DNA from: an uncultured Acidobacteriota bacterium
Lineage (GTDB): Bacteria; Acidobacteriota; Thermoanaerobaculia; Thermoanaerobaculales; Sulfomarinibacteraceae
Direction: 5' to 3'
NCBI GenBank assembly: GCA_963814875.1
Contig: CAWFFJ010000015.1
Location: 138,908-202,907 of the forward strand
Length of the DNA stretch: 64,000 nucleotides
The translations under genes and the position numbers were made by a program. Under the pieces are notes generated by a model. The model worked only from the letters and a program-made list of their open reading frames with translations, was not told where the DNA came from and searched no databases. Below are positions 1 through 64,000 of the stretch, piece by piece; positions within the stretch are counted from its first letter, which is position 1; each line of letters starts with the position of its first letter.

Positions 1-481
1 CGAGGTCGAGCCACCATGACCGCCAGCGCTCCGCGATCTCGACGTCGAGCTCGGGGTCGGCCTGCCACAGGGAGACCACTCCCCGGCCGCCGGGCAGCCC
101 GGGGGCACGCACGGCGATCGACGCCGACAGGGCCCCGGGCGGCACGCGCCCGTCCGCGGGCCACTGTGCGACTGTCGTGCCGTGCCCGTCGCGCACCACG
201 ATCAGGCGCCGGCCCTCGATCGTCGCGTCGTCGCGGGCGACCTGGGCCAGTGTTGCGACGATTCCGTCGGCGGACAGCCCTTGCTCGAGGACGGCCCCTA
301 CCGGAGTCAGAAACTCCGCGAGCAGTGCCTCCCGGTCGCTGCGATCGCGGCGGATCTGGCGCTTGAGCTGAGTCGCGGTCATGGCGCCGAGGACGAGAGT
401 GACCACCATCGCGATGACGATGCCGAGACGCATCCCGAGCGGGAAACCGCGATTGGGGGGCTCCGGCGGTCGCCGGTGCAT
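1..481 (-). CDS. hypothetical membrane-anchored protein, N-terminal part only (3' end lies beyond the left edge)
   Basis: Manual reverse translation from ATG 481-479 (alternative ATG 433-431): MHRRPPEPPNRGFPLGMRLGIVIAMVVTLVLGAMTATQLKRQIRRDRSDREALLAEFL... It has one hydrophobic helix followed by a soluble region and stays open to position 1. It is absent from the ORF track because no stop lies in the window. No family recognised. Confidence 0.4.
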   Translation of the reverse strand, partial: MHRRPPEPPNRGFPLGMRLGIVIAMVVTLVLGAMTATQLKRQIRRDRSDREALLAEFLTPVGAVLEQGLSADGIVATLAQVARDDATIEGRRLIVVRDGHGTTVAQWPADGRVPPGALSASIAVRAPGLPGGRGVVSLWQADPELDVEIAERWRSWWLDL

Positions 482-762
482 CAGCTGGCGACGCGGTTCC
501 TCCTGAGCCGGTGCAGTCCGGACGCTGGTCGAAGGTGCAGCTCCCGCTGCCGCAGGTTCCGGCTCGACGGCGGCCTCGGCGAGGGCTACCCCGTCGTTGC
601 TGGCCTTGATCGCGCCCCCCGTCCTTCCGCCACGCGGCGGAGATCACTCGTCTCGTGCCTGGAGTTCTCCGCAGCAACAGCCGTACCAGCGCGGACCCTC
701 GAGTCAGGTTGGGTCGGGACGTCAGGATGGCAGCGGAACGTGCAGCTCCGGCAGGTCGGAGA

Positions 763-1755
763 TCACCGGGTGACCAACGACAGCAGCCACCACACGCCAG
801 CGGCAAACAGAGCTGTCGTCGGCAGGGTGAGCACCCACGCCGCGACGATGTCCCGCGCGATGCCCCAGCGCACCGCCGTCACCCGGTGGGCGGAGCCGAC
901 GCCGGCAATCGCCCCGGCGATGGTGTGGGTGGTCGACACCGGGATGCCGAAGGCCGTCGCCGAGAAGATCGAGATCGCCCCGGCGGTCTCGGCGCAGAAG
1001 CCTCCGACCGGCTTGAGACGGGTCAGGCGGACCCCCATCGTGCGGATCACCCGCCAGCCCCCGGTTGCGGTGCCGAGAGCGATCACCGTGTAGCAAGCGA
1101 TGATCACCCACACCGGAATTCGGAACTCGCCGTCGAGGTAGCCCGCCGAGTAGAGCAGGACCGCGATGATGCCCATGGTCTTCTGGGCGTCGTTGAGCCC
1201 GTGCCCGAGCGAGTAGGCCGCCGAGGAGACGAGCTGACCGACGCGGAACACCCCGTCGACGCGGCGCGGGTGCACCCGGCGGAAGATCCAGAACACCGAC
1301 ACCATGAGAACGAAGCCCAGCACCATGCCGAGCAGCGGCGCGACGAAGATGAAGACCACCACCTTGACCACGCCCGGCACGATCAAGGCACCCCAGCCCG
1401 CCTTGGCCACGCCGGCACCCGCGAGACCGCCGATGAGCGCGTGGGAGACCGAGATCGGCAGCCCGATCGAGGTGCAGATCCAGACCCATACGATCGCGGC
1501 GAGCAGCGCCGCCAGGATCAGCCACGAGTCCACCACCGCGACGTCGACGATTCCCTTGCCGACCGTCTTGGCGACCTTGACGCCGAGCCCGAAGGCAGCG
1601 ACGAAGTTGAAGAACGCCGCCCACAGGACGGCGAGACGCGGCGGCAGCACGCCGGTGGAGACGATCGTCGCGATCGAGTTCGCGGCGTCGTTCATGCCGT
1701 TCAGGAAGTCAAAGAGCAGGGCCAGGGCGATGATCGCGACCACCATCGTCAGCAC
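763..1755 (-). CDS. pit: inorganic phosphate transporter, PiT family
   Basis: 330-aa polytopic ORF. FLNGMNDAANSIAT near the N-terminus and GHGLNDAQKTMG later are the duplicated PiT signature. Confidence 0.9.
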   Translation of the reverse strand: MLTMVVAIIALALLFDFLNGMNDAANSIATIVSTGVLPPRLAVLWAAFFNFVAAFGLGVKVAKTVGKGIVDVAVVDSWLILAALLAAIVWVWICTSIGLPISVSHALIGGLAGAGVAKAGWGALIVPGVVKVVVFIFVAPLLGMVLGFVLMVSVFWIFRRVHPRRVDGVFRVGQLVSSAAYSLGHGLNDAQKTMGIIAVLLYSAGYLDGEFRIPVWVIIACYTVIALGTATGGWRVIRTMGVRLTRLKPVGGFCAETAGAISIFSATAFGIPVSTTHTIAGAIAGVGSAHRVTAVRWGIARDIVAAWVLTLPTTALFAAGVWWLLSLVTR

Positions 1756-1783
1756 GGCAAAACTCCCGTCGAGCGCGGCCCGC

Positions 1784-2407
1784 TCACGAGCCCTTGATCA
1801 CGATCCCCTCGATGACGTCGGCCACGTCCTCGCAGCGGTCGCACGCCTTCTCGAGGAGCTCGCAGATTTCCTTGAGCTTGATCAGCCGGATCGGGTCCGA
1901 GGTGTCCGCGAACAGCTCGACCACCGCTGCGCGGAAGACCGCGTCGGCCTCGTTCTCGAGCCGGTTGACCTCGATGCAGTGCTGCCGCGCCTCGGGGTGG
2001 GTACGGCGGGTGAAGAGGTCGGTCAGCGCCTTCTCGAGCTCGCCAGTTGCGGAAACCAGCAGGTCCGCCTGCAGGATGAAGCCGGGCGGCACCGCGTCGA
2101 CGCCGAACAGGAGCATGCGCCGCGCTGTTGCGTCGAGCACGTCGAGCACGTCGTCGAAGCGCGACACCAGGGCGTGGATGTCCTCGCGGTCGAACGGGGT
2201 CACGAAGCTGCGGTGGAGCCGCTCAATGGTCGCGTGGGTGATTCTGTCGCCCTCATGCTCGACCCTCTTGATGCCCTCGACCGAGGTCTCGATGTGGTCC
2301 ATGTCGTCAAGCATGGCGCGGAACAGGCGCGCGCCCTTGACCATGTTCGCGGCGGCGTTTCGCAGAAGGTCGAAGTAGCCGTCGTCCTTGGGCAGGAACC
2401 AGCGCAT
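1784..2407 (-). CDS. DUF47 / PhoU-like phosphate-transport accessory protein
   Basis: MRWFLPKDDGYFDLL...VKRVEHEGDRITH...NRLENEADAVFR is the typical DUF47 (YkaA-like) pattern. It lies directly upstream of pit, which is the usual pairing. The start was moved to the internal ATG at 2407. Confidence 0.85.
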   Translation of the reverse strand: MRWFLPKDDGYFDLLRNAAANMVKGARLFRAMLDDMDHIETSVEGIKRVEHEGDRITHATIERLHRSFVTPFDREDIHALVSRFDDVLDVLDATARRMLLFGVDAVPPGFILQADLLVSATGELEKALTDLFTRRTHPEARQHCIEVNRLENEADAVFRAAVVELFADTSDPIRLIKLKEICELLEKACDRCEDVADVIEGIVIKGS

Positions 2408-2551
2408 GTTGACCTCCAGGGTCAGGATCGTGGACGGTCGCCCACACGGCGGCGACACCTGCCGTGCATCATGCCCCGATTGCGCGCGGATGTCGACTCA
2501 CCGCGCCGGCGCGCGCTATGCTTGGCGGTGCGCCGCTGCGCACTGAGGATC

Positions 2552-2920
2552 ATGGACGCTCCCTACACCCTGCCGTTCGACCGCTTCTGGGGGTGGCTCA
2601 CCGGCCACCCGAACTGCATCGTCCGCGCCGGTACACCGGAGGCGGTGTTGTACGACGACGACGGCCTCCACTGGACCTTCGGCATCGAGGACGACCACAC
2701 CCTGCTGGTCCAGGCGCTGCGCGGCAAGCGCCTGGTCGGCGAGCTCCTGGTCGAGGGTGACCAGGTCAGCTACGTCGAGGCGGTGCCCCAGGACCATGCC
2801 GACGAGCACGTCTTCGAGCTCATCTCAGAGACCGAAGCCGATCGCTTCGCCGCCTTCTTCTTCGTCCTCACCCACGGCTTCGACCCGGAGGACGCGCCCA
2901 CACACCCCCGCATCCACTAG
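2552..2920 (+). CDS. hypothetical protein (122 aa)
   Basis: Only the last 122 codons of track ORF 1304..2920 look protein-like (MDAPYTLPFDRFWGWLTGHPNCIVRAG...). ATG at 2552. No family recognised. Confidence 0.5.
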   Translation: MDAPYTLPFDRFWGWLTGHPNCIVRAGTPEAVLYDDDGLHWTFGIEDDHTLLVQALRGKRLVGELLVEGDQVSYVEAVPQDHADEHVFELISETEADRFAAFFFVLTHGFDPEDAPTHPRIH

Positions 2921-3273
2921 CAGCGCGCGTCACTGAGCCTCTTCGCCGCGAAAGCGCTCCCGGTGAGCGGTCGTGGGCTCACTGACGCTCGCTGCTTTGG
3001 ATTCGCTGCGCGAATCCCGAGGGGGTCCTGCTCAGGAGATGGTCCGAGGGCACTTGTCGTGCGGCGCGATCCGGAGTAGGCTCCCGCGCTGGGAACGGAG
3101 GACCGATGGACGACCCTGCCGGAAGTCGACACACGCCCTGACCCCGTCCCGCTGGGCCATCTCGCGTCCGCCGGGACGGACGGGAGGATTCCTATGGCCC
3201 GCCATGAAATCAGCACCATGCCTGACCGCCCGTTCGGCGCCCGCGCCGCCATGTACCCGTGCGAGGTGCTGCC

Positions 3274-4599
3274 ATGACCCCCGCAGCCGCCACGACTCGG
3301 CTCTCGGTCGACGACCTGCGCGACGTGTGGCCGGTCCTGACCCCGGCGGAGCGGGTCGAGGGCTTCAACCTCCTCGACCGCGAGGACGCCGACGACTTCT
3401 TCCACTCCCTCTCCACCCACGCCCAGGCCCAGATCCTGGAGGGGCTGCACGGCGCCGAGCGCCGCCTGTGGCTGCGCTCGCTGCCACCCGACGACGCCGC
3501 CGACCTGCTCCAGGAGGTCGAGCCCGAGCTGCGCGCGGTGCTGCTCGGTCAGCTCGACGAGACCACTCGGCGCGAGGTCAGCGCCCTGCTCGCCTACGGC
3601 GAGGACGCCGCAGGCGGCCTGATGAGCCCGCGCTTCGCCAGAGTGCGGCCGGACCTGACCGCCGACGAGGCGATCCGCTACCTGCGCCGCCAGGCCCGCG
3701 ACCACCTCGAGACGATCTACTACGTCTACGTGCTCGACTCCGCCCAGCGGCTGCTCGGGGTGGTGTCGTTCCGCCAGCTGTTCGTGGCACCGCCCGACTG
3801 TCCGGTACGGGAGCTGATGGAGGACCGGGTGATCTCGGTGCCGGAGGACATGGACCAGGAGGCGGTGGCACGACTGTTCGCGCGCCACGACCTGCTCGCC
3901 CTGCCCGTGGTCGATGCCGAGGGACGGATGAAGGGCATCGTCACCTTCGACGACATCGTCGACGTGGTCCAGGAGGAGGCCACCGAGGACACCCACAAGC
4001 TCGGCGGCATGGAGGCCCTCGACGCCCCGTACCTGCAGACCCACTTCCTGCCCATGATCAAGAAGCGCGCGGTGTGGCTCGCCGTGCTCTTTCTCGGCGA
4101 GATGCTCACCGCCAGCGCCATGGGCCACTTCGAGGCCGAGATCGCGCGCGCGGTGGTGCTCGCCCTGTTCGTGCCGCTGATCATCTCGAGCGGCGGCAAC
4201 TCGGGTTCCCAGGCGTCGACGCTGGTCATCCGCGCCATGGCGCTCGGCGAGGTCAGGCTGCGCGACTGGTGGCGAATCGTCCGCCGCGAGGTCGCCGCCG
4301 GCTTCACACTGGGGGTCATCCTGGCGACGATCGGACTGATCCGGATCGCGGCCTGGCAGGCCCTGTTCCAGACCTACGGCGAGCACTGGATGCTGGTCGC
4401 GGCGACCGTCTCCCTCAGCCTCGTCGGGGTGGTGGCATGGGGCACCCTGTCCGGCGCCATGCTGCCGTTCGTGCTGCGCCGGCTCGGGGCCGACCCCGCC
4501 AGCGCGTCGGCGCCGTTCGTCGCCACCCTGGTCGACGTCTCAGGGCTGGTGATCTACTTCAGCCTCGCCCGACTCATCCTGGGCGGGACCCTGCTCTGA
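3274..4599 (+). CDS. mgtE: magnesium transporter MgtE
   Basis: N-domain plus CBS pair plus TM domain with ISSGGNSGSQASTLVIRAMALGEV. ATG 3274 is preceded by GAGGTG (3263-3268). The track ORF starts at GTG 3259. Confidence 0.9.
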   Translation: MTPAAATTRLSVDDLRDVWPVLTPAERVEGFNLLDREDADDFFHSLSTHAQAQILEGLHGAERRLWLRSLPPDDAADLLQEVEPELRAVLLGQLDETTRREVSALLAYGEDAAGGLMSPRFARVRPDLTADEAIRYLRRQARDHLETIYYVYVLDSAQRLLGVVSFRQLFVAPPDCPVRELMEDRVISVPEDMDQEAVARLFARHDLLALPVVDAEGRMKGIVTFDDIVDVVQEEATEDTHKLGGMEALDAPYLQTHFLPMIKKRAVWLAVLFLGEMLTASAMGHFEAEIARAVVLALFVPLIISSGGNSGSQASTLVIRAMALGEVRLRDWWRIVRREVAAGFTLGVILATIGLIRIAAWQALFQTYGEHWMLVAATVSLSLVGVVAWGTLSGAMLPFVLRRLGADPASASAPFVATLVDVSGLVIYFSLARLILGGTLL

Positions 4600-4699
4600 C
4601 CCGCCCACCGGCCACGGCCTGACGCTGAGGCAGCGATGGCAGGTAGACTGGAACGGGGACGCCGCCGGCGAATCGACGGGGATTGGCGGGGGTCGCACG

Positions 4700-5953
4700 A
4701 TGCAACGATTGTGTCGCAGGTGCGGTGCGGTGGCGATCGTGGTCCTGGCGTTGACAGAATGGTCGCCCGCGGCCGACTGGGAGACTGCAGCTGCCGCCTA
4801 CCGCAGTGGCGACTACGCCACCGCCGCACGAGAGTTCGAGGCGCTGCGCGACACCGGCCCTGCGCTCGATGCCGCGGCCTCGTCGATGTTGGGGCTGTGC
4901 CAGCTCCGGCTCGGCGCGACCGACGAGGCACTCGCCAACCTGCGCCGCGCGGTCGACCTCGACCCGACCAGCGCCCGCTTTCGAGTCGCGCACCTCCAGG
5001 GTCTGCTGACCGCCGGCCGGTGGGCCGAGGCCGACGAGGCCGCGTGGGCGGTGAACATCTCGCTCCTCGAACCGGCCGAGCGCACCAGTCTGGCACTGCT
5101 CCACGCCCAGGCACTGCTCGAGCTCGGCGAGGCGAAGATGGCGGCCGCCGTGCTCCGGGCGCAGGCTTCCGAGGACGACGGCTCTGCCGCCCTGCACCGC
5201 GCCCTCGGACTGGCCCTGCTGCGAACCGGCGAGGGCGAGCAGGCGTTCTCGGAGCTATCGTGCGCTTTCGCTCTCGATCCCCGGTCCCAGGGGGGGAGCG
5301 CCCGACGGGCGGTGCAGCTCGCACGCGACCAGGCGCGCGAGGACGGCCCGTCGATGCAGCCGTGGCGTGATCGCGCGGCAGACCTCGCCACCGCCCTCGC
5401 CGTCGTGGCACCGACGTCGGACAACCTTCGCCTTGCGGGAACCACTGCCGCCGAAGCGGGCCGCCCCGGTGAAGCGGTCGACTGGCTCACGCGGGCTCGC
5501 ACGTCGAGCCCAGAGGACCCTGCTGTCGCCATCGAGCTGGGGCAGGCGCTCGTCGCCCTGGGGCGAATGTCCGACGGCGCCGCGGAGCTGCGCCGGGCCC
5601 TGGCACTCGACCCAGAGCCGGAAACCGCGCGCCGCGTCCACGGGCAGCTGGCGCGCCTGCTGGCGCGAGAACTCCAGCTGGACGAGGCCGCCGAGCACTT
5701 CCGTCTGGCCGGGGATCAGGACCGCGCCGCCGAGATCGCCGAGATTGCGCAAGCCTGGCAGTCCACGCTGGAGAGACGACAGAAGCTGCGCACCAACCTC
5801 GAGACGGTACGGAGCATGAGCCGCAGCCTCGACGAGCTCGGCGACACGGCTGGCGTCGAGGCGCTCGAGGAGCGTACCCGCGACCTCGAGCAGGAGCTTG
5901 CCGAGATCGAGGCCAACCTGGCCCGGGTCCGGGCCGCGTTCGCCAACCTCTGA
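4700..5953 (+). CDS. secreted TPR-repeat protein with C-terminal coiled coil
   Basis: Signal-like N-terminus (AVAIVVLALTEWSPAADW), repeated Ala/Leu-rich TPR-like units, and a C-terminal heptad-like LEERTRDLEQELAEIEANLARV. Confidence 0.7.
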   Translation: MQRLCRRCGAVAIVVLALTEWSPAADWETAAAAYRSGDYATAAREFEALRDTGPALDAAASSMLGLCQLRLGATDEALANLRRAVDLDPTSARFRVAHLQGLLTAGRWAEADEAAWAVNISLLEPAERTSLALLHAQALLELGEAKMAAAVLRAQASEDDGSAALHRALGLALLRTGEGEQAFSELSCAFALDPRSQGGSARRAVQLARDQAREDGPSMQPWRDRAADLATALAVVAPTSDNLRLAGTTAAEAGRPGEAVDWLTRARTSSPEDPAVAIELGQALVALGRMSDGAAELRRALALDPEPETARRVHGQLARLLARELQLDEAAEHFRLAGDQDRAAEIAEIAQAWQSTLERRQKLRTNLETVRSMSRSLDELGDTAGVEALEERTRDLEQELAEIEANLARVRAAFANL

Positions 5954-6122
5954 GCAGGTCGCCGCCCTGCACCACGAGGTCGACGTCGCCGCGGTGGGCA
6001 GGAGTAAGCGCCCGCTCGAGATTGGCGATGAAGTCCGGGCCGCGGTGGCGTCGTTCGACCCGCGGGCGCTCGGGGAGGTCGAACCCAAGGTGGCTGTCCG
6101 CGACCAGCAGCACGCGCAGCAT
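5952..6122 (-). pseudogene. 5' remnant (57 codons) of a calcineurin-like metallophosphoesterase gene
   Basis: MLRVLLVADSHLGFDLPERPRVERRHRGPDFIANLERALTPAHRGDVDLVVQGGDLL carries motifs I (DxH) and II (GD) only. Downstream the frame turns into Arg/Pro-rich nonsense that overlaps the convergent TPR gene, whose stop is at 5951-5953. Confidence 0.5.
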
Positions 6123-6277
6123 GGGCCCAGCGCACCCGGTCTGCCGGCACGAGCGGTCGCGGCCGAGCTTCTATATGAGAGCGTTATCATGGTAGTGAGT
6201 CCGTGGCGGGAGGCTTCACGTGGGTTCCAACCCTAGAGCTCGGCACATCGACCCGGTCACAGCGGACGGAGGCTGAG

Positions 6278-7135
6278 GTGGATGTCCCGGTCGATCGCGT
6301 GCTGCGCCCGGCGGACCTCGCCGAGGCCCTCGCCGCGCTCGCCGCGGAGCCCGGAGCCCGGGCGATCGCCGGGGGCACCGACCTCATGGTCCAGCTCCGC
6401 GACGGCCGCCGCAGCGCCGCCGCGCTGGTCGACCTCGGCCGGGTGGGTCTGACCTGGATCGTGGAGCGCGAGGACGCGGTCGAGATCGGCGCCGGAACGC
6501 CGATGGACGCGATCGCCGACTCGCCAGCGGTGCGCCGGCGGGCGCCTGCCCTCGCCCACGCCGCATCCCAGGTCGGTGCGTGGCCGATCCAGTGCCGGGC
6601 GACGCTCGGCGGAAACCTCGCCAACGCCTCCCCGGCGGCGGACACCGCGCCGCCCCTGCTGGTGGCGGACGCCCGGGTCGAGCTGGTCTCGTCCACAGGC
6701 CGCCGCAGCGTGCCGCTGCACGCCTTCTTCGTCGGCCCCGGACGCACCGCCCTGCGGCCCGGCGAGCTGATCCGGGCGGTGGTCGTCCCCACGCTCGCTC
6801 CTGGAGGTTTCGAGCGCTTCGTCAAGGTCGGTCCGCGGCGCGAGCAGGTCATCTCCGCGGTGAGCGTGGCGTTGCGGGCGAGACGACGCCGTGACGGCGG
6901 GCTCGAGGACGTCCGGGTCGCGGCCGGCGCCGCGGGTCCGGTGCCGCTACGAGCGCGCACGGCGGAGGCCGCGCTCGAGGGCCGGCGCCCGGATCCGGCC
7001 GTCCGCCGCGAGGCCCTCTACGCCCTCCAGAAGGACCTCGCCCCGATCGACGACGTGCGCGCGCCCGCCGACTACCGACGCCTCGCGGCGGCGGCGCTGC
7101 TCGACCGCTTCCTCCGGGAGGCCGGCGATGGCTGA
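6278..7135 (+). CDS. Mo-hydroxylase (xanthine dehydrogenase family) FAD-binding subunit
   Basis: GTG 6278 follows GGAGG (6268-6272). AIAGGTDLMVQLR and CRATLGGNLANASPAADTAPPLL are CoxM/XdhB-type FAD-binding signatures. The 3' end overlaps the next start. Confidence 0.85.
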   Translation: MDVPVDRVLRPADLAEALAALAAEPGARAIAGGTDLMVQLRDGRRSAAALVDLGRVGLTWIVEREDAVEIGAGTPMDAIADSPAVRRRAPALAHAASQVGAWPIQCRATLGGNLANASPAADTAPPLLVADARVELVSSTGRRSVPLHAFFVGPGRTALRPGELIRAVVVPTLAPGGFERFVKVGPRREQVISAVSVALRARRRRDGGLEDVRVAAGAAGPVPLRARTAEAALEGRRPDPAVRREALYALQKDLAPIDDVRAPADYRRLAAAALLDRFLREAGDG

Positions 7136-7592
7136 GCAGGTCGAGATCCGCCTGGTTGTGAATGGCGAGAGCCGGGCCTTCCGGGTCCCTCCGGGCCGGA
7201 GGCTGCTCGACCTGCTGCGCGATGACGCCGGCCTCACCGGCACCAAGGAGGGCTGCGGCACCGGCGAGTGCGGCGCCTGCGTGGTGCTCCTCGACGGCCG
7301 CCCGGTGACCTCGTGCCTGGTGCTTGCGGCGTCGTGCGACGGCCGCGAGGTGGTCACCGTTGAAGGTCTGGTCAGCAGCGACGGCGAGCTCCACCGGTTT
7401 CAGACGGCCCTGGTCGAAGCCGGCGGCGTCCAGTGCGGCTTCTGTACCCCGGGCCTGGTGATGACCGGCGCGGCGCTGCTCGAGGCCGGCGTCCGCGATC
7501 CGGACGAGGCCCGCCGCTTGATGTCCGGCAACCTGTGCCGCTGCACCGGCTACGCCAAGGTGCTCGCCGCGCTCGAGGAGGCGGGCTCGTGA
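7128..7592 (+). CDS. Mo-hydroxylase [2Fe-2S]-binding small subunit
   Basis: ATG 7128. CGTGECGACVV plus CGFCTPG...CRCTGY are the two [2Fe-2S] cysteine motifs. Confidence 0.9.
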   Translation: MAEQVEIRLVVNGESRAFRVPPGRRLLDLLRDDAGLTGTKEGCGTGECGACVVLLDGRPVTSCLVLAASCDGREVVTVEGLVSSDGELHRFQTALVEAGGVQCGFCTPGLVMTGAALLEAGVRDPDEARRLMSGNLCRCTGYAKVLAALEEAGS

Positions 7593-9904
7593 GCCCCCCG
7601 CTCGGCGGCGCCCACCCGCGCCCCGACGCCGCGGCCAAGGTTTCGGGCCAAACCCGCTACGTCGCCGACCTCGCGCTGCCCGGGATGCTGCACGCCGCGC
7701 TCGCGGTCTCGAGCGACGCCTCGGCCCGCGTGCTCGGAATCGACACCGGCGCCGCGCGCGCAGTGGCCGACGTGGTCGCGGTGCTGACCGCGGCCGACGT
7801 CCCCGGGGTCAACCAGGTCGGCGTCATCTTCCCCGACCAGCCTCTCCTGGTCGGTGACCGTGTTCGGATGGTGGGCGACCGGCTCGCGTTGGTCGCGGCG
7901 CGCACGCCCGAGGCGGCATGGGCGGGTGCACACGCGGTATCGGCCCGGCTCGACCCGCTGCCCGCGGTCCACGACCCGGTGGCGGCGCTCGCGCCGGAGT
8001 CGCCGAGGGTGCACGACGGCGGCAACCTGGTGCGCGAGTTCCGGGTGGTGCGGGGAGATCTCGCGGCCGAGAGAGAGCGCGCCGCGGTCGTCGTCGAGGC
8101 GGCCTACGAGGTCGGCGGGCAGGACCACGCCTACCTCGAGCCCCAGGGCTGCCTGGCGATCCCCGAGGGCCGTCGGCGGATCACCGTCATCGCCTCGTGC
8201 CAGTGTCCGTTCTACATCCAGCACGCGGTCGCACGCGTCCTGGACCTGCCGCTGGCGGCGGTGCGGGTCGAGCAGGCTCCCACCGGGGGCGCCTTCGGCG
8301 GCAAGGAGGACTACCCCTCGGAGCCGGCCGCGTGCGCGGCGCTGCTCGCCTGGCACACCGGGCGACCGGTGCGGCTGATCTTCCCACGCGAGCTCGACCT
8401 CCAGGTCACCACCAAGCGCCACGCAGTCGTGGTCCGCCACCGCTGGGGCGCCGACGCGGACGGCCGGCTGGTCTTCGCCGAGGTCGACGCGGTCCTCGAC
8501 GCGGGCGCCTACGCCGGCCTCTCGACCGTGGTCGCCGAGCGCGCCAACGTGTCCGCAATCGGCCCTTACGAGGTCCCGGCGGTGCGGGTGTCAACCAAGA
8601 TCGCGCTGACCAACAACCTCTTCGGCGGCGCCTTTCGCGGCTTCGGCGCGCCCCAGGTGACGTGGGCGGCCGAGGCGACCATGGACCGCCTCGCGCTCTC
8701 TCTCGACCTCGACCCGGTCGAGCTGCGGCGCCGCAACCTGCTCGACGACGACCACCCTGTGACCTGCACCGGTCAGGAGCTGCGACGGCCGGTGCTCGCC
8801 CGGGAGTGCCTCGAGCGCGCGGTCGAGCTCGCCCGCTGGGGCGACGGCGTCGCCGCGCCCACAGACGACCTCCGCGAGGGGCTCGGCGTCTCGCTCGTCA
8901 TGTACGGCTGCAACCTCCACCACGGCGGCCAGCGCCTCGACCGATCGTCGGCGGTGGTGATCCTGCAGCCGGACGCCTCGGCGATCGTGCGCGTCGGCCT
9001 CACCGAGATGGGCCAGGGCAACCTGGTCGCCTGCCAGACGGTCGCCGCCGCCGCCCTCGGGCTCGAGCCGTCTCGGGTCGAGGTCTGGCAGCCCGACACG
9101 ACCACGGTCGCGGACTCCGGACCGACCGTGGCCTCCCGCGGCGCCCACGCGTCCGGGATGGCGATCCTCGATGCCGTGCGCCGCCTGCGCGAGCGGCTCG
9201 ATCCCATCGCGGCCGAGCTGCTCGGGTGCCGGCCGGAGGAGCTCGAGCTCGTGGACGGGCTCGCCCGCGTCGCCGGATCTCCCGAGCGTGCGCTGCCCAT
9301 GGCCAGGGTCGCCGAGGAGATGGCTGCGCGCCGGATCGAGGGCGTCGCCACTGGCTGGTACCGCTCGCCCGAGCGCGCCTACGACGCTGCCACCGGTCAG
9401 GGCGCGCCGTACGAGTTCTACGCCTTTGCCTGCCACGTCGCCCGGGTCGAGGTCGACCCCGCCCTTGGGTTGGTCCACGTTCGCGAGGTCGCCGCGGCAC
9501 ACGACGTCGGCACCGTGCTCCACCGCGCCGCCCTCGAGGGCCAGGTCGAGGGCGGGGTGGTCCAGGCCATGGGATGGGCTCTGAGCGAGGCGCTCCACCT
9601 CGACCGCGGCCGACTGCTCAACCCCAACCTCACCGACTACGTGCTGCCGACCGCGGCCGACGCGCCCGCAGTCAAGATCGCGATCCTCGAGAGCGAGTCG
9701 GCGGCGGGTCCGTTCGGCGCCAAGGGGGTCGGCGAGCCGTCGTTCATCCCGACTGCGGCCGCGATCCGCAACGCGGTCGTTGCCGCGCTCGGGGTCGAGG
9801 TCGACCGCCTGCCGATGACCCCGGCCACCGTGGTCGCCGCCCAGGGCGAACAGCACCCCTACGCCTGGGTCCTCGCCCCCGTCCCGGCTACCGAACCCCG
9901 CTGA
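7589..9904 (+). CDS. Mo-hydroxylase molybdopterin-binding large subunit
   Basis: GTG 7589 overlaps the upstream stop (GTGA). KVSGQTRYVADL, HAYLEPQ and TGGAFGGKEDY motifs. 771 aa. Confidence 0.9.
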   Translation: MSPPLGGAHPRPDAAAKVSGQTRYVADLALPGMLHAALAVSSDASARVLGIDTGAARAVADVVAVLTAADVPGVNQVGVIFPDQPLLVGDRVRMVGDRLALVAARTPEAAWAGAHAVSARLDPLPAVHDPVAALAPESPRVHDGGNLVREFRVVRGDLAAERERAAVVVEAAYEVGGQDHAYLEPQGCLAIPEGRRRITVIASCQCPFYIQHAVARVLDLPLAAVRVEQAPTGGAFGGKEDYPSEPAACAALLAWHTGRPVRLIFPRELDLQVTTKRHAVVVRHRWGADADGRLVFAEVDAVLDAGAYAGLSTVVAERANVSAIGPYEVPAVRVSTKIALTNNLFGGAFRGFGAPQVTWAAEATMDRLALSLDLDPVELRRRNLLDDDHPVTCTGQELRRPVLARECLERAVELARWGDGVAAPTDDLREGLGVSLVMYGCNLHHGGQRLDRSSAVVILQPDASAIVRVGLTEMGQGNLVACQTVAAAALGLEPSRVEVWQPDTTTVADSGPTVASRGAHASGMAILDAVRRLRERLDPIAAELLGCRPEELELVDGLARVAGSPERALPMARVAEEMAARRIEGVATGWYRSPERAYDAATGQGAPYEFYAFACHVARVEVDPALGLVHVREVAAAHDVGTVLHRAALEGQVEGGVVQAMGWALSEALHLDRGRLLNPNLTDYVLPTAADAPAVKIAILESESAAGPFGAKGVGEPSFIPTAAAIRNAVVAALGVEVDRLPMTPATVVAAQGEQHPYAWVLAPVPATEPR

Positions 9905-9922
9905 CGCCATGGCAAGGATGCT

Positions 9923-10132
9923 CACCACCAAGACACCAAGACACCAAGCAGGCGCTGAAGGTGATCGATGGCTTCTGGGTCGGCGTAGTCCGACGTTGAC
10001 GGGGCTGCGTGAAGCCACAGAGGGCTCTTGATGGAGACTCCGTCATGCGAGAAGCAGCTCCTGAGAGGGAGTATCGGTTGGCGAACTGCCAGCATCTTTC
10101 GGACTCCCTTGGTGTCTTGGTGTCTTGGTGGT
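9923..10132. repeat. octamer-arm inverted-repeat element, copy 1 (no intact cargo)
   Basis: Left arm 9923-9948 is CACCACCAAGACACCAAGACACCAAG. Right arm 10108-10132 is CTTGGTGTCTTGGTGTCTTGGTGGT, its reverse complement. The 159-bp non-coding interior begins GGCGCTGAAGGTGA..ATGGCTT, like the interior next to 12865. Confidence 0.8.
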
Positions 10133-10163
10133 TTCTTTTCGCACGCTCCCGGTGGGGGGCGCG

Positions 10164-12785
<2,622 letters not shown>

Positions 12786-12807
<22 letters not shown>

Positions 12808-12865
12808 GACACAGGGGAGCACAGAGCCCCCGCCCACCCGAAGTGAAACCACCAAGACACCAAGG
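12786..12865. repeat. left composite terminus of the cassette
   Basis: GAACAAACCACAGAGGCACTGAGACACAGGGGAGCACAGAG (8-nt periodic CACNGAGN), then CCCCCGCCCACCCGAAGTGAA, then ACCACCAAGACACCAAGG. It contains the stop codon (12805-12807) of the XdhD-like gene. Confidence 0.85.
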
Positions 12866-12988
12866 CGCTGCAAGTGAATGGCTTGAGGCGGTGGGGTGAC
12901 AAGAACGAATCGGGCATGTAGGGAGCGGCTGGCACTAGCCCGGACCCCCAACCCCAGCTGCCTCTGGTAGCATCGCCGCGGAGAGCCA

Positions 12989-13642
12989 GTGTCGCTCGCG
13001 AAAACCCTCACCCCAGAGAAGGCGCTGATCTTCAGGATCACACATCAGAGGAACGTCCCGTGGATTCTTGAGCATGGGCTCCACTGCCGGAGCTCGAACA
13101 TCGTGGACTCGGACTTCGTGAGCATTGGCAATCAAGACCTGATCGACAAGCGCGCGTCTCGTCTCGTTCCGGCGCACCCGGGGGGCGAGCTCGGCGACTA
13201 TATCCCCTTCTATTTCACGCCATATTCGCCGATGCTCCTCAACATCAGGACGGGCCGCGGCAACGTGAAAAGGCGGCGCAACGAGGAGATCGCCATCTTG
13301 GTGTCATCGCTCGCCCGCCTGTCGGAGCACGGGGTCAGGTACTTGATCACAGATAGCCACGCCTTCCTGGCGACAGCGCAGTTTTCTACAAACCTCGATG
13401 ACCTCAGAGAGTGGCTCCCATGGGAGCACCTCCAGGAACGCAACTTCAAGAGGGACCCAGACGACCCGACAGCGTTCGAGCGCTACCAAGCGGAGGCCTT
13501 GGCGCACAAGGAAGTGCCTACTGAGGCGCTGTTGGGCGTCGTTTGTTACACTGAGGGCGTAAGATCCAACCTAGAAGCCGAGCGGGTGAAACGCCGGGTT
13601 GACCTCAAGGTCCTGACGAAGCCAGATTGGTATTTCCCATGA
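12989..13642 (+). CDS. darT: DarT ssDNA ADP-ribosyltransferase toxin (DUF4433)
   Basis: 217 aa. N-terminal IFRITHQRNVPWILEHGL and C-terminal ERYQAEALAHKEVP match the DUF4433 pattern (xHITHxxNLxxIL... / QAEfLV with a catalytic Glu). GTG start after GGAGAG. The stop overlaps the darG ATG (ATGA at 13639-13642). Confidence 0.85.
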   Translation: MSLAKTLTPEKALIFRITHQRNVPWILEHGLHCRSSNIVDSDFVSIGNQDLIDKRASRLVPAHPGGELGDYIPFYFTPYSPMLLNIRTGRGNVKRRRNEEIAILVSSLARLSEHGVRYLITDSHAFLATAQFSTNLDDLREWLPWEHLQERNFKRDPDDPTAFERYQAEALAHKEVPTEALLGVVCYTEGVRSNLEAERVKRRVDLKVLTKPDWYFP

Positions 13643-14712
13643 TGCGATTCACCTCGGGCAACATGCTCCAAGCCGACGTCGAGGCGCTGGTCAACACAGT
13701 TAACACCGTCGGCGTGATGGGTAAGGGCATCGCCTTGATGTTCAAGGAGGCGTACCCGGAGAACTTCAAGTCCTACGTCGCGGCGTACAAGCGTGGGGAG
13801 ATTCGAACCGGCCACATGTTCGTCACCGAATTGCCCGCACGCCTTGAGGGCGGTCCGCGGTGGATCATCAACTTCCCAACCAAGGAGCATTGGCGGGGCC
13901 GGTCGAGAATGGAGTGGATCACCAAAGGACTCGAGGACCTCCGCCGTGTCATTCGCGAGAGGGGGATCTCCTCGATCGCAGTACCGCCCCTCGGGTGCGG
14001 CGCGGGAGGCCTCAACTGGCCGGATGTTCGGGCGGCGATCGTGGAGGCACTCGGCGATCTCAAGGCAGTCAACGTGGTCGTCTACGAGCCGACCTCGCAG
14101 TACCAGAACGTCACCAAACGGCGTGGCCTGCAGAAGCTCACGCCGGCCCGGGCGATGGTGGCCGAGTTGGTGCGCAGCTACTCCGTGCTCGGCATCGAGT
14201 GTTCGGTCCTCGAAATCCAGAAGATGGCCTGGTTCCTTGAGCGCAGCATCGAGAAACTGGACCTCCCCAACCCTCTCAACCTCTGCTTCGAGGCCAATAG
14301 GTACGGGCCGTACGCCGACCGGCTCCGCCACCTACTCGACGACCTTGACGGTAGCTACCTGCACTGTGAGCGCCGCCTGGCGGACGCGCGCCCCGCCGAC
14401 GCCATTTGGTTCGACGATGCCAAGCGGGACCTCGTCGCCGCCTACCTCGGCTCCGGCGACGCCAAGCAATACCAGGACGCGCTCGACAGGACGACCGCAC
14501 TGATCGACGGCTTCCAGTCGCCTCTCGGTCTCGAGCTGCTGGCGACGGTGGATTGGCTCGTCGCCCGCGAGGGGGTTGAGCCCGAGCTTCAGGCTGTTCG
14601 CGACGCGCTTGCGCACTGGCCAGGCGGCAGATCCGCCGGCGAGCGCAAGCTGCGCCTCTTCGACGACCGCATGCTCGGTTTGGCCCTCGAGCGCCTTTCC
14701 TCAACAACCTAG
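13639..14712 (+). CDS. darG: DarG macrodomain antitoxin (ADP-ribosyl-DNA glycohydrolase) with C-terminal DarT-binding region
   Basis: GNMLQADVEALVNTVNTVGVMGKGIALMFKEAYPENF...SIAVPPLGCGAGGL is a Macro-domain signature. A roughly 200-aa helical C-terminal domain follows. It is translationally coupled to darT. Confidence 0.85.
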   Translation: MMRFTSGNMLQADVEALVNTVNTVGVMGKGIALMFKEAYPENFKSYVAAYKRGEIRTGHMFVTELPARLEGGPRWIINFPTKEHWRGRSRMEWITKGLEDLRRVIRERGISSIAVPPLGCGAGGLNWPDVRAAIVEALGDLKAVNVVVYEPTSQYQNVTKRRGLQKLTPARAMVAELVRSYSVLGIECSVLEIQKMAWFLERSIEKLDLPNPLNLCFEANRYGPYADRLRHLLDDLDGSYLHCERRLADARPADAIWFDDAKRDLVAAYLGSGDAKQYQDALDRTTALIDGFQSPLGLELLATVDWLVAREGVEPELQAVRDALAHWPGGRSAGERKLRLFDDRMLGLALERLSSTT

Positions 14713-14786
14713 GTACCCACAGTTAGGGCAGCACACCTTCGTTCTCCGCCCTCGAGCGCACACAACGCCGGCTGTCGCCTTAGCCC

Positions 14787-14815
14787 TTGCCAACATCGTG
14801 TGGACATCGTATATT
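14787..14815 (+). promoter_or_regulatory. candidate sigma70-type promoter for the TIR-NLR operon
   Basis: TTGCCA (14787-14792), then a 17-nt spacer, then TATATT (14810-14815), about 30 nt upstream of ATG 14846. The spacer carries a direct repeat ACATCGT-GTGG-ACATCGT. It sits in an AT-richer 133-bp gap after darG. Confidence 0.35.
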
Positions 14816-14845
14816 TCGTTAGAAGGCTCGAGTCGGAGGGTCGTC

Positions 14846-15337
14846 ATGGAAACCAAGATCCGCTTCTTCGCTTCCTACGCTGCCAAGGATGGGGCCTTGG
14901 CCGAACGGCTTCTGGAACCGCTTCGCTCGCACCTCGCGGCGTCGAAGCGCTTCGCAGTCACGGTGTGGGACTTCCATCGGCTGTTGGTGGGCGAGCGGTG
15001 GCACGTGAGGATCCTGGCTGAGCTTGACCGGAGCGATTTCGGTCTGCTGCTGCTCAGCCCGGCGTTCTTGACGTCGAGGTACATCGACGAGCACGAGCTG
15101 CCCCGTCTCGTCGGAAAAGGTGAGAAGCCTGTGATCCCGGTCTGTCTGAGGCTCATCGACCTCGAACGCCAGAGCATGAAAGGGCTCGAGCAGTATCAAC
15201 TCTTCCGGCTCGGCGGCCGCACCTTCTCCCAGCTGACGACGGCTGCTCAGCGGGAGCGCTTCGTCTTCGAGCTTTACCGTCAGATCGAGGACCGCGTCGC
15301 TTCCCTGTGGGCACATGGCAGCGGTGAGGCGCCATGA
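14846..15337 (+). CDS. stand-alone TIR-domain protein (163 aa)
   Basis: ATG 14846 follows GGAGGG. KIRFFASYAAKDGALAERL...DFGLLLLSPAFLTSRYIDEHELPRL fits the bacterial TIR pattern (F-x-SY..D ... S..Y..S.(W/Y)x..E). The stop overlaps the next ATG (ATGA at 15334-15337). Confidence 0.8.
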   Translation: METKIRFFASYAAKDGALAERLLEPLRSHLAASKRFAVTVWDFHRLLVGERWHVRILAELDRSDFGLLLLSPAFLTSRYIDEHELPRLVGKGEKPVIPVCLRLIDLERQSMKGLEQYQLFRLGGRTFSQLTTAAQRERFVFELYRQIEDRVASLWAHGSGEAP

Positions 15338-18300
15338 TCGCTGCACGTCGTCGCCTGGGTGGCGGAGCATTGCGAGCAGTGCTGCCGCGGATTGAGGAGC
15401 AGTTAGGCTCGGCCGACTGCGCACGCCTACACCAGTGCTTGGATGCCCAGGACGGCGATCGCCTGCAGATGGCGCGGCTCCTTGAAAGGCTGTTCCCTGG
15501 GAAGTCCACACAGGAAGGGCAGGCCTCGCTGCGGAGCTTCCGGCAAGCATTCAACCGAGCTGCTGAAAATGCGGGGCTCGCCGTTTCCTTCACCGCCGAC
15601 ACGAAGAAACGCACACCGGCGGCCGAGCGTTGGTGCTGGTTCGAGGGTGAGGGGCTCGATGAGGCGACCATGGCGGAACGGTCCGCCGCCGAGGCGGAGC
15701 CCACGGACCCCGAGCGAATGGTCCGGCCACAAGCGAAGAAGCTCGACGCTCGTCAGGTTGTGCGCTGGGTCGTACTGGCCGCACCGCCTGACGGGGACGC
15801 AGCACGCCCGTTCATTGTCGAGCTGGAAAAGTCCCTTCGCGGCTCAAGCCGGTATGACTTCGTTGGCTGGGCGCCGTGGAACGTTCTGGCCGGCGAGAGG
15901 CCCGAGGAGGAGAGGGCGCGCCAGCTCGAGAAGGCCGACCTCGTCCTGGCCATGGTCAGCGCAGGCTTCGCGGCCGACCCTGCCGTCGTTGAGCTGTCGG
16001 ACGACGCCGTCGAGGCTGGGAAGATCGTCGTCCCGGCCCTCCTCAGCCAAGTCGACCCGAAGCGTCAGCGACTGGGCAGAATCGGCGATATCGAGCTATT
16101 CCCAAAGAACGGCAAGTCGTGTGCCGGCTGCTCCTTGCACCAGCGGGGGCAGCTGGCACACGAGCTGTTCACGGTAATCGTCGAGCGAATGGAGAAGGCA
16201 TGCGATGAGGGCGAGAAGCATCGAATCAAGGCGGAGACGGCCCTCGAGCGAGCTTTCCGGGACGATCTCGACGACTCGGGCTTTCCGGCTGAGCCGGTCC
16301 CGAGCCGCGGTCGCCTGACCAAGATCCGGCTGCTGCGAGCCGAACGTGATGAGCGCACAACGGGCCGCATCGACGGCTTCGACGCGGTCGACTACCTGGC
16401 ACGGTGGGCCGCCGACCCCTCCTCGCCCCCGTTCTGCGCTCTGCTCGGCGAGGTCGGCATCGGCAAGACCACCGCCTGCCAGCTCCTCACGCTTCGCTTG
16501 CTTGCAGCACGGAAGGAGGATCCCGGACTCCCGCTCCCGATCTACCTCGATCTGCGGCGCTACTCCTGGGACGGGAAGGTCGACTTCACCCTCGAGCAGA
16601 TCCTCGATGCCGTCCTGAGCCGGAGCTGGCGCGCAGGCTTCGGCGCGCCTCTCGGCGCAGAGGGCGTGATACGCCTCGTCACCGAGGCGGGGGCACTGGC
16701 GATCTTCGACGGGCTCGACGAGGTCCTGGTGCATATGCAGCCGAAGCTCGGCCAGGACTTCATCCGCGAGCTGTGGCGCCTCAGGCCGCCCGTGCGCCGC
16801 CGGGCCAAGCTCACCGACAGGGCGAGAGGAGGCAAGCTGCTGCTTTCATGCCGGTCGCACTACTTCCGCACCGTGCTCGAGCAGAACGCACTGCTCCTCG
16901 GCGAGGAGCGCGAGGGTCTCAGGGGCGAGGACTACGACGCCCTGGAGCTGCTGCCCTTCGACGCCCAACAGATCGAGAGCTACCTGCGGCGAAACCTCCC
17001 CGAAGTCGACGTCGAGCGGGCGCTCGAGCTGATCAGGTCGGTCCACAACCTGCCAGAGCTCGCCGAGCGACCTTTCACCCTGTCGCTGATCGGTGAGCAC
17101 CTGCCCGAGCTGGAGGCGAAGCGGGTCGCCGGCGGCACAGCCCGAGGCATCGACCTCTACCAGGCGGTGGTGGATCGCTGGCTCCAGCGCGACCACGGCA
17201 AGCACCAGCTCAACCCGAGCCACAAGCGGCTGCTCATGGAGAACCTCTCCGCCGAGCTGTGGCGCGCCGGCCGACGCGAGTGGGGCTGTGAGCAGCTCGA
17301 GGCATGGCTTGACGGGTTTCTGTTCGCCAACCCGATCATCGAGGGCGCCTATCGGACCATTGAGCGCGAGGTGCTCAAAGAGGACCTCCGCACCGCCACC
17401 TTTGTCGTGCGCACCGACGACGACACCTTCCGCTTTGCGCACTCCTCATTACAGGAGTACTTCCTCGCATCGAGGCTCCACCGGGCGCTCCGCGAGAATC
17501 ACCCCGAGGCGTGGGCGATCCCCATGCCCTCGGAAGAGACCCTCGGCTTCCTGCTTGAGCTGCTCGAGTCGCGCCCGGAGGACCGCGAGGCGTGCGAAGG
17601 AACGCTCTGCGACATCCTGGCCGTATACCGCCCGCAGGCAAGCGAGCTCGCCTTCAAAGTGTGGCTTCTCGCCCACAGCAACGGTAGGCCCCTTCCCCGA
17701 CCAAAGTGTTTCGACCTCCACGGGGCGGATTTGGCCGGTTGGCACATCTCCGCGCCGCCAGGCCGGTTGGTCGATCTGACGGGTGCCGATCTCCGGAACG
17801 CAAACTTGCGACGCGCCGTACTCGAGCGCGTCACCCTCAACGACGTTGACCTGCGAGGGAGCGATGCCGTCGCGGCCGAGCTTCACGAGGTCGAGCTGCA
17901 TGGAGCGCTGGTATCTGACGCCGACCTCACCGCCACTCTCTGGCGCCGGTCGCGGGTGGTGGATATCGACTTTTCCAAGACGCGTCTCGAGGGCTCGCGC
18001 ATGATCCGGTCGACTCTGAAGAGGGTCACCTTGCCAGGCGCGCGGGGGGAGGTGCTCGCGAGCTGCATGGTCGACGGGGCGGAGCACTCGTCCCTGGACT
18101 CTCGAGGCGGCGCGACGCTGGGGCTCTTCACCGGACATTCAAGTAACGTCGCATCCTGCGCGGTCGCGCCCGACGGCCGCCGCGGGCTCTCCGCGGGTGA
18201 CGACGGCACCGTCAGGCTCTGGGACCTCGACTCCGGCGAGTGCCTGCGCGTGCTCGAGGGACATCGAGCCGGGGTCTCGGCGTGCGCGGTCGCCCCCGAC

Positions 18301-19446
18301 GGCCGCCGCGCGCTCTCCGCGGGTGACGACGGCACCGTCAGGCTCTGGGACCTCGACTCCGACGAGTGCCTGCGCGTGCTCGAGGGGCATCGAGGCCGGG
18401 TTTTGGGGTGCGCGGTCGCCCCCGACGGCCGCCGCGCGCTCTCCGCGGGTGACGACGGCACCGTCAGGCTCTGGGACCTCGACTCCGACGAGTGCCTGCG
18501 CGTGCTCGAGGGACATCGAGGCGGGGTCTCGGCGTGCGCGGTCACCCCCGACGGCCGCCGCGCGCTCTCCGCGGGTCGTGACGACGGCACCGTCAGGCTC
18601 TGGGACCTCGACTCCGGCGAGTGCCTGCGCGTGCTCGAGGGACATCGAGCCGGGGTCTGGGCGTGCGCGGTCGCCCCCGACGGCCACCGCGCGCTCTCCG
18701 CGGGTGGTGGCGACTTCACCGTCAGGCTCTGGGACCTCGACTCCGGCGAGTGCCTGCGCGTGCTCGAGGGGCACGGGCACACCTCTTGGGGGTGCGCGGT
18801 CGCCCCCGACGGCCGCCGCGCGCTCTCCGCGGTTGACGACGGCACCGTCAGGCTCTGGGACCTCGACTCCGGCGAGTGCCTGCGCGTGCTCGGGGGCCAT
18901 CGACACTGGGTTAGGGGGTGCGCGGTCGCGCCCGACGGCCGCCGCGCGCTCTCCGCGGGTCGTGACGACGGCACCGTCAGGCTCTGGGACCTCGACTCCG
19001 GCGAGTGCCTGCGCGTGCTCGAGGGCCATCGACGCTGGGCCTGGGCGTGCGCGGTCGCGCCCGACGGCCGCCGTGCGCTCTCCGCGGGTGACGACGGCAC
19101 CGTCAGGCTCTGGGACCTCGACTCCGGCGAGTGCCTACACGTGCTCGAGGGCCATCGAGGCGAGGTCTGGGCGTGCGCGGTCGCGCCCGACGGCCGCCGC
19201 GCGCTCTCCGCGGGTGACGACGGCACCGTCAGGCTCTGGGACCTCGACTCCGGCCTCGAGACGCTGACCATGGCAACCCTGCCTGGCGGCGAGGCCGCGG
19301 CCCTCGACCCGATTTCAGGCACATGCCGGCGTGCCTCGCCCGGCGCCTGGCGGTGGCTCGGATGGCTCGCCCGCGACCCCGAGACCTGCAAAATCCGCCG
19401 CTACCCCGCCGAGAGCTTTGGCCCGCTGCCCGGGTCTGAAGACTGA
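15334..19446 (+). CDS. NLR-like STAND NTPase: unassigned N-module / TIR-like domain / NACHT / pentapeptide repeats / 9 WD40 repeats (1370 aa)
   Basis: A TIR-like alpha/beta block spans aa 142-242 (VVRWVVLAAPPDG...ADLVLAMVSAGFAADPAVVEL; 15757-16059). Walker A GEVGIGKTT is at 16447-16473 and Walker B LAIFDGLDEV at 16696-16725. A pentapeptide-like block covers aa 793-900 (ADLRNANLRRAVLERVTLNDVDLRGSD...; 17710-18033). Nine GH...TVRLWD WD40 units span 18133-19255. Confidence 0.85.
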   Translation: MIAARRRLGGGALRAVLPRIEEQLGSADCARLHQCLDAQDGDRLQMARLLERLFPGKSTQEGQASLRSFRQAFNRAAENAGLAVSFTADTKKRTPAAERWCWFEGEGLDEATMAERSAAEAEPTDPERMVRPQAKKLDARQVVRWVVLAAPPDGDAARPFIVELEKSLRGSSRYDFVGWAPWNVLAGERPEEERARQLEKADLVLAMVSAGFAADPAVVELSDDAVEAGKIVVPALLSQVDPKRQRLGRIGDIELFPKNGKSCAGCSLHQRGQLAHELFTVIVERMEKACDEGEKHRIKAETALERAFRDDLDDSGFPAEPVPSRGRLTKIRLLRAERDERTTGRIDGFDAVDYLARWAADPSSPPFCALLGEVGIGKTTACQLLTLRLLAARKEDPGLPLPIYLDLRRYSWDGKVDFTLEQILDAVLSRSWRAGFGAPLGAEGVIRLVTEAGALAIFDGLDEVLVHMQPKLGQDFIRELWRLRPPVRRRAKLTDRARGGKLLLSCRSHYFRTVLEQNALLLGEEREGLRGEDYDALELLPFDAQQIESYLRRNLPEVDVERALELIRSVHNLPELAERPFTLSLIGEHLPELEAKRVAGGTARGIDLYQAVVDRWLQRDHGKHQLNPSHKRLLMENLSAELWRAGRREWGCEQLEAWLDGFLFANPIIEGAYRTIEREVLKEDLRTATFVVRTDDDTFRFAHSSLQEYFLASRLHRALRENHPEAWAIPMPSEETLGFLLELLESRPEDREACEGTLCDILAVYRPQASELAFKVWLLAHSNGRPLPRPKCFDLHGADLAGWHISAPPGRLVDLTGADLRNANLRRAVLERVTLNDVDLRGSDAVAAELHEVELHGALVSDADLTATLWRRSRVVDIDFSKTRLEGSRMIRSTLKRVTLPGARGEVLASCMVDGAEHSSLDSRGGATLGLFTGHSSNVASCAVAPDGRRGLSAGDDGTVRLWDLDSGECLRVLEGHRAGVSACAVAPDGRRALSAGDDGTVRLWDLDSDECLRVLEGHRGRVLGCAVAPDGRRALSAGDDGTVRLWDLDSDECLRVLEGHRGGVSACAVTPDGRRALSAGRDDGTVRLWDLDSGECLRVLEGHRAGVWACAVAPDGHRALSAGGGDFTVRLWDLDSGECLRVLEGHGHTSWGCAVAPDGRRALSAVDDGTVRLWDLDSGECLRVLGGHRHWVRGCAVAPDGRRALSAGRDDGTVRLWDLDSGECLRVLEGHRRWAWACAVAPDGRRALSAGDDGTVRLWDLDSGECLHVLEGHRGEVWACAVAPDGRRALSAGDDGTVRLWDLDSGLETLTMATLPGGEAAALDPISGTCRRASPGAWRWLGWLARDPETCKIRRYPAESFGPLPGSED
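18133..19255 (+). repeat. nine tandem 126/129-bp coding repeats (WD40 units) inside the NLR gene
   Basis: Units start at 18133, 18259, 18385, 18511, 18640, 18769, 18895, 19024 and 19150. Between units 2 and 3 the last ~99 nt (GTGCGCGGTCGCCCCCGACGGCCGCCGCGCGCTCTCCGCGGGTGACGACGGCACCGTCAGGCTCTGGGACCTCGACTCC...) are identical, and the other units differ only slightly there. Differences cluster in the first ~27 nt of each unit. Confidence 0.9.
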
Positions 19447-19538
19447 GGCAAACTGGTCGTTGCCGCGGCTGTCCTTCAAGGCCCGGATCGGCTTCCGACC
19501 TTTGGCTTTCTATGGTCTCGCCCTGGGCGGGTGGGCGG

Positions 19539-19632
19539 CTTGGTGTCTTGGTGTCTTGGTGGTTCACTCTTGGGCGGGTGGGGGCTTTCAAACCCTCTGT
19601 GCGTCTCTGTGCCTCAGTGTCTCTGTGGTTTG
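19539..19632. repeat. right composite terminus of the cassette
   Basis: CTTGGTGTCTTGGTGTCTTGGTGGTTCACTCTTGGGCGGGTGGGGGCTTTCAAACCCTCTGTGCGTCTCTGTGCCTCAGTGTCTCTGTGGTTTG is the reverse complement of the left terminus modules. It ends 13 nt before the hydantoinase stop codon (19645-19647). Confidence 0.85.
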
Positions 19633-19644
19633 TCCTTCGTCCCG

Positions 19645-21000
19645 CTACGCCTTCGCCAGCAGCCGGCCGCGGGGGTGGTCGCGGTCGGTCAGAGCGCCGT
19701 CGCGGACCACCTCGACGCCGCCGAGCAGGACGTGGCGGATCGCGAGCCGGGTGGTCGCCGTGGGGAACGGAGGGTAGGCGTCCGCGAGGGTCGGCCGCAC
19801 CGGACGCGCCGGTCCCGCCGGGTCGACCACCACCAGGTCGGCGTCGGCCCCGGGGCGGATGACCCCCTTACGTTCGGCGAGACCCAGTACCCGCGCCGGG
19901 GCGGCCGAGAGCATCGAAGCGAAACGCGGCAGCGGCCACTTGTGGCGCTCGACGAGCAGCTCCCAGGCCAGGGGCAGCAGGGCGCCGACACCGGGCAGCC
20001 CACTCGGGACCGCGCGCAGGTCGCCGGCGAAAACATCCTTGTCGGCGCGGCGGAACGGGCAGTGGTCGGAGGCGAGCAGGTCGACCGCCCCCTCGGCAAC
20101 CACCGCCTCGAGGGCGGCGCGGACCGCCGACGGACGCAGGGGTGGGGTGCACAGCCGGCGGTGACCGCCATAGCCGGCGAGCGCGCGCTCGTCGAGCAGC
20201 AGGTAGTGCGGCGCGGTCTCCGAGGTCACCGCGGCGGAAGCCCGGGAGGCGGCGATCCGGCCTGCTCCGTAGGCGGTCGAGACGTGGACCACATGGGTCG
20301 CACAGCCGGTGCGCTCGGCGAGGTCGAGCAGCTTGGAGATCGCCGCGATCTCCGCCCGCTCCGGGCGCAGGCGGGCGTGGTTCTGCGGGTTCGAGAGGTC
20401 GAGGTCTGAGGCATCGACCATGTCGAGGATCTCCTGGTCCTCACAGTGGACGAGCACCGTGGCGCCGAGATCGGCGAAGCGCAGCATCGCCCCCTCGAGC
20501 CGGTCCCAGGGCGTGAACAGGCCGGCCTCGCGGTAGGTCGTGTAGAGCTTGAAGGTGGCGAAGCCGTCCGCAACCAGGGCCTCGATCTCATCCCAGTCCC
20601 AACTCTCCCCGGTCGGCGTCAGGTGCAGGGCGAGGTCGGCGTGGAGGCGCCCCCGCGCCTTGGCGACCATCCTCCCGACCGCCGCGGCCAGGCTCTCCCC
20701 CGGGCGCTGGGTGACGAAGGAGGCGATCGTGGTGACACCTTCGCGCACCGCGGCCTCGGTGCCGGAGGCGAAGTCGTCGGCGATCGGAACGCCTGCGACC
20801 TCGTCGTCGAGGTGGACGTGGAGGTCGATCACGCCGGGCAGCACCACGCACCCGGAGGCGTCGATCACGGCCTCGTCCGGGCGGCGCTCGCACCGGCCGA
20901 CCTCCATGATGTGCGTGCCCTCGACCCGCACGTCGGTCGAGGCTTCGCCGTCAGGAGTGACCACCAGCCCGCCCGCGACCAGCACCCCGCCTTCGCTCAT
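19645..21000 (-). CDS. cyclic amidohydrolase (D-hydantoinase / dihydropyrimidinase, HyuA-like)
   Basis: Start moved to ATG 21000 (MSEGGVLVAGGLVVTPDG...). The GVIDLHVHLDD metal-binding motif and 451-aa length are typical of hydantoinases. Confidence 0.85.
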   Translation of the reverse strand: MSEGGVLVAGGLVVTPDGEASTDVRVEGTHIMEVGRCERRPDEAVIDASGCVVLPGVIDLHVHLDDEVAGVPIADDFASGTEAAVREGVTTIASFVTQRPGESLAAAVGRMVAKARGRLHADLALHLTPTGESWDWDEIEALVADGFATFKLYTTYREAGLFTPWDRLEGAMLRFADLGATVLVHCEDQEILDMVDASDLDLSNPQNHARLRPERAEIAAISKLLDLAERTGCATHVVHVSTAYGAGRIAASRASAAVTSETAPHYLLLDERALAGYGGHRRLCTPPLRPSAVRAALEAVVAEGAVDLLASDHCPFRRADKDVFAGDLRAVPSGLPGVGALLPLAWELLVERHKWPLPRFASMLSAAPARVLGLAERKGVIRPGADADLVVVDPAGPARPVRPTLADAYPPFPTATTRLAIRHVLLGGVEVVRDGALTDRDHPRGRLLAKA

Positions 21001-21027
21001 CGCACCACCCCCACCCTCCCGATGCCA

Positions 21028-21119
21028 AACCACAAAGGCACGAAGACACAAAGAAATCCACAACGATTCTGGTGCCGCAGGCTCATGTCCTCTCTGTGTG
21101 TTTTTGTGTCTTCGTGGTG
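21028..21119. repeat. octamer-arm inverted-repeat element, copy 3 (diverged, minimal hairpin)
   Basis: AACCACAAAGGCACGAAGACACAAAGAAATCCACAA (21028-21063) pairs with TCTCTGTGTGTTTTTGTGTCTTCGTGGTG (21091-119) around a 27-nt loop. It has the same CACNAAGN periodicity and is preceded by the C-rich CACCACCCCCACCCTCCC (21003-21020), as in the other copies. It lies between the hydantoinase start and the ssnA-like stop. Confidence 0.6.
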
Positions 21120-21142
21120 AAAAGCGCGCTCCATCGCGGGCC

Positions 21143-22486
21143 TCAGATCCGGACCCAGAGCGCGGCGGCGCGCTCCCTCGCGTGGGCCGCGATCTCGGCC
21201 GGGTCGAGGTCGAGCTCGAGTGAGCCGTCGGCCATCAGGACCCGGCCGGCCACGACCGTCGTGACCACCGGCGCCAGCGCCATACCGAACACCAGGTGGC
21301 CGGCGAATGTGCTCGCGTCGAACGGGGTCGGCGGGTCGTAGTCGAGCACGATGAGGTCCGCGGCATAGCCTTCCCGCAGCTCGCCGACCCCCTCCGGCCA
21401 CAGCCGGGTGGCAATCGCCGGGTTGCCCGCGGTCAGCGCCGCGACCGCCTCGCCGAAGCCCGCGCCCGGGTCGCGCCGCGCCAGGCGCTGACTCCACACC
21501 GCGGCGCGCAGCTCCTCGCGCATGTCCACGGTCATCGCATCGGTGCCGAGCCCGACAAGTACTCCGGCGGCCGCCATTGCGGGCACGTCCGCGACGCCGA
21601 CCGCGTTGTTCATGTTGGACTGCGGGTTGTGGATCAGGGCGGTGCCGGTGTCGGCGAGGAGCTCGAGCTCGCCCTGGTCGAGGTGGACTCCGTGCGCCGC
21701 CACGCTCGAAGGGCCGAGCAGCCGGTGGCGGTGCAACCGCTCGACCACGCGGCAGCCGTGCTCGGCGAGGCAGTGGGCCTGGTCGGCGGTCGACTCGGCG
21801 ACGTGGACGTGGACGCCCACCCCGTGCTCGGCGGCGATCCCCGCCGCGCGCTCGAGGGTGGCGTCGGAGAGGGTGAACGAGGCGTGGAGCCCGACCAGGC
21901 CGGTGAGCAGCGGCTCCGGGCGCGCGCGCAGCCGGCGCAGGAAGCTCTCGTTCTCGGCCAGACCGGCGTCGCGGACGTCCGCCCCGTCGCGGTCGGAGAC
22001 CTCGTAGCACAGGCACGACCTGACACCGACGGCAAGGACCGCGTCGGCGAGGACCTCGAGCGAGCCGACCACAGCGCCCGGGCTGGCGTGGTGGTCGACG
22101 AGCGTGGTGGTGCCGTGGCGGACGGCGTCGAGGAGGGCGACGAGGGCCGAGACCCGGCAGTCCTCGAGCTCGAGCGCGCGGTCGAGGCGCCACCACAGAT
22201 GGCGCAGCACCTCGACGAAGTCGAGTGACGGCTCGGCGCCGCCGAAGCCGCGCACCAGGCTCGAATAGAAGTGCATGTGGGCGTTGATCAGTCCCGGCAT
22301 CACTACCCGCCCGCGGGCGTCGAGCTCACGTCCGAGAACGCCGATCGCCTCGCGGTCGGGCACCAACCGGACGATCTGCCCTCCCTCGCACACCACGGCG
22401 TGGTCCGGCAGCACGTCGCACGACGCTCCGAGAGTGACCACCGTGCCGTGGCGCACCACCAGGCGATCGCTTGAGCTGCGGCCCAC
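21143..22486 (-). CDS. ssnA: SsnA-like amidohydrolase (chlorohydrolase/aminohydrolase family)
   Basis: 447 aa. It has PGLINAHMHFYSSLVRG, the family's metal-binding HxH motif. The GTG start abuts the stop of the upstream YgfK-like gene. Confidence 0.8.
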   Translation of the reverse strand: MGRSSSDRLVVRHGTVVTLGASCDVLPDHAVVCEGGQIVRLVPDREAIGVLGRELDARGRVVMPGLINAHMHFYSSLVRGFGGAEPSLDFVEVLRHLWWRLDRALELEDCRVSALVALLDAVRHGTTTLVDHHASPGAVVGSLEVLADAVLAVGVRSCLCYEVSDRDGADVRDAGLAENESFLRRLRARPEPLLTGLVGLHASFTLSDATLERAAGIAAEHGVGVHVHVAESTADQAHCLAEHGCRVVERLHRHRLLGPSSVAAHGVHLDQGELELLADTGTALIHNPQSNMNNAVGVADVPAMAAAGVLVGLGTDAMTVDMREELRAAVWSQRLARRDPGAGFGEAVAALTAGNPAIATRLWPEGVGELREGYAADLIVLDYDPPTPFDASTFAGHLVFGMALAPVVTTVVAGRVLMADGSLELDLDPAEIAAHARERAAALWVRI

Positions 22487-24976
22487 TCAGGTCTCCTCGA
22501 GCCGCGCCGCCTCGTCGGGCGTGCGCGAGCGCATCGACAGCGCGCCCGACGGACACCGCTGCACGCACAGCGAGCAGCCGATGCAACGCGCCGCATCGGT
22601 GTGTGGGACCACCTCCTCGTCGAGCGTGATCGCGAGGTACGGACAGCGCGTGCAGCTGCCGCAGTGCAGGCACAGGCCGCGGTCGACGTCCGACACCGCC
22701 TTGACCGGGGACAGCGCCTCGAACGCGGTGATCGGGTCGGGCAGCGCACGCCCGATCAGCTCCGCCACCGAGTGAAGCCCGCGCGCCTCGAGCAGGTGGG
22801 ACAGGCCCGAGTGGAGGTCGTCGACGATCCCGTAGCCCCAACGCAGGACGACCGTGCAAACCTGCACAGTGGTCGCCCCCAGCGCGAGCAGGTCGGCGGC
22901 GTCGCGACCCGACATGACGCCGCCGTTGGCCGAGATCGGGACCCCGAATGGCGCCGCCTTGGCGATCGCCAGCGCCGTGATCGGGAGCACGCCGGCGCCC
23001 GACATCCCGACCACCACGCCCTCGTCCCATCGCGCCTCCGGGCGTGGCCGGAAGGCGAGCGCGGGGAAGGTGTTGGCGAGGGTGATGCCGGCCTTCGCCG
23101 CGGGATGGCGGGCGAGCACGTCGCGAACCGCCGCCACCACCGGCTGGATCGCGGTCACGGCGCCGGTGAGCTTGAACAGCTTGGGAACCTCCGGGTCGCC
23201 CGCGGCGAGGACCCACTCGATCACCGTGGCGGTCAGCTCCGGGTCCTGGGACACGATGTCGCCGCGGGTGCCGTCGCCGCCCTGGGGGCACGACAGGCTG
23301 TACTCGATGCCGTCGACGCCGGCCGACTCGAGCCTGCGGGTGTTGCCCTGCCAGACGATGGCATCTCCGTCGTCGTCGCCGGTCACCGGTCCGCCGGTGG
23401 AGGCGAGGGTGAGCCGGTCGGGGAACTCGCGCCGCAGGGTCTCGACCTCCCGGCAGACGCGGTCCAGCGGGTGGCCGGACACGTTGTCGCAGTTGCCGTA
23501 GGTGTCGCGGGAGAAGGTCACCATGTACTCGGCCGGGATGTGGATCGCCACGCCGTCGAAGGCGGTCTTGAGCACCCCTCCCGCCCAGCCGGCTCGGTAG
23601 GCCGCGCGCATCTGCTCGAGGCCGTCGGTGGGCGGCGCCGCCGACAGCAGCAGCGGCGAGCGCAGGGTGCGGCCGAAGAAGTCGCACTCGAGCGAAACCG
23701 GCTCCAGGCAGCGCCCGGGCAGCACCGCCGCGCTGCGGGTCGCCCGCTCGGGCACCGGCGCGGGCAAGCCCGCCAGGACCGCCTCGACCGTCGCGGCGGC
23801 GTTGGTGCCGGCGGCGACCGCCTCGACCACGCTCGACGGCCCGTTGACCGAGTCGCCGGCAACCACCACCCGAGCACCCGCCTGCACGCGGCCGGCCGGC
23901 GTCGCGCCGATCGCCACGACAACCGTATCGATGTCAGGGCGTGCAGCGTCGCTGCCAGCGACGTCGACCACCGCCGAGGGGTGGAACGGCGTCCCTTCGG
24001 GGAGGCTCACGCGAACGGTGGCGAGACCTGCGACGCGCCCGCCCTCGACCGTGACCGCCGTCACCCTCGCGCGCCCGCTGATCTCGACCCCGGCGATGGC
24101 GAGGGCGCGCCGCTCGGCGTCGGTGAGCGGGAGCTCGGACAGTGCTTCGAGCGCGATCAGCTCCACCGTCGCGGCGCCGAGACGGCGGGCAACGAGGGCG
24201 CAGTCGGCCGCCACCGCCCCGCCGCCGACCACCGCCACATGCCGGTCCGTGAGGTCGAAGCGGTCCGGGTCCGCGAGCAGCTCGAGGCCGACCACGGCCG
24301 CGTCCTCGCCGGGCACTCCGAGTGAGAGCGGAAGCCCGCGCCCGGTCGCCACCACGACCGCGTCGAAGCCCTCCTCGAGCAGCCGCCACGGGTCGTCGAC
24401 GCGCTCGGTGACCGTGCGGACGTCGCCCAGGGAGTGCGTGAAGGCGACGTCGGCCGCGAGCATCTCGCGGGTGAGACGGAAGTCCGGGATCGAGACCGCC
24501 ATCCCGCCCTCGCGCTCGGGCTCGAACACGGTCACGATGTGACCCCGCTGGGCGAGCGCACCGGCCGCGCCGAGCCCTGCAGGTCCTCCGCCGACCACCG
24601 CCACCCGCCGTCCGGAAGGGGGGACCGGAGAAGGGAACTCGGGCATCACGCCGAGCTCCCGCGCCCGGGCGACGATGGTCGACTGGCAGGCCGGGATGTC
24701 GATCGGGGCGTCGAGAGCGGCGCGCGAGCAGGCCGCCACGCAGTGGGTGTCGGGGCAGACCATGCCGCAGATGCCGCCGAGCGGGTTCGAGCCCATCACC
24801 ACGGCCGCCGCGCGGCGGAAGTCCTCCGGCGCTCCGCCCCTCACTGCCATCAGGAAGTCAGCCGGCGAGCAGTGCACAGGACACCCTCCCTGGCACGGCT
24901 TGGTCTCGCAGTACAAGCACCGCTCGACCTCCGCCCTGAGCTGCGCGTCGGTGAGCAGGGAGCGTCGAGCCTGCAT
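22487..24976 (-). CDS. fused Fe-S flavoprotein, GltD/PreT-like plus dihydroorotate/dihydropyrimidine-dehydrogenase (PreA)-like plus 2x[4Fe-4S] (YgfK-related)
   Basis: Start at ATG 24976 (MQARRSLLTDAQLRAEVERCLYCETKPCQGGCP). It has VAVVGGGPAGLGAAG and VAVVGGGAVAADCA dinucleotide folds, a TIM-barrel DHOD-like middle region, and C-terminal CLHCGSCTRCP and CIGCSLCVQRCP clusters. Confidence 0.8.
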   Translation of the reverse strand: MQARRSLLTDAQLRAEVERCLYCETKPCQGGCPVHCSPADFLMAVRGGAPEDFRRAAAVVMGSNPLGGICGMVCPDTHCVAACSRAALDAPIDIPACQSTIVARARELGVMPEFPSPVPPSGRRVAVVGGGPAGLGAAGALAQRGHIVTVFEPEREGGMAVSIPDFRLTREMLAADVAFTHSLGDVRTVTERVDDPWRLLEEGFDAVVVATGRGLPLSLGVPGEDAAVVGLELLADPDRFDLTDRHVAVVGGGAVAADCALVARRLGAATVELIALEALSELPLTDAERRALAIAGVEISGRARVTAVTVEGGRVAGLATVRVSLPEGTPFHPSAVVDVAGSDAARPDIDTVVVAIGATPAGRVQAGARVVVAGDSVNGPSSVVEAVAAGTNAAATVEAVLAGLPAPVPERATRSAAVLPGRCLEPVSLECDFFGRTLRSPLLLSAAPPTDGLEQMRAAYRAGWAGGVLKTAFDGVAIHIPAEYMVTFSRDTYGNCDNVSGHPLDRVCREVETLRREFPDRLTLASTGGPVTGDDDGDAIVWQGNTRRLESAGVDGIEYSLSCPQGGDGTRGDIVSQDPELTATVIEWVLAAGDPEVPKLFKLTGAVTAIQPVVAAVRDVLARHPAAKAGITLANTFPALAFRPRPEARWDEGVVVGMSGAGVLPITALAIAKAAPFGVPISANGGVMSGRDAADLLALGATTVQVCTVVLRWGYGIVDDLHSGLSHLLEARGLHSVAELIGRALPDPITAFEALSPVKAVSDVDRGLCLHCGSCTRCPYLAITLDEEVVPHTDAARCIGCSLCVQRCPSGALSMRSRTPDEAARLEET

Positions 24977-25000
24977 CGGATCCTCCACCCACCACTTTAC

Positions 25001-25049
25001 AGGAATTCCTGCCACACCGACCCCTGGGGTCGGTGTGGCAGGAATTCCT
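25001..25049. repeat. 49-bp perfect palindrome in a divergent promoter region
   Basis: AGGAATTCCTGCCACACCGACCCC-T-GGGGTCGGTGTGGCAGGAATTCCT has 24-nt arms and a 1-nt centre. It lies 25 nt upstream of the minus-strand ATG at 24976. Confidence 0.9.
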
Positions 25050-25177
25050 ATCTTGCGCTTCGCGCATGTGGGTTTCTTGATGAGACCGGATCCAGGATCG
25101 CCCGCGCGCTCCGTCAAGACACGGGCAATGCTCCAGCCTCTCCCATGTCCTCTTCCCGATTCGCGAAGCGAATCGAT

Positions 25178-25255
25178 GGATCTTCGGGGGCACAGGTCCC
25201 CCGATTCCGCTGCACCCAGATCATTCGCTGTCGGGACCTGTGCCCCCGAAGATCC
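25178..25255. repeat. 23-bp perfect inverted repeat with a 32-nt loop, upstream of the PLP-enzyme gene
   Basis: GGATCTTCGGGGGCACAGGTCCC (25178-25200) pairs with GGGACCTGTGCCCCCGAAGATCC (25233-25255). It ends 18 nt before ATG 25274. The small palindrome CGATTCGC-GAA-GCGAATCG sits next to it at 25158-25176. Confidence 0.9.
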
Positions 25256-25273
25256 AAGGTGTAGGATCGCGAG

Positions 25274-26747
25274 ATGGAGGTGGCGGTGGGCTCCGAATCG
25301 AGAAACGCTCGCGACCGAACGCTCGAGAGATGCCGCGCCCGCGGCATCGTGATTCCGACCCTGGCCGAGCAGCGCGACCCGGGGACCGCGCCGGCAGCTG
25401 TCCGGAAACGGCTACCGGCGGTCGACCCCAATGCCGTCGACCCGGTCAACCTGTACCGGATCACCTGGCACAACGATCCTGCGACCGGGGGCTTCGGCCC
25501 GGTCGACGCGCTCGAGCTGCCGCCGGAGCTGACCGGAGTCCCGGCGAGGATCGTCGGCCTGATCGGACGCCACTTTCCGACCGGCTCCCACAAGGTCGGA
25601 GCGGCCTTCGGCTGCCTGGTGCCGCGACTGGTGAACGGAGAGCTTCGACCCCACGAGCCAGGTCGCGGTGTGGCCGTCGACCGGCAACTACTGCCGCGGG
25701 GGTGCCTTCGACTCGGCCCTCCTGGGCTGCCACTCGCTCGCAATCCTGCCCGAGGAGATGAGCCAGGAGCGCTTCCGCTGGCTGGAGTCGATCGGCGCCG
25801 AGGTCCTCGCCACGCCGGGCTGCGAGTCGAACGTCAAGGAGATCTTCGACGCCTGCTGGGAGCTCAAGCGGACCCGGTCTGACGTGGTCGTCTTCAACCA
25901 GTTCGATGAGCTCGGCAACTACCTCTGGCACTGGGCGGTGACCGGGCCGGCGGTCGAGGAGGTGTTCACGCGCCTCGCGGGACCGGGCTCCCGGCTCGCG
26001 GGCTGGGTGTCCGCGACCGGCTCCGCCGGCACCCTCGCCGCCGGCGACTGGCTCAAGGCCCGTCACCCCGGCTGCCGGGTGGTCGCGGCAGAGGCGCTGC
26101 AGTGCCCGACCCTGCTCGCCTGCGGCTTCGGCGGCCACCGCATCGAGGGCATCGGTGACAAGCACGTGCCCTGGATCCACAACGTCCGCAACACCGACGC
26201 CGTCACCGCGATCGACGACGAGGCCACCCTACGCCTTCTGCGCCTGACCAACGAGCCCGCCGGCCATGAGCTGCTGCGCCAGCGCGGGGTCCCGGAGGCG
26301 ACCATCGCCCGCCTGCCCCTGCTCGGCATTTCGAGCCTGTGCAACGTGCTCGCCGCGATCAAGACCGCGCGCTGGTTCGAGCTCGACGGCGACGACGTGC
26401 TCCTGACCAGCTTCACCGACTCGGCCGACCTCTACCGGACCCGGCTCGACGAGCTCGCCGCGGCGCATGGTCCCTACCGCGAGCTCGACGCCGCGGTCGA
26501 CCTCGAGCGCCGGCTCCTCGGGGCCACGACCGACCACTACCACGAGCTCGGCTACCACGACCGCAAGGCGATCCACAACCTCAAGTACTTCACCTGGGTC
26601 GAACAGCAGGGCCGCACGGTAGACGAGCTCAACGCGCTGTGGAGCCCGTCCTTCTGGCATGACGTCCAGGACGGCGCGGACGCGCTCGACGCCGCGATCG
26701 CGGCGTTCAACAGCGACGCCGGCGTCGCTGTCGGAGGTGCCGCGTGA
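25274..26747 (+). CDS. PLP-dependent fold-type II enzyme (cysteine synthase/beta-subunit family), interrupted by an apparent +1 frameshift near 25643-25652
   Basis: The N-terminal part (frame of 25274) carries the PLP-lysine motif FPTGSHKVGAAFGCLVPRLV. The rest (AVWPSTGNYCRGGAFDSALLGC...SATGSAGTLAAG...) continues in frame +1 (track ORF 25668..26747). Skipping one base between 25643 and 25652 (C4 run at 25649-25652) restores one ORF. Confidence 0.75.
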
Positions 26748-27953
26748 GCCTCGAGATCGCCCACGACCTGCTCGAGTCCTGCGCCCGCCACGAGACCGAG
26801 ATCGTGGCCTTCCTGCGCGACCTGATCGCGATCCCCGCCGAGAGCGGCGCCGAGGGTGATCGCTGTGCCCGGGTGCTCGCCGAGTACCAGAGACTCGGCT
26901 TCGACGAGGCGCGCTTCGACGGGCTCGGCAACGTGGTCGGCCGGATCGGCTCCGGTCCGGTCACGGTGCTGCTGGACGGTCACGTCGACTGCGTCGGGCG
27001 TCGGCGACCCGACCTCGTGGTCGCATGACCCGTTCCGCGGCAAGCTCGAGGCTGGCGAGGTCTGGGGCCGAGGCGCGGTCGACGAGCTGCCCGCGGTGGC
27101 GACGATGCCGTGGGCGGCGCGGCTCGCGGCGGACCGCGGCCTGCTCGACGGCGTCACCCTCTACGTGGTCGCCTCGGTGATGGAGGAGGCCTTCGACGGC
27201 TTCCCGCTGCAGTGGCTGATCGAGCGCGAGGGCGTCCACCCTGACGCGGTCGTGCTCGGCGAGCCGACCGACCTCGCCGTCTACCGCGGCCACCGCGGCC
27301 GGATGGGGATCGAGGTCGTGGCCCGGGGCGTCTCCGCCCACGCTGCGCACTGCGACCTCGGCGTCAACGCGGTCACCAAGATCGCGCCGATCGTGCTCGA
27401 CGTCGATGCCCTCCATCGGCGGCTGCCCGGCCACGACGTGCTCGGCAAGGGCTCGGTGACGGTGAGCTTCATCGAGTGCACCACCGCCTCGCTCAATGCG
27501 GTGCCGGACCGCGCCCGGATCGTGCTCGACCGTCGACTCACGGCCGGCGAGACCCCCGAGTCCGCCCTCGCCGAGATCCGCGCTCTGTCCCACATCGGCG
27601 ACGCCGAGGTCCGCACTCTGACCTCCCGCGGGCGCTCGTGGCGCGGCGTCGACGTCGAGCTCGAGGAGGCCTACCCGACCTGGCTGCTCGATGCCGACCA
27701 TCCTCTGGTCGAGGGCGTCGCCGAGGCCGCGCAGGCAGTGCTCGGCGGGGCGCCACGGCTCGGGGTGTGGACCTTCTCGACCAACGGCGTCGCCACCATG
27801 GGCCGGCTCGGGATCCCGACCGTGGGCTTTGCGCCCGGGCGGGAGGAGCTCGCCCACACCACCGAGGAGCACGTCGCGGTCGCCGATCTGCTGAGAGCGA
27901 CCGCGGTCTACGCCCTGATCCCCGCCGCCCTCGCCAGGAGGTTGGGGGGATGA
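26744..27953 (+). CDS. ygeY: YgeY-like M20 family metallohydrolase, interrupted by an apparent +1 frameshift at the G3 run 26996-26998
   Basis: The GTG 26744 start overlaps the upstream stop. ...VLLDGHVDCVG (frame A) joins VGDPTSWSHDPFRGKLEAGEVWGRGAVD... (track ORF 26856..27953) if one G of GGG is removed. The stop (27951-27953) overlaps the ATG of the GxxExxY gene. Confidence 0.8.
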
Positions 27954-28372
27954 ACCACCAAGACACCAAGACACCAAGACGGAAGCCAGAGCCGGTCTCG
28001 TCTGCCATTGACGAGGTCGCTCGTCAGGTGGTCGATGCTGCATACACGGTTCATCACGAGCTCGGACCCGGTCTGCTCGAGTCGATCTACGAGGCGTGTC
28101 TTGCGCGAGAGCTCGAGCTGCGGGGCATTCCGGTCGAGCGGCAGGCGTCGATTCCGGTGGTGTACAAGGGTGTCCGGCTTCCGTCCTCGCTTCGGATCGA
28201 CCTGCTCGTCGGTGGCTGCGTCGTCGTCGAGGTGAAGGCCGTCGATGCCCTCGTCGGGGTTCACACGGCGCAGATTCTCACATACCTCAAGCTGTCAGGG
28301 CTTCGAGTCGGTTTTCTTGTCAACTTCAATGTCGGTGTCATCAAGGACGGAATCCGCAGGATCGCGCTGTGA
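27950..28372 (+). CDS. GxxExxY protein (PD-(D/E)XK nuclease superfamily)
   Basis: GPGLLESIYEACLARELELRG contains the G-x-x-E-x-x-Y motif. RIDLLVGGCVVVEVKAV gives the D...E-x-K nuclease motif. The first ~10 codons (MNHQDTKTPR) are encoded by the repeat arm. Confidence 0.85.
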   Translation: MNHQDTKTPRRKPEPVSSAIDEVARQVVDAAYTVHHELGPGLLESIYEACLARELELRGIPVERQASIPVVYKGVRLPSSLRIDLLVGGCVVVEVKAVDALVGVHTAQILTYLKLSGLRVGFLVNFNVGVIKDGIRRIAL

Positions 28373-28416
28373 CGAATCATCGGACCGACCTCTTGGTGTC
28401 TTGGTGTCTTGGTGGT
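27954..28416. mobile_element. octamer-arm inverted-repeat element, copy 4, carrying a GxxExxY nuclease gene
   Basis: The arms are 27954-27980 (ACCACCAAGACACCAAGACACCAAGAC) and 28391-28416 (TCTTGGTGTCTTGGTGTCTTGGTGGT). A single 140-aa gene fills the interior. It is inserted between the ygeY-like and ygeW-like genes. Confidence 0.6.
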
Positions 28417-28442
28417 GAGTCCACGCGCGTGGAGGATTGGAA

Positions 28443-29417
28443 ATGCAGACCAAGCTGAAGGGCAAGCACTTCATCACCACCCAGGAGTGGTCGGTCGAGG
28501 AGGTCTCAACGGCGCTTGACCTCGCGGCCGAGCTCAAGCTCGCCAAGGCGACCGGGAAGCCGCACCGGCTGCTCGACGGCAAGACCCTGTACATGATCTT
28601 CTTCGACGCCTCGACCCGGACCCGCAACTCCTTCGAGACCGGGATGACGCAGCTCGGCGGGCACGGTATCTACCTGTCGCCGGACAAGATGCAGATCTCC
28701 CACGGCGAGAACGCACGCGACACCGCCAACGTCCTGTCCCGCTACGGCGAAGGGATCGCGATCCGGCACTGCGCCTTCGGGCAGGGCAACGCCTACCTGC
28801 GCGAGGTCGCCGAGCACGCCTCGGTGCCGGTGCTCAACATGCAGTGCGACGTCTACCACCCATGCCAGATCCTCGCCGACCTGCTCACCATCCGCGAGAA
28901 GCACGGCCGAACCCGGGGGCTCAAGCTCGGCGTGGCGTGGACCTCGGCGCCCAACTACGTGCGTCCGCTGTCGGTCCCACAGAGCCTGATCCTGCTCATG
29001 CCCCGGTTCGGGATCGACGTCACCCTCGCGTATCCACCGGAGTTCCGGCTCATGCCGGAGATCGAGGAGCAGGCGCGACGCAACGCCGAGATCGCCGGCT
29101 CGCGGTTCGAGATCAGCCACCGCTTCGAGGACGCCTTCGACGACGCCGACGTGGTGATCCCGAAGTCGTGGGGACCGCTGCTCCACACCCGCGACACCCA
29201 TGAGGGCATCGAGCTCATCGCCCACTACCCCGAGTGGCGCTGCGACGCCGAGCGCATGGCGCTCGGCAAACCCGGCCTGATCTACATGCACCCGCTGCCC
29301 GCCGACCGCGGGCGCGAGGTCACCAACGAGGTCATCGACGGCCCGCAATCGGTGGTCTACGACCAGGCCGAGAACCGGCTCCACGTGCAGAAGGCGCTGA
29401 TGGCGCTCACCATGTAG
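28443..29417 (+). CDS. ygeW: YgeW-type (knotted) carbamoyltransferase
   Basis: ATG 28443 lies 7 nt after GGAGG. FFDASTRTRNSFETG (STRTR carbamoyl-phosphate motif), HPCQILADL and the PLPADRG C-terminal motif. 324 aa. Confidence 0.85.
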   Translation: MQTKLKGKHFITTQEWSVEEVSTALDLAAELKLAKATGKPHRLLDGKTLYMIFFDASTRTRNSFETGMTQLGGHGIYLSPDKMQISHGENARDTANVLSRYGEGIAIRHCAFGQGNAYLREVAEHASVPVLNMQCDVYHPCQILADLLTIREKHGRTRGLKLGVAWTSAPNYVRPLSVPQSLILLMPRFGIDVTLAYPPEFRLMPEIEEQARRNAEIAGSRFEISHRFEDAFDDADVVIPKSWGPLLHTRDTHEGIELIAHYPEWRCDAERMALGKPGLIYMHPLPADRGREVTNEVIDGPQSVVYDQAENRLHVQKALMALTM

Positions 29418-29419
29418 GG

Positions 29420-30658
29420 ATGGCGGCTTTCAGCTTCGTCTGCACCGAGTGCGGCGATCGCTTCCGCGACCAGCCGGCCCTGCTGGTGTGTCCGACCTGC
29501 GCGCGACTGCGCGAGCCGGGCGGCGAGATTCGCGGCGTGCTCGCGGTGGAGCTCGACGAGCTGCCGTCACAGTGGCCGGAGGACGGCTTCGCCGACCCCG
29601 AGGCGCTCGTCGCGTGGTGGCCGATCGCCGGCGCCTCGTCGCTGCCGGCCCTTCGGGTCGGCGGGACGCCGCTGCTGCCGGCCGCGCGGCTGCGCGCCGA
29701 GCTCGGCATGCCGCGGCTGTGGCTCAAGGACGACAGCCGCAACCCGTCCGGGTCGAGCAAGGACCGCGCCTCCCTGCTGGTCGTGGCGATGGCGGGCGAG
29801 CTCAGCCGCGACACCGTGATCACGGCCTCGACCGGCAACGCGGCGACCGCACTGGCGGCGGTCGCCGCCGCCGCCGGGGTCCGCGCGGTAGTGCTGGTGC
29901 CGGCCGGCGCGCCAGCGGCGAAGCTGGTCCAGATGGCGTCCTACGGCGCCACGGTCGTTCCGGTCCGAGGCAGCTACGACGACGCCTACGAGCTCGCCAT
30001 GGAAACCTCCGAGCGGTTCGGCTGGATGTGCCGCAACACCGCACTGAACCCGTTCACGATCGAGGGCAAGAAGACCCTCGCGCTCGAGCTCGCCGCCGAC
30101 CTCGCCCCGGAGACGCCCGACGTCGTCGTGGTTCCCGCCGGCGATGGCGTGATCGCGGCCGGGGTCGCGAAGGGCTTTGACGACCTCGTCGCGGCGGGAC
30201 TGATCCCCCGCTTACCGCGCCTGGTGCTGGTCCAGCCCGAGGGCTCGCCGGCGCTGGTCCGGGCTCTGAACAGCGGCGCACCGACTGCGGCCACGGTGGC
30301 CGCGGCGAGCGTCGCCGACAGCCTGGTCGTGGACGTTCCGCGCAACGCCCGGCTGTGCCTGGCACAGGTCCGGCGCAGCGGGGGCGGCGGCGTGCTGGTC
30401 TCGGACGATGCCATCGTCGCCGCCATCGCCCGGCTCGCGCGCCTCACCGGGGTCTTCGCCGAACCGGCGGCGGCAACTGTGCTGCCCGGCCTCGAGGCGG
30501 CGCTCGCCGAGGGCCTGATCGACCGAGAGGAGAGGGTCGTGCTGCTGGTCACCGGGACCGGGCTCAAGGACGTCGTGGCCGCCGCGCGCGCGGTCCACCT
30601 CCCCGAGCCGGTCGACCCCACCCCAGACGCCGTCGCCCTCGCAGTTCAGCGCGCGTGA
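29420..30658 (+). CDS. threonine-synthase-like PLP-dependent enzyme with N-terminal zinc-ribbon
   Basis: ATG 29420. FVCTECGDRF...CPTCARL is a Cys4 ribbon. NPSGSSKDRAS is the PLP-lysine motif, with ASTGNAATALA and VVVPAGDGV also present. Confidence 0.7.
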   Translation: MAAFSFVCTECGDRFRDQPALLVCPTCARLREPGGEIRGVLAVELDELPSQWPEDGFADPEALVAWWPIAGASSLPALRVGGTPLLPAARLRAELGMPRLWLKDDSRNPSGSSKDRASLLVVAMAGELSRDTVITASTGNAATALAAVAAAAGVRAVVLVPAGAPAAKLVQMASYGATVVPVRGSYDDAYELAMETSERFGWMCRNTALNPFTIEGKKTLALELAADLAPETPDVVVVPAGDGVIAAGVAKGFDDLVAAGLIPRLPRLVLVQPEGSPALVRALNSGAPTAATVAAASVADSLVVDVPRNARLCLAQVRRSGGGGVLVSDDAIVAAIARLARLTGVFAEPAAATVLPGLEAALAEGLIDREERVVLLVTGTGLKDVVAAARAVHLPEPVDPTPDAVALAVQRA

Positions 30659-30663
30659 GGTTT

Positions 30664-30878
30664 ACCACCAAGACACAAAGACACCAAGACACCAAGAGGA
30701 ATCACAGAGCCGGCCTTCACGACCGATCTTCGAGGTGGAGCTCCAATGGGGCATTGCGAGCGGTCCTCCGCCGCGGCAGACCTCTGTTACCTGTGGAAAA
30801 GACCGGCTGCAATGTTCCGGGTCTAGCCCTGGCTGCCTCGGGTGGGCGGGGGGCTTGGTGTCTTGGTGTCTTGGTGGT
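30664..30878. repeat. octamer-arm inverted-repeat element, copy 5 (no intact cargo)
   Basis: The arms are 30664-30698 (ACCACCAAGACACAAAGACACCAAGACACCAAGAGG) and 30854-30878 (CTTGGTGTCTTGGTGTCTTGGTGGT). The 155-bp interior ends ...GGTCTAGCCCTGGCTGCCTCGGGTGGGCGGGGGG, similar to the sequence just inside the right cassette terminus at 19514-19538. Confidence 0.8.
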
Positions 30879-32065
30879 CTTCCCCTGCCGATCGAAGCAC
30901 CGCCAACGCGGCCGCGCGGGCGGCAAGGCGGGTCGCCTTGCCCTGGAACAGCGGGGGTCGGCCGCCGCCACGACCTCCGAGTGCCTCGGCCACCTGCGGT
31001 CCGACGGTCGCCAGGTCGAGAGCGCTCGCAGCGCCGGCGACCAGGACGAAGACGCCGTCCGGGTCTTCCCCCGCCGTGAGGAGGGCGACCCGATCCGGCG
31101 CGAGCTCGGCGAGGCGGCGGCCGAGCTCGACCAGAAAGGCGGCGTCCCCGTCCGGCCAGTGACCGTCGAGCACCGCTCCCGAGCCCGCCGCGAGGGCCGC
31201 GGCCTCGGCCCGCGCGAGCTCGCCCGCCAGGCGCTTGATCGTCCGGCGCGCGTCGCGGAGCTGGCTCTCGCGCAGCTCGGTGAGCGCGACCAGCTCCGCG
31301 TCCGGCGCGCCGAGCAGCTCGCGCAGCCTCAGGTTGCGCGCCTCGTGGGCCGCCATCCTTTGGCGCGCACGGTCGCCGGCGACGAAGAACACCCGGGTGC
31401 CACCGCGCAGCCGCTCGGTGCCGACGAGGCCGACCATGCCAAGCTCCGCAGTCGAACGGACGTGGGTGCCGCCGCAGGTGTTGAGGTCGACCCCCACGAA
31501 TCTCGACCAGGCGGATGTCGCCGGCGTGCCCCTCCGGCAGGCCGCGGGATCTCACCGGCAGCTCGGCGTAGGCCTCCGCACTCACCCGCCGCGCGGTGAC
31601 GGGTCGCGCCGCGCGGACCTCGGCCGCGACGGCCTCCTCGAGCGCCGCGAGCTCCTCGGGGCCGAGCCGCGCGGCGTCGAGCTCGATGTCGGACAGCTCG
31701 GGGCCGAGGTGGAAGGCGGTCGTGGCCCAGCCAAAGCGGCCGCGGGCGATCGCGGTCAGGAGGTGCTGGGCGGTGTGCTGCTGCATGTGGTCGAAGCGGC
31801 GGGTCCAGTCGAGGGTCATCCTCGCCGGACCGAGTCCGACCGGCGCGGCGAGGAGGTGGACGATCCCTCCCTCACCACGCTGCACGTCGAGCACGGCGAC
31901 CCCGGCCAGAGTGCCGTGGTCGGCGGGCTGGCCGCCGCCCTCCGGGTAGAGCAGGGTGTTGGCGGTGACCGCCCACGGGCGACCGCTCGGGTCGAGCCCG
32001 CACGCGGTCACCTCGGTGTCGAGCTCGGCGAGGTAGGGATCGCGCTCGAAGGCCGGCATGGTCAT
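30823..32065 (-). CDS. alaX: AlaX-type alanyl-tRNA editing protein, interrupted by an apparent +1 frameshift at the C5/G5 run 31491-31495
   Basis: ATG 32065 follows GGAGGGAGGG. HTAQHLL and (after the shift) CGGTHV are the zinc motifs of the Ala/Thr-tRNA editing domain. ...GDIRLVEIRG joins VDLNTCGGTHV if one G is dropped. The last ~19 codons (EDHQDTKTPSPPPTRGSQG) are read from repeat copy 5. Confidence 0.75.
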
Positions 32066-32085
32066 GACGAAGCCCTCCCTCCGGC

Positions 32086-33510
32086 TCAGAACACGCGCCG
32101 GCTGAGAAACGTCCACCCACCAGCGGCGACCTCGACCGGGATCGTCTCGGTATCGAGGACACGCCCCGAGGGGTCGAGGTACTCGACGGTCAGCTCGTGG
32201 CGGCCCGCGGGAAGGCTCAGTCGCGCCATCGCGAGCTCGCCGGGCAGGGTCAGCCAGCTGCGCGTGTCCGCCCTCTCGGTGAGTGCTCCGAAGATGTTGA
32301 CCAGGACCCCGGCGACCTCGTCGCGCCTCTCCGCGGCCCGGGTCGCGGCGTACTTGGCGAGTGCTCGGATGATCGTCTTGACCAGGATCTTGGGGCGCTT
32401 CGCCTCGAAGGTCGCGAGCGCACGGCGGCTGAGGTCGTCGACCGGTACGGCGAATGCCGACGACGCGCCGGTGGCCGTGATCCGCGCCGTCGCCGCCCTC
32501 CTTGACGAAGGCTGCACCATGGTCGGCATCGCCACGGTGAGCCAGTAGTCCACCCTGGCGGAGGTCGGCACCACCCACGCCGGGCCCGCGCGCAGCGCCA
32601 GCTCCGCGGCCCACAGGCCGGAGTCGGCGTAGCGGTCGCTCGACAGGATCGGCAGGTTGAGGACGACCTGGTCCTTGTGTGCCACCCAGCCCGACTCGAC
32701 CACGAGCACCACGTGACCGGTGTCAGGGGGCTCGGGCGGTCGCTCGGACGAGAACACCGACGGCAGCTCCTCGGCGAGGGTGGCCAGCTCGCTGGCGAAG
32801 CCGAGCCGACGCGCCGTGCGCCCGAGGTCCTCGGCGAGCCACGGCGGCGGCGAGATCCCGGTCGTGGCAGCGTCGGCGACGTAGGCGCGGGCGGCGTTGG
32901 CGTACGCGATGTAGGCGTCGTTGGTCTCCCCGTTCGACTCGTAGAGCATGCCGGCGAGGTGGTGCAGGAAGCCGTCGTCGCCGAACCGGCCGAGGGCTCC
33001 GCCGGGGGTCTCGCCGCCAAGCTCGGCGAGGGTTGCCTCGGCCGAGCGCGCCAGCAGCAGCGAGGCCTTGCGCGCCTCGACCACCGCCTCGCCCCGCTCA
33101 CCGACGGAGATGTAGTTGAAGGCACGGTAGTAGGGCACCATCGCGAGCTCGAAGGGCTCGGCACGGTAGCTGATCGTGGTGTCGTTGGTGATCAGCGACA
33201 CCGCCGCCCGGGACACGCTGCGGGAGTAGAGGGCGTCGGCGAGGTTCTCCGCCTGCTGGAAGACGGCGTTGGACTCGGCAAAACGTCCGGCAAGGTGCAG
33301 CACCTGGCCGTGCTCGAGCAGGGTGAGCAGCCGGTTGCTGGAGCTGGTTCCATGCTCGATGCTCGCCAGGGCCCGGTCGAACCGGCCGGCCGCGAGCTCG
33401 GGCCGCAAGGCGAGGTTGGTGGCGGAGTAGGTGACGCAGCCGGCGGCGACAAGGAACGCGGCTGCGGCGCACACCCGCACTCCGCGATGCCCCGGGCTCA
33501 GCACGCGCAT
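32086..33510 (-). CDS. lipoprotein of unknown function
   Basis: The start was moved to ATG 33510 (MRVLSPGHRGVRVCAAAAFLVAAGC, with lipobox LVAAGC). The 474-aa soluble body has a helical N-half. It is adjacent to an LpoB-like lipoprotein gene. Confidence 0.55.
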   Translation of the reverse strand: MRVLSPGHRGVRVCAAAAFLVAAGCVTYSATNLALRPELAAGRFDRALASIEHGTSSSNRLLTLLEHGQVLHLAGRFAESNAVFQQAENLADALYSRSVSRAAVSLITNDTTISYRAEPFELAMVPYYRAFNYISVGERGEAVVEARKASLLLARSAEATLAELGGETPGGALGRFGDDGFLHHLAGMLYESNGETNDAYIAYANAARAYVADAATTGISPPPWLAEDLGRTARRLGFASELATLAEELPSVFSSERPPEPPDTGHVVLVVESGWVAHKDQVVLNLPILSSDRYADSGLWAAELALRAGPAWVVPTSARVDYWLTVAMPTMVQPSSRRAATARITATGASSAFAVPVDDLSRRALATFEAKRPKILVKTIIRALAKYAATRAAERRDEVAGVLVNIFGALTERADTRSWLTLPGELAMARLSLPAGRHELTVEYLDPSGRVLDTETIPVEVAAGGWTFLSRRVF

Positions 33511-33538
33511 CCCGTCACCGCCCGCTACCCGGCGCTGG

Positions 33539-34153
33539 TCACGGCCGGTAGGAGCTGCGCCCGACGAACTTCTTGATCTTGGTGGAGCCGCTCCACACCT
33601 TGACGTTGGTCTCGAGGTCGACCAGGTAGGAGTCGACCTGGTAGTACTTGACCTCGTCCTTGCCCTCGCGGTCGGAGATGGCGTTGATCTCGCCGAGCAG
33701 CATGTAGTCGGCGCCGTGCTCTCGGCCCCACTGCTTGACCGTCTCCTCGGCCGCGTAGCGCTGCTGATCCTCACGCTCCGCCCGCACCCCCTCGCGCTCC
33801 TCCGGCGAGGCGACGACCGTCACCCGGCCTGAGTTGATGAAGGTGCGCTCGAGGTCGGCGACCAGGGTCTTGACCGGAATGTGCTCGGCGGTCTTGTTGC
33901 GGAAGTCCCCGATGATGACCGCAGGCTTCTTCCCCTTCGCCTCGAGATGGTTCTCGACCCACGCGGTGTCGAGCGACTGCTGAACGAGGTCGCGCGCGAC
34001 CTGCTGGCTGTCGACATCGTTCCAGCGCCCGGAAAGATCGATCTGCTCCTCAACCGGCACCCGCGTCACCGTCGTCGAGCAGGCGCCGAGGAGCGCCGCC
34101 AAGGCTGCCGCGACCACCACGATGCATGAGCTGCTGCGCATACCCACCCCCAC
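33539..34153 (-). CDS. LpoB/YcfM-like outer-membrane lipoprotein
   Basis: It has a signal peptide plus lipobox (ALLGAC). PAVIIGDFRNKTAEHIPVKTLVADLERTFINSGRVTVV...GADYMLLGEINAI...YYQVDSYLVDLETN fits the LpoB/CsgG-like fold pattern. The start is ambiguous between 34153 and 34141. Confidence 0.6.
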   Translation of the reverse strand: MGVGMRSSSCIVVVAAALAALLGACSTTVTRVPVEEQIDLSGRWNDVDSQQVARDLVQQSLDTAWVENHLEAKGKKPAVIIGDFRNKTAEHIPVKTLVADLERTFINSGRVTVVASPEEREGVRAEREDQQRYAAEETVKQWGREHGADYMLLGEINAISDREGKDEVKYYQVDSYLVDLETNVKVWSGSTKIKKFVGRSSYRP

Positions 34154-34232
34154 GGCAGCGCCGCCGGGGCGCCGCCGAGACGCATTCTACGTGAATTGAC
34201 TTGCCCCCCGGAGCGCGCTAGCGTCCGGCGCC

Positions 34233-35516
34233 ATGGCACTGCATACGCGGATCCTGCTTGGCCTCACACTCGGCGCCGCCGCCGGGATCGCGGTCAACCT
34301 CGGCGCAGACGGCAGCGACGCGGTCGCTCGCCTGGTCTCGGTCTCGACCGAGCCGGTCGGCCGGATGTGGCTCAACGCGCTGGTGATGGTGGTCATCCCG
34401 CTGATCCTGTCCACTCTTTCCTGCGGCGTCGCCGGGCTCGGCAGCCTGCGCCGGCTCGGCCGCATCAGCGCCCGAACGGTGCTCGGCTTCGTGTCACTGA
34501 CCGCCCTGTCGGCGATGCTCGGCCTGCTGCTCATGAACGTGGTCGCGCCTGGGCGCCACCTCGCCCCGGAGGTCACCGCCCGTCTCATGGAGACGTACCG
34601 GGGCCAGACCGAGGGCGCCATGGGCCTCGCCAAGGGCGCCCTCGGGGTCGACCTCCTGGTCCGGATCATCCCCCGCAACCCGGTCGCCGCGGCGGCCGAG
34701 GGCAACATGCTCGGGGTGATCTTCTTCTCGATCATGCTCGGGGTCGGCCTGACCGCGGTCTCCCGCGAGCGGGGCAAGCCGCTGCTCGACGCCCTCGAGA
34801 GCCTCGGGCACGTCACGGTCGCGATCATCGAGCTGGTCATGAAGCTCGCCCCGATCGGCGTGTTCTGCCTCATCTTCAGCGTCACCGCACGATTCGGGCT
34901 CGGGATCCTGACGGCGCTGCTCGGCTACGTCGTGACCGTGCTCGCCGGTCTGATCCTGTTCCAGACCGTGGTCTACCCGGTGCTCCTGGTCCTCGTGGTC
35001 CGCTGCCCGCCGCTCAAGTTCATGCGCGCAATCCAGACCGTGATGTTGACGGCCTTCTCGACCTCGTCGTCGAATGCGACCCTGCCGACGACCCTGCGCA
35101 CCGCGGAGGAGGTGCTCGGCATCCCGCGCGAGATCGCGGGCTTCGTGCTCCCTCTCGGCGCGACCCTCAACATGAACGGCACCGCCCTCTTCGAGGGCTG
35201 CACCGTGCTCTTCCTGGCCCAGGTCTTCGGCGTCCACCTCAGCCTGGCGGCGCAGCTGATCGTGATCCTGATGTCGGTGCTGACCGCGATCGGGACCGCC
35301 GGCATCCCGGGGGGCTCGATCCCGCTGCTCATGATGGTGCTCGGCATGGTCGGCGTCCCGGTCGAGGGGATCGCGATCATCCTCGGCGTCGACCGGATAC
35401 TCGACATGTGCCGCACGGTGCTCAACGTCAGCGGCGACCTGGTGACGTCGGCCATGGTCGCACGCTTCGAGGAGGGCTGGGACGGGTCCGCCATCGTGCT
35501 CGAGCGTGACCAATGA
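34233..35516 (+). CDS. dicarboxylate/amino acid:cation symporter (DAACS family)
   Basis: 427 aa and polytopic. FSTSSSNATLPTT and GIPGGSIPLLMMVLG are hallmark DAACS (GltP/DctA) motifs. Confidence 0.9.
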   Translation: MALHTRILLGLTLGAAAGIAVNLGADGSDAVARLVSVSTEPVGRMWLNALVMVVIPLILSTLSCGVAGLGSLRRLGRISARTVLGFVSLTALSAMLGLLLMNVVAPGRHLAPEVTARLMETYRGQTEGAMGLAKGALGVDLLVRIIPRNPVAAAAEGNMLGVIFFSIMLGVGLTAVSRERGKPLLDALESLGHVTVAIIELVMKLAPIGVFCLIFSVTARFGLGILTALLGYVVTVLAGLILFQTVVYPVLLVLVVRCPPLKFMRAIQTVMLTAFSTSSSNATLPTTLRTAEEVLGIPREIAGFVLPLGATLNMNGTALFEGCTVLFLAQVFGVHLSLAAQLIVILMSVLTAIGTAGIPGGSIPLLMMVLGMVGVPVEGIAIILGVDRILDMCRTVLNVSGDLVTSAMVARFEEGWDGSAIVLERDQ

Positions 35517-35606
35517 GGCGCCCATGGCGGGCCTCTCGGCGTACTCTGGGACGAGACCCGCGGCTCAAGGGCGGGTCGGATGCGGACCGCCAAGGAGGCC
35601 GCGGCC

Positions 35607-36533
35607 ATGAGCTCACCCGTCGACCGTGAGTCCGGTTTCTTCAAGGACCTGATCGACAACCTCTACGACGGCGTCTACCTGGTCGACTCCGAGCGCCGCA
35701 TCACCTACTGGAACCAGGCCGCCGAGCGCCTCACCGGCTACACTGCGGACGAAGTCGTCGGCAAGCTCTGCTCCGGCAACCTGCTCGCCCACGTAGACCA
35801 CGAGGGGCGGCCGCTGTGCTCGACCGAGCTCTGCCCAGCGGCGGCGGCCATGCGCGAAGGCGCGGCGAGGGACGAGCAGGTCTTCCTGCGCCACCGCGAC
35901 GGCCACCGAGTTGCGGTCCGCACCAAGATTGCACCGATCCGCAGCCCGGAGGGCCGCATCGTGGGCGCGCTCGAGGTCTTCAGCGACGACTCCGCGGCGG
36001 TCGCCACCGCCCAGGAGATCGCGCGCCTCGAGACTGCCGCCCTGCTCGACACCGTCACCGGGGTCGGCAACCGGCGCCTCGCGGAGCTCGAGCTCGACGG
36101 CCGTCTCGGTGCGCTGGCGCGGCACGGGTGGGCGCTCGGTGTCGCCTTCGTCGACATCGATCACTTCAAAGCGGTCAACGATGCCCACGGTCATGCGGTC
36201 GGCGATGCCGTGTTGCGACTGGTCGCGCAGACCCTCAAGCGTGCCCTGCGCAGCTCCGACGCGGTCGCGCGTTGGGGCGGCGAGGAGCTGGTGCTCCTGC
36301 TCGCCGACCCGGGGACGAGCGGCCTCGGCGAGCTGTGCGAACGGCTCGGCCGCCTGGTCGCCTCGGCCCAGGTCATGCACGAGGGGGAACCTGTCAAGGT
36401 GACCGTGTCGATCGGCGCGACGCTCGCCCGGGCCCAGGACGAGGCTGCGGATGTGGTCGCCCGCGCCGACCGCTTGATGTACGCGAGCAAGGACGCGGGC
36501 CGCAACCGGGTCACCGTCGACACCGCGGGCTGA
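35607..36533 (+). CDS. PAS-domain diguanylate cyclase (GGDEF)
   Basis: ATG 35607 follows AAGGAGG. A PAS segment (ITYWNQAAERLTGYTADEVVGK) is followed by GNRR...DIDHFKAVNDAHGHAVGD...RWGGEELVLLL (GGEEL active site). Confidence 0.85.
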   Translation: MSSPVDRESGFFKDLIDNLYDGVYLVDSERRITYWNQAAERLTGYTADEVVGKLCSGNLLAHVDHEGRPLCSTELCPAAAAMREGAARDEQVFLRHRDGHRVAVRTKIAPIRSPEGRIVGALEVFSDDSAAVATAQEIARLETAALLDTVTGVGNRRLAELELDGRLGALARHGWALGVAFVDIDHFKAVNDAHGHAVGDAVLRLVAQTLKRALRSSDAVARWGGEELVLLLADPGTSGLGELCERLGRLVASAQVMHEGEPVKVTVSIGATLARAQDEAADVVARADRLMYASKDAGRNRVTVDTAG

Positions 36534-36641
36534 GGAGGCCGGGACGGCGCGCCGGCCCGTTCCCTGCCGTCAGCCCTTCACTCCTGGAGGCCCGGCCGGG
36601 AACCCCCCGCGAAGCGAGAATCGCGAGAAGGCGTGAGATGT

Positions 36642-36693
36642 GGCGCCGGAAGGGCGCAGATGTAGTCCTTCTATTTCAAGAACTTCCGGCGCC
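36642..36693. other. 11-bp perfect stem with a 30-nt AT-rich loop between convergent genes
   Basis: GGCGCCGGAAG (36642-36652) pairs with CTTCCGGCGCC (36683-36693). It lies between the GGDEF stop (36533) and the guanylyltransferase stop (36749). There is no U-tract on either strand, so its role as a terminator is uncertain. Confidence 0.3.
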
Positions 36694-36748
36694 GCAGATT
36701 GCACCTCAGTCGCGATTCAAACCCTTGAGGGGGTTTCCGGCCGGGCCT

Positions 36749-37858
36749 CTAGCTCTGCACCCGTGGATCCGGATCGCCGTCGTCCGTCGGGAGGCTCTCG
36801 ACCAGCGCCTTGACCTCCTCGGCCCGGTCGCGGTGGACGACCAGTGTCCGGCGGCCGGCACGGACCACGACGAGATCGCGGACGCCGACCAGGGCGACGG
36901 TCTCCTCCGGGTCTTCCGCGAAGACCAGGTTGTCCTCGGCATCGAGCACGTGAAGACGGGCGTGGCGGCGGTTGCCGAAGCGGTCCGCCTCGAGGTGCTC
37001 GCCGAGAGCGATCCAGCCCCCGACATCGCTCCAGCTGAAGCTCGAGCGCACGCATCGCACGTCCCTCGCCCGCTCCATGATCGCGTAGTCGACCGAGATC
37101 CGCGGCAGCGGCTCGAAGGCCGCGGCGAGAGCCGCCTCCCATGCCGCGGTTCCGTCCGCCGTGACCGCCTGCTCGAGGGCCTCGAGGTGCCCCGGAAGGT
37201 GGCGCGCGAGCTCCGCCAGGATCGAACCGGCGGTCCACGCGAACATGCCCGAGTTCCACAGGTAGATCCCGGCCATGAGGTAGGTCCGCGCAGTCACCGG
37301 GTCGGGCTTCTCGTGGAAGCGGGCGAGACGGTAGTGCTCGACCCCGTCGTCCACCCCGATCCGTTCACCGAGCTCGAGGTAGCCGTAAGCGGTCGCCGGC
37401 GAGGTCGGGGGGATGCCGAAGGTGTAAAGCGCTGACGACAGCCGCGCCGCCCGGGCGGCCGAAAGCGCCGCACGGTGGAAGGCCTCGACCGGCGAGATGA
37501 GGTGATCGGCGGTGACGGTGAGCATCACCGGGTCGCCGAAGCGCCGCCGCGCGAGCAGGGCGCCGAGGCAGACCGCCGCCGCGGTGTCGCGGCGCGCGGG
37601 CTCGCCAATGACGTTGTCCACCGGCAGCTGCGGGAGGTGCTGCCGCACCTGGGACACGAAGGCGCGCTGGGTGAGGACCAGCGTGCGCTCCGGCGGGACC
37701 AGCCCGACGAGCCGATCGACCGCGAGCTGGAGCAGGCTGCGCTCACCCACCAGCGCGTGAAACTGCTTCGGCCGTTCTGGCGTGGATAACGGCCAGAAGC
37801 GCGTTCCCACACCGCCGGCCATGACCACCGCGACGAGCTCGTTCGCTGCCTCAGCCAC
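36749..37858 (-). CDS. mannose-1-phosphate guanylyltransferase (nucleotidyltransferase domain only)
   Basis: VVMAGGVGTRFWPLSTPERPKQF is the signature sugar-nucleotidyltransferase N-terminus. 369 aa. Confidence 0.85.
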   Translation of the reverse strand: MAEAANELVAVVMAGGVGTRFWPLSTPERPKQFHALVGERSLLQLAVDRLVGLVPPERTLVLTQRAFVSQVRQHLPQLPVDNVIGEPARRDTAAAVCLGALLARRRFGDPVMLTVTADHLISPVEAFHRAALSAARAARLSSALYTFGIPPTSPATAYGYLELGERIGVDDGVEHYRLARFHEKPDPVTARTYLMAGIYLWNSGMFAWTAGSILAELARHLPGHLEALEQAVTADGTAAWEAALAAAFEPLPRISVDYAIMERARDVRCVRSSFSWSDVGGWIALGEHLEADRFGNRRHARLHVLDAEDNLVFAEDPEETVALVGVRDLVVVRAGRRTLVVHRDRAEEVKALVESLPTDDGDPDPRVQS

Positions 37859-38054
37859 CTCGCGTCCTCCCGCGGGCTGCCCGAGGCCCGACCCGCCCGC
37901 TCAATGCGATGGTACACGGACACTCCGGCTCGTAAGGCGAGAGCCGCCGCGCTTGTGTGTCCGAAACTGGGAGAATCCCCTCCGGGAGGCGAGCAGCGCA
38001 TCCCAAGCAGCGCACACCGCAGAGCCCGTTCACGGTGCTCGGCGGTGCGCGGTG

Positions 38055-38762
38055 CTACGCGAGGTCGAAGAGGAGGATCTCTGCGCCGCCGGGGCGACCG
38101 GCCAGCGCCAGGACGTCCGCGCCGCTGACGGCGAGCCCATCCCCTTCGGCGAGCTCCTCGCCGGCGGCCTCCAGCGACCCTGTCACTACCTGCAGCCAGG
38201 CGTGGCGACCTCGCGCCAGTGCGTGCTCGAGATGCATTCCGTGGGCGATTTCCCCCCGCAGGATGGTCACGTCCTGGTGGACGGTGAGCGAACCGTCGCG
38301 GCCGTCGGGTGACGCTACCGTGATCAGCGCTCCGGGCCGGGGCGCGAACGCGCGCTGCTCGTAGCTCGGAGTCAGGCCCTGGCGCTCGGGCTCGATCCAG
38401 ATCTGGAGGAAGCGGACCGCCTCGTCGGGCGACGGGTTGAACTCGGAGTGCAGGATGCCGGTCCCGGCACTCATACGCTGCACCTCGCCGGGGCGGATCA
38501 CCGACCCGGTGCCGAGGCTGTCGCGGTGCTCCAGCGCTCCTTCCACCACCACCGACACGATCTCCATGTCGCGGTGGGGGTGGGTCCCGAAGCCCTTCCC
38601 CGGTGCGACGCGGTCGTCGTTGATCACGCGCAGCGCGCTGAAACCCATCTGAGCCGGGTCCCAGTAGTCCGCGAAGGAAAACGTGTGCCGACTGTCGAGC
38701 CAACCGAGGTTGCTGACGCCGCGATCGGCGGCCCTGCGAATCCTGATCTCCGGTCCGGTCAT
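38055..38762 (-). CDS. pirin family protein
   Basis: The start was moved to ATG 38762. GWLDSRHTFSFADYWDP...GFGTHPHRDMEIVSVVVEGALEHRDSLG is the pirin cupin motif. Confidence 0.85.
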   Translation of the reverse strand: MTGPEIRIRRAADRGVSNLGWLDSRHTFSFADYWDPAQMGFSALRVINDDRVAPGKGFGTHPHRDMEIVSVVVEGALEHRDSLGTGSVIRPGEVQRMSAGTGILHSEFNPSPDEAVRFLQIWIEPERQGLTPSYEQRAFAPRPGALITVASPDGRDGSLTVHQDVTILRGEIAHGMHLEHALARGRHAWLQVVTGSLEAAGEELAEGDGLAVSGADVLALAGRPGGAEILLFDLA

Positions 38763-38978
38763 GCTGGCCTCCCCCGGCGGCGAGGTGTCGCCGTCGTGCT
38801 CAGCCTCGATCAACACAGTTCAATGTCAAATCATTTCATATCGATCTCGCTGCAACCTCCACACCGGGGCAGCCGTACATCCTGGAAACCCACTCCTGGG
38901 ACGCGGTAGAGCACGCCAAAGGCTGTCGCGTGCAATGCTCGCGCCGCGCGCCCGGGCCATTCGAACAGGAGGAGCGTC

Positions 38979-40449
38979 ATGCCCCGAGTTGCAGTTCTGA
39001 GCTGTGCCCTGGTCCTGGCGGTTGCCGCAGCCGGCTGTTCCCGGATCACCGAACCGCCCGCGCCGACCACGATCCCGATCACGACCACGTCCGAGCAGGC
39101 ACGAGCGAACTACCTCGAAGGGCGAGCGCTGCTCGAGTCGCTCCGGGCGACCGACGCGCGGTCCCACTTCGAGCGGGCGGTCGAGCTTGACCCCGGATTT
39201 GCGCTGGCTCACCTCGGAATGGCCAACACCGCTCCCTCGGCGGCGGAGTTTTTCGCCGCGCTCGACCGCGCCACCGCCGCAGTCGACAACGTCAGCGAGG
39301 GGGAAAAGCTGCTGATCGAGGCGCTCGCCGCCGGGGTCAACGGCGAGCCAGCACGTCAGAAGGAGCTCCTCGACGCCTTGGTGGCCGCATTCCCGGAGGA
39401 TCCGAGGGCATTGACAGGTCTGGCCAATTACTACTTCGGCCGCCAGGAGTGGTCCGAGGCCGCGTCGCGCTACCGGCGCGTCACCGAGCTCGAGCCGACC
39501 TTCTCCCAGGCCTACAACCAGCTCGGCTACGCCCTGCGCTTCGAAGGCGAATACGCCGGTGCCGAGGCCGCCTTCCAGCACTACGTCGCGCTTGTACCCG
39601 ACGAGCCCAACCCCTACGACTCCTATGCCGAGCTGCTGATGAAGATGGGCCGGTTCGACGAGTCGATCGCGCGCTACCGGGAAGCGCTCGAGCGCAATCC
39701 GAACTTCGTCGCGTCCTACGTAGGGATCGCGCTCGACCAGACCCTGCTCGGCAATGGCGACGTCGCCCGCGCGACCCTGGCCGAGCTCGAGGCGAAGTCC
39801 CGCAACGACGGAGAGCGTCGCGCGGCGTGCTTCCAGGCCGCGGTCACTCGCCTCCACGAGAGCGACGCCGACGGCGCGCTCGCCGATCTCACGCGTCAGT
39901 ACGCGATCGCGGAGGCCGCCGGCGACAAGGCCGCCATGGCCGGCGACCTCAACCTGATGGGGAACGTGCTGCTGTCCGCCGGACGGACGGATGAGGCGCT
40001 GGCGAAGTTCGAGCAGGGCGTCGAGACTTCGGATGCCTCGAACGCCACCGACGAGGTCAAGAATGGGGCCCACCGCAATCACGACTTCGACCTCGGTCGG
40101 GTCGAGCTCGCCCGCGGCGAAGCCGACGCCGCGGCTCGAGACCGCCGCCCGCTACCTCGCGGCGACCGAAGCCAGCGGCGTCGCCTTCGAGCGCTGGCAG
40201 GCCCACCATCTCGCGGGCCTTGTCGCAGGTGCGCAGGGCGATTGGACGACCGCGCTTACCGAGCTCGGACAGGCCAACCCGCAGGATCCCCGGGTGCTGC
40301 TGGACACCGCTCGGGCCTTGGTCGCGGCAGGCCGCCGCGACGAAGCGGCGACCGCCTGCCGCCAGGCCGCCGAGTTCAACGGCCTCGGGATCAACTACGC
40401 CCTCGCCCGGCCCCGGGCGAAGGCCCTCCTGGCCGAGCTCGGGGCGTGA
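38979..40449 (+). CDS. TPR-repeat lipoprotein, interrupted by an apparent +1 frameshift near 40125-40140
   Basis: Lipobox LAVAAAGCS, then multiple TPR units. The frame of 38979 is protein-like up to ...GRVELARGEADAA. The TPR-like C-terminus (LETAARYLAATEASGVAFERWQAHHLAGLV...) continues in frame +1 (track ORF 39991..40449). Confidence 0.65.
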
Positions 40450-40591
40450 CTGGGCAGAGGCCCTGAGCGATGAGTGGGAGGTCGAGACGCGGCCGGGGGC
40501 CTCTGCCCTGCGGGCTCGAGTCTGGATGCGCACAGCGCATCCCAAGCTGCGCGTGTCCTGGACCCCTCCGTGGGGTCCAGGGCGCGCGCTG

Positions 40592-41476
40592 CTACCTCAC
40601 GACCATCAGCCCGATCCGCAGCTGTGACGGCAGACGCTGGTCGTAGGTGCGCAGCGTCTCGCCCCAGCCGTTGAAGTACTGGACGTGGAGGTAGGCCTCG
40701 AGGTTGCCGCCGAGCAGTCTGTCGAGGGGGTAGGAGAGGTCGACCTGAAGACTGCCGTGGCCTGCCTTCGTCCCCTTGCGCACGGTCGCCGCGACCCCGA
40801 AGCCGTCGGGGTCCAACCACTCCGCGCGCAGGTCCACGTAGCCCCGGTACCCGGCAATGTCGGGGTTGTCGGAGAGATCGCCGATGTAGGCATAGAGCTT
40901 CGGTGCAATGCGGAGCTGCCCTCCGAGAACCTCGTCAGCCACGACGAAAGGCGTCACGTAGGCGATGTCGAAGCTGCGCGACTGCTCGCCGGCCTTGCCG
41001 TTGGACTCGTGCTCGAGCCCGTAACGCAGGCCGAACCGGGTCGTCTCGGAGAAGGTGTGGACCCGATCGCGCAGCACGAACAGGCTCGGCCGGTAGCTGG
41101 TGTCGAAGAACGGAGCCGAGGCGGCGCCGATGTCCCACAGCGAGGTCTGGGTGAAGCCGAGGTAGACACTGCGCAGCAGCGGCACGCGGCGTGCGGAGCG
41201 TCCTTCCGGGTCGAGGAAGCGATACTTGAAGCTGATCTGGAACTTGGCGGTGGTGCTGCCACGCCAGCCGAGCGAGAAGTACATCGGCTCGTTGGGCGAG
41301 AGCTTGCTCGCGAACTGCTGGAAGCGAGTGTCGCCGGGCTCCGCGCCGAACGTGGCCTCGGCGGCGGCGCTCGGGTTCGGGGTCAATCCCGGCGTCGGAG
41401 TCGCCGGCGATTCGGCAGCGGCAACGGCACGGGAGGCGAGCATCGCGAGCAGGACAACTCGGGCAATCGCCCTCAT
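40592..41476 (-). CDS. pldA: outer-membrane phospholipase A (OMPLA)
   Basis: Signal peptide MRAIARVVLLAMLASRAVAAA. YGLEHESNGKAG contains the H-x-S-N-G catalytic motif, and the rest is beta-barrel-like. The ATG overlaps the upstream stop (ATGA at 41473-41476). Confidence 0.8.
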   Translation of the reverse strand: MRAIARVVLLAMLASRAVAAAESPATPTPGLTPNPSAAAEATFGAEPGDTRFQQFASKLSPNEPMYFSLGWRGSTTAKFQISFKYRFLDPEGRSARRVPLLRSVYLGFTQTSLWDIGAASAPFFDTSYRPSLFVLRDRVHTFSETTRFGLRYGLEHESNGKAGEQSRSFDIAYVTPFVVADEVLGGQLRIAPKLYAYIGDLSDNPDIAGYRGYVDLRAEWLDPDGFGVAATVRKGTKAGHGSLQVDLSYPLDRLLGGNLEAYLHVQYFNGWGETLRTYDQRLPSQLRIGLMVVR

Positions 41477-42603
41477 CCGCGAGCCACCGCCTCGAGGAGG
41501 CAACCCCTGAGATGGTCACACCAACGGTCCCACTCGCCCTCCGGCGGGGCCACGGCCGAGACCCGCACCCAGCCCGGGGCGCCAAAGTCCTCCCCGGGCC
41601 ATAGACCGAGACCCCAGCGCTCGGCTGTGCGCTCGCACCATCCCAGCGAGGACAGCTCGCCGAGCACCGGCCTCAGGTCGCACCAGAGGTAGAACCCCCC
41701 CTCAGGCGGCTCGACCACGAGACCCGAGCCCTCGAAGGCCGCGCGAACCTCGATGAGGCGGGCACGGACGACGTCGCGCGCCGCCGTCAGCTCGGCCTCG
41801 TCGACGGCGGTCACCGCAATGGCGGCCTCCTGGGCCGGGGTGTTGGGCGGGTTGAGCAGGGCGCCCTGCCACCCCTCGACCGCCCGCGCCACCTCGGCGC
41901 TCGCCGCCACCCAACCGATCCGCCATCCGCACAGCGCATAGGTCTTCGAGAGGCTACGCACCTGGACGACCGTTTCGCGCCCCGGGTCCCAGGCGACCGG
42001 CGGGCGCGGCGCGTGAGGCCGCATGCGAAACGACTCGTAGGCCTCGTCACAGACCAGTCTGACGCCGTGCTCCCGACACGCCTCGACCAGTTTCTGCGCT
42101 TCGACCTCCCGCAGCACCCCTCCGGTGGGATTGCAGGGTGAGGACAGAACCAGCAGTCGGCTGCGCGGGGACAGCGCCGCCAGTACACCGTCGAGGTCCC
42201 AGCGGGCACCGCCGCCTGCCGCAGGGACCCGGACCACGCGGGCGCCGACGGCCGCGGCGGCGCGCGGGTAAGCGGGGTAGCAGGGCAGCGGACAGACGAC
42301 CTCGTCGTCGTCGGCGAGCAGGGCGCCGAACAGGGCGAGCAGGGCCGCCTTCGCGCCGTGGGTGACGACCACCTGGGAGGGCTCGACGGGCTGGCCCTGG
42401 CGCCGGTGAAGCTCGGCCAGGGCGGCACGGAGCTCGGGCAGGCCGCCCGCCGGTCCGTAGGGCACGCGGGCGGCGCCGGCGGCCCTGGAGAACGCGGCTC
42501 GAAGCCTCTCCGGCGGCGAGAAGAAGGGCTCTCCCACCAACCACGCCCGTGTCGGTCGGTTGGACCGCCCAAGCGCCGCGACGACGCGGTCGACCGCCGT
42601 CAC
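41473..42603 (-). CDS. class I/II pyridoxal-phosphate aminotransferase
   Basis: GTG 42603 overlaps the tyrA stop (GTGA). LSSPCNPTG and SLSKTYALCGWRIGW (PLP-lysine motif). 376 aa. The longer track ORF (to 43368) is a shadow over tyrA. Confidence 0.85.
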   Translation of the reverse strand: MTAVDRVVAALGRSNRPTRAWLVGEPFFSPPERLRAAFSRAAGAARVPYGPAGGLPELRAALAELHRRQGQPVEPSQVVVTHGAKAALLALFGALLADDDEVVCPLPCYPAYPRAAAAVGARVVRVPAAGGGARWDLDGVLAALSPRSRLLVLSSPCNPTGGVLREVEAQKLVEACREHGVRLVCDEAYESFRMRPHAPRPPVAWDPGRETVVQVRSLSKTYALCGWRIGWVAASAEVARAVEGWQGALLNPPNTPAQEAAIAVTAVDEAELTAARDVVRARLIEVRAAFEGSGLVVEPPEGGFYLWCDLRPVLGELSSLGWCERTAERWGLGLWPGEDFGAPGWVRVSAVAPPEGEWDRWCDHLRGCLLEAVARG

Positions 42604-43745
42604 TGCGGACCCCCGTCGACGGCGCCTGAGAGGAAGCGATCGGCCTCGCCCATGATCTCTGCGAAGCCCTCGCCGTCGCCCGCCTCCACCGCAGCGACCA
42701 GCTCCTCGGCGGCCGCCGCCAGCCGTCGACCGGTCTGGGCCGTGAGCCGGTTGAGCGCCTGAATCTGGAAGTAGAGCTCGGGGTTCTCGCCGGCGACCTC
42801 GCGGGTGGTGGCCAGCTGCTTCGAGAAGGTGACGCCAGCGACCTGGGCGAGATCTTCGGCCCCCACGCCGGAACGGCTCAGGGCCCGTGCAAAGACCAGG
42901 TTCGCGAGGTGGGTGAGCCCCAGAACCAGGCTCATCCGGCGGTCGTGGTCGGGGATGTCGAGCTCGACCAGGCGGACGCTGGTGTCGGCGAACAGCGCCT
43001 GGACGACCGCACGATCCGCGGGGTCGCCCTCGCGGCAGATCACGATCGTCCGCCCGCTCAGCATGCGCACGTCGGGACCGAACATGGGATGAAAGGAGAC
43101 CAGCCGCATCCCGCCCCCGCGCACGCGGGCCGTCACCGGCTCGAGGTGCCCCTTGAGGCTGCACATCTCCGCCACCACGCCGCGCGGCCCGACCTCCGCC
43201 AGCTCCTCGAGCAGCCCGGCGCAGACCGTCATCGGGACCGCGAGGACCACCAGGTCGGCATCGCGGGCGGCCGCGAGGTCGCTGGCTTCGCGAAAGAGCG
43301 ACGGCTCGGGCGCGGGGTCGAGCACGGTCACCTCGTGACCCTGGCCGGCGAGGAAGCCCGCCATCCATCGCCCCATCCCGCCTTTGCCGCCGACCACGAG
43401 CGATCTGAGGCGCTCGCCGGAATAACGGGCGTCGAGCAGCGTCGCCTGCTCCTCGACCGCCTTGTCGATCAGGAAGACTGCGAGGTCCCGGCCCAGGACG
43501 GGCTCGAGGTGGAGGTCGCGGCAGGCGCGCTCGAAGCGTCGGTGGACCTGCGCCTCGACCTCGAAGTTGCGCAGCGGCACGCCGCAGCGGCGCTTGAGCT
43601 CACCGATCTGGCGGGCGAGCTCGAGCCGCTCGCACACCAGGTGCAGGATCCGGCGGTCGAGAGCCTCGATGTCGCGACGGTGCTGATCGAGCAGCTCCTC
43701 GAGCCCGAGACCGTCGCCATCGTTGTCGCCCGACGCACTCGGCAT
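42600..43745 (-). CDS. tyrA: bifunctional chorismate mutase / prephenate dehydrogenase
   Basis: The N-terminal CM_2 helix pattern (IEALDRRILHLVCERLELARQIGELKR) is followed by a Rossmann GKGGMGRWMAGFL and the prephenate dehydrogenase core (SFHPMFGP). Confidence 0.85.
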   Translation of the reverse strand: MPSASGDNDGDGLGLEELLDQHRRDIEALDRRILHLVCERLELARQIGELKRRCGVPLRNFEVEAQVHRRFERACRDLHLEPVLGRDLAVFLIDKAVEEQATLLDARYSGERLRSLVVGGKGGMGRWMAGFLAGQGHEVTVLDPAPEPSLFREASDLAAARDADLVVLAVPMTVCAGLLEELAEVGPRGVVAEMCSLKGHLEPVTARVRGGGMRLVSFHPMFGPDVRMLSGRTIVICREGDPADRAVVQALFADTSVRLVELDIPDHDRRMSLVLGLTHLANLVFARALSRSGVGAEDLAQVAGVTFSKQLATTREVAGENPELYFQIQALNRLTAQTGRRLAAAAEELVAAVEAGDGEGFAEIMGEADRFLSGAVDGGPQ

Positions 43746-43784
43746 GGCGCCCTCCCTCGCCGAGCTCGCCGGCCCGGCGGTGGG

Positions 43785-44297
43785 TCAGAAGGTGTAGACC
43801 AGGCGTACCGACCAGGTCTGGTAGTCCAGGTTGAGGCCACCGATGTCTCCGGAGACGTTGTTCAACAGCGCCTCTGCCCGCAGCGTGCCGAGAAACGAGA
43901 AGCCGCCGCCGACGCTCCAGGTCGCGCCTCCGTTGGCGCCGCCGTCGGCGAGATCGCTCGCCGACACATCAGCGTAGCCGAGCCGTGCCGCGAGGTAAAC
44001 GGGTCCGAAGACGGTCAGACGCCCGACCGCGTAGAGGTGTGCGAAGCTGAGGTCTCCGCTGAGGCCGCCGCTGGCGCCGCGGCTGAAGCCGTACTCCGCG
44101 CCGACCCCGACATCGACGAACGGCAGGTCGGCGACGACCTCGAGGCCGAGCGTGTAGCCGGTGTCGGCGTCGAGGCTGATCGACCCGAGATCGAAGGAGC
44201 CCCCGAGGTCGAGCCCCGCGGTCAGGTTGAAATCGAGGGCCGCGGCGGGAAGAGCCGCGACGAGGACTGCAGCCACGAGAAACAGACGTCGCAGCAT
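43785..44297 (-). CDS. small outer-membrane beta-barrel protein
   Basis: It has a signal peptide ([16 protein letters not shown]), alternating Gly/aromatic beta-strand pattern, and a C-terminal ...VRLVYTF. Confidence 0.6.
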
Positions 44298-44458
44298 CAG
44301 GTGCCTCCCGTGCGAGGGAGTCTACCTTCCAATCCACACCGCGTCACGCCGCGGGCGGCGAGCGCTACAACCTGGAACCGCGGAATAGCCATGATCGTGG
44401 ATCCCGTTGCCTGCCGCAGACGGCGCCCCGGAACCACCGCGGTGCCGAGGAGGTCGCG

Positions 44459-46921
44459 ATGACCGACCAGTCGACTGGGTTGCACCCCGAGGACACCCCC
44501 TCGTCCTTCCTCGCCGAGATCACGGATAACCTCTACCGCGCGCGGGGCTCGAGCCTCCACTCGGCGAGCGCCTTTGACTCACACTGGGCCCTGGCGATGA
44601 CCGTGCGCGACCGCCTCGTGGACCGCTGGCGGCGGACCACCGAGGCCCAGTTCGAGGCCAACCCGAAGTTCGTCTATTACCTCTCCGCCGAGTACCTCCC
44701 GGGCCGCCAGCTGGCGAAGAACCTGCTGATCACGGGCACTCTGGAGCTGGCGAGGAGGGCTCTCGAGCCGACCCCCGTTTCCCTCGACGGCCTGCTCGAG
44801 CTCGACCCGGAGCCCGCGCTCGGCAACGGCGGCCTCGGCCGCCTCGCCTCCTGCTACCTCGACTCGATGGCGACCCTCGACATCCCCGCGGTGGGCTACG
44901 GCCTCCGCTACGAACACGGGATCTTCCGCCAGAGCTTCCGCGACGGCCGCCAGATCGAGAGCCCCGACTCGTGGCTTCACTACGGCAACCCCTGGGAGTT
45001 CCCCCAGCCCGACGACATGGTCGAGGTCGGCTTCGGCGGCCGCACGGTCCACGCCACCGACCCCGACGGTCGGTTGACGGTCCGCTGGCAGCCCGAGAAG
45101 CGGGTCCTCGGCGAGCCGTACCACACCCTGGTTGCCGGTTGGAGCACCGCCACCGTCAACCTCCTCCGGCTGTGGCGGGCGCGGGCCACCCGCGAGTTCG
45201 ACCTCGAGCTGTTCGACGTCGGCGATTACGAGCGCGCGGTCGCCGACAAGGTCGACTCGGAGACGATCTCCAAGGTCCTCTACCCCAACGACGCCACCCC
45301 TGCGGGCCGCGCGCTGCGGCTGAAGCAGCAGTACTTCTTCGTCGCCTGCTCGCTGCACGACATCCTGCGCCGCTTTCGACTGCGCAACGACGACTGGACA
45401 ACGCTGCCCGACAAGGTGGCCATCCAGCTCAACGACACTCATCCGGTGGTCGCGGTTCCGGAGCTGATGAGGCTGCTCGTCGACGTCAACGGGCTCGACT
45501 GGGAGCCGGCCTGGGAGATCTCGCGGCGCTGCCTCGCCTACACCTGCCACACCCTGCTGCCCGAGGCCCTCGAGACCTGGCCGGTGGTGATGTTCGGCCG
45601 CCTCCTGCCGCGCCACCTCGAGATCGTCTACGAGATCAACCGGCGCTTTCTCGGCTCCGTCCGCGACCGCTTCCCGGGCGACGACGCGCGCGTCGCCCGG
45701 ATGTCGCTGATCGAAGAGCAACCTGAGCGGCGGGTCCGGATGGCAAACCTCGCCGTGGTCGGCGGCTGTGCCGTCAACGGAGTCGCCGAGCTCCACTCGC
45801 GCCTGCTGCGCGAGCACACCCTGCACGACTTCGCCGAGCTCTTCCCGGAGCGCTTCACCAACGTCACCAACGGCGTCACGCCGCGGCGCTTCGTCGCACT
45901 GGCCAACCCGCGCCTCGCACACCTGATCAGCGAGGCGATCGGTGACGGCTGGGTGCGTGACCTCGACCGCCTCGCCGAGCTCGAGCCGCACGCCGACGAC
46001 GCGGGCTTCCAGCACGCTTGGCGAGAGGTCAAGGCTGCCAACAAGGCAGACCTGGCGGCACTGCTTGCCCGCAGGGACGGAATCGAGGTCGACCCGGCGA
46101 CCGTGCACGATGTGCTCGTCAAGAGGATCCACGAGTACAAGCGCCAGCTGCTCAAGATCCTCGAGGTGGTGGCCGCCTATCACCGGATCGTGGACCAGGC
46201 CGAGCTCGACGTGGTCCCTCGGACGGTTCTGCTCGGCGGCAAGGCCGCCCCCGGCTATCGCGCGGCGAAGCTCATCATCCGGCTCGCCCACGCCGTTGCC
46301 GGAGTGGTCAACGGCGATCCCGCGGTCGCCGGCCGCCTGCGCGTCGTGTTCCCGGCCAACTTCGACGTCTCCCTCGGCGAGCGCATCTACCCCGCCGCCG
46401 ACCTCTCCGAGCAGATCTCACTCGCCGGCAAGGAGGCCTCTGGGACCGGCAACATGAAGTTTGCCTTGAACGGCGCGGTCACGGTCGGGACCCTCGACGG
46501 CGCCAACATCGAGATCCTGCAGCGGGTCGGCGACGACAACTTCTTTCTCTTCGGCATGACGGTCGACGACGCGATGCGGCGGCGCGAGCGAGGCTACGAC
46601 CCGCGCGCCGAGCTCGAGGCCGACGGGGACCTCCGCCGCGCCGTCGATGCCATCGCCGACGGCGCCTTCTCGACCGGCGACCGCGAGCTCTTTCGGCCGC
46701 TGGTGGCCTCGCTCGTCGAGCACGACTCGTACATGGTGCTCGCCGACTTCCGGTCCTACCTCGACTGCGTCTCCCGCGCGCTCGAGGCGACCCGCGACCA
46801 GGATGGGTGGACCCGGCGCTCGATCCTCAACACCGCCCGCTCCGGGTTCTTCTCCTCCGACCGCTCGATCCGGGACTACTGCGAGCGGATCTGGAAGGCC
46901 GCACCGATCGCGGTCGAGTGA
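44459..46921 (+). CDS. glgP: glycogen/maltodextrin phosphorylase
   Basis: 820 aa. [16 protein letters not shown], and [14 protein letters not shown] contains the PLP-lysine motif. Confidence 0.9.
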
Positions 46922-46942
46922 GCCCGGGCCCGGTGAGTCTTT

Positions 46943-48268
46943 TCAGCGAGCCGGGGGCAACGACCGTACCAGCAGGAAGGAGCCGATGACCGCGGCGGCC
47001 AGGGACGCCGTCAGGATGCCGATCTTCGCGCTCGCGACCAGACCGGGGTCGGCGAAGGCGAGCCCGGCAATGAAGAGCGACATCGTGAACCCGATCCCGG
47101 CCAGGCATCCGACGCCCACAATCTGGCCCCAGGTCACCCCATCCGGCAGCGACCCGCGGCCGCTGCGCACGGCGAGCCAGCTCAGCAGCACGATCCCGAC
47201 CGGCTTGCCGAGCACCAGCCCCGCGACGATGCCGAGACCGACCGGGTTGGCCAGCGCGGCGCCCGCGCCCCCGCCGAGCGCGACCCCGGCGTTGGCGAGC
47301 GCGAACAGTGGCAGGATGAACCACACCTGGACGGGGTGGAGCGCGTGCTCCAGCGCGAGGCCGGCGGGGACCATCTCCCCGGACGCCTCGTGAAGGCCCT
47401 CGATGGCGTCGAGCTGCTCGGGGTCGTCGATCATGCTGTGCCGGCGAAGCTCCACCGACTCGAGCCGACCGAGGCGCTCACGGACGATTGCGAGGAAGCG
47501 CCCGGGCTCGATCCGGGCGCGCACCGGGATCACCATCGCGACCAGGATCCCGGCCACGGTGGCGTGGACGCCCGACGCGAAGACCGCGAGCCACACCCCG
47601 ACGATCAGCGGCGCCAGGACTGCGAGACGCCGGGCGCCTGTTTGGACGGCCACGAACAGCACGACCAGCAACACACCGGCGGCGGCCAGCGCGAGCCAGC
47701 GGATCTCGGCGGTGTAGAAGAGCGCGATCACCAGCACCGCGCCGAGATCGTCGGCGATCGCGAGCGCGGTCAGGAAGACCTTGAGACCGATCGGCACGCG
47801 GGAACCGAACACGGCCAGTACGCCGAGCGCGAAGGCGATGTCGGTGGCCATCGGGATGCCCCATCCCGAGGCCCCGAGCCCCCCGGCATTGAACGCGACG
47901 TAAAGCAGCGCGGGGGCGATCATCCCGCCGGCCGCCGCCGCGACCGGCAGCACAGCGCGGTCGATCGAGGACAGCTGACCGACCACTACCTCGCGCTTGA
48001 CCTCGAGCCCGACCACGAAGAAGAAGATGACCATCAGGCCGTCGTTGATCCAGTGGTGGAGCGTGAGCTTGAAGGCGGCATCGCCCCACGAGAGCCCGAT
48101 CTTGGTGTGGAGCAGGTGGTCGTAGAGCTCTGCCCACGGCGAGTTCGCCCAGATCAGTGCGGCCACGGTGCACGCCAGCAGCAGCATGCTGCCGACGACC
48201 TCCGAGCGCACGAACCACTCGAACCAGCCGCTGAAACCTCGCGCCGCCGACCCCGCGGTCCTCGCCAT
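46943..48268 (-). CDS. nhaA: Na+/H+ antiporter NhaA
   Basis: Start at ATG 48268 (MARTAGSAARGF...). WINDGLMVIFFFVVGLEVKRE and LAIADDLGAVLVIA are NhaA signatures. Confidence 0.9.
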   Translation of the reverse strand: MARTAGSAARGFSGWFEWFVRSEVVGSMLLLACTVAALIWANSPWAELYDHLLHTKIGLSWGDAAFKLTLHHWINDGLMVIFFFVVGLEVKREVVVGQLSSIDRAVLPVAAAAGGMIAPALLYVAFNAGGLGASGWGIPMATDIAFALGVLAVFGSRVPIGLKVFLTALAIADDLGAVLVIALFYTAEIRWLALAAAGVLLVVLFVAVQTGARRLAVLAPLIVGVWLAVFASGVHATVAGILVAMVIPVRARIEPGRFLAIVRERLGRLESVELRRHSMIDDPEQLDAIEGLHEASGEMVPAGLALEHALHPVQVWFILPLFALANAGVALGGGAGAALANPVGLGIVAGLVLGKPVGIVLLSWLAVRSGRGSLPDGVTWGQIVGVGCLAGIGFTMSLFIAGLAFADPGLVASAKIGILTASLAAAVIGSFLLVRSLPPAR

Positions 48269-48921
48269 CCTGGATCCCCCCTGCGATGTGGGCTTCGAAC
48301 CCGAGCGAGTCCGATGTGTTGATGCTAACCGCAATGTGGCGTTGACCCTTTCCCGCGCCTGGCACCCGTCGCAGCATCGCCTGCGCCACCGTCCGACGCA
48401 GCGAGTGGTCAGGACTGCACGCCACCGAGAGCCGACCAGACTCTGTAGCGCCAGGCCCTACCAGTCGGCCCAGCTGTGCAGCGCCTCGCGTCTCGGGCAT
48501 GAGCGAGCTTCCTGTCGGCGCACCCGTGAGGATCTGGTGCTACGGTAGCTCTCCCGCCGAGGCCGGTTAGCGCCGGTCATCCGCCGTGGGCTGAGACGGG
48601 TCCTCCGAGAGAGTGGCTGCGCGGCATCCGCCCATCGAGAGGCTCACTTTCGCGACGGGGTACGAGGCGAAGATCTCGCGGAAGATGTTCCCGAGCCGCT
48701 CGACCCTGGCCGCGGGGTCACGACCTCCGGACGTGCGTCGTCGGGCGCGACGGTGGTGCGGCCCGTGACGATCGTCGCTGGTGGCCTCTGCCCGGAGAGC
48801 GCCTCACGCAACCTCTCCTCGCTCTCCACCGTAGGATGGACCCGGGGGGCACCCGCTTGAGCTACCTGCGTTCAACCCGACTCCGCTCGCGTTGGTCCAC
48901 CCGGGCCCGGACGCTGCCGTG

Positions 48922-50187
48922 ATGCGCAGGGTTCAACGGCTGGTCGACGTCCGCCCCGGCGAGCGCGTCCCCTTGCTGCTCTCAGCCGCCTACTTTTTCC
49001 TCCTGCTGGCGAGCTACTACGTGCTGCGCCCGGTCCGCGACGAGCTTGCCGTGGCTGGCGGCGTACGCACGCTGCCGTGGCTGTGGACCGGGACCCTGGT
49101 GGTGACCCTTGCCGCTCATCCGCTGTTCGCCCTGATCGCGTCACGGCTGCCGCGGACCCGCTCGATCCCCATCACCTACCACGTGATCGCCGCCAATCTG
49201 GTGCTGTTCGCCGCCGGGTGGGCGCTCGTCTCTCCGGCCCAGGCGGTCTGGCTGGGACGCGGGTTCTACGTCTGGGTGAGCGTGTTCAACCTGTTCGTGG
49301 TGTCGGTCTTCTGGTCGTTCATGGCCGACACCTTCCGACCTGAGCAAGGCGCCCGCCTGTACGGCGCGATCGCGCTCGGCGGGACGCTCGGGGGAGTCGC
49401 CGGTTCAGGGTTCACAGCCCTCGCCGCCGAGCGGGTCCCGGCAGTGGTGCTGCTGGTGGTCTCTGCGGCGCTGGTCGAGGCGGCAGTGGTGTGCGTCACC
49501 GCTCTCGCCCGACGCTCGGTTCCAACGCGGACGGCGCCCGAGGCGCGTGACGTCGGGGTCGGCGGGGGCGCGCTCTCCGGCGTCAAGAGCGTCCTCGGCT
49601 CGCCCTACCTGCTCGGCATCTCACTGTTCCTCCTCCTCCACACCATCGCCGGGACCTTCGCCTACTTCCAGCAGACCGAGATCCTCGGCCTCGCGATCGC
49701 TGACCGGGCGGCCCGAACCGCCTTCCTTGCCCGCATCGACCTCACCGTCAACCTCCTGACCGCGGTGGTCCAGGGATTGCTCACCGGCCGTGTCCTGCAC
49801 CGGCTCGGCGTCGGGCTCACCCTCGGGCTGCTGCCGCTGGCGTGCATGCTCGGCTTCGGAGCGCTCGGCGCCATGCCCACGCTCGCGGTCCTCGCCGCCT
49901 TCCAGGTCACCCGGCGGGCCTCGAACTTCGCACTCTCCCGACCTGCTCGAGAGCTCTTGTTCACCGTCCTTGACCGCGAGGACAAGTACAAGGCGAAGAA
50001 CTTCATTGACACCTTCGTCTATCGCACCGGCGACCAGCTCTCGGCGTGGTCCTACGCCGGTCTGGCCGCGCTCGGGCTCGCCGCCGGGGGGCTCGCCACC
50101 GTCGCTTCGATGCTGGCAGCCGGTTGGTTCGTTCTCAGCCTGTGGCTCGGGCGACGCCAGTCGGCGCGCGCGGGCGAGGCGGCGTGA
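48922..50187 (+). CDS. MFS-type transporter of the Npt1/Npt2 (ATP/ADP-translocase-like) family
   Basis: About 12 predicted TM helices. The N-terminus ERVPLLLSAAYFFLLLASYYVLRPVRDELAV resembles the N-terminus of the 54400..57771 protein. The start is uncertain (TTG 48892, GTG 48919 or ATG 48922). Confidence 0.6.
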   Translation: MRRVQRLVDVRPGERVPLLLSAAYFFLLLASYYVLRPVRDELAVAGGVRTLPWLWTGTLVVTLAAHPLFALIASRLPRTRSIPITYHVIAANLVLFAAGWALVSPAQAVWLGRGFYVWVSVFNLFVVSVFWSFMADTFRPEQGARLYGAIALGGTLGGVAGSGFTALAAERVPAVVLLVVSAALVEAAVVCVTALARRSVPTRTAPEARDVGVGGGALSGVKSVLGSPYLLGISLFLLLHTIAGTFAYFQQTEILGLAIADRAARTAFLARIDLTVNLLTAVVQGLLTGRVLHRLGVGLTLGLLPLACMLGFGALGAMPTLAVLAAFQVTRRASNFALSRPARELLFTVLDREDKYKAKNFIDTFVYRTGDQLSAWSYAGLAALGLAAGGLATVASMLAAGWFVLSLWLGRRQSARAGEAA

Positions 50188-50392
50188 TAGCCTGCTCGCG
50201 TTGCCACTGCACGTCGCGAGGAGCATGGTACGGCGGCCGTGTCCGCCACCGCACGAGCGGTACGAGGTCGAAACCCCACACGGTGACGACCTCTGCACCC
50301 GGCTGAGGCCGCAACCTGGCCCTGACCGGCTGCACCCCGCTGGAGGATGTTGAGGCGATGAGGCCCGCTGCAGCACGTGGACGCGTCCCTTC

Positions 50393-51310
50393 ATGACCGA
50401 CGACGACCGTCCGACGCTGGACCCGCGAGAGCAGCCGACCGTCATGGGCCGGGTGCCCGTCGTAGGCGTTGACGATGCTGCCCGCCAACCTCGCCTGGTC
50501 GTGATCGTCGGCGGCGAGATCGGCCGCCAGGTGACGATCGGCGCCTCGCTGCTGATCGGCCGCTCTGCCGCCGCCGGCCTGCGCCTCGAGCAGCCCGCCA
50601 TCTCGCGCCGCCACGCCCGGCTCGAGAGCCTACCTGACGGCCGCGTCGAGGTCGTCGACCTCGGCTCGGCAAACGGCGTGTGGCTCAACGGCGAGAGGGT
50701 CCAGCGCGTGATCCTGAGCGACGGCGACCACCTCCAACTCGGCGACACCGTGCTCCGCTTCACTCGCGGCGATCCGGCCGAGAGCGGTCTCCTCCACCGT
50801 GTCCAACGGAAGGTGAACTTCGACGAGCTGACCGGGCTCGAGACCATGGAGTCAGCGCTCGCCGCGGTGGAGCGCTTGCTCGCTCGCGGAAGGGGCGTTC
50901 TCAGCCTCGCCATGACCGATCTCGACGGGCTGCGCGAGGTCAACACGGCCCATGGACACGGCGCCGGACGCGCGACGGTTGGCGCGATGGGCGCGGCCTT
51001 TCGCAGCGTGCTCCGGGCACCGGAGCGGGCCTGCCTGTACGGCGGAGACGAGACGCTGGTCCTGTTTCCGGGCGCCGACCTCGCCTCGGCCCGGGACCGC
51101 GCGGAGGCACTTCGCAGCGCCATCGCCGCGATGGCGGTCCCCTGGCAGGGCACGACGCTCACGGTCACCGTCAGCCTGGGTCTCGCCGAGTCGCCCCGGC
51201 ACGGCACCTCTATCTCGGAGTTGGTCGCGGCCGCCGACCGCGCGCTCTACCTCGCCAAACGCCTCGGCCGCAACCAGATCGCCACCGCTGACGAGGTCGC
51301 CGAGCCTTGA
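50393..51310 (+). CDS. FHA-domain protein fused to a GGDEF domain with a variant active site (GGDET)
   Basis: The FHA core is IGRSAAAGLRLEQPAISRRHARLE...DLGSANGVWLNGERV. The GGDEF-like domain is DLDGLREVNTAHGHGAGRATV...LYGGDETLVLF...ALYLAKRLGRNQ. Confidence 0.8.
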   Translation: MTDDDRPTLDPREQPTVMGRVPVVGVDDAARQPRLVVIVGGEIGRQVTIGASLLIGRSAAAGLRLEQPAISRRHARLESLPDGRVEVVDLGSANGVWLNGERVQRVILSDGDHLQLGDTVLRFTRGDPAESGLLHRVQRKVNFDELTGLETMESALAAVERLLARGRGVLSLAMTDLDGLREVNTAHGHGAGRATVGAMGAAFRSVLRAPERACLYGGDETLVLFPGADLASARDRAEALRSAIAAMAVPWQGTTLTVTVSLGLAESPRHGTSISELVAAADRALYLAKRLGRNQIATADEVAEP

Positions 51311-51511
51311 CCTGGTGAGAGGTGCAGGTGAGCCCGCAGCATCCACGAGAGATCGGCCGCGACCGCAGACCCGCTGGCTATCGAGCGATGAGCGGCGGAA
51401 ACTCGTCGAGCAGGCGCCGCGCGGCCACCTTCAACGGCTCGCTACTATAGCGGACGATGGAATGCGCCACGAGGGTTCCCCTGCTATCCTCAGTCGGAGG
51501 AGCTCGGGGCA

Positions 51512-53167
51512 ATGATCTCGTTTCACGTGGTTTCGACCGCCGGAGGCGTGTTTGAAAGGACTCTTGAGACCGAGTCCGTCGTCATTGGACGGTCGTCGAG
51601 TGTCGATCTCTCCGTTCCCGACCCGTCGATGTCCCGGCGACACGCCCGTCTCAAGCGATCCAGTGGCGAGTGGTTTGTCGAGGACCTCGGGTCGCGCAAC
51701 GGCACCATGATCAACGGCCAGCGGGTCGTCGGCGCACGCCTCGTCGTCGCTGGCGACGTGCTCACGGTCGGCTCCAGCCAGATCACGGTGCGCCGGCTGA
51801 ACGGCGCCTCCTCTGCGCCGGCGGCGCCAGCCGCCACGCCCGCTCACACGCTGTTCAGGCCCGTCTCCGAGATGCTCGGCGATGTTTCGCCAACCCCTTT
51901 CCCGGATCGGGTCGAGGGCGACGTCCGGCGCTACGCGGAGCGACTCCACCTGCTCACGGCGGTTCACCAGGCGCTCGGTCGCTCAATCAGCCTTGACGAG
52001 CTCCTCGAGCTGATCCTCGATCGGGCTTTCGATCACTTGCGTCCGGAGGACGGTGCGATCTTCCTGCGCACCGGCGACGACCGCTACGTGTGCGCCGCAC
52101 GACGCTCGGCGAGGCGCGGCGATGTCGAGCCGCCGGTGGTCTCGATGCACCTGGTCCAGGAGGTTGCCGAGAAGGGCCAGGCCGCACTGGTTCTCGACAC
52201 GGCGACCGATTCCCGGTTCAACCGCGCCGCCAGCCTGGTCGCGGCGGGCGTGAGGTCGCTGGTCGCGGCGCCGCTGCTCGATCCCGAAGGCTCGCTCGGG
52301 ATGATCGTGCTGGGCTCGTCGCTCGGTGTGCGCCAGTTTACCGAGGAGGACATGGAGCTGCTGGTCGCGCTCGCCTCGGTGGCGGCGATGCGCATCCGCA
52401 ATGTCCGGCTGGCCGAGGAGGCAGCGGAGCGGCGGCGGTTCGAGGAGGAGCTCGCCCTCGCGCGCCGGATCCAGCAGGCGCTGCTGTCCGACCGACTGCC
52501 CGAGATCCCCGGGTGGTCGTTCCACGCGGCCGCGACGCCCTCCCGCGGGGTCTCCGGAGACATGTACCGAGTGATCGAGCGGCGAGGCGGCGAGGAGTGC
52601 GTGATCCTGGTCGCCGACGTGTCCGGCAAGGGCATCGCGGCCTCGTTGCTGACCGCGTCTCTCGAGGCCCTCACCGCCGGCCCGATCGAGGCCGGTCTCG
52701 GTCCGGCCGAGGTGCTCGATGGAACGTCGAGGCTGCTCTACGAGCGCACGCCGCCGGAAAAGTACGCGACTGCCTTCCTGGCGGTGCTGGAGCCGGCGAG
52801 CGGGACACTGTCGTGGACCAACGCCGGTCACAACCCCGCATTCATCGTCCATGCCGAGGGCAGCGTCGACTCCCTCGATGCGACCGGGATGCCGATCGGG
52901 CTCATTCCCGGAGGGACCTACACCGCGGGCCACACCCGGCTGACCCCAGGCGACTGGCTCGTGGTCTACACCGACGGGATCACCGAGGCTGAGAATCCGG
53001 ACCAGGAGGAGTACGGCGGAGAGCGGCTCAAGGCGGTGTGCCGAGCGCATCGGGACGACAACGCTGCCGGCCTCGGCGCGGCCATCGACTCGGCTCTCAT
53101 GGCGTTCACCCAGGGAGTGCCGTTCGCCGACGACCGTACCCTGGTGGTGATCAAGCGGACCGGTTGA
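51512..53167 (+). CDS. FHA / GAF / PP2C (SpoIIE-type) serine-threonine phosphatase
   Basis: The FHA segment is VIGRSSSVDLSVPDPSMSRRHARL...DLGSRNGTMINGQRV. A GAF-like middle region follows. PP2C motifs are SGDMY, LVADVSGKGIAASL, VVYTDGITEA and FADDRTLVV. Confidence 0.85.
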   Translation: MISFHVVSTAGGVFERTLETESVVIGRSSSVDLSVPDPSMSRRHARLKRSSGEWFVEDLGSRNGTMINGQRVVGARLVVAGDVLTVGSSQITVRRLNGASSAPAAPAATPAHTLFRPVSEMLGDVSPTPFPDRVEGDVRRYAERLHLLTAVHQALGRSISLDELLELILDRAFDHLRPEDGAIFLRTGDDRYVCAARRSARRGDVEPPVVSMHLVQEVAEKGQAALVLDTATDSRFNRAASLVAAGVRSLVAAPLLDPEGSLGMIVLGSSLGVRQFTEEDMELLVALASVAAMRIRNVRLAEEAAERRRFEEELALARRIQQALLSDRLPEIPGWSFHAAATPSRGVSGDMYRVIERRGGEECVILVADVSGKGIAASLLTASLEALTAGPIEAGLGPAEVLDGTSRLLYERTPPEKYATAFLAVLEPASGTLSWTNAGHNPAFIVHAEGSVDSLDATGMPIGLIPGGTYTAGHTRLTPGDWLVVYTDGITEAENPDQEEYGGERLKAVCRAHRDDNAAGLGAAIDSALMAFTQGVPFADDRTLVVIKRTG

Positions 53168-53170
53168 CGG

Positions 53171-54403
53171 TCACTTCTCCCGCGGAGCGACCGCCGCCTG
53201 GGTCACGGGCCCGATCGACGGGCCTTCCAGCACCACCCGTCCGTCCGGGTAGACGGCCTCCAGGCGCCGACCGTCCCGGATCTCGAGCGCAGCGGGAAGA
53301 CCCGAATCGACGAACACGATTCTGCCTTCGAAGCGCGTGTGGATGGTGCCGTCGTAGCGCTCCGTGTGACCGAGCACGATGCGGTCGAGGCCGAGCGTCG
53401 AGAGGATGGTGTCGACCAACTGCGCGTGCTCGTCCTCGGTCCAGACCGCCATGCCTCGGTACCAGAGCGGGCCGTCGGGGTTGAGCAGAAACCAGTCCGA
53501 GCAGTGCAGCAGCTTCTCGAGCTGGCGCGCACGGGCGGCTTCGAAAGCGGTTAGACGACCGCGCCGGGCGACTCGCGCCTCGTAGAGCTTGAGCTCGTTG
53601 AGGGCCTGGTAGACCAGGTCCTGCAGGGAGGCGGTCGGCTGGGCGATTCCGTCGGCGATCATGGTCGCCTTGATCTCGTCGTAGGTCGCGATCTCTCCTG
53701 CGATGCGACGGTTGAGATCGTCCTCGGTGAGATCCAAGTTGGCCGGGCTGATGCCGCCGTGCAGCAGCAGCGTGCGCCCCACCCGCACCGCCGCCGGCAG
53801 CGTGCGCAACCAGCGACCGTAGGCGCCGTCGGGACCCATCGCATCGATGTACTCGAGCCGCCCCAGGGGATGCGCGCCGAGCCAGGCCGCCTTGTCTTCT
53901 GGCGCCTCGCCCGCGCTGCGTTGACCGAGGTCGAGACGGCGCCTGCGCCGGAACCGCTCCATCGCCTGCCATCCGTCGCGCCGGCGCCGCTCGGACTGAC
54001 CGTCGGCGAATACCAGGTAGGCCTCCGGATTGACGTCACGGTCGATGCCGAGGATGTTCATCACCTCGTGGTTGCCGAGAACAACCACGAAACGTCCACC
54101 AGCTGCGGCGGCCTCGTTCTGAAGTCGCATCATCAGGTCCATGACCTGGCGCACCTCACGTCCGCGGTCAAGGAAGTCGCCGACCTGGACCAGCACGGCG
54201 TCGCCCCCCACCCAGGCGCGCTGGCCGTCGATCATGCCTGCGGTTGAAAGCGCCGTCACCAAGTGGTCGAGGTCACCGTGGACATCGCCTATCGCCACGA
54301 GTCGCGGCGCCTCGACCGCTTCCTGCCCGGCCGCCACGACCGCTGCTCCAGCGAGCAGCGCTGCGGCGACCAGCCACGCGAAGCGCCTTGGCTCGGACCT
54401 CAT
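53171..54403 (-). CDS. secreted calcineurin-like metallophosphoesterase (PPP-type)
   Basis: Signal peptide, then IGDVHGD, VGDFLDRG and LGNHE motifs. The ATG overlaps the stop of the upstream gene (ATGA at 54400-54403). Confidence 0.8.
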   Translation of the reverse strand: MRSEPRRFAWLVAAALLAGAAVVAAGQEAVEAPRLVAIGDVHGDLDHLVTALSTAGMIDGQRAWVGGDAVLVQVGDFLDRGREVRQVMDLMMRLQNEAAAAGGRFVVVLGNHEVMNILGIDRDVNPEAYLVFADGQSERRRRDGWQAMERFRRRRRLDLGQRSAGEAPEDKAAWLGAHPLGRLEYIDAMGPDGAYGRWLRTLPAAVRVGRTLLLHGGISPANLDLTEDDLNRRIAGEIATYDEIKATMIADGIAQPTASLQDLVYQALNELKLYEARVARRGRLTAFEAARARQLEKLLHCSDWFLLNPDGPLWYRGMAVWTEDEHAQLVDTILSTLGLDRIVLGHTERYDGTIHTRFEGRIVFVDSGLPAALEIRDGRRLEAVYPDGRVVLEGPSIGPVTQAAVAPREK

Positions 54404-57400
54404 TGCAGGGTCTCGGCGGCGGCTTCTGCGCCGAGCCTCGACGTGATGGTGCGAAACAGGGCCTTCACAATCTCGATGTTACCCGAGAGCAGGTCGAAAA
54501 AGTCGTCGGCGTCGATTGCCAGGAGGAGCGTGCTCTCGCTCGCCACGGCGTCACCGCGATGGAGGCGGCCGCTCAAGATGTCGAACACTCCGAACGCCTC
54601 GCGCGGGCCGGCGGTGGACGACTGCCCGGGTTCGCTCCCGCTCAGCTCGACTCGCCCCTCGATAACGCAGAAGAGGGTCTCGGAGGGGTCCCCCGCCCGG
54701 TAGACACGGGTGCCGGCTGCGACCGAGCGCTCGGTCGCGATCGCCGCAAGCTGCAGCACCTGCTCGGCGGTACAGGCCGCGAACAGGTCGATTGCCCGCA
54801 GGAAGACGACCATCTCGATGCGCGCCATTGCGGTCATGCGCGGCTCCCTTCCAGTCATCGGCGACCCCTCCGAGAGCTGCCCGGAGACCCAGACCGCCGC
54901 CGCCGCGAGCTCGGGTTGGTCGGTTCGGCGCGCTAGCTCCGCGATCGCCGGCGCGAGCTCCCGATCCCGCCTCTCCCAGACCAAATGCAGAGCGGCCAGG
55001 GCCATTTCCGCCGCCGCCGGGTTGTCGCCGACGTCTGCGGAAATGAGACGAAGAATCGTATCACGGCGACTGGAGGGCACGATCCCTCGCTCCGGTCCGG
55101 CCTGGCGGAGCTTCCACGACGCGGGCACCTCGTCGATGACCGCGAACAGATCGCGCCGCTCGCGCCCGGACAGTGTGTTGTCCAGAAACTCGAGGGCGTG
55201 CGCACGCAGGGTGCGGTCGCCGCTGACCAGGCTGCGATGGACGGCGCGCACATCTGCGGCCGGGTGGAGAAGCTCCAGCAGCCCGAACAGGTTCGCCAGA
55301 CGGTGCGCCATGGCCTGGCGAAGCAGTTGGACGAGAAGCGGGTCAGCTACCGGGTCGACCGCCGGTGCCGGGCCGTCAGTGTCGGTCGGCCCTGCACCGA
55401 TCGCCGCGAGGTCGGCTAGCGCCCGGAGGTAGCCGCGCACGTCGTCGGACATCGCGGTCTCGATCGCGGCCGAGTCGAACTCGAGGTGAGGGTCGCGAGT
55501 GCGGAGGTAGACCAACGCCTCCACGACCTTGCGTCGCAGCACGGTGTCGTGCTCGTCGAGCGCACCGACAAGGGCCTCTGCGGCTGTGGGTCCTCCGATG
55601 CGTGCGATCGCCTTGGGCGCCGCCCTGCGGACCCAGATCCGCTCGCCAGACTCCTGCATGAAGAGGACCAGGGCGTCGATGGCGTGGGCGCCGTAGGCCT
55701 CCAGCGCGAGGCGCGCATCGTGCTTGAGACGGCGGTCGCGCAACAGCGAGATCAGAATCGGGAGGTAGACCGGATTGGGCCCGTCACGTTGGGTCCGCCG
55801 GCGCACCGCGGCGATCGCCTCGCGAACCACCTGACCGTCGCGGTCGTACAGGGCCTGAACGAGCTCGTCCTGGTGCGACGGCATCGACAGCTGTCCGAGT
55901 GCCCGGCAGGCCTCGGAGCGCACCGCCGGCTTGCCGTCGACCAGCATGCCGGCGAGAGCGGCATCCGCGCGGGCCGCCAGCTCGGGCGGTGCGTATCGCG
56001 CCAGGCAGACCACCGCGGCCGCGCGCACCCGGGGGTCGGGGTCGCCGATCCGAGGTGCCATCAGCTCGCAGGCGTCGCGGCCCTGCAGCGCCGCGAGGGT
56101 GCGGATCGCGGCGCTGCGCACCTCGGGCTCGGCGTCCGCCAGGCAGCGCTCGATGAGCCCGACCGCGTCGCTCCTCCCGAGTCGGGTGAGAACCTCCAAC
56201 GTGCGCAGCCGAACCGTCGGGTCGTCGTGGTAGAGCAGCAGCGGCGGCACCAGGCGGCCGCGGCCGTGCAGGGCGAGCAGATCGATGCTCGACAGCACCT
56301 GCCGGGGGTCGGGGCTGCCGAGGAACTCGACCAGCGTGGTGACCGTGGTGACGTCCTCGAGGTCGATGGTTGCGGCGCTGTCGACCGAGCCTGCGCTGAG
56401 CCCCTCGCGGAACGATCTCACATACTCGCGGCGGGTAGCGACGGTGAGCGGCAGCCACACGGCGACCAGAGCGAGAGTGAGCCAGGACAGGTGCTGCACC
56501 GGGACCAGTCCGAAGGTCACTGTGAGCAAGAAGATGGCGGAGCAGCCCTCCGCGAAGCGCTGCACGAAGACGTCGAGCGAGGCCTTGGCCCGTCGGCGCA
56601 GGTCGGCGGGCACCGGGAAGAAGAGCAGCTCCCGCGTCGACTGGTCGAGCGAGTGGCGCAGGCCGCTCTCGCCGAGCTTGAGGAATGCGCCCGCCGCGAG
56701 CAGCGCGCTCGGGCCCAGCCCGGCCGTGGCAAGGAGCAGCAGCGACCCCATCGCCACCGTCACCGGCATCACCCGCATCGCGAACCCGACCCCGAGCGCA
56801 CGGTGGATCCAGCGGGTCGCAACCAGTTGGAAGACAAAGGCGAATAGACCCATGACGCTGAAGAAGTTGCCGAACAGCGCGGCGCGCCGGTCGAGCCCGA
56901 TCGTGGTGCGCTCCACGGCCCAGTTGAACTGCACGTCGACGACCTGGGAGACCACCATCGTGAGGAACATGACCGCTGCGATCAGCAGCAGGAGCCGCGA
57001 GCCGCGTACCGCCGCCAGACCGCCGCGGGCGTCCTCGATCGAAGCCTCCGCCTGTGCAGGGCGCTGCTCAGGCGCTGGCGCCTCCGGTGCCAGGCGCCAG
57101 CGCCCGAGGCCGGCGGCGAGCACGAGCATCAGGGCCGCCGCGACCAGGAGCGACGCTCTGGTGCCGAGAAGGTCGGCGGTCAACCGGGTGAGCTGGCCGC
57201 CGGTGAGGCCACCGAGCAGCCCGCCGGCACAGATGAAAGCGAACAGCCTCCGCGCCTGGCGTGGATCGAAGACACTCGCCGAGTAGAGCCAGAACTGGCT
57301 GATCGCGATGCCAAAGGCGGTGGTGATCCAGAGGTAGAAGGCGAGCGCAACCCACCCCGAGGGTCGCGCGAAGAGCCCGTAGAAAACCACCAGGGCTGCT

Positions 57401-57771
57401 CCCTGGACCAGGCAGGAGAGCACGATCAGGCGGTGCAGGGAGCGGCCGCGGGCGAGCCGTGCGTAGAGCAGCAGAACCGGCACCGCAGTGGCGGTGAGCA
57501 GAAGGTAGACCCACGGCAGACGCTCGGCGCCGAGGCTCTCGATGTAGGTCGCCTGGCGAACCGCCTTGCCGATGTAGTGGCAGGTCTCCAGGAGGAGGAA
57601 GGCGCCGAACAGGGTCCACGCCGTCCGACCCTCGCCCTCACGAACGCCGAGCCAGCCCGACAGGCCGCGCTCACCCCCGGTCCGCAACGGGGTTCGCGGC
57701 CGGTTACGGGCCATCGCCGTGACGTCCCTCGCCCACCTCTCCTCTCGCCACCCACCGGAAGGACAGACCAC
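54400..57771 (-). CDS. Npt-like MFS transporter fused to HEAT repeats and a C-terminal cyclic-nucleotide-binding domain
   Basis: The N-terminal ~430 aa are polytopic. The middle has repeated HEAT-like units (DPxVRxAAxxxLxxL). The C-terminus is FLRAIDLFAACTAEQV...RVYRAGDPSETLFCVIEGRVEL...PREAFGVFDIL (cNMP-binding fold). An alternative start is ATG 57714. Confidence 0.75.
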   Translation of the reverse strand: MVCPSGGWREERWARDVTAMARNRPRTPLRTGGERGLSGWLGVREGEGRTAWTLFGAFLLLETCHYIGKAVRQATYIESLGAERLPWVYLLLTATAVPVLLLYARLARGRSLHRLIVLSCLVQGAALVVFYGLFARPSGWVALAFYLWITTAFGIAISQFWLYSASVFDPRQARRLFAFICAGGLLGGLTGGQLTRLTADLLGTRASLLVAAALMLVLAAGLGRWRLAPEAPAPEQRPAQAEASIEDARGGLAAVRGSRLLLLIAAVMFLTMVVSQVVDVQFNWAVERTTIGLDRRAALFGNFFSVMGLFAFVFQLVATRWIHRALGVGFAMRVMPVTVAMGSLLLLATAGLGPSALLAAGAFLKLGESGLRHSLDQSTRELLFFPVPADLRRRAKASLDVFVQRFAEGCSAIFLLTVTFGLVPVQHLSWLTLALVAVWLPLTVATRREYVRSFREGLSAGSVDSAATIDLEDVTTVTTLVEFLGSPDPRQVLSSIDLLALHGRGRLVPPLLLYHDDPTVRLRTLEVLTRLGRSDAVGLIERCLADAEPEVRSAAIRTLAALQGRDACELMAPRIGDPDPRVRAAAVVCLARYAPPELAARADAALAGMLVDGKPAVRSEACRALGQLSMPSHQDELVQALYDRDGQVVREAIAAVRRRTQRDGPNPVYLPILISLLRDRRLKHDARLALEAYGAHAIDALVLFMQESGERIWVRRAAPKAIARIGGPTAAEALVGALDEHDTVLRRKVVEALVYLRTRDPHLEFDSAAIETAMSDDVRGYLRALADLAAIGAGPTDTDGPAPAVDPVADPLLVQLLRQAMAHRLANLFGLLELLHPAADVRAVHRSLVSGDRTLRAHALEFLDNTLSGRERRDLFAVIDEVPASWKLRQAGPERGIVPSSRRDTILRLISADVGDNPAAAEMALAALHLVWERRDRELAPAIAELARRTDQPELAAAAVWVSGQLSEGSPMTGREPRMTAMARIEMVVFLRAIDLFAACTAEQVLQLAAIATERSVAAGTRVYRAGDPSETLFCVIEGRVELSGSEPGQSSTAGPREAFGVFDILSGRLHRGDAVASESTLLLAIDADDFFDLLSGNIEIVKALFRTITSRLGAEAAAETLQ

Positions 57772-58002
57772 GCCCGTCCCGCTCCTGCCGAGGGTGCGGG
57801 AATGGGCCGCCGTCGACGCGCGCGCACACGCTCGTGGCGGGGGGGGCAGAGGGGGAGAACCTCGCTCGCACCGCGTGCTCCGAATCGCGGCAGTGTACCA
57901 TCCGCACCCCGCACCGCTGGAGCGGTCGCGGCCCGCGGAAACGCTCGACAGCGTGTGCCGTATCTCTGAGAGTGCCGGCGGTCGCCGGAGCCGGGAGGTC
58001 CG

Positions 58003-58947
58003 ATGTCACACACATCGTGGAGATTTGCAAGAGCAGCTGGGCTCGCGGTCATCGCACTCACCGCGCTCGCCGGTGTCACCAGCAGCGTCGCTGCCCAGCC
58101 CGGTGAAGGTGCGGGGGCGCAGGCGCAGGAGGAGGGCCGGTGGCTGGGCCCGGACGGCGAGCGGCTGCCGTTCGTCAGCGACGAGGACGCAGAGAGCTTC
58201 CTCCGCGAGGCTCGGGTGGTGTCGAGCGAGGTGCTCGGCAGCGGCACCAGCCGTCCGTGCCGGTTGGTCCTGGAGCGGGACGGCGTCACGGCCCGCGCGA
58301 TCTTCCGCACGGTGAACACCAGCGCGTTCAACATCAACCAGCGAGCGACGCGTGAGAACCTGCTCACCGACAGCTTCGTCAACGAGGTTGCGGCCTATCG
58401 GCTGAGCCGGCTGCTCGGTCTCGACACCGTTCCGCCCACGGTCCTCCGGGAGATCGGCGGTGTACGCGGTTCCGTCCAGCTCTGGGTTGAGAACGCCCGG
58501 ACCCAGGAAGAGCTCGCCGCTGCTGATGCCGAGCACCAGAATCCCTACTACTGGGTCATGCAGGAGCGGATGATCCTGGTCTGGGACGAGCTGATCTCGA
58601 ATTGGGACCGCAACACCACCAACCTGCTCGTCGACGCCAGCGGCCGGCTGTGGTACATCGACCACACTCGGGCGTTTCGGCGCACCACCACCTTCGACCA
58701 CCTCGACCAGGTGACGGTGTGCGAGCGCCACCTCTGGGACGCCCTCCAGCAGCTCGACGAGGCGGCGGTCCGCCGCGAGCTCTCGCCCTTCCTGGAGGAC
58801 ACGCAGATCGTCGCCCTGCTGAAACGGCGGGGCCTGCTCCTACGGCACTTCGAGAGCGCCCTGCGCGCTCGGGGGGCGTCGGGCGTGCTGTACGACCTTG
58901 CCGACGCACCGCGCTTGCTCGAGGCACGGCGCACCGCGGGCGGCTGA
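58003..58947 (+). CDS. secreted protein with PI3K/PI4K-like atypical kinase motifs
   Basis: Signal peptide (AVIALTALAGVTSSVAA). ISNWDRNTTNLLVDASGRLWYIDHTRAF resembles the DRHxxN catalytic loop plus the I-D-(F/H) metal-binding loop of PI3/4-kinase-fold proteins. The family assignment is tentative. Confidence 0.45.
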   Translation: MSHTSWRFARAAGLAVIALTALAGVTSSVAAQPGEGAGAQAQEEGRWLGPDGERLPFVSDEDAESFLREARVVSSEVLGSGTSRPCRLVLERDGVTARAIFRTVNTSAFNINQRATRENLLTDSFVNEVAAYRLSRLLGLDTVPPTVLREIGGVRGSVQLWVENARTQEELAAADAEHQNPYYWVMQERMILVWDELISNWDRNTTNLLVDASGRLWYIDHTRAFRRTTTFDHLDQVTVCERHLWDALQQLDEAAVRRELSPFLEDTQIVALLKRRGLLLRHFESALRARGASGVLYDLADAPRLLEARRTAGG

Positions 58948-59062
58948 GCGCCCGCTCCGTTCGGCGACGAGCGCCTGCGGCGGATACCCTCCCTTCCCGC
59001 GTGTTGAGACCCGCCCGGAAACCCGCTATGCTCGATGGGTTCGCGGAGAGGGGAGGTTCGCC

Positions 59063-60001
59063 ATGCGCTCGATGGTGCTGCGAAACCTCGTGGTTCTGGC
59101 AGCGACCGGCCTCGTCGCGACGGTCGCAGCGGCCGGTGCGCAGGCCCGGCTGCGGGGCAAGGTGGTCGACAGCACGGGCGCACCGGTGTCGGGCGCGATC
59201 GTGGTGATCACCACGGACGAAATCGCCAGCTTTCGCAAGGAGATCGAGGTCCGCAAGGACGGCACCTTCACCGCAGTGGTCCTCGACGCCACGAGACCGT
59301 ACGTCTTTCACGTCGAGGCGCCCGGCTTCGTGCCGCACGACGAGCCTTTCAAGGTCCCTGCCGGGAGCACCGAAAACGAGTTCACGCTCACGCTGACGTC
59401 GGTCGAGCAGACGCGCAAGCAGGGCAACCCCACGCTCGCGCTGCAACCCGGGTACGCGGAGCTCGGCGAGGCCCGCGACCTGCTCACCCAGGGCAAGAAG
59501 GCCGAGGCCCGAGGCGCTCTCGAGCGCGCTGTGGCCGCCGATCCGAAGTTGCTGCTGGGGTGGTCCAGCCTGGCCCAGCTCGAGATGGACATGGGGGACG
59601 CCAAGGCGGCACTGGCGAGCGCAAACCGCTGCATGGAGCTCGACCCGGAGTCTCTCGGCTGCCTCGCGGTGGCGGCGAACGCGGCCGCCGCGCTCGGCCT
59701 AGCCGACCAACATCAGGGCTATCTGGAGCGCTATCAGAAGCTCAGTCCCGACGACCCGGCCGTGCTGTTCAACCAAGCCGCGGTCTTCCTCAACAAGATG
59801 GACGACGAGGCAGCCAGACCGCTGCTCGAGCGCTGCCTCACTTCCGACCCAGACTTCGCCAAGTGCTTGTTCGAGTATGGCATGCTGTTGCTGCGTTCGG
59901 GCGATCTCGAGGGTGCCAAGAAGGATCTGCAGCACTACCTCGAGGTCGCGCCCGACGGGTCCGACGCGGCCACCGCGCGAGAGACCCTCAAGTACCTGTG
60001 A
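59063..60001 (+). CDS. secreted carboxypeptidase-regulatory-like domain plus TPR protein
   Basis: ATG 59063 follows GGGAGG. After the signal peptide, RLRGKVVDSTGAPVSGAIVVITT is a CarboxypepD_reg-like beta-sandwich. TPR units follow. Confidence 0.6.
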   Translation: MRSMVLRNLVVLAATGLVATVAAAGAQARLRGKVVDSTGAPVSGAIVVITTDEIASFRKEIEVRKDGTFTAVVLDATRPYVFHVEAPGFVPHDEPFKVPAGSTENEFTLTLTSVEQTRKQGNPTLALQPGYAELGEARDLLTQGKKAEARGALERAVAADPKLLLGWSSLAQLEMDMGDAKAALASANRCMELDPESLGCLAVAANAAAALGLADQHQGYLERYQKLSPDDPAVLFNQAAVFLNKMDDEAARPLLERCLTSDPDFAKCLFEYGMLLLRSGDLEGAKKDLQHYLEVAPDGSDAATARETLKYL

Positions 60002-60007
60002 GGGTGT

Positions 60008-60655
60008 GTGGGTACCGAGACGACCGACCGGCTGTGCATTGGCGTCGCCGGCGGCACCGGTTCGGGCAAGACGACCATCGCCGACGAGATCGTCCGCCGG
60101 GTCGGCCGCGAGCGGATTGCGGTCGTCAACCACGATCGCTACTACCGCGACCTCTCCGAGGTCGACGAGTCGATGCGTCCTCGCCACAACTTCGACCACC
60201 CCAACGCGCTCGAGACCTCGCTGATGATCGAGCACGTGCGTCTCCTGCGGGCTGGACAGCCGGCGCCGTTGCCGGTCTACGACTTCACGCGGCACGTGCG
60301 CCTCGAACAGGTCGAGTGGGTCGAGCCGCGCTCGGTGATCCTCGTCGAAGGCATCCTGATCCTGTGGGAGCCGGTCCTGCGCGAGCTCCTGGACATCAAG
60401 ATCTTCGTCGACACGGACGCCGACATTCGGTTCATCCGCCGGCTCGGCCGGGACGTGCGCGAGCGCGGCCGCTCCGTCGACAGCGTCGTAGACCAGTACC
60501 TGGGCTCCGTGCGGCCGATGCACCTGGAGTTCGTCGAGCCGTCGCGGCGGTGGGCGGACGTGATCATTCCCGAGGGAGGGTTCAACCGGGTCGCGCTCGA
60601 CCTCGTCATCAGCCGTGTGGAACAGCTCGCGGGGGTTCGAGGGGCTGGCGCGTGA
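60008..60655 (+). CDS. udk: uridine kinase
   Basis: IGVAGGTGSGKTTIA P-loop. YYRD...NFDHPNALE...VILVEGILI...DTDADIRFIRRLGRD are Udk hallmarks. Confidence 0.9.
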   Translation: MGTETTDRLCIGVAGGTGSGKTTIADEIVRRVGRERIAVVNHDRYYRDLSEVDESMRPRHNFDHPNALETSLMIEHVRLLRAGQPAPLPVYDFTRHVRLEQVEWVEPRSVILVEGILILWEPVLRELLDIKIFVDTDADIRFIRRLGRDVRERGRSVDSVVDQYLGSVRPMHLEFVEPSRRWADVIIPEGGFNRVALDLVISRVEQLAGVRGAGA

Positions 60656-60733
60656 GCCCGCACCTGTGGTCGGCGTTTGGTCATACCACGCCCTATGCAA
60701 CCGGCCCCGGACTCCAGTAGAGTTGCAAGGACC

Positions 60734-61996
60734 ATGCGCCGAATCATCACCGTGTCGTCCGGGAAGGGGGGCGTCGGCAAGACCACCTTCGCGGTCAATT
60801 TCGCTCTCACCCTGTCACGGGTGGCGCCGACCATACTGGTCGATCTCGATACGGGAACGTCCTCGGTCCGCAACACGCTCGACGTCCCGATCGGCTCCGA
60901 TCTCTACCACTTCTTCCGTCGCGGCCGACGCCTCGACGAGTGTCTGACCCCGCTCGACCGCCGGATCGATCCCGGCGGCATGTTCCGCAACTTTGCCTTC
61001 GTCGCCGCCCCACGCAACGCCATTGACGAAATCACCAACCTCTCCGACAGCGCACGCTGGCAGCTCGTGCACGCCATCAACGAGCTTCCCGCGACCTTCA
61101 TCGTGCTCGACCTACGCGCCGGTCTCGACGCCAACGTCATCGACTTCCTGCCGCTGTCGAACTCTGGCGTCCTGGTCTTCACCCCCCATCACCCGGCCGC
61201 CACCATGGCGGCTGCCGACATCGTCAAGAGTCTCCTGTTCCGAAAGCTGCGCTTCCTGTTCTCGGAGGACTCGCCGATGTTCGGCCGCTCGGGCGACCGC
61301 CGCCAGCACCGACTCGTGAACGAGTTGCTCGACCAGGTCGAGGACGTGTACGAAGAACGGCTGCCGAACCTCGACGTGTTCCTGCGCGACCTGCTCGAGT
61401 CGCTCGGCGAGAGCCGCTACCTGCACGCGATCGCCGACGTGGTCCACTCCTTCGGGGTGTACTTCGTACTCAACATGTTCAACGGCGTACGCGAGTCCTA
61501 CGAAGGAGCAATCCAACCGTTCGTGCAGTACCTGACCCGTCACGTGTCGTCGAAGCTGCGCCTGACCAACCTCGGCTGGGTCGTCCAGGACGAGCTCATC
61601 CACCGGGCCAACTGCGAGCGGCGCCCAATTCTGCTGCAGCCGATCCGGCGCCCCGCCGAGCGGCCGATCGACCCGGTGCTGGCCGAGCTCGCCGACCTCG
61701 AAAGCGCCGTGCTCGGCCTGCCCAAGCCCGCGGAGGTGCAGCCCGGACCCATCAACCGGCGCGACGAGATCCTGCACATCGATCCGCAGGCGGCGCTGTC
61801 ACGCCAGCTCGAGATCCTGCAGCAGATGTACCACGCGAGCGGAGCGATGCAGGTCCGTGACAACTTTGCCTACATCACCCATCGGGCGCTGCATCTCGCA
61901 CGCTCTCTCCCGCCGTCAGCCTTCGGCCAAGCTCAGCTGGCGACCCCTCTCGACATGCTTCAGCAGCTCTTTCCGGAGCAGAAGCCGCGGCTCTAG
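60734..61996 (+). CDS. MinD/ParA-family P-loop ATPase with a long C-terminal extension
   Basis: ATG 60734. The deviant Walker A is SSGKGGVGKTTFAVN and Walker B is FIVLDLRAG. About 170 extra C-terminal residues have no recognised domain. Confidence 0.75.
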   Translation: MRRIITVSSGKGGVGKTTFAVNFALTLSRVAPTILVDLDTGTSSVRNTLDVPIGSDLYHFFRRGRRLDECLTPLDRRIDPGGMFRNFAFVAAPRNAIDEITNLSDSARWQLVHAINELPATFIVLDLRAGLDANVIDFLPLSNSGVLVFTPHHPAATMAAADIVKSLLFRKLRFLFSEDSPMFGRSGDRRQHRLVNELLDQVEDVYEERLPNLDVFLRDLLESLGESRYLHAIADVVHSFGVYFVLNMFNGVRESYEGAIQPFVQYLTRHVSSKLRLTNLGWVVQDELIHRANCERRPILLQPIRRPAERPIDPVLAELADLESAVLGLPKPAEVQPGPINRRDEILHIDPQAALSRQLEILQQMYHASGAMQVRDNFAYITHRALHLARSLPPSAFGQAQLATPLDMLQQLFPEQKPRL

Positions 61997-62080
61997 GCAT
62001 TCATGTCGCATCGGCCCAGCGGTGACGATCTGCATCCGCCGATGCCGCTCGACGGGCCAGGTGCGGCAGGAATGCCTATG

Positions 62081-62431
62081 TCAGATTGACCTGGTATCAC
62101 GCACGATCGGCGGTCGTCGGCGTCGGCGCAGGTGGAGCTCCTCTTCCTTGAACATGAACTTGATGGCGTGCTTGAACAAGAGCAGGTTGGGCGCGTCCGT
62201 CCGGTTGAGCTTGACGCAGGTCTTGTCGTACCACTCGATCCAGCCGGTCAGCTCCGTCCCGTCGAGGAGCACCACGACCATCGAGGTCCTATTCTGCATC
62301 TGTTTGAGGTAGTAGAAGTTCTCAGCGTTCGTCTGCTCCGCCGGAACCTGCTTACGCCGGCCCGTGGCGCGGGTTGGAAACCGCTCCATCATCTCGTTCA
62401 TCGACGGTCGGATCAGCTTGCGATCGGGCAT
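62081..62431 (-). CDS. Hfq-like Sm-fold RNA-binding protein with N-terminal extension and basic C-tail
   Basis: ATG 62431. NFYYLKQMQNRTSMVVVLLDGTELTGWIEWYDKTCVKLNRTDAPNLLLFKHAIKFM parallels Hfq in its Sm1 V-x-V-x-L-x-x-G-x-x-L-x-G-x-I-x-x-x-D and Sm2 (Y/F)KHAI motifs. Confidence 0.6.
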   Translation of the reverse strand: MPDRKLIRPSMNEMMERFPTRATGRRKQVPAEQTNAENFYYLKQMQNRTSMVVVLLDGTELTGWIEWYDKTCVKLNRTDAPNLLLFKHAIKFMFKEEELHLRRRRRPPIVRDTRSI

Positions 62432-62586
62432 CGGTGCTCCCCCTGCCCCTGAAGATGGTGCGTGGCCACCGGCATGTGATCGGTTCTGAGAAGCAAAACT
62501 CGCGCCAGAAGCCTGTGATCGGTCGGATGTCTGACCTATCATACCGGCATTGGCGGGACGAGGGAACCGGTGCTCCGGACGCGCCG

Positions 62587-63315
62587 TCAGCCCTGCGCCT
62601 CGACCGCTACCACTTCGGGTCCGGCGCTTCGGTGGGCGCGCTGGGGGTAGAGTTCGACCTCGTGCGCGAGACAGCACATCAGGCGGCCACACAGGCCGGA
62701 GATCTTGGCCGGGTTGAGGCTCAGGTTCTGGCGCTTCGCCATCCGGACGGTCACCGAGTGGAAGCGCGCCATAAAGGTGGAGCAGCACAGGCTGCGGCCG
62801 CACGGGCCGAGCCCGCCGCAGGCTTTGGCGCCGTCGCGAACGCCGTGTGGTCGCATTTCGATCCGGCGCCGGAAGCGGCCGCCGAGCTCTTTCAGGAGGG
62901 GGCGAAAGTCGACCCGTTGCTCGGCCGTAAACGACACGATGGCCTTGCGTCCAGAGAGCGGAATCCACACCTTGAGGGGCTTGATCTCGAGGCCCAATGC
63001 TCTCACGCGCTGGCGGAGGTAGGACTCTATGTCGGCCTCGAGGGTGGCGAACGAGCGCTGACGCTCGAGATCCTCCTCCGTGGCACACCGAAGGACTCGG
63101 CCGCCCTCCTGGAGGGGATCGCGCAGGACGGGACAGCAGAAGCTGGTGGCGTGGCCGACGAAAAGCCCTTCAGGCAGCTCGATCACGTAGGGCTCACCAT
63201 GGATCAGCTCGAGAGATCCGGCTCGGCACGGGATCGCGGGCACATCGGGATCGACCACGACACGCACCCAGTCTTCGTGAACCGACGCGACGGCCCGGGG
63301 ACAGGCGCAAGTCAT
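62587..63315 (-). CDS. PSP1-domain protein (RicT/YaaT-like)
   Basis: ATG 63315 overlaps the purE stop (ATGA). FTAEQRVDFRPLLKELGGRFRRRIEMRPHGVRDGAKACGGLGPCGRSLCCSTF...GLCGRLMCCL is the PSP1 C-terminal Cys-rich signature. Confidence 0.85.
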   Translation of the reverse strand: MTCACPRAVASVHEDWVRVVVDPDVPAIPCRAGSLELIHGEPYVIELPEGLFVGHATSFCCPVLRDPLQEGGRVLRCATEEDLERQRSFATLEADIESYLRQRVRALGLEIKPLKVWIPLSGRKAIVSFTAEQRVDFRPLLKELGGRFRRRIEMRPHGVRDGAKACGGLGPCGRSLCCSTFMARFHSVTVRMAKRQNLSLNPAKISGLCGRLMCCLAHEVELYPQRAHRSAGPEVVAVEAQG

Positions 63316-63830
63316 GGCTGAAGCTCCCCAGTGCATGCGGCGCGGATGTCGCGGTCGCTGCTCTCGACCGCGGCTGCGCCCTCGCGCCGCTGTGCTGCGA
63401 GCGCCTCGGCCACGTCGGGACGATCGAGGGCGACGATCTGGGCCGCGAAATGCGCGGCGTTTCTTGCGCCGGCCGAACCGACGGCGAAGGTTGCAACCGG
63501 AACGCCCGCCGGCATCTGGACGGTGGACAGCAGCGCGTCGACACCATCGAGAACTCCGCCGGGAAGGGGCACTCCGAGCACCGGCCGGAGCGTGTGCGCG
63601 GCGACCACCCCGGCGAGGTGGGCCGCCATGCCGGCGGCGCAGATGAAGACGCGGCACCCGGCGGCGTCCGCTTTGCGGACCAGCTCCACAGTCCGCTCGG
63701 GGGTCCGGTGGGCGGAGCTGACGTGAACCGTGAAGCGCAATCCGAGCCGGGACAGCACCGTAGTGGCCGGCTCGAGGTACTTCCAGTCGCTGGCGGACCC
63801 CATCAGAACGAGCACGTCACTCGGCGTCAC
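63312..63830 (-). CDS. purE: 5-(carboxyamino)imidazole ribonucleotide mutase
   Basis: VLVLMGSASDW...VSSAHRTPER...AAGMAAHLAGVVAA are PurE motifs. The start is taken as GTG 63830, overlapping the purD 3' end. The track ORF extends to 63869. Confidence 0.85.
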   Translation of the reverse strand: MTPSDVLVLMGSASDWKYLEPATTVLSRLGLRFTVHVSSAHRTPERTVELVRKADAAGCRVFICAAGMAAHLAGVVAAHTLRPVLGVPLPGGVLDGVDALLSTVQMPAGVPVATFAVGSAGARNAAHFAAQIVALDRPDVAEALAAQRREGAAAVESSDRDIRAACTGELQP

Positions 63831-64000
63831 CGGCGCCTCCCGCGAGCTTGGCCAGGGAGTCCGCACCAATGTCGGTGCGGTAGTGTCGACCGTCGAAAGC
63901 GATCTTCTCCACCCCTCGGTAGGCGGTGGCCACGGCCTCCGCGAGGTCGCTGCCGCGCCCGCACACGGACAGGACCCGTCCGCCGGAGGTCACCAGGCGG
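63818..64000 (-). CDS. purD: phosphoribosylamine-glycine ligase, C-terminal fragment (5' end beyond the right edge)
   Basis: Manual reverse translation gives ...RLVTSGGRVLSVCGRGSDLAEAVATAYRGVEKIAFDGRHYRTDIGADSLAKLAGGAGDAE-stop (TGA at 63820-63818). GGRVL...A...AY...I.F.G..YR.DIG is the PurD C-domain pattern. Confidence 0.7.

Follow-up and report, generated by a model that had tools for sequence, protein, structure and literature searches.

A defense islet framed by a split inverted repeat: a resident nested hairpin as its probable site in a catabolic gene cluster

Described hairpins and defense loci closest to this locus

The intervening sequences (IVSs) of 23S rRNA, as found in Leptospira and Coxiella, have complementary termini that form a stem of about 25–30 bp, and a small ORF can lie in the loop. 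In Coxiella, a 28-bp terminal stem surrounds the S23p ORF, and RNase III cleaves the IVS; how IVSs arose is as little explained as the origin of the hairpins analyzed here, and a transposon has been suggested as their source (PMC4990558). The present hairpins resemble IVSs in these termini, in their small loop ORFs (a PDDEXK_3 gene in element E2 and, tentatively, weakly 23S_rRNA_IVP-like genes in L130, L120, and L118), and in that an insertion is tolerated within a transcription unit. They differ in their location, which is intergenic or at the end of a protein-coding gene and not in an rRNA helix, and in having arms of 8-nt CACNNAGN units; moreover, the copy studied here is nested, with a 6.6-kb multi-gene loop.

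Correia/NEMIS, ERIC, and REP/BIME/REPIN elements are likewise short, multi-copy hairpin repeats that sit tightly in operon intergenic spacers. Correia elements are transcribed together with their neighbors and processed by RNase III, IS elements insert preferentially at REPs, and these families come with TA or other target duplications or with an associated RAYT transposase. To our knowledge, each family is confined to a genus or species. In contrast, the present hairpins share an identical 23-mer across phyla, their loops can carry genes, no target-site duplication (TSD) was seen, and no ORF of the window, that is, the whole 64-kb stretch of DNA that was analyzed, encodes a RAYT-like (Y1 HUH) transposase domain.

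Defense islands and hotspots flanked by core genes also hold a variable defense/toxin-antitoxin set at one conserved junction, with atypical GC and no mobility gene; here the hotspot would be the loop of a palindromic repeat, and the islet is therefore framed by a 95-nt inverted repeat. The gene content matches DarTG and TIR/NACHT (bacterial NLR-like) defense systems. MITE-flanked composite units, such as integron mobilization units, similarly have MITE-like repeats that bracket cargo with no transposase inside, and they comprise two complete MITE copies, each with both TIRs. A composite transposon or MITE-flanked unit does not fit this locus, which has a single element with split arms (F left, R right). 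An integron gene cassette does not fit either, since the window ORFs encode no integrase and the window gave no attC-type match; it contained no Rfam match and no rRNA either.

The split inverted repeat, its flanks, and its cargo

Together, 12786–12865 and the reverse complement of 19539–19635 make up a modular inverted repeat about 95 nt long, in which 78% of the aligned columns are identical. Inverted-repeat searches returned arms 12777–12826/19595–19644 with 80% complementarity and arms 12810–12864/19547–19601 with 73%. Cofolding of the arms as two strands gave an almost unbroken duplex of about 95 bp at −170.7 kcal/mol, whereas 200 shuffles of the right arm gave a mean of −104.2 ± 5.3 kcal/mol and a best value of −130.1 kcal/mol. 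Thus, the module-for-module match of the termini noticed in a first-pass annotation of this DNA is above chance. The module order given there (arm, C-/G-rich box, inner arm, mirrored) was also recovered: an outer (CACAGAGN)n arm, a C-rich box, and an inner ACCAC(CAAGACAC)n arm follow one another on the left, and the right modules mirror them. All modules on the left are of the F type and all those on the right of the R type, and the C-box/G-box pair is non-periodic and present nowhere else in the window. The modules are as follows.

12786–12826, plus strand: outer left arm (F), 8-nt units of the CACAGAG type, GAACAAACCACAGAGGCACTGAGACACAGGGGAGCACAGAG (alignment, cofold; orthologous copy in L120)
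12827–12839, plus strand: C-rich box CCCCCGCCCACCC, pairs with the G-rich box at 19572–19584 (alignment, cofold)
12848–12865, plus strand: inner left arm (F), ACCACCAAGACACCAAGG, of the CACCAAG type as in E1, E2, and E3 (repeat search)
12866–12899, plus strand: left interior of the putative resident element (…TGAATGGCTTGAGG…GGTGAC), common to L120 and resembling the E1 interior
19512–19538, plus strand: right interior of the putative resident element, with G-rich box (repeat search)
19539–19563, plus strand: inner right arm (R), CTTGGTGTCTTGGTGTCTTGGTGGT (repeat search)
19572–19584, plus strand: G-rich box GGGCGGGTGGGGG, partner of 12827–12839 (alignment, cofold)
19595–19635, plus strand: outer right arm (R), CTCTGTGCGTCTCTGTGCCTCAGTGTCTCTGTGGTTTGTCC (alignment, repeat search, cofold)

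The inverted repeat is real and belongs to the same hairpin family as the small elements of the window; the repeat and arm analysis agreed with the first-pass annotation on this point. Over the 44 nt at 19520–19563, identity with the right end of E3 is 89%, and homology to L120 stops at the end of the left interior, at about 12900. Sequence common to other family members reaches inward to about 12899 on the left side and to about 19512 on the right; therefore, the cargo-specific DNA spans about 12900–19511. No junction signature for cargo entry was seen at about 12900 or about 19511.

The flanks and the cargo contain the following features.

10164–12807, plus strand: XdhD-like gene (selenium-dependent xanthine dehydrogenase-type), left flank (Pfam Fer2_2/Ald_Xan_dh_C/MoCoBD_1/2)
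12900–19511, plus strand: cargo-specific DNA, two-module defense islet of ~6.6 kb (composition; homology limits)
12989–13642, plus strand: DarT, ssDNA thymidine ADP-ribosyltransferase toxin (PADLOC DarT 7.5e-63; Pfam PF14487 2.6e-49)
13639–14712, plus strand: DarG, macrodomain antitoxin, 357 aa as called in P0121 (PADLOC DarG 2.6e-119; Pfam Macro 9.4e-22)
14787–14815, plus strand: sigma-70-like promoter match TTGCCA-17-TATATT upstream of the TIR gene (10/12 positions, consensus match only)
14846–15337, plus strand: TIR-domain protein, 163 aa as called in L129 (Pfam TIR_2 2.7e-10 to 8.1e-11; PADLOC ThsB-like 5.7e-10)
15334–19446, plus strand: STAND/NLR-type protein with NNH6, weak internal TIR, NACHT, and WD40 repeats (Pfam domains)
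19645–21063, minus strand: hydantoinase/amidohydrolase gene, right flank, convergent with the xdhD-like gene (Pfam Amidohydro_1; orthologue in L118, L121, and L125)

A domain scan of the window, which took in 45 large ORFs, placed both flanks in one xdh/xdhD-like/hydantoinase/PreT-like/ygeX-Y-W-like cluster and found no integrase or transposase domain in these ORFs across the 64 kb; the first-pass annotation had noted none in or beside the block. The end of the xdhD-like gene at 12807 was likewise confirmed: in the homologous frame, the native stop TGA lies at 12805–12807, within the outer left arm. The longest ORF runs to 12899 because of a frameshift at 12236–12259 (tblastn with P0002 and P0003: frame switch at 12236/12259, match end at 12795–12801). 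The earlier failure to see a clear TSD also stands, in that GAGAAGCC in the left flank and TTCGTCCC in the right flank share nothing; none was seen at the small elements E1–E4 either. The GC content between the arms is 60–68% (59–69% for the cargo-specific DNA up to about 18000) versus 73–76% in the flanks.

PADLOC and Pfam domain searches upheld the description of four plus-strand immune-type genes, which are the only genes between the arms. The PF14487 match in DarT covers 1–201/201, and the DarG profile of PADLOC was covered over 1–327/329; the DarG gene (longest ORF start, 13627) overlaps DarT. An ADP-ribosyltransferase DarT with an adjacent DarG, consisting of a macrodomain and a C-terminal DarT-binding part, is the content expected of a DarTG pair and is present here. 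The stop of the TIR gene (longest ORF start, 14576) overlaps the NLR start. The NLR protein matched NNH6 (3.5e-25 to 3.8e-25), NACHT (PF05729, 1.2e-7, 32.2 bits against a cut-off of 26.7), WD40 (1.4e-98), and, weakly, TIR_2 (7e-4). Its WD40 units of 126/129 nt are 90–98% identical to one another at 18150–19340, and its copy in L129 has a weak Pentapeptide match on record. Against the PADLOC families, only HEAT-ARM_XIII matched, which was caused by the repeats. With a NACHT core, a C-terminal repeat sensor, and a TIR effector, the protein is predicted to be an NLR-like NACHT STAND protein. The defense genes are ordinary, their proteins being unremarkable beyond their combination; the unusual part, in contrast, is the hairpin family.

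The cargo consists of at least two separable modules, DarTG and a TIR-NLR pair with its own promoter-like site. The DarTG region (12961–14696) shows 77.7% nucleotide identity in L130, there without the TIR-NLR, and both L130 and L139 have DarTG in other defense contexts with none of these arms detectable. In a DarG search of 5.8 billion protein clusters, the four-gene unit was not seen outside the source population: DarG at 100% identity occurred only there (P0121 and L129), and the next match, at 84%, lay in another context. L129 is a separate 6,658-bp contig that consists of the cassette alone, is 99.5% identical, and spans 12863–19529. Its ends fall exactly at the inner arms, and it could be more than the result of an assembly break, namely another allele or the product of an excision or inversion.

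The same junction in relatives

In L120, whose XdhD is 96% identical, the composite left arm recurs at this position with a different interior behind it. Identity was 86% over 12786–12899 compared with 92% in the adjacent coding DNA, and the sequences were unrelated from about 12900. The L120 interior holds a degraded four-helix-bundle gene, a remnant homologous to the four-helix-bundle ORF of L130. P0242, a strain variant of L120, translates the same composite arm in its tail, and the C-rich box is conserved in L120 and in this read-through tail. The L120 evidence concerns the left side: its contig ends 540 nt past the xdhD-like gene, and L125, the hydantoinase contig that goes with it, is truncated, so that defense genes could lie deeper inside the site.

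Relatives at 89%, 79%, and 78% identity have other cargo at the junction. L118 (the 89% relative) has no defense genes there and keeps a degenerate arm, L138 has a HicAB pair with a degenerate arm, and L121 has a compound F arm 10 nt past the stop, with other genes at the site; an R partner for this arm was absent within 3.4 kb. Thus, no relative with a junction lacking the termini was found, since L120 and P0242 keep the composite arm and L121, L118, and L138 an arm or a remnant. The L130 ORF matched the 23S_rRNA_IVP (S23p) profile weakly (E 0.0038, below the cut-off); the remnants in L120 and L118 are homologous to it by eye and gave no Pfam match.

Judged from the shared sequence, the left arm is ancestral and older than the cargo. 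The cargo itself is a foreign block built of modules, and what the site contains differs from relative to relative. The first-pass annotation was right to see the block as an insertion into a metabolic cluster, given its composition and the L118 junction without defense genes. The empty site that it proposed to look for exists in L118 insofar as the cassette is missing, but an arm or remnant persists there. Its central proposal, that the inverted repeats are the ends of a mobile or once-mobile cassette, is not supported: the same left terminus borders a different interior in L120 and P0242, distant relatives combine an arm or remnant with other cargo, the modules are separable, the DarG search showed the four-gene unit in one population only, and neither a TSD nor a transposase was seen in the window.

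We therefore favor, with a rough probability of 0.58, the reading that the termini are the separated arms of one older resident nested hairpin, whose loop is a hotspot that now holds the defense islet. An outer CACAGAG-type stem with the GC-rich box would enclose an inner CACCAAG-type stem; this nested hairpin would predate the split of these lineages at the convergent xdhD-like/hydantoinase junction and would provide the xdhD-like gene with its final codons and its stop. Here, the loop would hold DarTG, with its own conserved upstream region, plus a translationally coupled TIR/NNH6-NACHT-WD40 pair; the relatives would have an intact or decayed four-helix-bundle (23S-IVS-protein-like) gene, a HicAB pair, or other genes there. 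On this reading, the arms did not serve as transposon ends that brought the cargo, and nothing shows that the repeat moved the genes. The likeliest course is that accessory DNA entered the loop of the resident palindrome by insertion or exchange. Long palindromes are fragile sites cleaved by SbcCD, and the cargo may have entered by break repair, or by illegitimate or homologous exchange, at the palindrome. On transcription from the xdhD side, the arms would pair like rRNA processing stems or IVS stems, which, by analogy, may create a candidate RNase III site that sets the transcript of the cargo apart from the mRNAs on either side. A palindromic intergenic repeat would thus be the landing site of a defense islet inside an otherwise conserved catabolic operon, and the 95-nt inverted repeat framing the islet could pass for transposon ends.

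The hairpin family and other origins of the islet

The family hallmark is arms of 8-nt units with sharp ACCAC...GTGGT ends. Four small members lie in the window; they share an F...R architecture, with stems of 25–30 bp, and folding of E1, E3, and E4 gave z of −3.9 to −6.9.

9924–10132, no strand: E1, 25-bp stem and 157-nt loop, between xdh and the xdhD-like gene (fold z −6.9; orthologous site in L119, L120, and L121)
21029–21118, no strand: E4, small member with CACAAAG/CACGAAG units (orthologue in L125)
27954–28416, no strand: E2, loop with a PDDEXK_3 (GxxExxY-type) ORF at 27950–28372 (PDDEXK_3 8.8e-42)
30664–30878, no strand: E3, small member (arm and fold analysis)

An exact 23-nt arm sequence occurred at more than 117 loci in many phyla, against a chance expectation of about 0.02 matches in 596 Gb; the taxa include Acidobacteriota, Alphaproteobacteria, Chloroflexia, Cyanobacteria, Verrucomicrobia, and Planctomycetota. 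Across 95 arm pairs (80 of them from the 117 loci, the rest from the window and later-fetched loci), the onset of pairing was sharp at ACCAC. Several of the fetched loci had single (orphan) arms. Literature and Rfam searches, the libraries being incomplete, returned no description of the family, in agreement with the first-pass annotation; it is very widespread and apparently undescribed.

At the E1 site of the 96% relatives, the arm units differ (CCAAG to CAAAG) and the loop is replaced (157 vs. 81 nt, unalignable, z 2.0), with junctions and flanks unchanged. The whole hairpin, including its arms, was replaced, indicating that family members turn over as units. This raises a possible but unlikely alternative, in which family members are docking sites whose interiors, and sometimes arms, are swapped between copies or genomes by recombination at the conserved arms, and the islet arrived as the interior of another member, displacing a four-helix-bundle cargo. 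Such exchange fits the E1 swap, arm sequences identical over at least 23 nt across phyla, and loops elsewhere with PDDEXK_3 and SRA-HNH genes, although a donor element with this cargo was not found and arms of 17–40 nt are short for RecA-dependent exchange. The four-helix-bundle gene immediately upstream of the related DarTG in L130 also speaks for it, but L130 and L139 are without detectable arms. L129 stops at the inner arms, yet L120 homology runs 34 nt past the inner arm, and any exchange point therefore lay off the arm itself.

A broader proposal, which we hold to be similarly doubtful, is that the 8-nt-periodic hairpins are undescribed, cross-phylum, IVS-like cassette holders, with loops or whole hairpins exchanged at fixed docking sites by a dedicated mechanism. 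The often-encoded PD-(D/E)XK (GxxExxY) and Avd-like four-helix-bundle proteins may take part in it, and arm pairing would keep transcription of the cargo insulated from the host operon; the 6.6-kb DarTG plus TIR-NLR islet would then be the first such element with multi-gene immune cargo. The family loops appear to hold the same small gene families as 23S rRNA IVSs. If the hairpins are exchangeable cassette sites or RNA-processing insulators, they bear on the long-open nature of IVS elements and on the spread of S23p/Avd-like and GxxExxY genes.

It is improbable that the whole 6.8-kb unit is a non-autonomous transposon, i.e., a cargo-carrying MITE mobilized in trans with the arms as transposase-binding ends. 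The terminal inverted repeats have sharply defined ends common to many copies, some members encode a PD-(D/E)XK nuclease, and a multi-copy family of very wide distribution implies some spreading mechanism; nevertheless, relatives have the composite left arm at the same site with other cargo, the cargo of separable modules was seen as a unit only once in the DarG search, no TSD is visible, and no transposase was found in the 64 kb.

Least plausible are two unrelated half-elements, that is, remnants of separate hairpins that flank an ordinary defense island and match through the family consensus: orphan arms such as the L121 F arm do exist, but the repeat mirrors module by module, including the C-box/G-box pair unique in the window, and its F and R modules are parted between the two sides, every other arm pair in the window likewise running F then R.

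Arms and cargo of the defence cassette

Pairwise alignment matched 12786-12865 module by module with the reverse complement of 19539-19635. A repeat search returned inverted repeats I3 (50 nt at 80%) and I2 (55 nt at 73%), which are among the longest of the window. When the two arms were cofolded as separate strands, they formed a near-unbroken duplex of ~95 bp at -170.7 kcal/mol. Shuffled right arms (n=200) gave a mean of -104.2 ± 5.3 and a best value of -130.1 kcal/mol, and chance pairing was ruled out by this control. The alignment, repeat search and cofold bear out the observation of the first-pass annotation that the termini align module for module. The right side carries the left-side modules in mirror order.

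Modules and genes of the cassette and its flanks
Outer left arm: 8-nt units of the CACAGAG type; first in left-side order
C-rich box: CCCCCGCCCACCC; left side, between outer and inner arms
Inner left arm: ACCAC(CAAGACAC)n; last in left-side order
DarT: + strand; PADLOC 7.5e-63
DarG: + strand; PADLOC 2.6e-119
TIR_2 protein: + strand; candidate promoter-like site upstream, 14787-14815
NNH6, NACHT and WD40 protein: + strand; 1370 aa; start overlaps the stop of the TIR gene
Flanking cluster: xdh subunits, xdhD-like gene, two amidohydrolases, PreT/PreA-like, PALP, M20 and OTCase-like genes

The two flanks are parts of a single catabolic cluster. PADLOC and domain searches recovered only the four + strand genes of immune type between the arms, and no transposase or integrase domain turned up when 45 large ORFs from the whole 64 kb were scanned. 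The sequences directly outside the two arms share no target duplication. On all these points, the first-pass annotation was correct. A scan of the window for forward and reverse modules also led us to reject a composite transposon made of two complete element copies.

The xdhD-like gene carries a frameshift at 12236-12259, where homology to the xdhD-like proteins P0002 and P0003 moves from frame 3 to frame 1. Because of this frameshift, the public gene call (P0001, 911 aa), like the longest ORF, runs on across the left arm as far as 12899. Homologues match a frame that stops at TGA 12805-12807, within an outer-arm CACTGAGA unit, in agreement with the gene end at 12807 read earlier. The read-through ORF (10164-12899) was thus rejected as the true gene end, being a frameshift artefact. 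The frameshift itself is probably an indel error of the long-read assembly, a real pseudogene being the less probable explanation.

GC content was 0.59-0.69 from 12750 to ~18000, compared with 0.73-0.76 in the flanks. The DarTG-carrying contig L130 showed 77.7% nucleotide identity to the window, restricted to 12961-14696, which corresponds to DarTG and 28 nt upstream; its DarTG has a four-helix-bundle gene on one side and an MmeI-like restriction-modification gene on the other. In another contig, L139 (DarG identity 73%), DarTG adjoins other defence genes, and no arms were found at that locus. A DarG search returned the four-gene unit from the source population only. Judged from these sequences, the cargo is more than one unit, and the defence genes in it belong to kinds already known.

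In the NLR gene, the WD40 region (18150-19340) comprises 8-10 tandem units of 126/129 nt with 90-98% nucleotide identity and ~75% GC, a pattern suggestive of concerted evolution or of fast turnover of repeats in what is presumed to be the sensor domain.

A separate contig of 6,658 bp (contig_13974, ENA assembly ERZ25039495) matches window 12863-19529 at 99.5% identity, ends on both sides exactly at the inner arms, and contains only the four defence genes; indels in its WD40 repeats split the NLR gene into two. This contig may represent an assembly break at the repeats, but it could also stem from an alternative allele or from a form that was excised or inverted.

Small hairpins of the same family in the window

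The window was scanned for arms as three consecutive CACNNAGN units. Arms were confined to 9.9-30.9 kb, always in the order forward then reverse, and the scan confirmed that the cassette termini are of the same kind as those of four small elements.

Small elements of the window
E1: 9924-10132
E4: 21029-21118
E2: 27954-28416; PDDEXK_3 (GxxExxY-type) ORF in loop
E3: 30664-30878

Folding showed the small elements to be hairpins with stems of 25-30 bp (z -3.9 to -6.9). All five hairpin elements lie inside the 21-kb selenium-dependent purine/pyrimidine catabolism cluster (9924-30878), one in nearly every intergenic spacer, and the other 43 kb of the window holds none. The ORF of E2 (27950-28372) starts with an ATG that shares bases with the TGA of the M20 peptidase gene upstream (ATGA), and the forward arm makes up its first ten codons (MNHQDTKTPR). 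ORFs of other phyla (loci L025, L033, L064 and L096) showed similar N-termini encoded by an arm.

The xdhD-like/hydantoinase junction in relatives

Relatives were found by a search with the xdhD-like protein, and their contigs were compared at the xdhD-like/hydantoinase junction. Named homologues from this search suggest a lineage in Thermoanaerobaculaceae/Acidobacteriota. The closest, L120 (96% protein identity), has the composite left arm of the window at the same place. The two copies differ by one unit and are 86% identical over 12786-12899, as against 92% over the final 300 nt of the gene. Beyond ~12900, L120 shows no similarity to the window. Behind its arm lies a degraded minus-strand gene homologous to a 132-aa ORF of L130, which has a weak 23S_rRNA_IVP match. 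A strain variant in the L120 protein cluster, P0242, reads through the arm, and its tail DKPQRHRGTEEHRAPAHPVMNRQDTKTPRDFA is a translation of that outer arm, C-box and inner arm.

In L118 (89%), no defence genes were found at the junction. An S8 peptidase insertion has displaced the 3' end of the xdhD-like gene, and behind this displaced end come a degenerate outer arm, a four-helix-bundle remnant as in L120, and the hydantoinase stop ~170 nt on. At 79% identity, L121 and L122 carry a compound forward arm 10 nt past the stop codon; four other genes come next, and no reverse arm lies between the forward arm and the hydantoinase. The arm of L138 (78%) is degenerate, and behind it lie a HicAB-like pair and further small genes. 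A metagenome scan with the hydantoinase query gave only one close relative, L125, whose contig ends inside the gene, before any right arm. Because arms recur in these relatives with differing contents, the arm at this junction is old and what lies behind it differs between lineages.

In L118, the inserted segment is 2.3 kb (12590-14960) and carries the S8 peptidase gene within the last xdhD-like codons, so that the original end (…FDSRWRNALPLERP…) is moved downstream; a tandem duplication of 43 nt was also observed at 12810-12890. In a related MAG, the xdhD-like protein P0241 is truncated near the same point as the window gene.

In the best-supported reading (probability about 0.58), a nested hairpin is resident at the locus, and its loop is a hotspot of insertion or exchange that now holds a two-module defence islet. 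The route by which the cargo would have entered the loop is one that we infer. At the RNA level, the arms would act by long-range pairing and RNase III cutting, by analogy with rRNA processing stems; alternatively, at the DNA level, they may constitute a fragile palindrome.

The comparison of the E1 site bears on a second, rather unlikely reading, in which interiors were exchanged between family members at conserved arms. Between window 9924-10132 and L120 1309-1447 (the orthologous xdh/xdhD-like spacers), junctions and flanks are conserved but the hairpins differ: the arm units are CCAAG in the window and CAAAG in L120, and the loops (157 vs 81 nt) are unalignable (z 2.0). This difference implies replacement of whole hairpins of the family at a fixed site, and it counts in favour of the exchange reading. 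The cargo-carrying transposon proposed by the first-pass annotation is less probable still. Its reading of the block as an insertion stood, but the evidence did not support a mobile or once-mobile unit bounded by the repeats: that model is weakened by the left arm shared with L120, the lack of a target duplication and of a transposase, and the single occurrence of the unit. That the left and right arms are two unrelated half-elements is very improbable, since even the non-periodic boxes are mirrored.

The hairpin family across genomes

The hairpin family is the unusual part of this locus and merits separate study. An exact 23-mer, CACCAAGACACCAAGACACCAAG, the CACCAAGACACCAAGACACCAAGACACCAAG-type core, was found at at least 117 genome loci, whereas ~0.02 matches were expected by chance (4^23, 596 Gb). 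Among the matches listed, the phyla included Acidobacteriota, Alphaproteobacteria, Chloroflexia, Cyanobacteria, Verrucomicrobia, Planctomycetota, Nitrospirae and Spirochaetes. These loci contained 80 forward/reverse arm pairs, with loops mostly of 0-160 nt and six of 280-733 nt; ORFs in the latter included PDDEXK_3-type proteins and an SRA-HNH nuclease. ORFs beside unpaired arms were mostly ordinary flanking host genes. With pairs from the window and from loci fetched later, 95 arm pairs were compared. Pairing was 88-99% inward from the AC of ACCAC and fell to ~40% outside, indicating a sharp element boundary.

Rfam at gathering thresholds gave no match in the window, and literature searches (arm sequences, GxxExxY, IVS protein families) found no account of these repeats in the collection covered, in line with the first-pass annotation, which knew of no description of this type of terminus. 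Among described architectures, the closest is that of the 23S rRNA intervening sequence, in which a terminal stem of ~28 bp encloses a loop bearing an S23p (four-helix-bundle) ORF; this element is cleaved by RNase III (PMC4990558).

In the viral-contig scan, only 7 contigs carried the 23-mer, and phage carriage is therefore not the main reservoir. One viral or prophage contig, L137 (IMG/VR UViG 2519899571_000001), has two complete family hairpins with similar loops (399-568 and 1294-1461), which fill both spacers around a scaffold-like gene beside a capsid-like gene. In Calditrichaceae and Planctomycetota MAGs (L011, L023 and L042), CACCAAGA occurs without hairpins in long one-sided tandem arrays of up to ~12 units, some at contig ends. 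Across all loci, most arm units (CACCAAGA, CACAGAGA, CACAAAGA, CACGAAGA and complements) are stop-free in all six frames. At gene ends, the window host gene uses the rare CACTGAGA and L120 a CCATAGAGG variant, and P0242 continues for 29 more codons.

Follow-up and report, generated by a model that had tools for sequence, protein, structure and literature searches.

Within the window, by which is meant the whole stretch of 64,000 nucleotides analysed here, two genes follow one another on the + strand: a gene for a stand-alone TIR protein, called the free TIR below (14846-15337, 163 aa), and an NLR gene (15334-19446, 1370 aa). Open reading frame analysis bears out both genes and the ATGA through which they overlap, as given in a preliminary description of this DNA. 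The stop/start overlap implies that the TIR and NLR genes are translationally coupled. The features of the locus are:

14787..14815, + strand: promoter-like TTGCCA-17-TATATT in the 133-bp gap 3' of darG; a consensus match only.
14835..14840, + strand: Shine-Dalgarno-like GGAGGG, 5 nt 5' of the TIR start codon; read from the sequence.
14846..15337, + strand: free TIR gene, 163 aa, the predicted catalytic partner; Pfam TIR_2, with E84 at the catalytic Glu position.
15334..15337, + strand: ATGA stop/start overlap of the TIR and NLR genes; read from the sequence.
15334..19446, + strand: NLR gene, 1370 aa; NNH6, Glu-less TIR, NACHT, pentapeptide repeats, nine WD40 repeats and a conserved tail.
15367..15693, + strand: NNH6 domain, aa 12-120; Pfam PF22737 and AF2.
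15754..16233, + strand: degenerate internal TIR, aa 141-300, with no Glu at the catalytic column; HMM, AF2, Foldseek and alignments.
16351..17703, + strand: NACHT NTPase module with helical/winged-helix extension, aa ~340-790; Pfam NACHT and motifs.
17713..18048, + strand: pentapeptide-repeat region, aa ~794-905; Pfam Pentapeptide (E=4e-12) and NCBIfam pentapeptide families.
18121..19248, + strand: nine WD40 repeats, putative sensor, aa 930-1305; Pfam WD40 and TRF.
19249..19443, + strand: conserved C-terminal tail, aa 1306-1370; motifs AWRWLGW and PAExFGPLP.

The promoter-like element had also been proposed before, and it is present as a consensus match (10/12 positions); it is the sole sigma-70-like match in the 7.2 kb from 12700 to 19900, where 0.3 are expected from shuffles.

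The small gene encodes a TIR, as had been proposed. It matches Pfam TIR_2 above the cut-off (E=8e-11, 42.9 bits against a cut-off of 28), and its AF2 model (pLDDT 84) has the TIR structures of TLR1/2, BtpA, BtTir and AbTir as its Foldseek matches. In the alignment of the free-TIR family W41, G49, E50, W52, GLLLLSP and F74 are invariant. The NADase Glu, said to be kept in this protein, was found as E84, the second Glu of DEHEL, in helix alphaC, which is at least 90% conserved in the family and kept in all free TIRs read. In profile alignment it falls on the 'YEL' Glu of AbTir (7UWG, 8G83) and BtTir (7UXR). By our own count we take the latter Glu to be E208 of AbTir, the published catalytic residue. 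On these sequence grounds, the free TIR is predicted to be an intact TIR carrying the catalytic Glu, and an NADase.

The N-terminus of the NLR had been considered unrecognisable over its first ~135 aa, but aa 12-120 match Pfam PF22737, NACHT N-terminal Helical domain 6 (NNH6), with E=4e-25. AF2 models this region with pLDDT 92-98 as a fold that mixes helix and strand. The TIR-like block that follows (aa 141-300) is modelled with pLDDT 93-97, and its Foldseek matches are topped by TIRs of plant NLRs (RPPT, L6, RPS4/RRS1, SNC1) and also include TLR1. It scores 20-24 bits against Pfam TIR_2, under the cut-off, and 50 bits against an HMM of the free TIRs, compared with 146-175 bits for intact internal TIRs. 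As modelled, the block is a genuine TIR fold. Thus, one part of the earlier claim of a second TIR-like block with an analogous catalytic motif stands, namely the fold, and the other does not, since the catalytic column holds S or L in the alignments and no Glu. E220 (in AVVEL) was ruled out as the catalytic Glu, being out of register and not conserved in orthologues: it precedes the catalytic position in the helix by two residues, since S209 to E220 is +11 while S71 to E84 in the free TIR is +13, and the helix start is the same in both. The internal TIR is predicted from the alignments and models to be catalytically dead, with its fold kept and its catalytic Glu and other family motifs lost. 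It retains the core residues W179, G187, S209 and P234 that are common to active TIRs, which, together with its confidently modelled fold, argues for a retained structural role. Classification of the two TIRs as TeTIR (the TEP1-type extended TIR, bioRxiv 10.64898/2026.09.21.753143) was rejected, as both match canonical TIR_2 and ordinary TIR structures and have a normal length of ~150 aa.

The other domains attributed to the NLR in the preliminary description, a NACHT with Walker A and B motifs, pentapeptide repeats and nine WD40 repeats, were all recovered by motif and Pfam searches. Walker A is GEVGIGKTT (aa 372-380), which fits GxxxxGK[ST], and Walker B is FDGLDE within LAIFDGLDEV (~aa 455-464), which conforms to D[GAS]hDE, defined as the NACHT-specific Walker B signature by Kibby et al. 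(bioRxiv 10.1101/2022.07.19.500537). Pfam NACHT (PF05729) is matched over aa 368-555 with 31.6 bits (cut-off 26.7), the family HMM gives the module 704 bits, and judged by its motifs the module would be an intact NTPase switch. The pentapeptide-repeat region is found in every relative examined. The WD40 array consists of nine stretches according to Pfam, and of 8.6 copies with a period of 126 nt and 91% matches according to TRF; its repeats are near-identical, with variation limited to ~6 positions after the 'GH' of each repeat. This hypervariable array is likely the ligand sensor. The C-terminal tail (aa 1306-1370) has no match in Pfam and is conserved in family members both with and without a free TIR gene.

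Relatives of the pair were sought by exhaustive search of protein representatives with the NLR N-terminus, which gave ~284 representatives with the NNH6/TIR N-terminus, and by a metagenome locus scan with the free-TIR alignment. The co-occurrence proposed for the TIR gene and this NLR clade extends over several phyla: a free TIR lies directly 5' of an NLR of the same family in ~15 lineages, including Acidobacteriota, a Mycobacteriales MAG and a Proteobacteria MAG, and in every readable distinct context but one. The exception is a free-TIR family member of Idiomarina (L018), which is found between an Eco57I-like methylase and a reverse-transcriptase protein with no NLR; thus, the free TIR can work in other contexts. 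Most homologous pairs overlap by 4 nt (ATGA or GTGA), and L004/L006 by 16 nt. These observations support the TIR and NLR genes as a real two-gene unit. A search of a plasmid collection returned no relative of either protein. Two of the paired NLRs (L023 and L033) are without NNH6, so that the free TIR is the only candidate enzyme in those pairs.

These two pairs bear on a different division of labour, in which the free TIR would be a regulator acting on the TIR of the NLR (an inhibitor, cap, decoy or guarded bait) and killing would be done by NNH6 or another part of the NLR. Animal adaptors and bacterial Tcp proteins are well-known cases of TIRs that bind one another without catalysis, NNH6 has no assigned function, and translational coupling is typical of toxin-antitoxin-like pairs. 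However, the catalytic Glu of the free TIR and the motifs around it, which a pure inhibitor would not need, are conserved in all pairs, while NNH6 is absent from L023 and L033 and in relatives is followed by a distinct effector enzyme, such as PNPase or an intact TIR, thus behaving as an accessory. A regulatory free TIR is considered quite improbable.

The presence of a free TIR and the catalytic Glu of the internal TIR are complementary across the family. In paired NLRs the catalytic column is not Glu in 12/12 assessable lineages, being occupied by S, A, T, L, a gap, D, N, V and others, whereas solo NLRs, which have no free TIR, keep the Glu in 6/6 cases (L013, L020, L021, L036, L037 and L041) along with the FxSY, GExW and GLLLxSP motifs. 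The association gives a naive Fisher p = 5e-5, uncorrected for phylogeny, which overstates the support because the paired lineages are phylogenetically non-independent. The prediction that follows from the pattern was checked with three distant proteins chosen solely as Glu-less (P0070, P0061 and P0043), and all three have an overlapping upstream gene of ~160 aa that matches TIR_2. Upstream of the Glu-keeping P0024 and P0035 a free TIR gene was looked for and found in neither. Asp stands at the catalytic column in the paired L023, L031, L039 and L040, and these internal TIRs may have residual activity.

The free TIR is 35-45% identical over its full length (E to 1e-44) to the internal TIRs of single-chain NNH6-TIR-NACHT relatives, but just 25% identical (E=9e-8) to the internal TIR of its own partner. 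In a neighbour-joining tree, which carries no bootstrap values, free TIRs are nested among intact internal TIRs. The free TIR thus appears, by sequence comparison, to be a close paralogue or descendant of the family's own internal TIR. The comparative pattern, a free live TIR beside an NLR with a Glu-less TIR, appears to be the new part; searches of the available literature texts returned no description of such a pairing, which may have been depicted before, e.g. in Fig. 2 of Kibby et al.

The reading to which we incline, and which we hold to be somewhat more likely than not, is that the pair would form a two-gene NLR-type conflict module whose catalysis has passed from the receptor to a separate protein, with the dead TIR docking or nucleating the free TIR for cleavage of NAD+. 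The upstream TIR gene would be co-transcribed and translationally coupled with the NLR. Ligand binding would cause the NACHT to oligomerise, oligomerisation would cluster the dead TIR domains, and the clustered domains would dock or template the free TIR into head-to-tail assemblies, on which TIR NADases depend to open their active site. The free TIR would then cleave NAD+, and through depletion or a signal the infected cell would stop growing. The preliminary description suggested that the NLR may nucleate its own TIR-like domain as well as the free TIR. Of this, the NLR with a separate TIR partner is retained, and is strengthened by the strict correspondence of free TIR presence and internal Glu loss. 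The internal TIR as an enzyme is not, as it lacks the catalytic motif; with this domain predicted to be dead, the NLR would not nucleate both as enzymes. As for its history, the NLR family may have turned its own enzymatic TIR into a dead docking domain, perhaps repeatedly, and kept an intact copy as a coupled gene; activation would then take place in trans, as dead and live TIRs come together in heterotypic assemblies. To this wider proposal we give slightly less than even credence.

The role of the module is probably antiphage defence or abortive infection. The same mechanism could instead act in programmed cell death or in kin/self discrimination among multicellular or filamentous bacteria, roles that have been proposed for many NACHT/WD40 systems, since the hypervariable near-identical WD40 repeats resemble those of the fungal HET-E/D allorecognition NLRs, and relatives occur in myxobacteria, e.g. 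Archangium and Cystobacter. NACHT/WD40-type systems of this sort have been linked to multicellular prokaryotes by Kaur et al. 2020/2021 (PMC7159879, PMC8195603). However, the pair lies directly downstream of DarT/DarG within a low-GC block, toxin-antitoxin or restriction-type genes are found near several homologous pairs, and the bacterial NACHT proteins tested so far defend against phage. A role outside defence is thus judged to have little probability. Inverted repeats of ~88 nt that bracket the island were considered as mobile-element termini and rejected, as their core is a dispersed intergenic repeat with six other sites in the window.

The neighbouring genes also bear on a Thoeris-like arrangement, in which the free TIR, activated by the NLR or independent of it, would produce from NAD a diffusible signal (a cADPR isomer or His-ADPR) for an effector encoded elsewhere. 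Such an arrangement would involve no killing by NAD+ depletion and would not require stable contact with the dead TIR. The best PADLOC match of the free TIR is a ThsB-type model (ThsB1, E=2.5e-10, over just 102/319 profile positions), many bacterial TIRs are signal generators, and a macro-domain protein is encoded next door. However, PADLOC identifies the macro protein as a full-length DarG (397 bits) with DarT as its partner, and this protein adjoins the pair only in this organism (the window and L001/L002); Thoeris with this protein as ThsA was rejected on these grounds. Among the other loci read, no ThsA-like, SLOG, SIR2 or TM-macro effector is conserved beside the pair, and a unit of two components is what the strict coupling over 4 nt and the complementary loss of the Glu suggest. 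We regard the Thoeris-like arrangement as unlikely.

If the module works by docking of a live TIR onto a dead one, it would amount to a bacterial relay of a receptor and a TIR partner, and would preserve a living intermediate in the evolution of scaffold-only TIRs (TLRs, MyD88) from NADase TIRs. Descriptions of bacterial NACHT NLRs present them as systems of essentially one gene, to which the effector is fused in cis, and this subfamily would break that rule in a regular way by holding its live TIR in trans. Recruitment or templating of the live TIR by the dead one would provide a simple two-protein bacterial model of TIR-TIR nucleated signalling, would show how the active site of a TIR NADase is put together from unlike subunits, and would illustrate how non-enzymatic adaptor TIRs arise from enzymes. 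There is also a consequence for annotation: domain-based surveys miss the degenerate TIR, which leaves aa 115-355 blank in published tables, and defence-finding tools would label the small TIR 'ThsB-like' and the NLR not at all.

In PADLOC the NLR is not recognised as a known defence protein; it has no match among the Avs/AVAST profiles, and its lone match is HEAT-ARM_XIII in the WD40 region. The fungal HET-E/D/R-type NACHT-WD40 NLRs are similar in their highly similar tandem WD40 repeats that vary at few surface positions, but have a HET N-terminus, no pentapeptide segment and no separate TIR gene. Thoeris (ThsB + ThsA) shares with the window pair a small stand-alone TIR with a catalytic Glu, and the PADLOC match to ThsB is weak; however, the window pair has no adjacent ThsA (SIR2-SLOG or TM-macro), and its conserved partner is the NLR.

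The pentapeptide repeats between NACHT and WD40, which had been taken as unusual and possibly undescribed, are a hallmark of NACHT clades 10/11 in Table S1 of Kibby et al. (bioRxiv 10.1101/2022.07.19.500537). This table also has a 'TIR+NACHT+Pentapeptide_4+BetaPropeller' architecture, and lists under bNACHT clade 11, where the N-terminal module (e.g. NNH6) is swappable, Frankia sp. R43 WP_063793287.1 as 'NNH6+NACHT+Pentapeptide+BetaPropeller'. The Frankia protein has the same order and spacing as the window NLR (NNH6 ~4-114, NACHT from ~356, pentapeptide ~831, then the beta-propeller), and the NACHT-specific D[GAS]hDE Walker B is also present. By architecture alone, the domain order being identical to that of the Table S1 entry, the window NLR would be of the bNACHT clade 11 type. 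The entry leaves aa 115-355 unannotated and names no partner gene, whereas the window NLR has the putatively dead TIR there and an overlapping TIR gene upstream. Also close to the pair are single-chain NLRs of the NNH6-TIR-NACHT-pentapeptide-WD40 and TIR-NACHT-pentapeptide-beta-propeller types, e.g. those of Cystobacter fuscus (L021) and Archangium (L013), P0024, P0035 and the 'TIR+NACHT+Pentapeptide_4+BetaPropeller' of Table S1. These share the chassis of NACHT, pentapeptide repeats, WD40 and C-terminal tail with the window NLR, and it is to their internal TIR that the free TIR is most closely related; however, this TIR has its catalytic Glu and motifs, and there is no free TIR gene upstream.

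Recruitment through a shared module has been predicted for pairs that follow the EAD principle (PMC7159879, PMC8195603) and for amyloid-motif NLR/effector pairs, in which an adjacent effector and STAND NTPase share an N-terminal homotypic module. Likewise, a free TIR and a homologous internal TIR are found together in ~15 lineages of the present family. In the EAD and amyloid pairs, however, the module is a dedicated adaptor domain or a short amyloid motif, while in the window it is the effector fold itself (TIR), with one copy apparently inactivated. A non-catalytic receptor TIR that joins a second TIR through TIR-TIR contacts, as proposed here, is found in animal TLR to MAL/MyD88 signalling and in the paired TIR-NLRs of plants (the RRS1/RPS4 TIR heterodimer, PDB 4C6T), and structure searches with the free and internal TIRs match, among others, the TIRs of RPS4/RRS1 and MyD88/MAL. 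Both systems are eukaryotic, and the adaptor TIRs of animals are themselves non-enzymatic, whereas the partner TIR in the window is predicted to be an enzyme. A receptor with a Glu-less TIR, preceded by an overlapping gene for an intact one, suggests that the effector is made as a separate protein and then recruited, much as TIR adaptors are by animal Toll-like receptors.

The free TIR gene and its NLR partner lie on the same strand and are joined by an ATGA in which the free TIR stop and the NLR start overlap; reading the ORFs bore out the coordinates, lengths and overlap of the preliminary description.

14846-15337, + strand: free TIR ORF, 163 aa
15334-19446, + strand: NLR ORF, 1370 aa
NLR aa 12-120, + strand: NNH6 (NACHT N-terminal Helical domain 6, PF22737; Pfam E=4e-25)
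NLR aa 158-256, + strand: sub-threshold TIR_2 (Pfam)
NLR aa 368-555, + strand: NACHT, with Walker A GEVGIGKTT and NACHT-type Walker B DGLDE
NLR about aa 794-905, + strand: pentapeptide repeats
NLR aa 930-1305, + strand: nine WD40 repeats
19249-19443 (NLR aa 1306-1370), + strand: C-terminal tail, 65 aa, without Pfam match

GGAGGG is found 5 nt ahead of the free TIR ATG, and TTGCCA-17-TATATT (14787-14815), inside the 133 bp that separate the pair from the gene before it, is the sole sigma-70-like consensus match in 7.2 kb (0.3 expected). The pair thus keeps the promoter-like site of its own, by consensus, that had been proposed for it. The small gene, previously read as a TIR by eye, matches Pfam TIR_2 above the curated cut-off (E=8e-11). 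In the large protein, the Walker A and B motifs, pentapeptide repeats and nine WD40 repeats were all recovered by Pfam and motif reading, and the NACHT switch is intact, judged by its motifs. Its first ~135 aa had been described as matching nothing recognisable, but they are the named domain NNH6.

The free-TIR family is small, with proteins of ~155-170 aa (16 clusters in a word-index search). On every contig long enough to read but one (locus L018), the gene that follows encodes an NLR of the window NLR's family, so the co-occurrence of the two genes, for which a survey had been suggested, holds. The partner NLR usually starts 4 nt before the free TIR stop (ATGA or GTGA) and has the order NNH6, TIR-like, NACHT, pentapeptide, WD40, with NNH6 absent in two cases. 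Further pairs came from free-TIR alignment scans of GTDB species genomes and JGI metagenomes; their named hosts are MAGs of Thermoanaerobaculaceae, Solibacteraceae, Mycobacteriales and Proteobacteria. An exhaustive search with NLR aa 1-345 found 284 representatives of the NNH6 + TIR N-terminus family at E<1e-3 (95 at E<1e-10), mostly of 1000-1690 aa. The module is real and conserved, and we are highly confident that free TIR and NLR make up a functional two-gene unit. The free-TIR relative of L018 (Idiomarina sp. MAG, 4966-12301; 37% identical, Glu kept) is not beside an NLR. It is flanked by a DNA methylase of Eco57I/MmeI type on one side and a reverse-transcriptase-domain protein of 1019 aa on the other, with a 573-aa uncharacterised protein following; the four genes resemble a separate defence cassette built on the same TIR.

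With the internal TIRs (the NLRs' own) of many family members, the free TIR shares 35-45% identity along its entire length (E down to 1e-44), but with that of its own partner only 25% (E=9e-8). In alignment, four motifs are common to the free TIRs and to those internal TIRs that belong to solo NLRs (NLRs with no free TIR gene upstream): F-x-S-Y-A, G-E-x-W, D-F-G-L-L-L-x-S-P-x-F-L and Y-I-x-x-x-E-L-P. The low identity arises because most of these four motifs have been lost from the internal TIRs of paired NLRs, those directly downstream of a free TIR gene.

The catalytic Glu follows the same division. In a profile search of PDB sequences, E84 of the free TIR falls on the 'YEL' Glu of AbTir and BtTir, as the preliminary description had expected; by residue counting we take that of AbTir to be E208, the published catalytic Glu. 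Every free TIR retains Glu in this column. Paired internal TIRs have S/L (window), A, T, L, a gap, D, N, D, V and D. The second TIR-like block noted earlier stands as a fold, and its supposed analogous motif does not. Its E220 (in AVVEL) is two residues early relative to the conserved Ser and to the helix start (S209 to E220, +11, versus S71 to E84, +13) and is not conserved among orthologues; it was therefore rejected as the catalytic Glu, and the resemblance is a coincidence. In an AF2 model of NLR aa 1-340, the internal TIR (aa 141-300) has pLDDT 93-97, and the PDB structures it matches best are TIRs of plant NLRs (RPPT, L6, RPS4/RRS1, SNC1) and TLR1; on this model it is a real, though Glu-less, TIR fold. 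The free TIR model (pLDDT 84) matches TIRs of TLR1/2, BtpA, BtTir and AbTir.

Glu in the catalytic column of the internal TIR, by class of NLR (solo: no TIR gene within the 2-7 kb of upstream flank read)
Paired NLRs with an assessable column (n=12; window, L003, L004, L007, L009, L023, L030, L031, L033, L038, L039, L040): Glu absent 12/12
Solo NLRs (n=6; L013, L020, L021, L036, L037, L041): Glu present 6/6

A naive Fisher test of Glu loss against free TIR presence gives p=5e-5, which overstates the support since the lineages are related. In a cleaner test, three more distant relatives were chosen solely for a Glu-less internal TIR (P0070, V; P0061, D; P0043, D); in each of them a TIR_2 gene of ~160 aa lies upstream and overlaps the NLR gene. 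The Glu-keeping relatives P0024 and P0035 have no such gene. Among 150 listed representatives, 73 have Glu at the column; their TIR scores are mostly high, though low in a few (P0033, P0080, P0098, P0100, P0117) from which other motifs of the family are missing. Another ~38 have a lower-scoring TIR without Glu at the column, 12 of them not aligned there, several from sequences ending early. In the other ~39 this profile detects no TIR; more than half of those are fragments of <250 aa. In NJ trees without bootstrap, paired NLRs occur in at least three to five places of the NACHT tree and free TIRs fall within the intact internal TIRs in three or more groups, which hints at more than one origin.

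It is established that TIR NADases must form ordered TIR-TIR assemblies to be active, and that a TIR without catalytic activity can seed the assembly of a partner TIR, TLR/MAL/MyD88 and RRS1/RPS4 being examples. Drawing on this, we infer recruitment in trans, a reading we put at a little better than even: ligand binding would drive NACHT oligomerisation, the clustered dead internal TIRs would dock or template the free TIR, and the resulting assembly would be active and cleave NAD+. The free TIR is also matched by the PADLOC ThsB-type TIR model, and a Thoeris-like diffusible signal is one rival to recruitment; others are that the free TIR is regulatory or inhibitory, and that the pair has a role other than phage defence. 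NNH6 is unlikely to be the effector, because it is missing from two paired NLRs and because relatives that have it carry a distinct enzyme after it, PNPase or an intact TIR.

The closest paired NLRs have in common a clade-specific W-A-P-W (15868-15879, NLR aa 179-182; W-D-F-H in the free TIR) just ahead of the BB-loop region's conserved Gly. The BB loop mediates head-to-tail TIR-TIR contacts in known assemblies, and W-A-P-W could be the docking determinant. In L017 (Prosthecobacter sp. MAG, 5228-10105), a 1626-aa protein has two tandem TIRs followed by an NB-ARC/AAA_16-type STAND NTPase. The TIR nearest to the free-TIR family has Arg at the Glu column, and this may be a dead-plus-live arrangement in cis.

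The WD40 array (18157-19254), the putative sensor, repeats a 126-nt unit 8.6 times in tandem at 91% DNA identity. Within a blade, the amino acids vary only in a hypervariable patch of about six positions that follow the 'GH', a pattern that suggests concerted evolution with diversifying selection on one surface. The window NLR has nine repeats, versus about 14 implied by 1600-aa relatives. L001, an ENA contig from another assembly of the same organism, matches window 12863-19529 at 99.5% identity with 9 gaps across 6.7 kb, and its NLR is broken into 996- and 294-aa ORFs within the array, probably through assembly or sequencing error in the repeat, the alternative being real strain variation. 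The ~60-aa tail after the last blade (LPxGExAx[LF]D ... AWRWLGW ... PAExFGPLP) is common to paired and solo members in many lineages; propeller closure and an autoinhibitory element are possible roles.

Directly upstream of the pair is a complete DarT/DarG system, its genes overlapping by 4 nt; DarT is an ssDNA ADP-ribosyltransferase and DarG a macro-domain antitoxin.

12989-13642, + strand: DarT (PADLOC 210 bits)
13639-14712, + strand: DarG (PADLOC 397 bits)

The DarTG, TIR and NLR block has 60-69% GC, versus 71-77% in the flanks, where translations resemble purine/pyrimidine catabolism genes. Among the loci read, DarTG is beside the pair only in this organism, and thus shares an island with the pair without belonging to the module. 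The low-GC block is bracketed by an ~88-nt imperfect inverted repeat (73-80% complementary; 12777-12864 and 19547-19644). This repeat was rejected as an island-specific terminal repeat, as its core, CTTGGTGTCTTGGTGGTT, recurs at six more intergenic sites in the window (9924-9949, 10108-10141, 27951-27981, 28392-28416, 30664-30696 and 30840-30878), and is therefore a dispersed REP/MITE-like genomic repeat.

The definition of the NNH domains and a catalogue of NACHT clades come from Kibby et al. (bioRxiv 10.1101/2022.07.19.500537). Their Table S1 gives clade 10/11 proteins as NACHT + Pentapeptide + BetaPropeller, preceded by any of many N-terminal modules; its entries include 'NNH6+NACHT+Pentapeptide+BetaPropeller' (Frankia sp. 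R43), 'NNH6+PNPase+NACHT+WD40' and 'TIR+NACHT+Pentapeptide_4+BetaPropeller'. The receptor architecture was therefore already known, and the pentapeptide insert, thought unusual in the preliminary description, is the rule for the clade and was found in every relative scanned. In the Frankia entry, aa 115-355 are unannotated, exactly where the window NLR has its degenerate TIR. Kibby et al. report that bNACHT genes are rarely in operons and that such operons are poorly conserved. A text-only search of the literature, incomplete in coverage, turned up no description of a free TIR whose partner is an NLR with a Glu-less TIR. Conceptually closest is the 'EAD principle' (Kaur et al., PMC7159879, PMC8195603), in which an effector gene and an NTPase share a homotypic adaptor domain; in the present pair, what the two proteins share is the effector fold, one copy of which is inactivated. 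The receptor is of a known kind, and the split into dead and live TIRs with a clean complementary pattern appears to be a new variation on it and gives a testable mechanism.

Follow-up and report, generated by a model that had tools for sequence, protein, structure and literature searches.

Near-identical WD40 repeats with a variable predicted top face in an NLR-type protein of an uncultured Acidobacteriota bacterium

The fungal NLRs HET-E, HET-D and HET-R of Podospora anserina and their NWD family carry, after a NACHT domain, WD40 units of 42 residues with 80-100% identity among them (PMC1805685, PMC12222747). In these HNWD/NWD proteins hypervariable residues recur at equal repeat positions, repeat number is polymorphic, cryptic divergent C-terminal blades complete the fold, and short-read assembly of the genes is hard. 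In prokaryotes, Hu et al. 2017 (PMC5587647) described Highly-Repetitive (HR) WD40 proteins, whose repeats reach an internal identity of 0.7 or more; they have a modal 14 units read as two propellers, a conserved framework and diversity at predicted hotspot sites. NACHT does not appear in their main text, which therefore draws no link to NLR architecture. Dyrka et al. 2020 reported bacterial NLRs whose WD or TPR repeats are 80-90% identical and proposed rapid diversification. Kibby et al., whose survey of NACHT module-containing proteins defined the NNH domains, describe bNACHTs as tripartite, with an N-terminal effector, NACHT and C-terminal superstructure-forming repeats. Highly repetitive prokaryotic WD40 proteins with variable hotspots, and bacterial NLRs carrying such repeats, are already published, and the array described here is a clear further example of the pattern known from fungal and bacterial NLRs.

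The window, the whole stretch of DNA that was analysed (64,000 nucleotides, 64 kb), comes from a member of the Thermoanaerobaculia (Acidobacteriota). Its NLR-type gene encodes, in order, NNH6, a TIR-like domain, NACHT, pentapeptide repeats, nine WD40 units and a conserved C-terminal tail (Table 1). The initial annotation had named the host protein a bacterial NLR, and the domain matches bear this out: NNH6 scores 88-88.7 bits where the cut-off is 27, and the NACHT module exceeds its Pfam cut-off; in its translation Walker A (GEVGIGKT) and Walker B (DGLDE) are both intact. The TIR-like domain lies under the TIR_2 cut-off (20.2 bits against 28, E = 8.8e-4); it aligns with the small TIR protein encoded upstream at 25% identity over 147 aa (E = 5e-11), and TIR_2 is annotated in many members of the NLR family. 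NCBIfam pentapeptide models match the pentapeptide segment weakly, and the tail, conserved across the family, matches no Pfam family. Unlike its fungal counterparts, this bacterial protein has NNH6 and TIR rather than a HET domain at its N-terminus, and a pentapeptide-repeat segment between NACHT and WD40. The arrangement of TIR, NACHT and repeats is that of the bNACHTs; according to a figure legend in Kibby et al., however, the C-termini of those tested are LRR, HEAT or other types and not highly repetitive WD40 arrays, and no characterised PADLOC model of bNACHT or Avs matched the NLR protein.

Table 1. Coordinates, strand and supporting evidence for the features of the locus (positions in the window).
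Feature	Position	Strand	Evidence or detail
Inverted repeat, left arm	12777..12864	.	Ends (ACCAAGAC)n ACCAAG at 12851-12864
DarT	12989-13642	+	Pfam DarT, E = 2.6e-49
DarG	13627/13639-14712	+	NCBIfam antitoxin_DarG, E = 2.9e-124; PADLOC DarG, E = 2.6e-119
Promoter-like site TTGCCA-17-TATATT	14787..14815	+	Consensus match only; 30 nt upstream of TIR gene
Small stand-alone TIR protein, 163 aa	14846..15337	+	Pfam TIR_2, E = 8.1e-11; PADLOC ThsB-like, E = 2.5e-10
NLR-type gene, 1370 aa	15334..19446	+	ORF and domain matches; 100% identical to P0188 (474,660-bp public contig)
NNH6 (NACHT N-terminal helical domain 6), aa 12-120	15367..15693	+	Pfam PF22737, E = 3.8e-25 to 6.4e-25
TIR-like domain, aa 158-256	15805..16101	+	Pfam TIR_2 match under cut-off
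NACHT NTPase module, aa 368-555	16435..16998	+	Pfam PF05729, 31.5 bits vs cut-off 26.7
Pentapeptide-repeat segment, ~aa 794-905	17713..18048	+	Pfam PF00805, E = 3.9e-12
Nine tandem WD40 units, high internal conservation	18133..19275	+	Repeat finding, Pfam, per-codon table
Hypervariable patch, unit 1, columns 3-8	18139..18156	+	Per-codon table
Hypervariable patches, units 2-5	18265-18282, 18391-18408, 18517-18534, 18646-18663	+	Equal offset
Hypervariable patches, units 6-9	18775-18792, 18901-18918, 19030-19047, 19156-19173	+	Equal offset
B-C turn, unit 1 (second variable spot, columns 22-26)	18196..18210	+	Per-codon table and model
Conserved C-terminal tail, 56 residues	19276..19443	+	Motifs …GEAAALD…TCRRAS…AWRWLGW…IRRYPAESFGPLPG
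Inverted repeat, right arm	19539..19644	.	Starts CTTGGT(GTCTTGGT)n at 19539-19560

The nine units follow one another in the ORF frame, each starting at a GH dipeptide (18133, 18259, 18385, 18511, 18640, 18769, 18895, 19024 and 19150) and running for 42, 42, 42, 43, 43, 42, 43, 42 and 42 codons. Tandem Repeats Finder reports one array (18157-19254, period 126, 8.6 copies, 91% matches, score 1768) and, throughout the 64-kb window, no other with a score of 80 or more. The framework of the units is 97.2% identical in nucleotides, with many codons the same at all three positions throughout all nine. Units 2 and 3, whose last ~99 nt had been noted as identical, contain the longest exact repeat of the array (105 nt, 18282 versus 18408), and every 127-mer in the array is unique. 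Columns 3-8 read SSNVAS, RAGVSA, RGRVLG, RGGVSA, RAGVWA, GHTSWG, RHWVRG, RRWAWA and RGEVWA in units 1-9, and the second variable spot reads SAGDDGT, SAGRDDGT, SAGGGDFT or SAVDDGT. Columns 22-26 hold four codons in unit 1 (18196-18207) and five in the 43-codon units, the extra codon being CGT, GGT and CGT in units 4, 5 and 7. All of these strings, and the count of nine units of 42-43 codons, had been read correctly in the initial annotation; it also placed the start of the array correctly but closed it at 19255, whereas unit 9 reaches 19275 and is followed by the tail.

Variation between units is strongly localised. Among units 1-8, columns 3-8 account for 58% of pairwise amino-acid differences and columns 22-26 for 19%, so that 77% are concentrated in 11 of the 43 columns; an equally rich six-column window arose in 1 of 100,000 shuffles (p = 1e-5; units 1-8). 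We modelled the array using AlphaFold2 with a 24-sequence alignment (pLDDT 87.6, pTM 0.83). In this model columns 3-8 cover the last part of the D-A loop together with the beginning of strand A, and the other variable columns form the B-C turn, all on the canonical top face; as had been anticipated, the predicted placement supports residues that are neither scattered nor in the propeller core. Among solved structures, 2YMU (E = 8e-137) comes closest in sequence; it is from the highly repetitive Nostoc punctiforme WD40 protein Npun_R6612, an HR example crystallised as a WD40-only fragment, unlike the full NLR here. The likeness to HET-E/HET-D that had been pointed out extends to single sites: the hottest columns (3, 4, 5, 7, 23 and 25) correspond to the fungal selected codons 7, 9, 25 and 27 (Paoletti; PMC1805685) and to variable positions 10, 11, 12, 14, 30 and 32 in the Hu register (PMC12222747).

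Based on these features, we consider it likely that the array, at the C-terminus of a STAND/NLR protein, senses ligands, is homogenised by recombination and bears a variable recognition face. Each 42-43-codon unit would form a single four-stranded propeller blade. Inter-unit recombination, through unequal crossing-over, slippage or gene conversion, would keep the 126-bp units near-identical while also altering their number and reshuffling them. Six surface positions per blade would stay distinct: the D-A loop contributes three from its end, strand A one from its start, and the B-C turn the two that flank its conserved Asp. Tiled over the top face, these residues would make up a mosaic that differs from blade to blade and abounds in R, G and W.

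Substitution patterns bear on this proposal. At the six hot columns pN/pS is 1.92 in the window array and 1.63, 1.50, 1.25 and 1.53 in the related arrays L002, L005, L006 and L008, against 0.45, 0.38, 0.09, 0.32 and 0.36, respectively, at the remaining 36 codons. These ratios are descriptive, and the choice of hot columns drew partly on the same data. The rapidly evolving surface that had been proposed draws its support from the agreement of five arrays; within the window array alone the ratio above 1 involves very few sites. In the window array pS and pN are 0.30 and 0.46 in the patch and 0.04 and 0.036 in the framework, where pS is unusually low compared with the other four arrays (0.08-0.4). 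Part of this contrast stems from very recent homogenisation or from over-smoothing during polishing. Since synonymous differences are also raised near the patch, the framework appears freshly homogenised and the patch not simply fast. The codon pattern suggests diversifying selection at the variable columns, and the near-identity of the units points to recombination between them as its probable cause.

Alternatively, the repeats could be young products of recent tandem amplification, with the variable positions being those surface residues under the least constraint, subject to neutral drift and without a role in recognition. Hu et al. interpret high identity between the repeats of a protein as a sign of recent duplication (PMC5587647), the patch ratios of 1.2-1.9 concern a handful of sites, and the raised synonymous differences there would fit as well. 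Against this, the bottom-face A-B (APDGR) and C-D (LDSG) loops are equally exposed yet invariant among units, and pN/pS exceeds 1 at the six codons in all five arrays while remaining at 0.09-0.45 elsewhere. These six columns also vary most in 17 proteins that average only 58% identity between their consensus units, and they are the positively selected positions of the fungal genes. We therefore regard neutral drift as distinctly unlikely.

A dedicated hypermutation system aimed at the variable codons, such as a diversity-generating retroelement (DGR), has a precedent in the DGR-diversified sensors of bacterial conflict systems and of NACHT proteins (PMC10907252; Kibby et al. preprint). Here, blastn and tblastn found no second copy of the unit that could act as a template repeat elsewhere in the 64-kb window, and the variation extends beyond would-be template adenines, the consensus patch CGA GGC GGG GTC TGG GCG having one A. 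DGR targets typically have lectin/FGE-type folds, not WD40, which also counts against this mechanism, and we give it next to no credence. Recombination within the array remains our preferred reading; unlike in the fungal HNWD/NWD genes, RIP cannot contribute in a bacterium, and the window holds no paralogous repeat pool.

The pattern of variable columns recurs across the family. The N-terminal 933 aa, used as query, retrieved 63 relatives; at E <= 1e-30 the unindexed search yielded 802 clusters (50% identity). For 17 members whose internal identity is high, units are 0.71-0.93 identical within a protein, while consensus units compared between the proteins are on average 0.58 identical, which indicates concerted evolution. 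Within-protein entropy in these 17 is highest at columns 7, 23, 5, 4, 3 and 25; family-wide, column 23 reaches 1.97 bits and column 25 0.96 bits. A comparison with relatives had been suggested, and the close relative P0002/L002 (N-terminal part 89% identical in protein, 91% in DNA) proved informative: it has the same framework with zero fixed differences from the window, but has 14 units and shares two of the nine six-residue cassettes (RGGVSA and RGEVWA).

Unit number is where the window array departs from its relatives. Fourteen is the mode (24 of 41 complete members), and several members have merely one or two units plus the tail. In the model the tail contributes four extra strands, a predicted cryptic tenth blade with a pLDDT of ~75-81 over most of its length (alignment supplied). 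Nine units had been called atypical; the count stands, but nine is not the blade number of one propeller, given the tenth blade and a family norm of 14 + 1. Against HR WD40 proteins, too, nine units plus a family-specific cryptic blade is a distinct arrangement. The sequence and fold matches of the array include Apaf-1 chains, and most family members (14 WD units and one cryptic blade) resemble Apaf-1 and bacterial Apaf-1-like STAND proteins in having an NTPase followed by ~15 blades, arranged 7 + 8 in Apaf-1. The window protein differs from Apaf-1 in that its NTPase is NACHT rather than NB-ARC, TIR replaces CARD/caspase, its repeats are near-identical rather than diverged, and this allele has only 9 + 1 blades. 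With a cryptic tenth blade and a family norm of 14 units plus blade, the nine units look contracted, possibly collapsed. In the fungi, a wrong repeat number makes an allele non-reactive (PMC12222747), and by analogy an allele with 9 + 1 rather than 14 + 1 blades might be non-functional.

As the unit number and exact variable codons of the window array are assembly-based, the array could instead be partly an assembly product: the true gene would be larger (e.g. 14 units), nine would be a collapse, and some hypervariable codons would be chimeras from assembly or polishing across near-identical repeats. The family mode and the 14 units of the 91%-identical L002 fit such a collapse, and the members with one or two units plus tail resemble it. 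The warning that these repeats are prone to short-read mis-assembly agrees with published tests, in which units were omitted or created (PMC12222747). A second contig of the locus, L003, differs from the window at 32 positions, all within 17839-19241, i.e. in or just before the array; 30 lie inside it, and nine of the differences are 1-nt deletions. Since all fall in or beside the array, its base-level detail is uncertain. However, L003 also has nine units and equal length. With all 127-mers unique and a longest exact repeat of 105 nt, the path through the array is resolvable, and the ORF stays in frame across nine units and three one-codon insertions on a source contig of 474,660 bp. Elsewhere in the family, P0009 and P0034 each have an identical protein sequence, and hence identical arrays, from two independent samples. 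On balance we think a collapsed array unlikely, while giving it appreciable weight. Among the in-array substitutions of L003, 15 of 21 replace a base by the one found in a different unit, exactly the type of switch expected of consensus errors when reads are cross-mapped.

A DarT-DarG toxin-antitoxin/defence pair (12989..14712, +) lies directly upstream of the TIR-NLR genes, and the small TIR gene and the NLR gene share 4 nt where the stop of the first meets the start of the second. If the protein works like other NLRs, a ligand on the top face would release NACHT-driven oligomerisation, gathering the fused TIR domains and possibly those of the small TIR protein, which may be co-transcribed. 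The gathered TIR domains would then degrade or process NAD+ and stop the infected cell. Both the ligand and this TIR/NAD+ output are drawn from analogy, and an immune function of the gene is presumed. A signalling or scaffold STAND protein with no immune link, whose WD40 face binds a host partner, would agree with the frequent fusion of prokaryotic WD40 proteins to kinases and other signalling modules (PMC5587647), with the lack of a PADLOC defence model matching the NLR, and with family members that are stand-alone genes in ordinary neighbourhoods. We judge it highly unlikely: TIR is combined with NACHT and with NNH6, a domain from the survey of NACHT proteins in the bacterial NLR paper of Kibby et al.; the gene adjoins DarT-DarG and a ThsB-like TIR gene; toxin-antitoxin genes adjoin other family members; and blade-to-blade diversification fits poorly with a single conserved host partner.

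The small TIR gene also lies upstream of the 14-unit NLR of L002, and homology between the window and L002 starts at 14785, at the promoter-like site. The inverted repeat arms bracket the DarTG-TIR-NLR block, and the right-arm motif CTTGGT(GTCTTGGT)n is present downstream of the NLR in L002.

The repeat array lies entirely within a single plus-strand ORF (15334-19446), whose 1370-aa product shows the tripartite design of an NLR: an NNH6 domain with a TIR-like stretch, a NACHT module, and pentapeptide repeats followed by WD40 units. The NACHT motifs are intact when read from the translation (Walker A GEVGIGKT, Walker B DGLDE). The TIR assignment of the NLR is weak by Pfam score, and is strengthened both by the TIR_2 domain on record for many of its homologues and by the similarity of this stretch to the small TIR protein encoded directly upstream (25% identity, E = 5e-11). 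A Pfam scan of the NLR found no HET domain and no NB-ARC, CARD or caspase domain, the NTPase being of NACHT type. No Avs model of PADLOC matches the NLR at E <= 0.01; its sole PADLOC match is HEAT-ARM_XIII, in the WD40 region.

Nine stretches of the protein match the WD40 family (Pfam PF00400, E = 1.4e-98, 319.6 bits vs a cut-off of 27). With Tandem Repeats Finder we obtained one array, at 18157-19254 (period 126, 8.6 copies, 91% matches, score 1768), and no second tandem array scoring at least 80 anywhere in the 64-kb window. The initial annotation had described nine tandem WD40 units of 42-43 codons with hypervariable columns, and this was confirmed by an in-frame unit table (42, 42, 42, 43, 43, 42, 43, 42 and 42 codons for units 1-9) together with a codon-by-codon table; every six-residue string and every SAGDDGT variant that it listed proved exact on re-reading in frame. 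Its start at 18133 also stands, and only the end has to be moved, from 19255 to slightly further downstream at 19275, where unit 9 finishes. Many framework codons are invariant at all 3 nt in every unit, and columns 3-8, which make up the six-residue cassette, use 3-6 different codons apiece. The longest exact repeat of the array, 105 nt, is shared by units 2 and 3, and mean pairwise unit identity is 0.85 (our own alignment-based measure, not WDSP). Among units 1-8, columns 3-8 hold 58% of all pairwise amino acid differences and columns 22-26 a further 19%, together 77%; a six-column window as rich in differences as columns 3-8 arose in only 1 of 100,000 column shuffles.

Three other ORFs of 296-502 aa cross the array, 17883-19391 and 18139-19029 on the minus strand and 18197-19267 on the plus strand, and have repetitive products. 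We did not retain them as genes, taking them as by-products of the GC-rich in-frame repeat. The array (18133-19275) has a G+C content of 0.753 vs 0.669 for 15334-18132, a difference of about 8 points, and a GC3 of 0.895 vs 0.822. A signature of GC-biased gene conversion was considered and rejected: the GC3 excess is present in the arrays of the window, L002 (the contig of a close NLR relative) and L005 and absent from those of L006 and L008, all family arrays, and this inconsistency makes it an unreliable sign of biased conversion.

To locate the variable residues we turned to structure prediction. AlphaFold2 run on the single sequence gave a mediocre model (pLDDT 72) and four poorer ones (40-49), and an alignment of 24 family C-termini (A1) gave a model with a pLDDT of 87.6 and a pTM of 0.83. 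In the alignment-based model one unit makes up one blade of four strands. The variable columns 3-8 and 22-26 map to the D-A loop, the first part of strand A and the B-C turn; neither the A-B loop nor the C-D loop differs between units. In WD40 propellers the top face is built from D-A loops and B-C turns, and the bottom face from A-B and C-D loops. From the positions of these elements in the model and the standard topology, the variable columns would therefore all lie on the top face, and a location in the propeller core or a random scatter is not borne out. The closest solved structure by sequence is 2YMU, a highly repetitive WD40 protein of Nostoc (E = 8e-137). The best Foldseek superpositions are with eight-bladed propellers (5nnz_A, target-normalised TM 0.88, 2.8 Å rmsd over 332 columns; Tako8, 0.82-0.86).

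Features of the NLR locus and its surroundings (window coordinates unless stated as aa of the NLR or columns of the repeat unit)
Feature	Position	Strand	Remarks
Xanthine-dehydrogenase-type genes	7433-12899		left flank of block
Octamer inverted pair	9927-9948/10108-10129		encloses 158 nt
DarT	12989-13642	+	upstream of TIR gene
DarG	to 14712	+	upstream of TIR gene
Promoter-like site	14787-14815	+	upstream of TIR gene
Small stand-alone TIR gene	14846-15337	+	163 aa; stop overlaps NLR start by 4 nt (translational coupling)
NNH6	aa 12-120	+	Pfam, E about 4e-25 to 6e-25
TIR_2-like	aa 158-256	+	Pfam, E = 8.8e-4, below cut-off
NACHT	aa 368-555	+	Pfam PF05729, 31.5 bits vs cut-off 26.7
Pentapeptide repeats	about aa 794-905	+	Pfam, E = 3.9e-12
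WD40 unit starts (GH dipeptide)	18133, 18259, 18385, 18511, 18640, 18769, 18895, 19024, 19150	+	frame of ORF 15334-19446
D-A loop	unit columns 1-5		AlphaFold2 model
Strand A	unit columns 6-11		AlphaFold2 model
A-B loop (APDGR)	unit columns 12-16		AlphaFold2 model
Strand B	unit columns 17-22		AlphaFold2 model
B-C turn	unit columns 23-26		AlphaFold2 model
Strand C, C-D loop (LDSG), strand D	after column 26 of unit		AlphaFold2 model
Amidohydrolase genes	19645-22486	-	right flank of block
Octamer inverted pair	27957-27978/28392-28413		encloses 413 nt: GxxExxY protein gene (TIGR04256, E = 3e-42)
Octamer inverted pair	30683-30696/30854-30875		encloses 157 nt

The same pattern recurs in relatives of the gene. 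Searches with the N-terminal 933 aa of the NLR returned 63 relatives from an indexed database and, in an unindexed search, 802 clusters (50% identity) with E <= 1e-30, in which lengths of about 1560-1620 aa are frequent. Named members of this widespread NNH6-TIR-NACHT-pentapeptide-WD40 clade belong to the Acidobacteriota, Proteobacteria and Verrucomicrobiota and are not classically multicellular. For 17 members whose repeats are highly conserved internally, identity among the units of one protein is 0.71-0.93, and the consensus units of different proteins have a mean identity of only 0.58 (0.46-0.71 for the window consensus against the others, excepting P0002, the closest relative, encoded on L002). 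High identity within and low identity between proteins indicates that the repeats are homogenised inside each gene. Such concerted evolution is visible only against members more distant than P0002; at the short distance separating the window from L002, species-specific homogenisation was not seen, with framework identities of 0.972 and 0.939 within the two arrays, 0.949 between them and no fixed framework difference.

In all 17 proteins, entropy within the protein is highest at one and the same set of columns: 7 (2.10 bits), 23 (1.97), 5 (1.74), 4 (1.43), 3 (1.10) and 25 (0.96). Columns 5 and 7 flank a conserved Val, and columns 23 and 25 a conserved Asp. Counting by the method of Nei and Gojobori, we obtained pN/pS values for these six hot codons vs the other 36 codons of 1.92 vs 0.45 in the window, 1.63 vs 0.38 in L002, 1.50 vs 0.09 in L005, 1.25 vs 0.32 in L006 and 1.53 vs 0.36 in L008. 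Variation is thus focused at a few columns with pN/pS above 1 in all five arrays, a contrast that is consistent with diversifying selection, although these are counts only and the columns were ranked on the same data; the ranking nevertheless agrees with positions set independently in fungi. Synonymous differences in the window cluster in columns 1-12 (pS 0.30 in the patch at columns 3-8 and 0.71 in the GH codons vs 0.04 in the framework), and pS is spread more evenly in the other arrays. The framework of the window array has been homogenised very freshly, and synonymous variants beside the selected codons were presumably shielded from conversion along with them; alternatively, polishing may have smoothed the framework too far.

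The number of units is where the first reading has to be revised. The initial annotation treated nine as an atypical blade count for a propeller. When WD40 units were counted from the first unit to the C-terminal tail in 41 members, 24 had 14 units, including every member with diverged repeats, and only the window had nine. The tail itself (…AWRWLGW…RYPAExFGPLP; 19276-19443 in the window) is common to all complete family members and matches no Pfam family. In the alignment-based model it forms four further strands (pLDDT about 75-81), and it is predicted to be a cryptic tenth blade after the last WD40 unit. The normal architecture of the family, given these counts, is 14 WD units followed by a single cryptic blade, which recalls the 15 blades of Apaf-1.

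Over their N-terminal parts, P0002 and the NLR are 89% identical as proteins and 91% as DNA, and framework and tail are the same. P0002 carries 14 units and shares only two of the nine six-residue cassettes of the window array, so that turnover is visible between the two. With a family norm of 14 + 1 and a closest relative with 14, nine represents either a contraction or a collapse and does not speak for a propeller of nine blades. The picture in Podospora is the same: functional het-d/het-e alleles have 10-12 repeats plus cryptic C-terminal blades, and alleles with other repeat numbers are inactive (PMC12222747). In six members (P0003, P0032, P0035, P0048, P0049 and P0052) only one or two WD40 units separate the pentapeptide segment from the tail; these are probably assemblies that collapsed, or else alleles that contracted strongly. 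A link between deviating unit number and higher internal identity was not upheld, there being a trend only (0.72 vs 0.64; p = 0.06 in a one-sided Mann-Whitney test).

In published tests, short-read assemblers drop or invent such repeats (PMC12222747). A second contig of the locus, L003 (ENA ERZ25039495 contig_13974; window 12863-19529), also has nine units and is 99.5% identical; it spans exactly the stretch between the two octamer motifs that bracket the locus. All 32 of its differences from the window fall in 17839-19241, 30 of them inside the array, and elsewhere the two are identical. The in-array differences comprise 21 substitutions, 15 of which introduce the base of another unit at the same position, and nine frame-breaking 1-nt deletions. 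L003 is probably a noisy consensus across repeats, with the pattern expected from cross-mapped reads, although a strain present alongside could show much the same after gene conversion. The window version has an intact ORF, all of its 127-mers are unique, and it sits on a 475-kb (474,660-bp) public contig encoding an identical protein (P0188). Two other family members were recovered identical in protein, and hence with identical arrays, from independent samples. Taking the evidence for and against together, we regard the array and its overall pattern as trustworthy, the count of nine as moderately so, and single variable codons as not fully so. The feature is real and the first reading of it correct, except for the meaning of nine. 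As a practical warning, unit number and variable codons of such genes are unreliable in a consensus assembly unless reads span the array.

The resemblance to fungal HET-E/HET-D that the initial annotation had pointed out extends to individual positions. The four strongly selected codons of the fungal repeats (7, 9, 25 and 27) have the same arrangement around Val and Asp as columns 5, 7, 23 and 25 of the NLR (PMC1805685), and het-d/het-e positions 10, 11, 12, 14, 30 and 32 correspond to the six hot columns after a register shift of 7 (PMC12222747), which we infer from the repeat definition. Fungal HNWD proteins (HET-E/HET-D/HET-R) and the NLR have in common a NACHT module and conserved WD40 repeats with about four to seven hypervariable surface codons. 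They differ in that the fungal proteins begin with a HET cell-death domain and the NLR with NNH6 and a TIR-like region. Fungal repeats are exchanged among paralogous loci of one genome; the 64-kb window contains no further WD40 unit. By analogy, the locus would work like the fungal HNWD genes, yet it lies outside that family because the HET domain is absent. Template-directed hypermutation of the DGR type was also considered and rejected, the unit having no second copy in the 64-kb window and the variation not being adenine-specific.

Among bacterial systems, the sequence appears to fit two classes. Highly-Repetitive prokaryotic WD40 proteins have an internal identity of at least 0.7, often 14 repeats and diverse hotspot sites (Hu et al. 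2017, PMC5587647); the NLR agrees with these in its identity of at least 0.7 and in the diversity of its top-face hotspots. Bacterial NACHT proteins, whose NNH domains were defined by Kibby et al. and among whose sensors these authors listed beta-propellers and pentapeptide repeats, share with it the NACHT with Walker A/B motifs and the tripartite design. In contrast, Apaf-1-like STAND proteins combine NB-ARC with CARD/caspase, and the NLR has a NACHT and neither CARD nor caspase. Dyrka et al. (2020) had reported bacterial NLR WD/TPR repeats that are 80-90% mutually identical and proposed a diversification regime of fungal type. As the general phenomenon is known from the literature, the gain here is incremental: what the analysis contributes is the position-for-position match to fungal selected sites in one large bacterial clade, the 14 + 1 architecture with its cryptic last blade, and a 9-vs-14 contrast between close relatives.

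The NLR belongs to an operon, in which a stand-alone TIR gene precedes it. The TIR protein and the TIR-like domain of the NLR look like a duplicated effector domain. The small TIR gene is present only in the lineage of the window and L002; it was rejected as a conserved partner of the family, being absent beside P0021, P0009 and P0034. Directly upstream lies a complete DarT-DarG pair (12989-14712), a single-stranded DNA ADP-ribosyltransferase toxin and its macrodomain antitoxin. The homology of L002, a 90% relative, to the window begins only at 14785, so that DarTG and TIR-NLR are separable modules, and together with the promoter-like site this indicates that the TIR-NLR unit is independent of DarTG. 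The flanking xanthine dehydrogenase has 72-76%-identity relatives named Thermoanaerobaculia or Acidobacteriota. The block at 13.0-18.0 kb has a G+C content of 60-68% vs 71-74% around it, a dip that lies largely at codon positions 1 and 2 and is therefore weak evidence of foreign origin. Rfam and tRNA scans found no RNA genes in the window.

The architecture, the top-face variation, its family-wide recurrence, the homogenisation within genes and the fact that close relatives differ in cassettes and in how many units they have are direct observations, and they lend themselves to a mechanism. Recombination between misaligned units would homogenise the framework and alter the number and order of units, while selection would maintain diversity at the six surface positions. 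The top face of the propeller may bind a non-self ligand; binding would free the NACHT for oligomerisation and so activate the TIR domains, and the co-transcribed small TIR protein could possibly be recruited by the activated NLR. If this reading is right, bacteria vary an intracellular immune receptor by the same trick as filamentous fungi, in which an identical scaffold recombines easily and a few ligand-facing residues per blade differ. The locus is compact and tractable, consisting of one operon and a close relative with another unit number and other cassettes, and could be used for asking how repeat shuffling shifts the specificity of a bacterial NLR.

A wider joint reading can be put forward only tentatively, as we consider it rather doubtful in its entirety. 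In it, the clade would be a true prokaryotic counterpart of fungal HNWD genes, with receptor specificities that arise continuously as WD40 cassettes are shuffled, gained and lost within the gene, and that are polymorphic in natural populations. Nine-unit and 14-unit versions both occur in sample ERZ25039495. The hypervariable positions would match those of fungi through common ancestry or a common structural solution, the 9 + 1 allele would reflect ongoing contraction, and the gene would travel in a small mobile block with inverted octamer repeats at its two ends.

The octamer repeats form an inverted pair, (ACCAAGAC)n ACCAAG … CTTGGT(GTCTTGGT)n, that brackets the DarT-DarG-TIR-NLR block at 12777-12864 and 19539-19644, and its inverted similarity reaches about 70 nt further outward. 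In L010, an 80% relative, the two xanthine-dehydrogenase genes are separated by 10 nt; such an insert is absent there, and the octamer motif was not found in its 21.8 kb. The inverted pairs, including the three elsewhere in the window, may mark insertion hot spots or be mobile units of a MITE-like or cassette-like kind. L002 carries the octamer motif downstream of its NLR.
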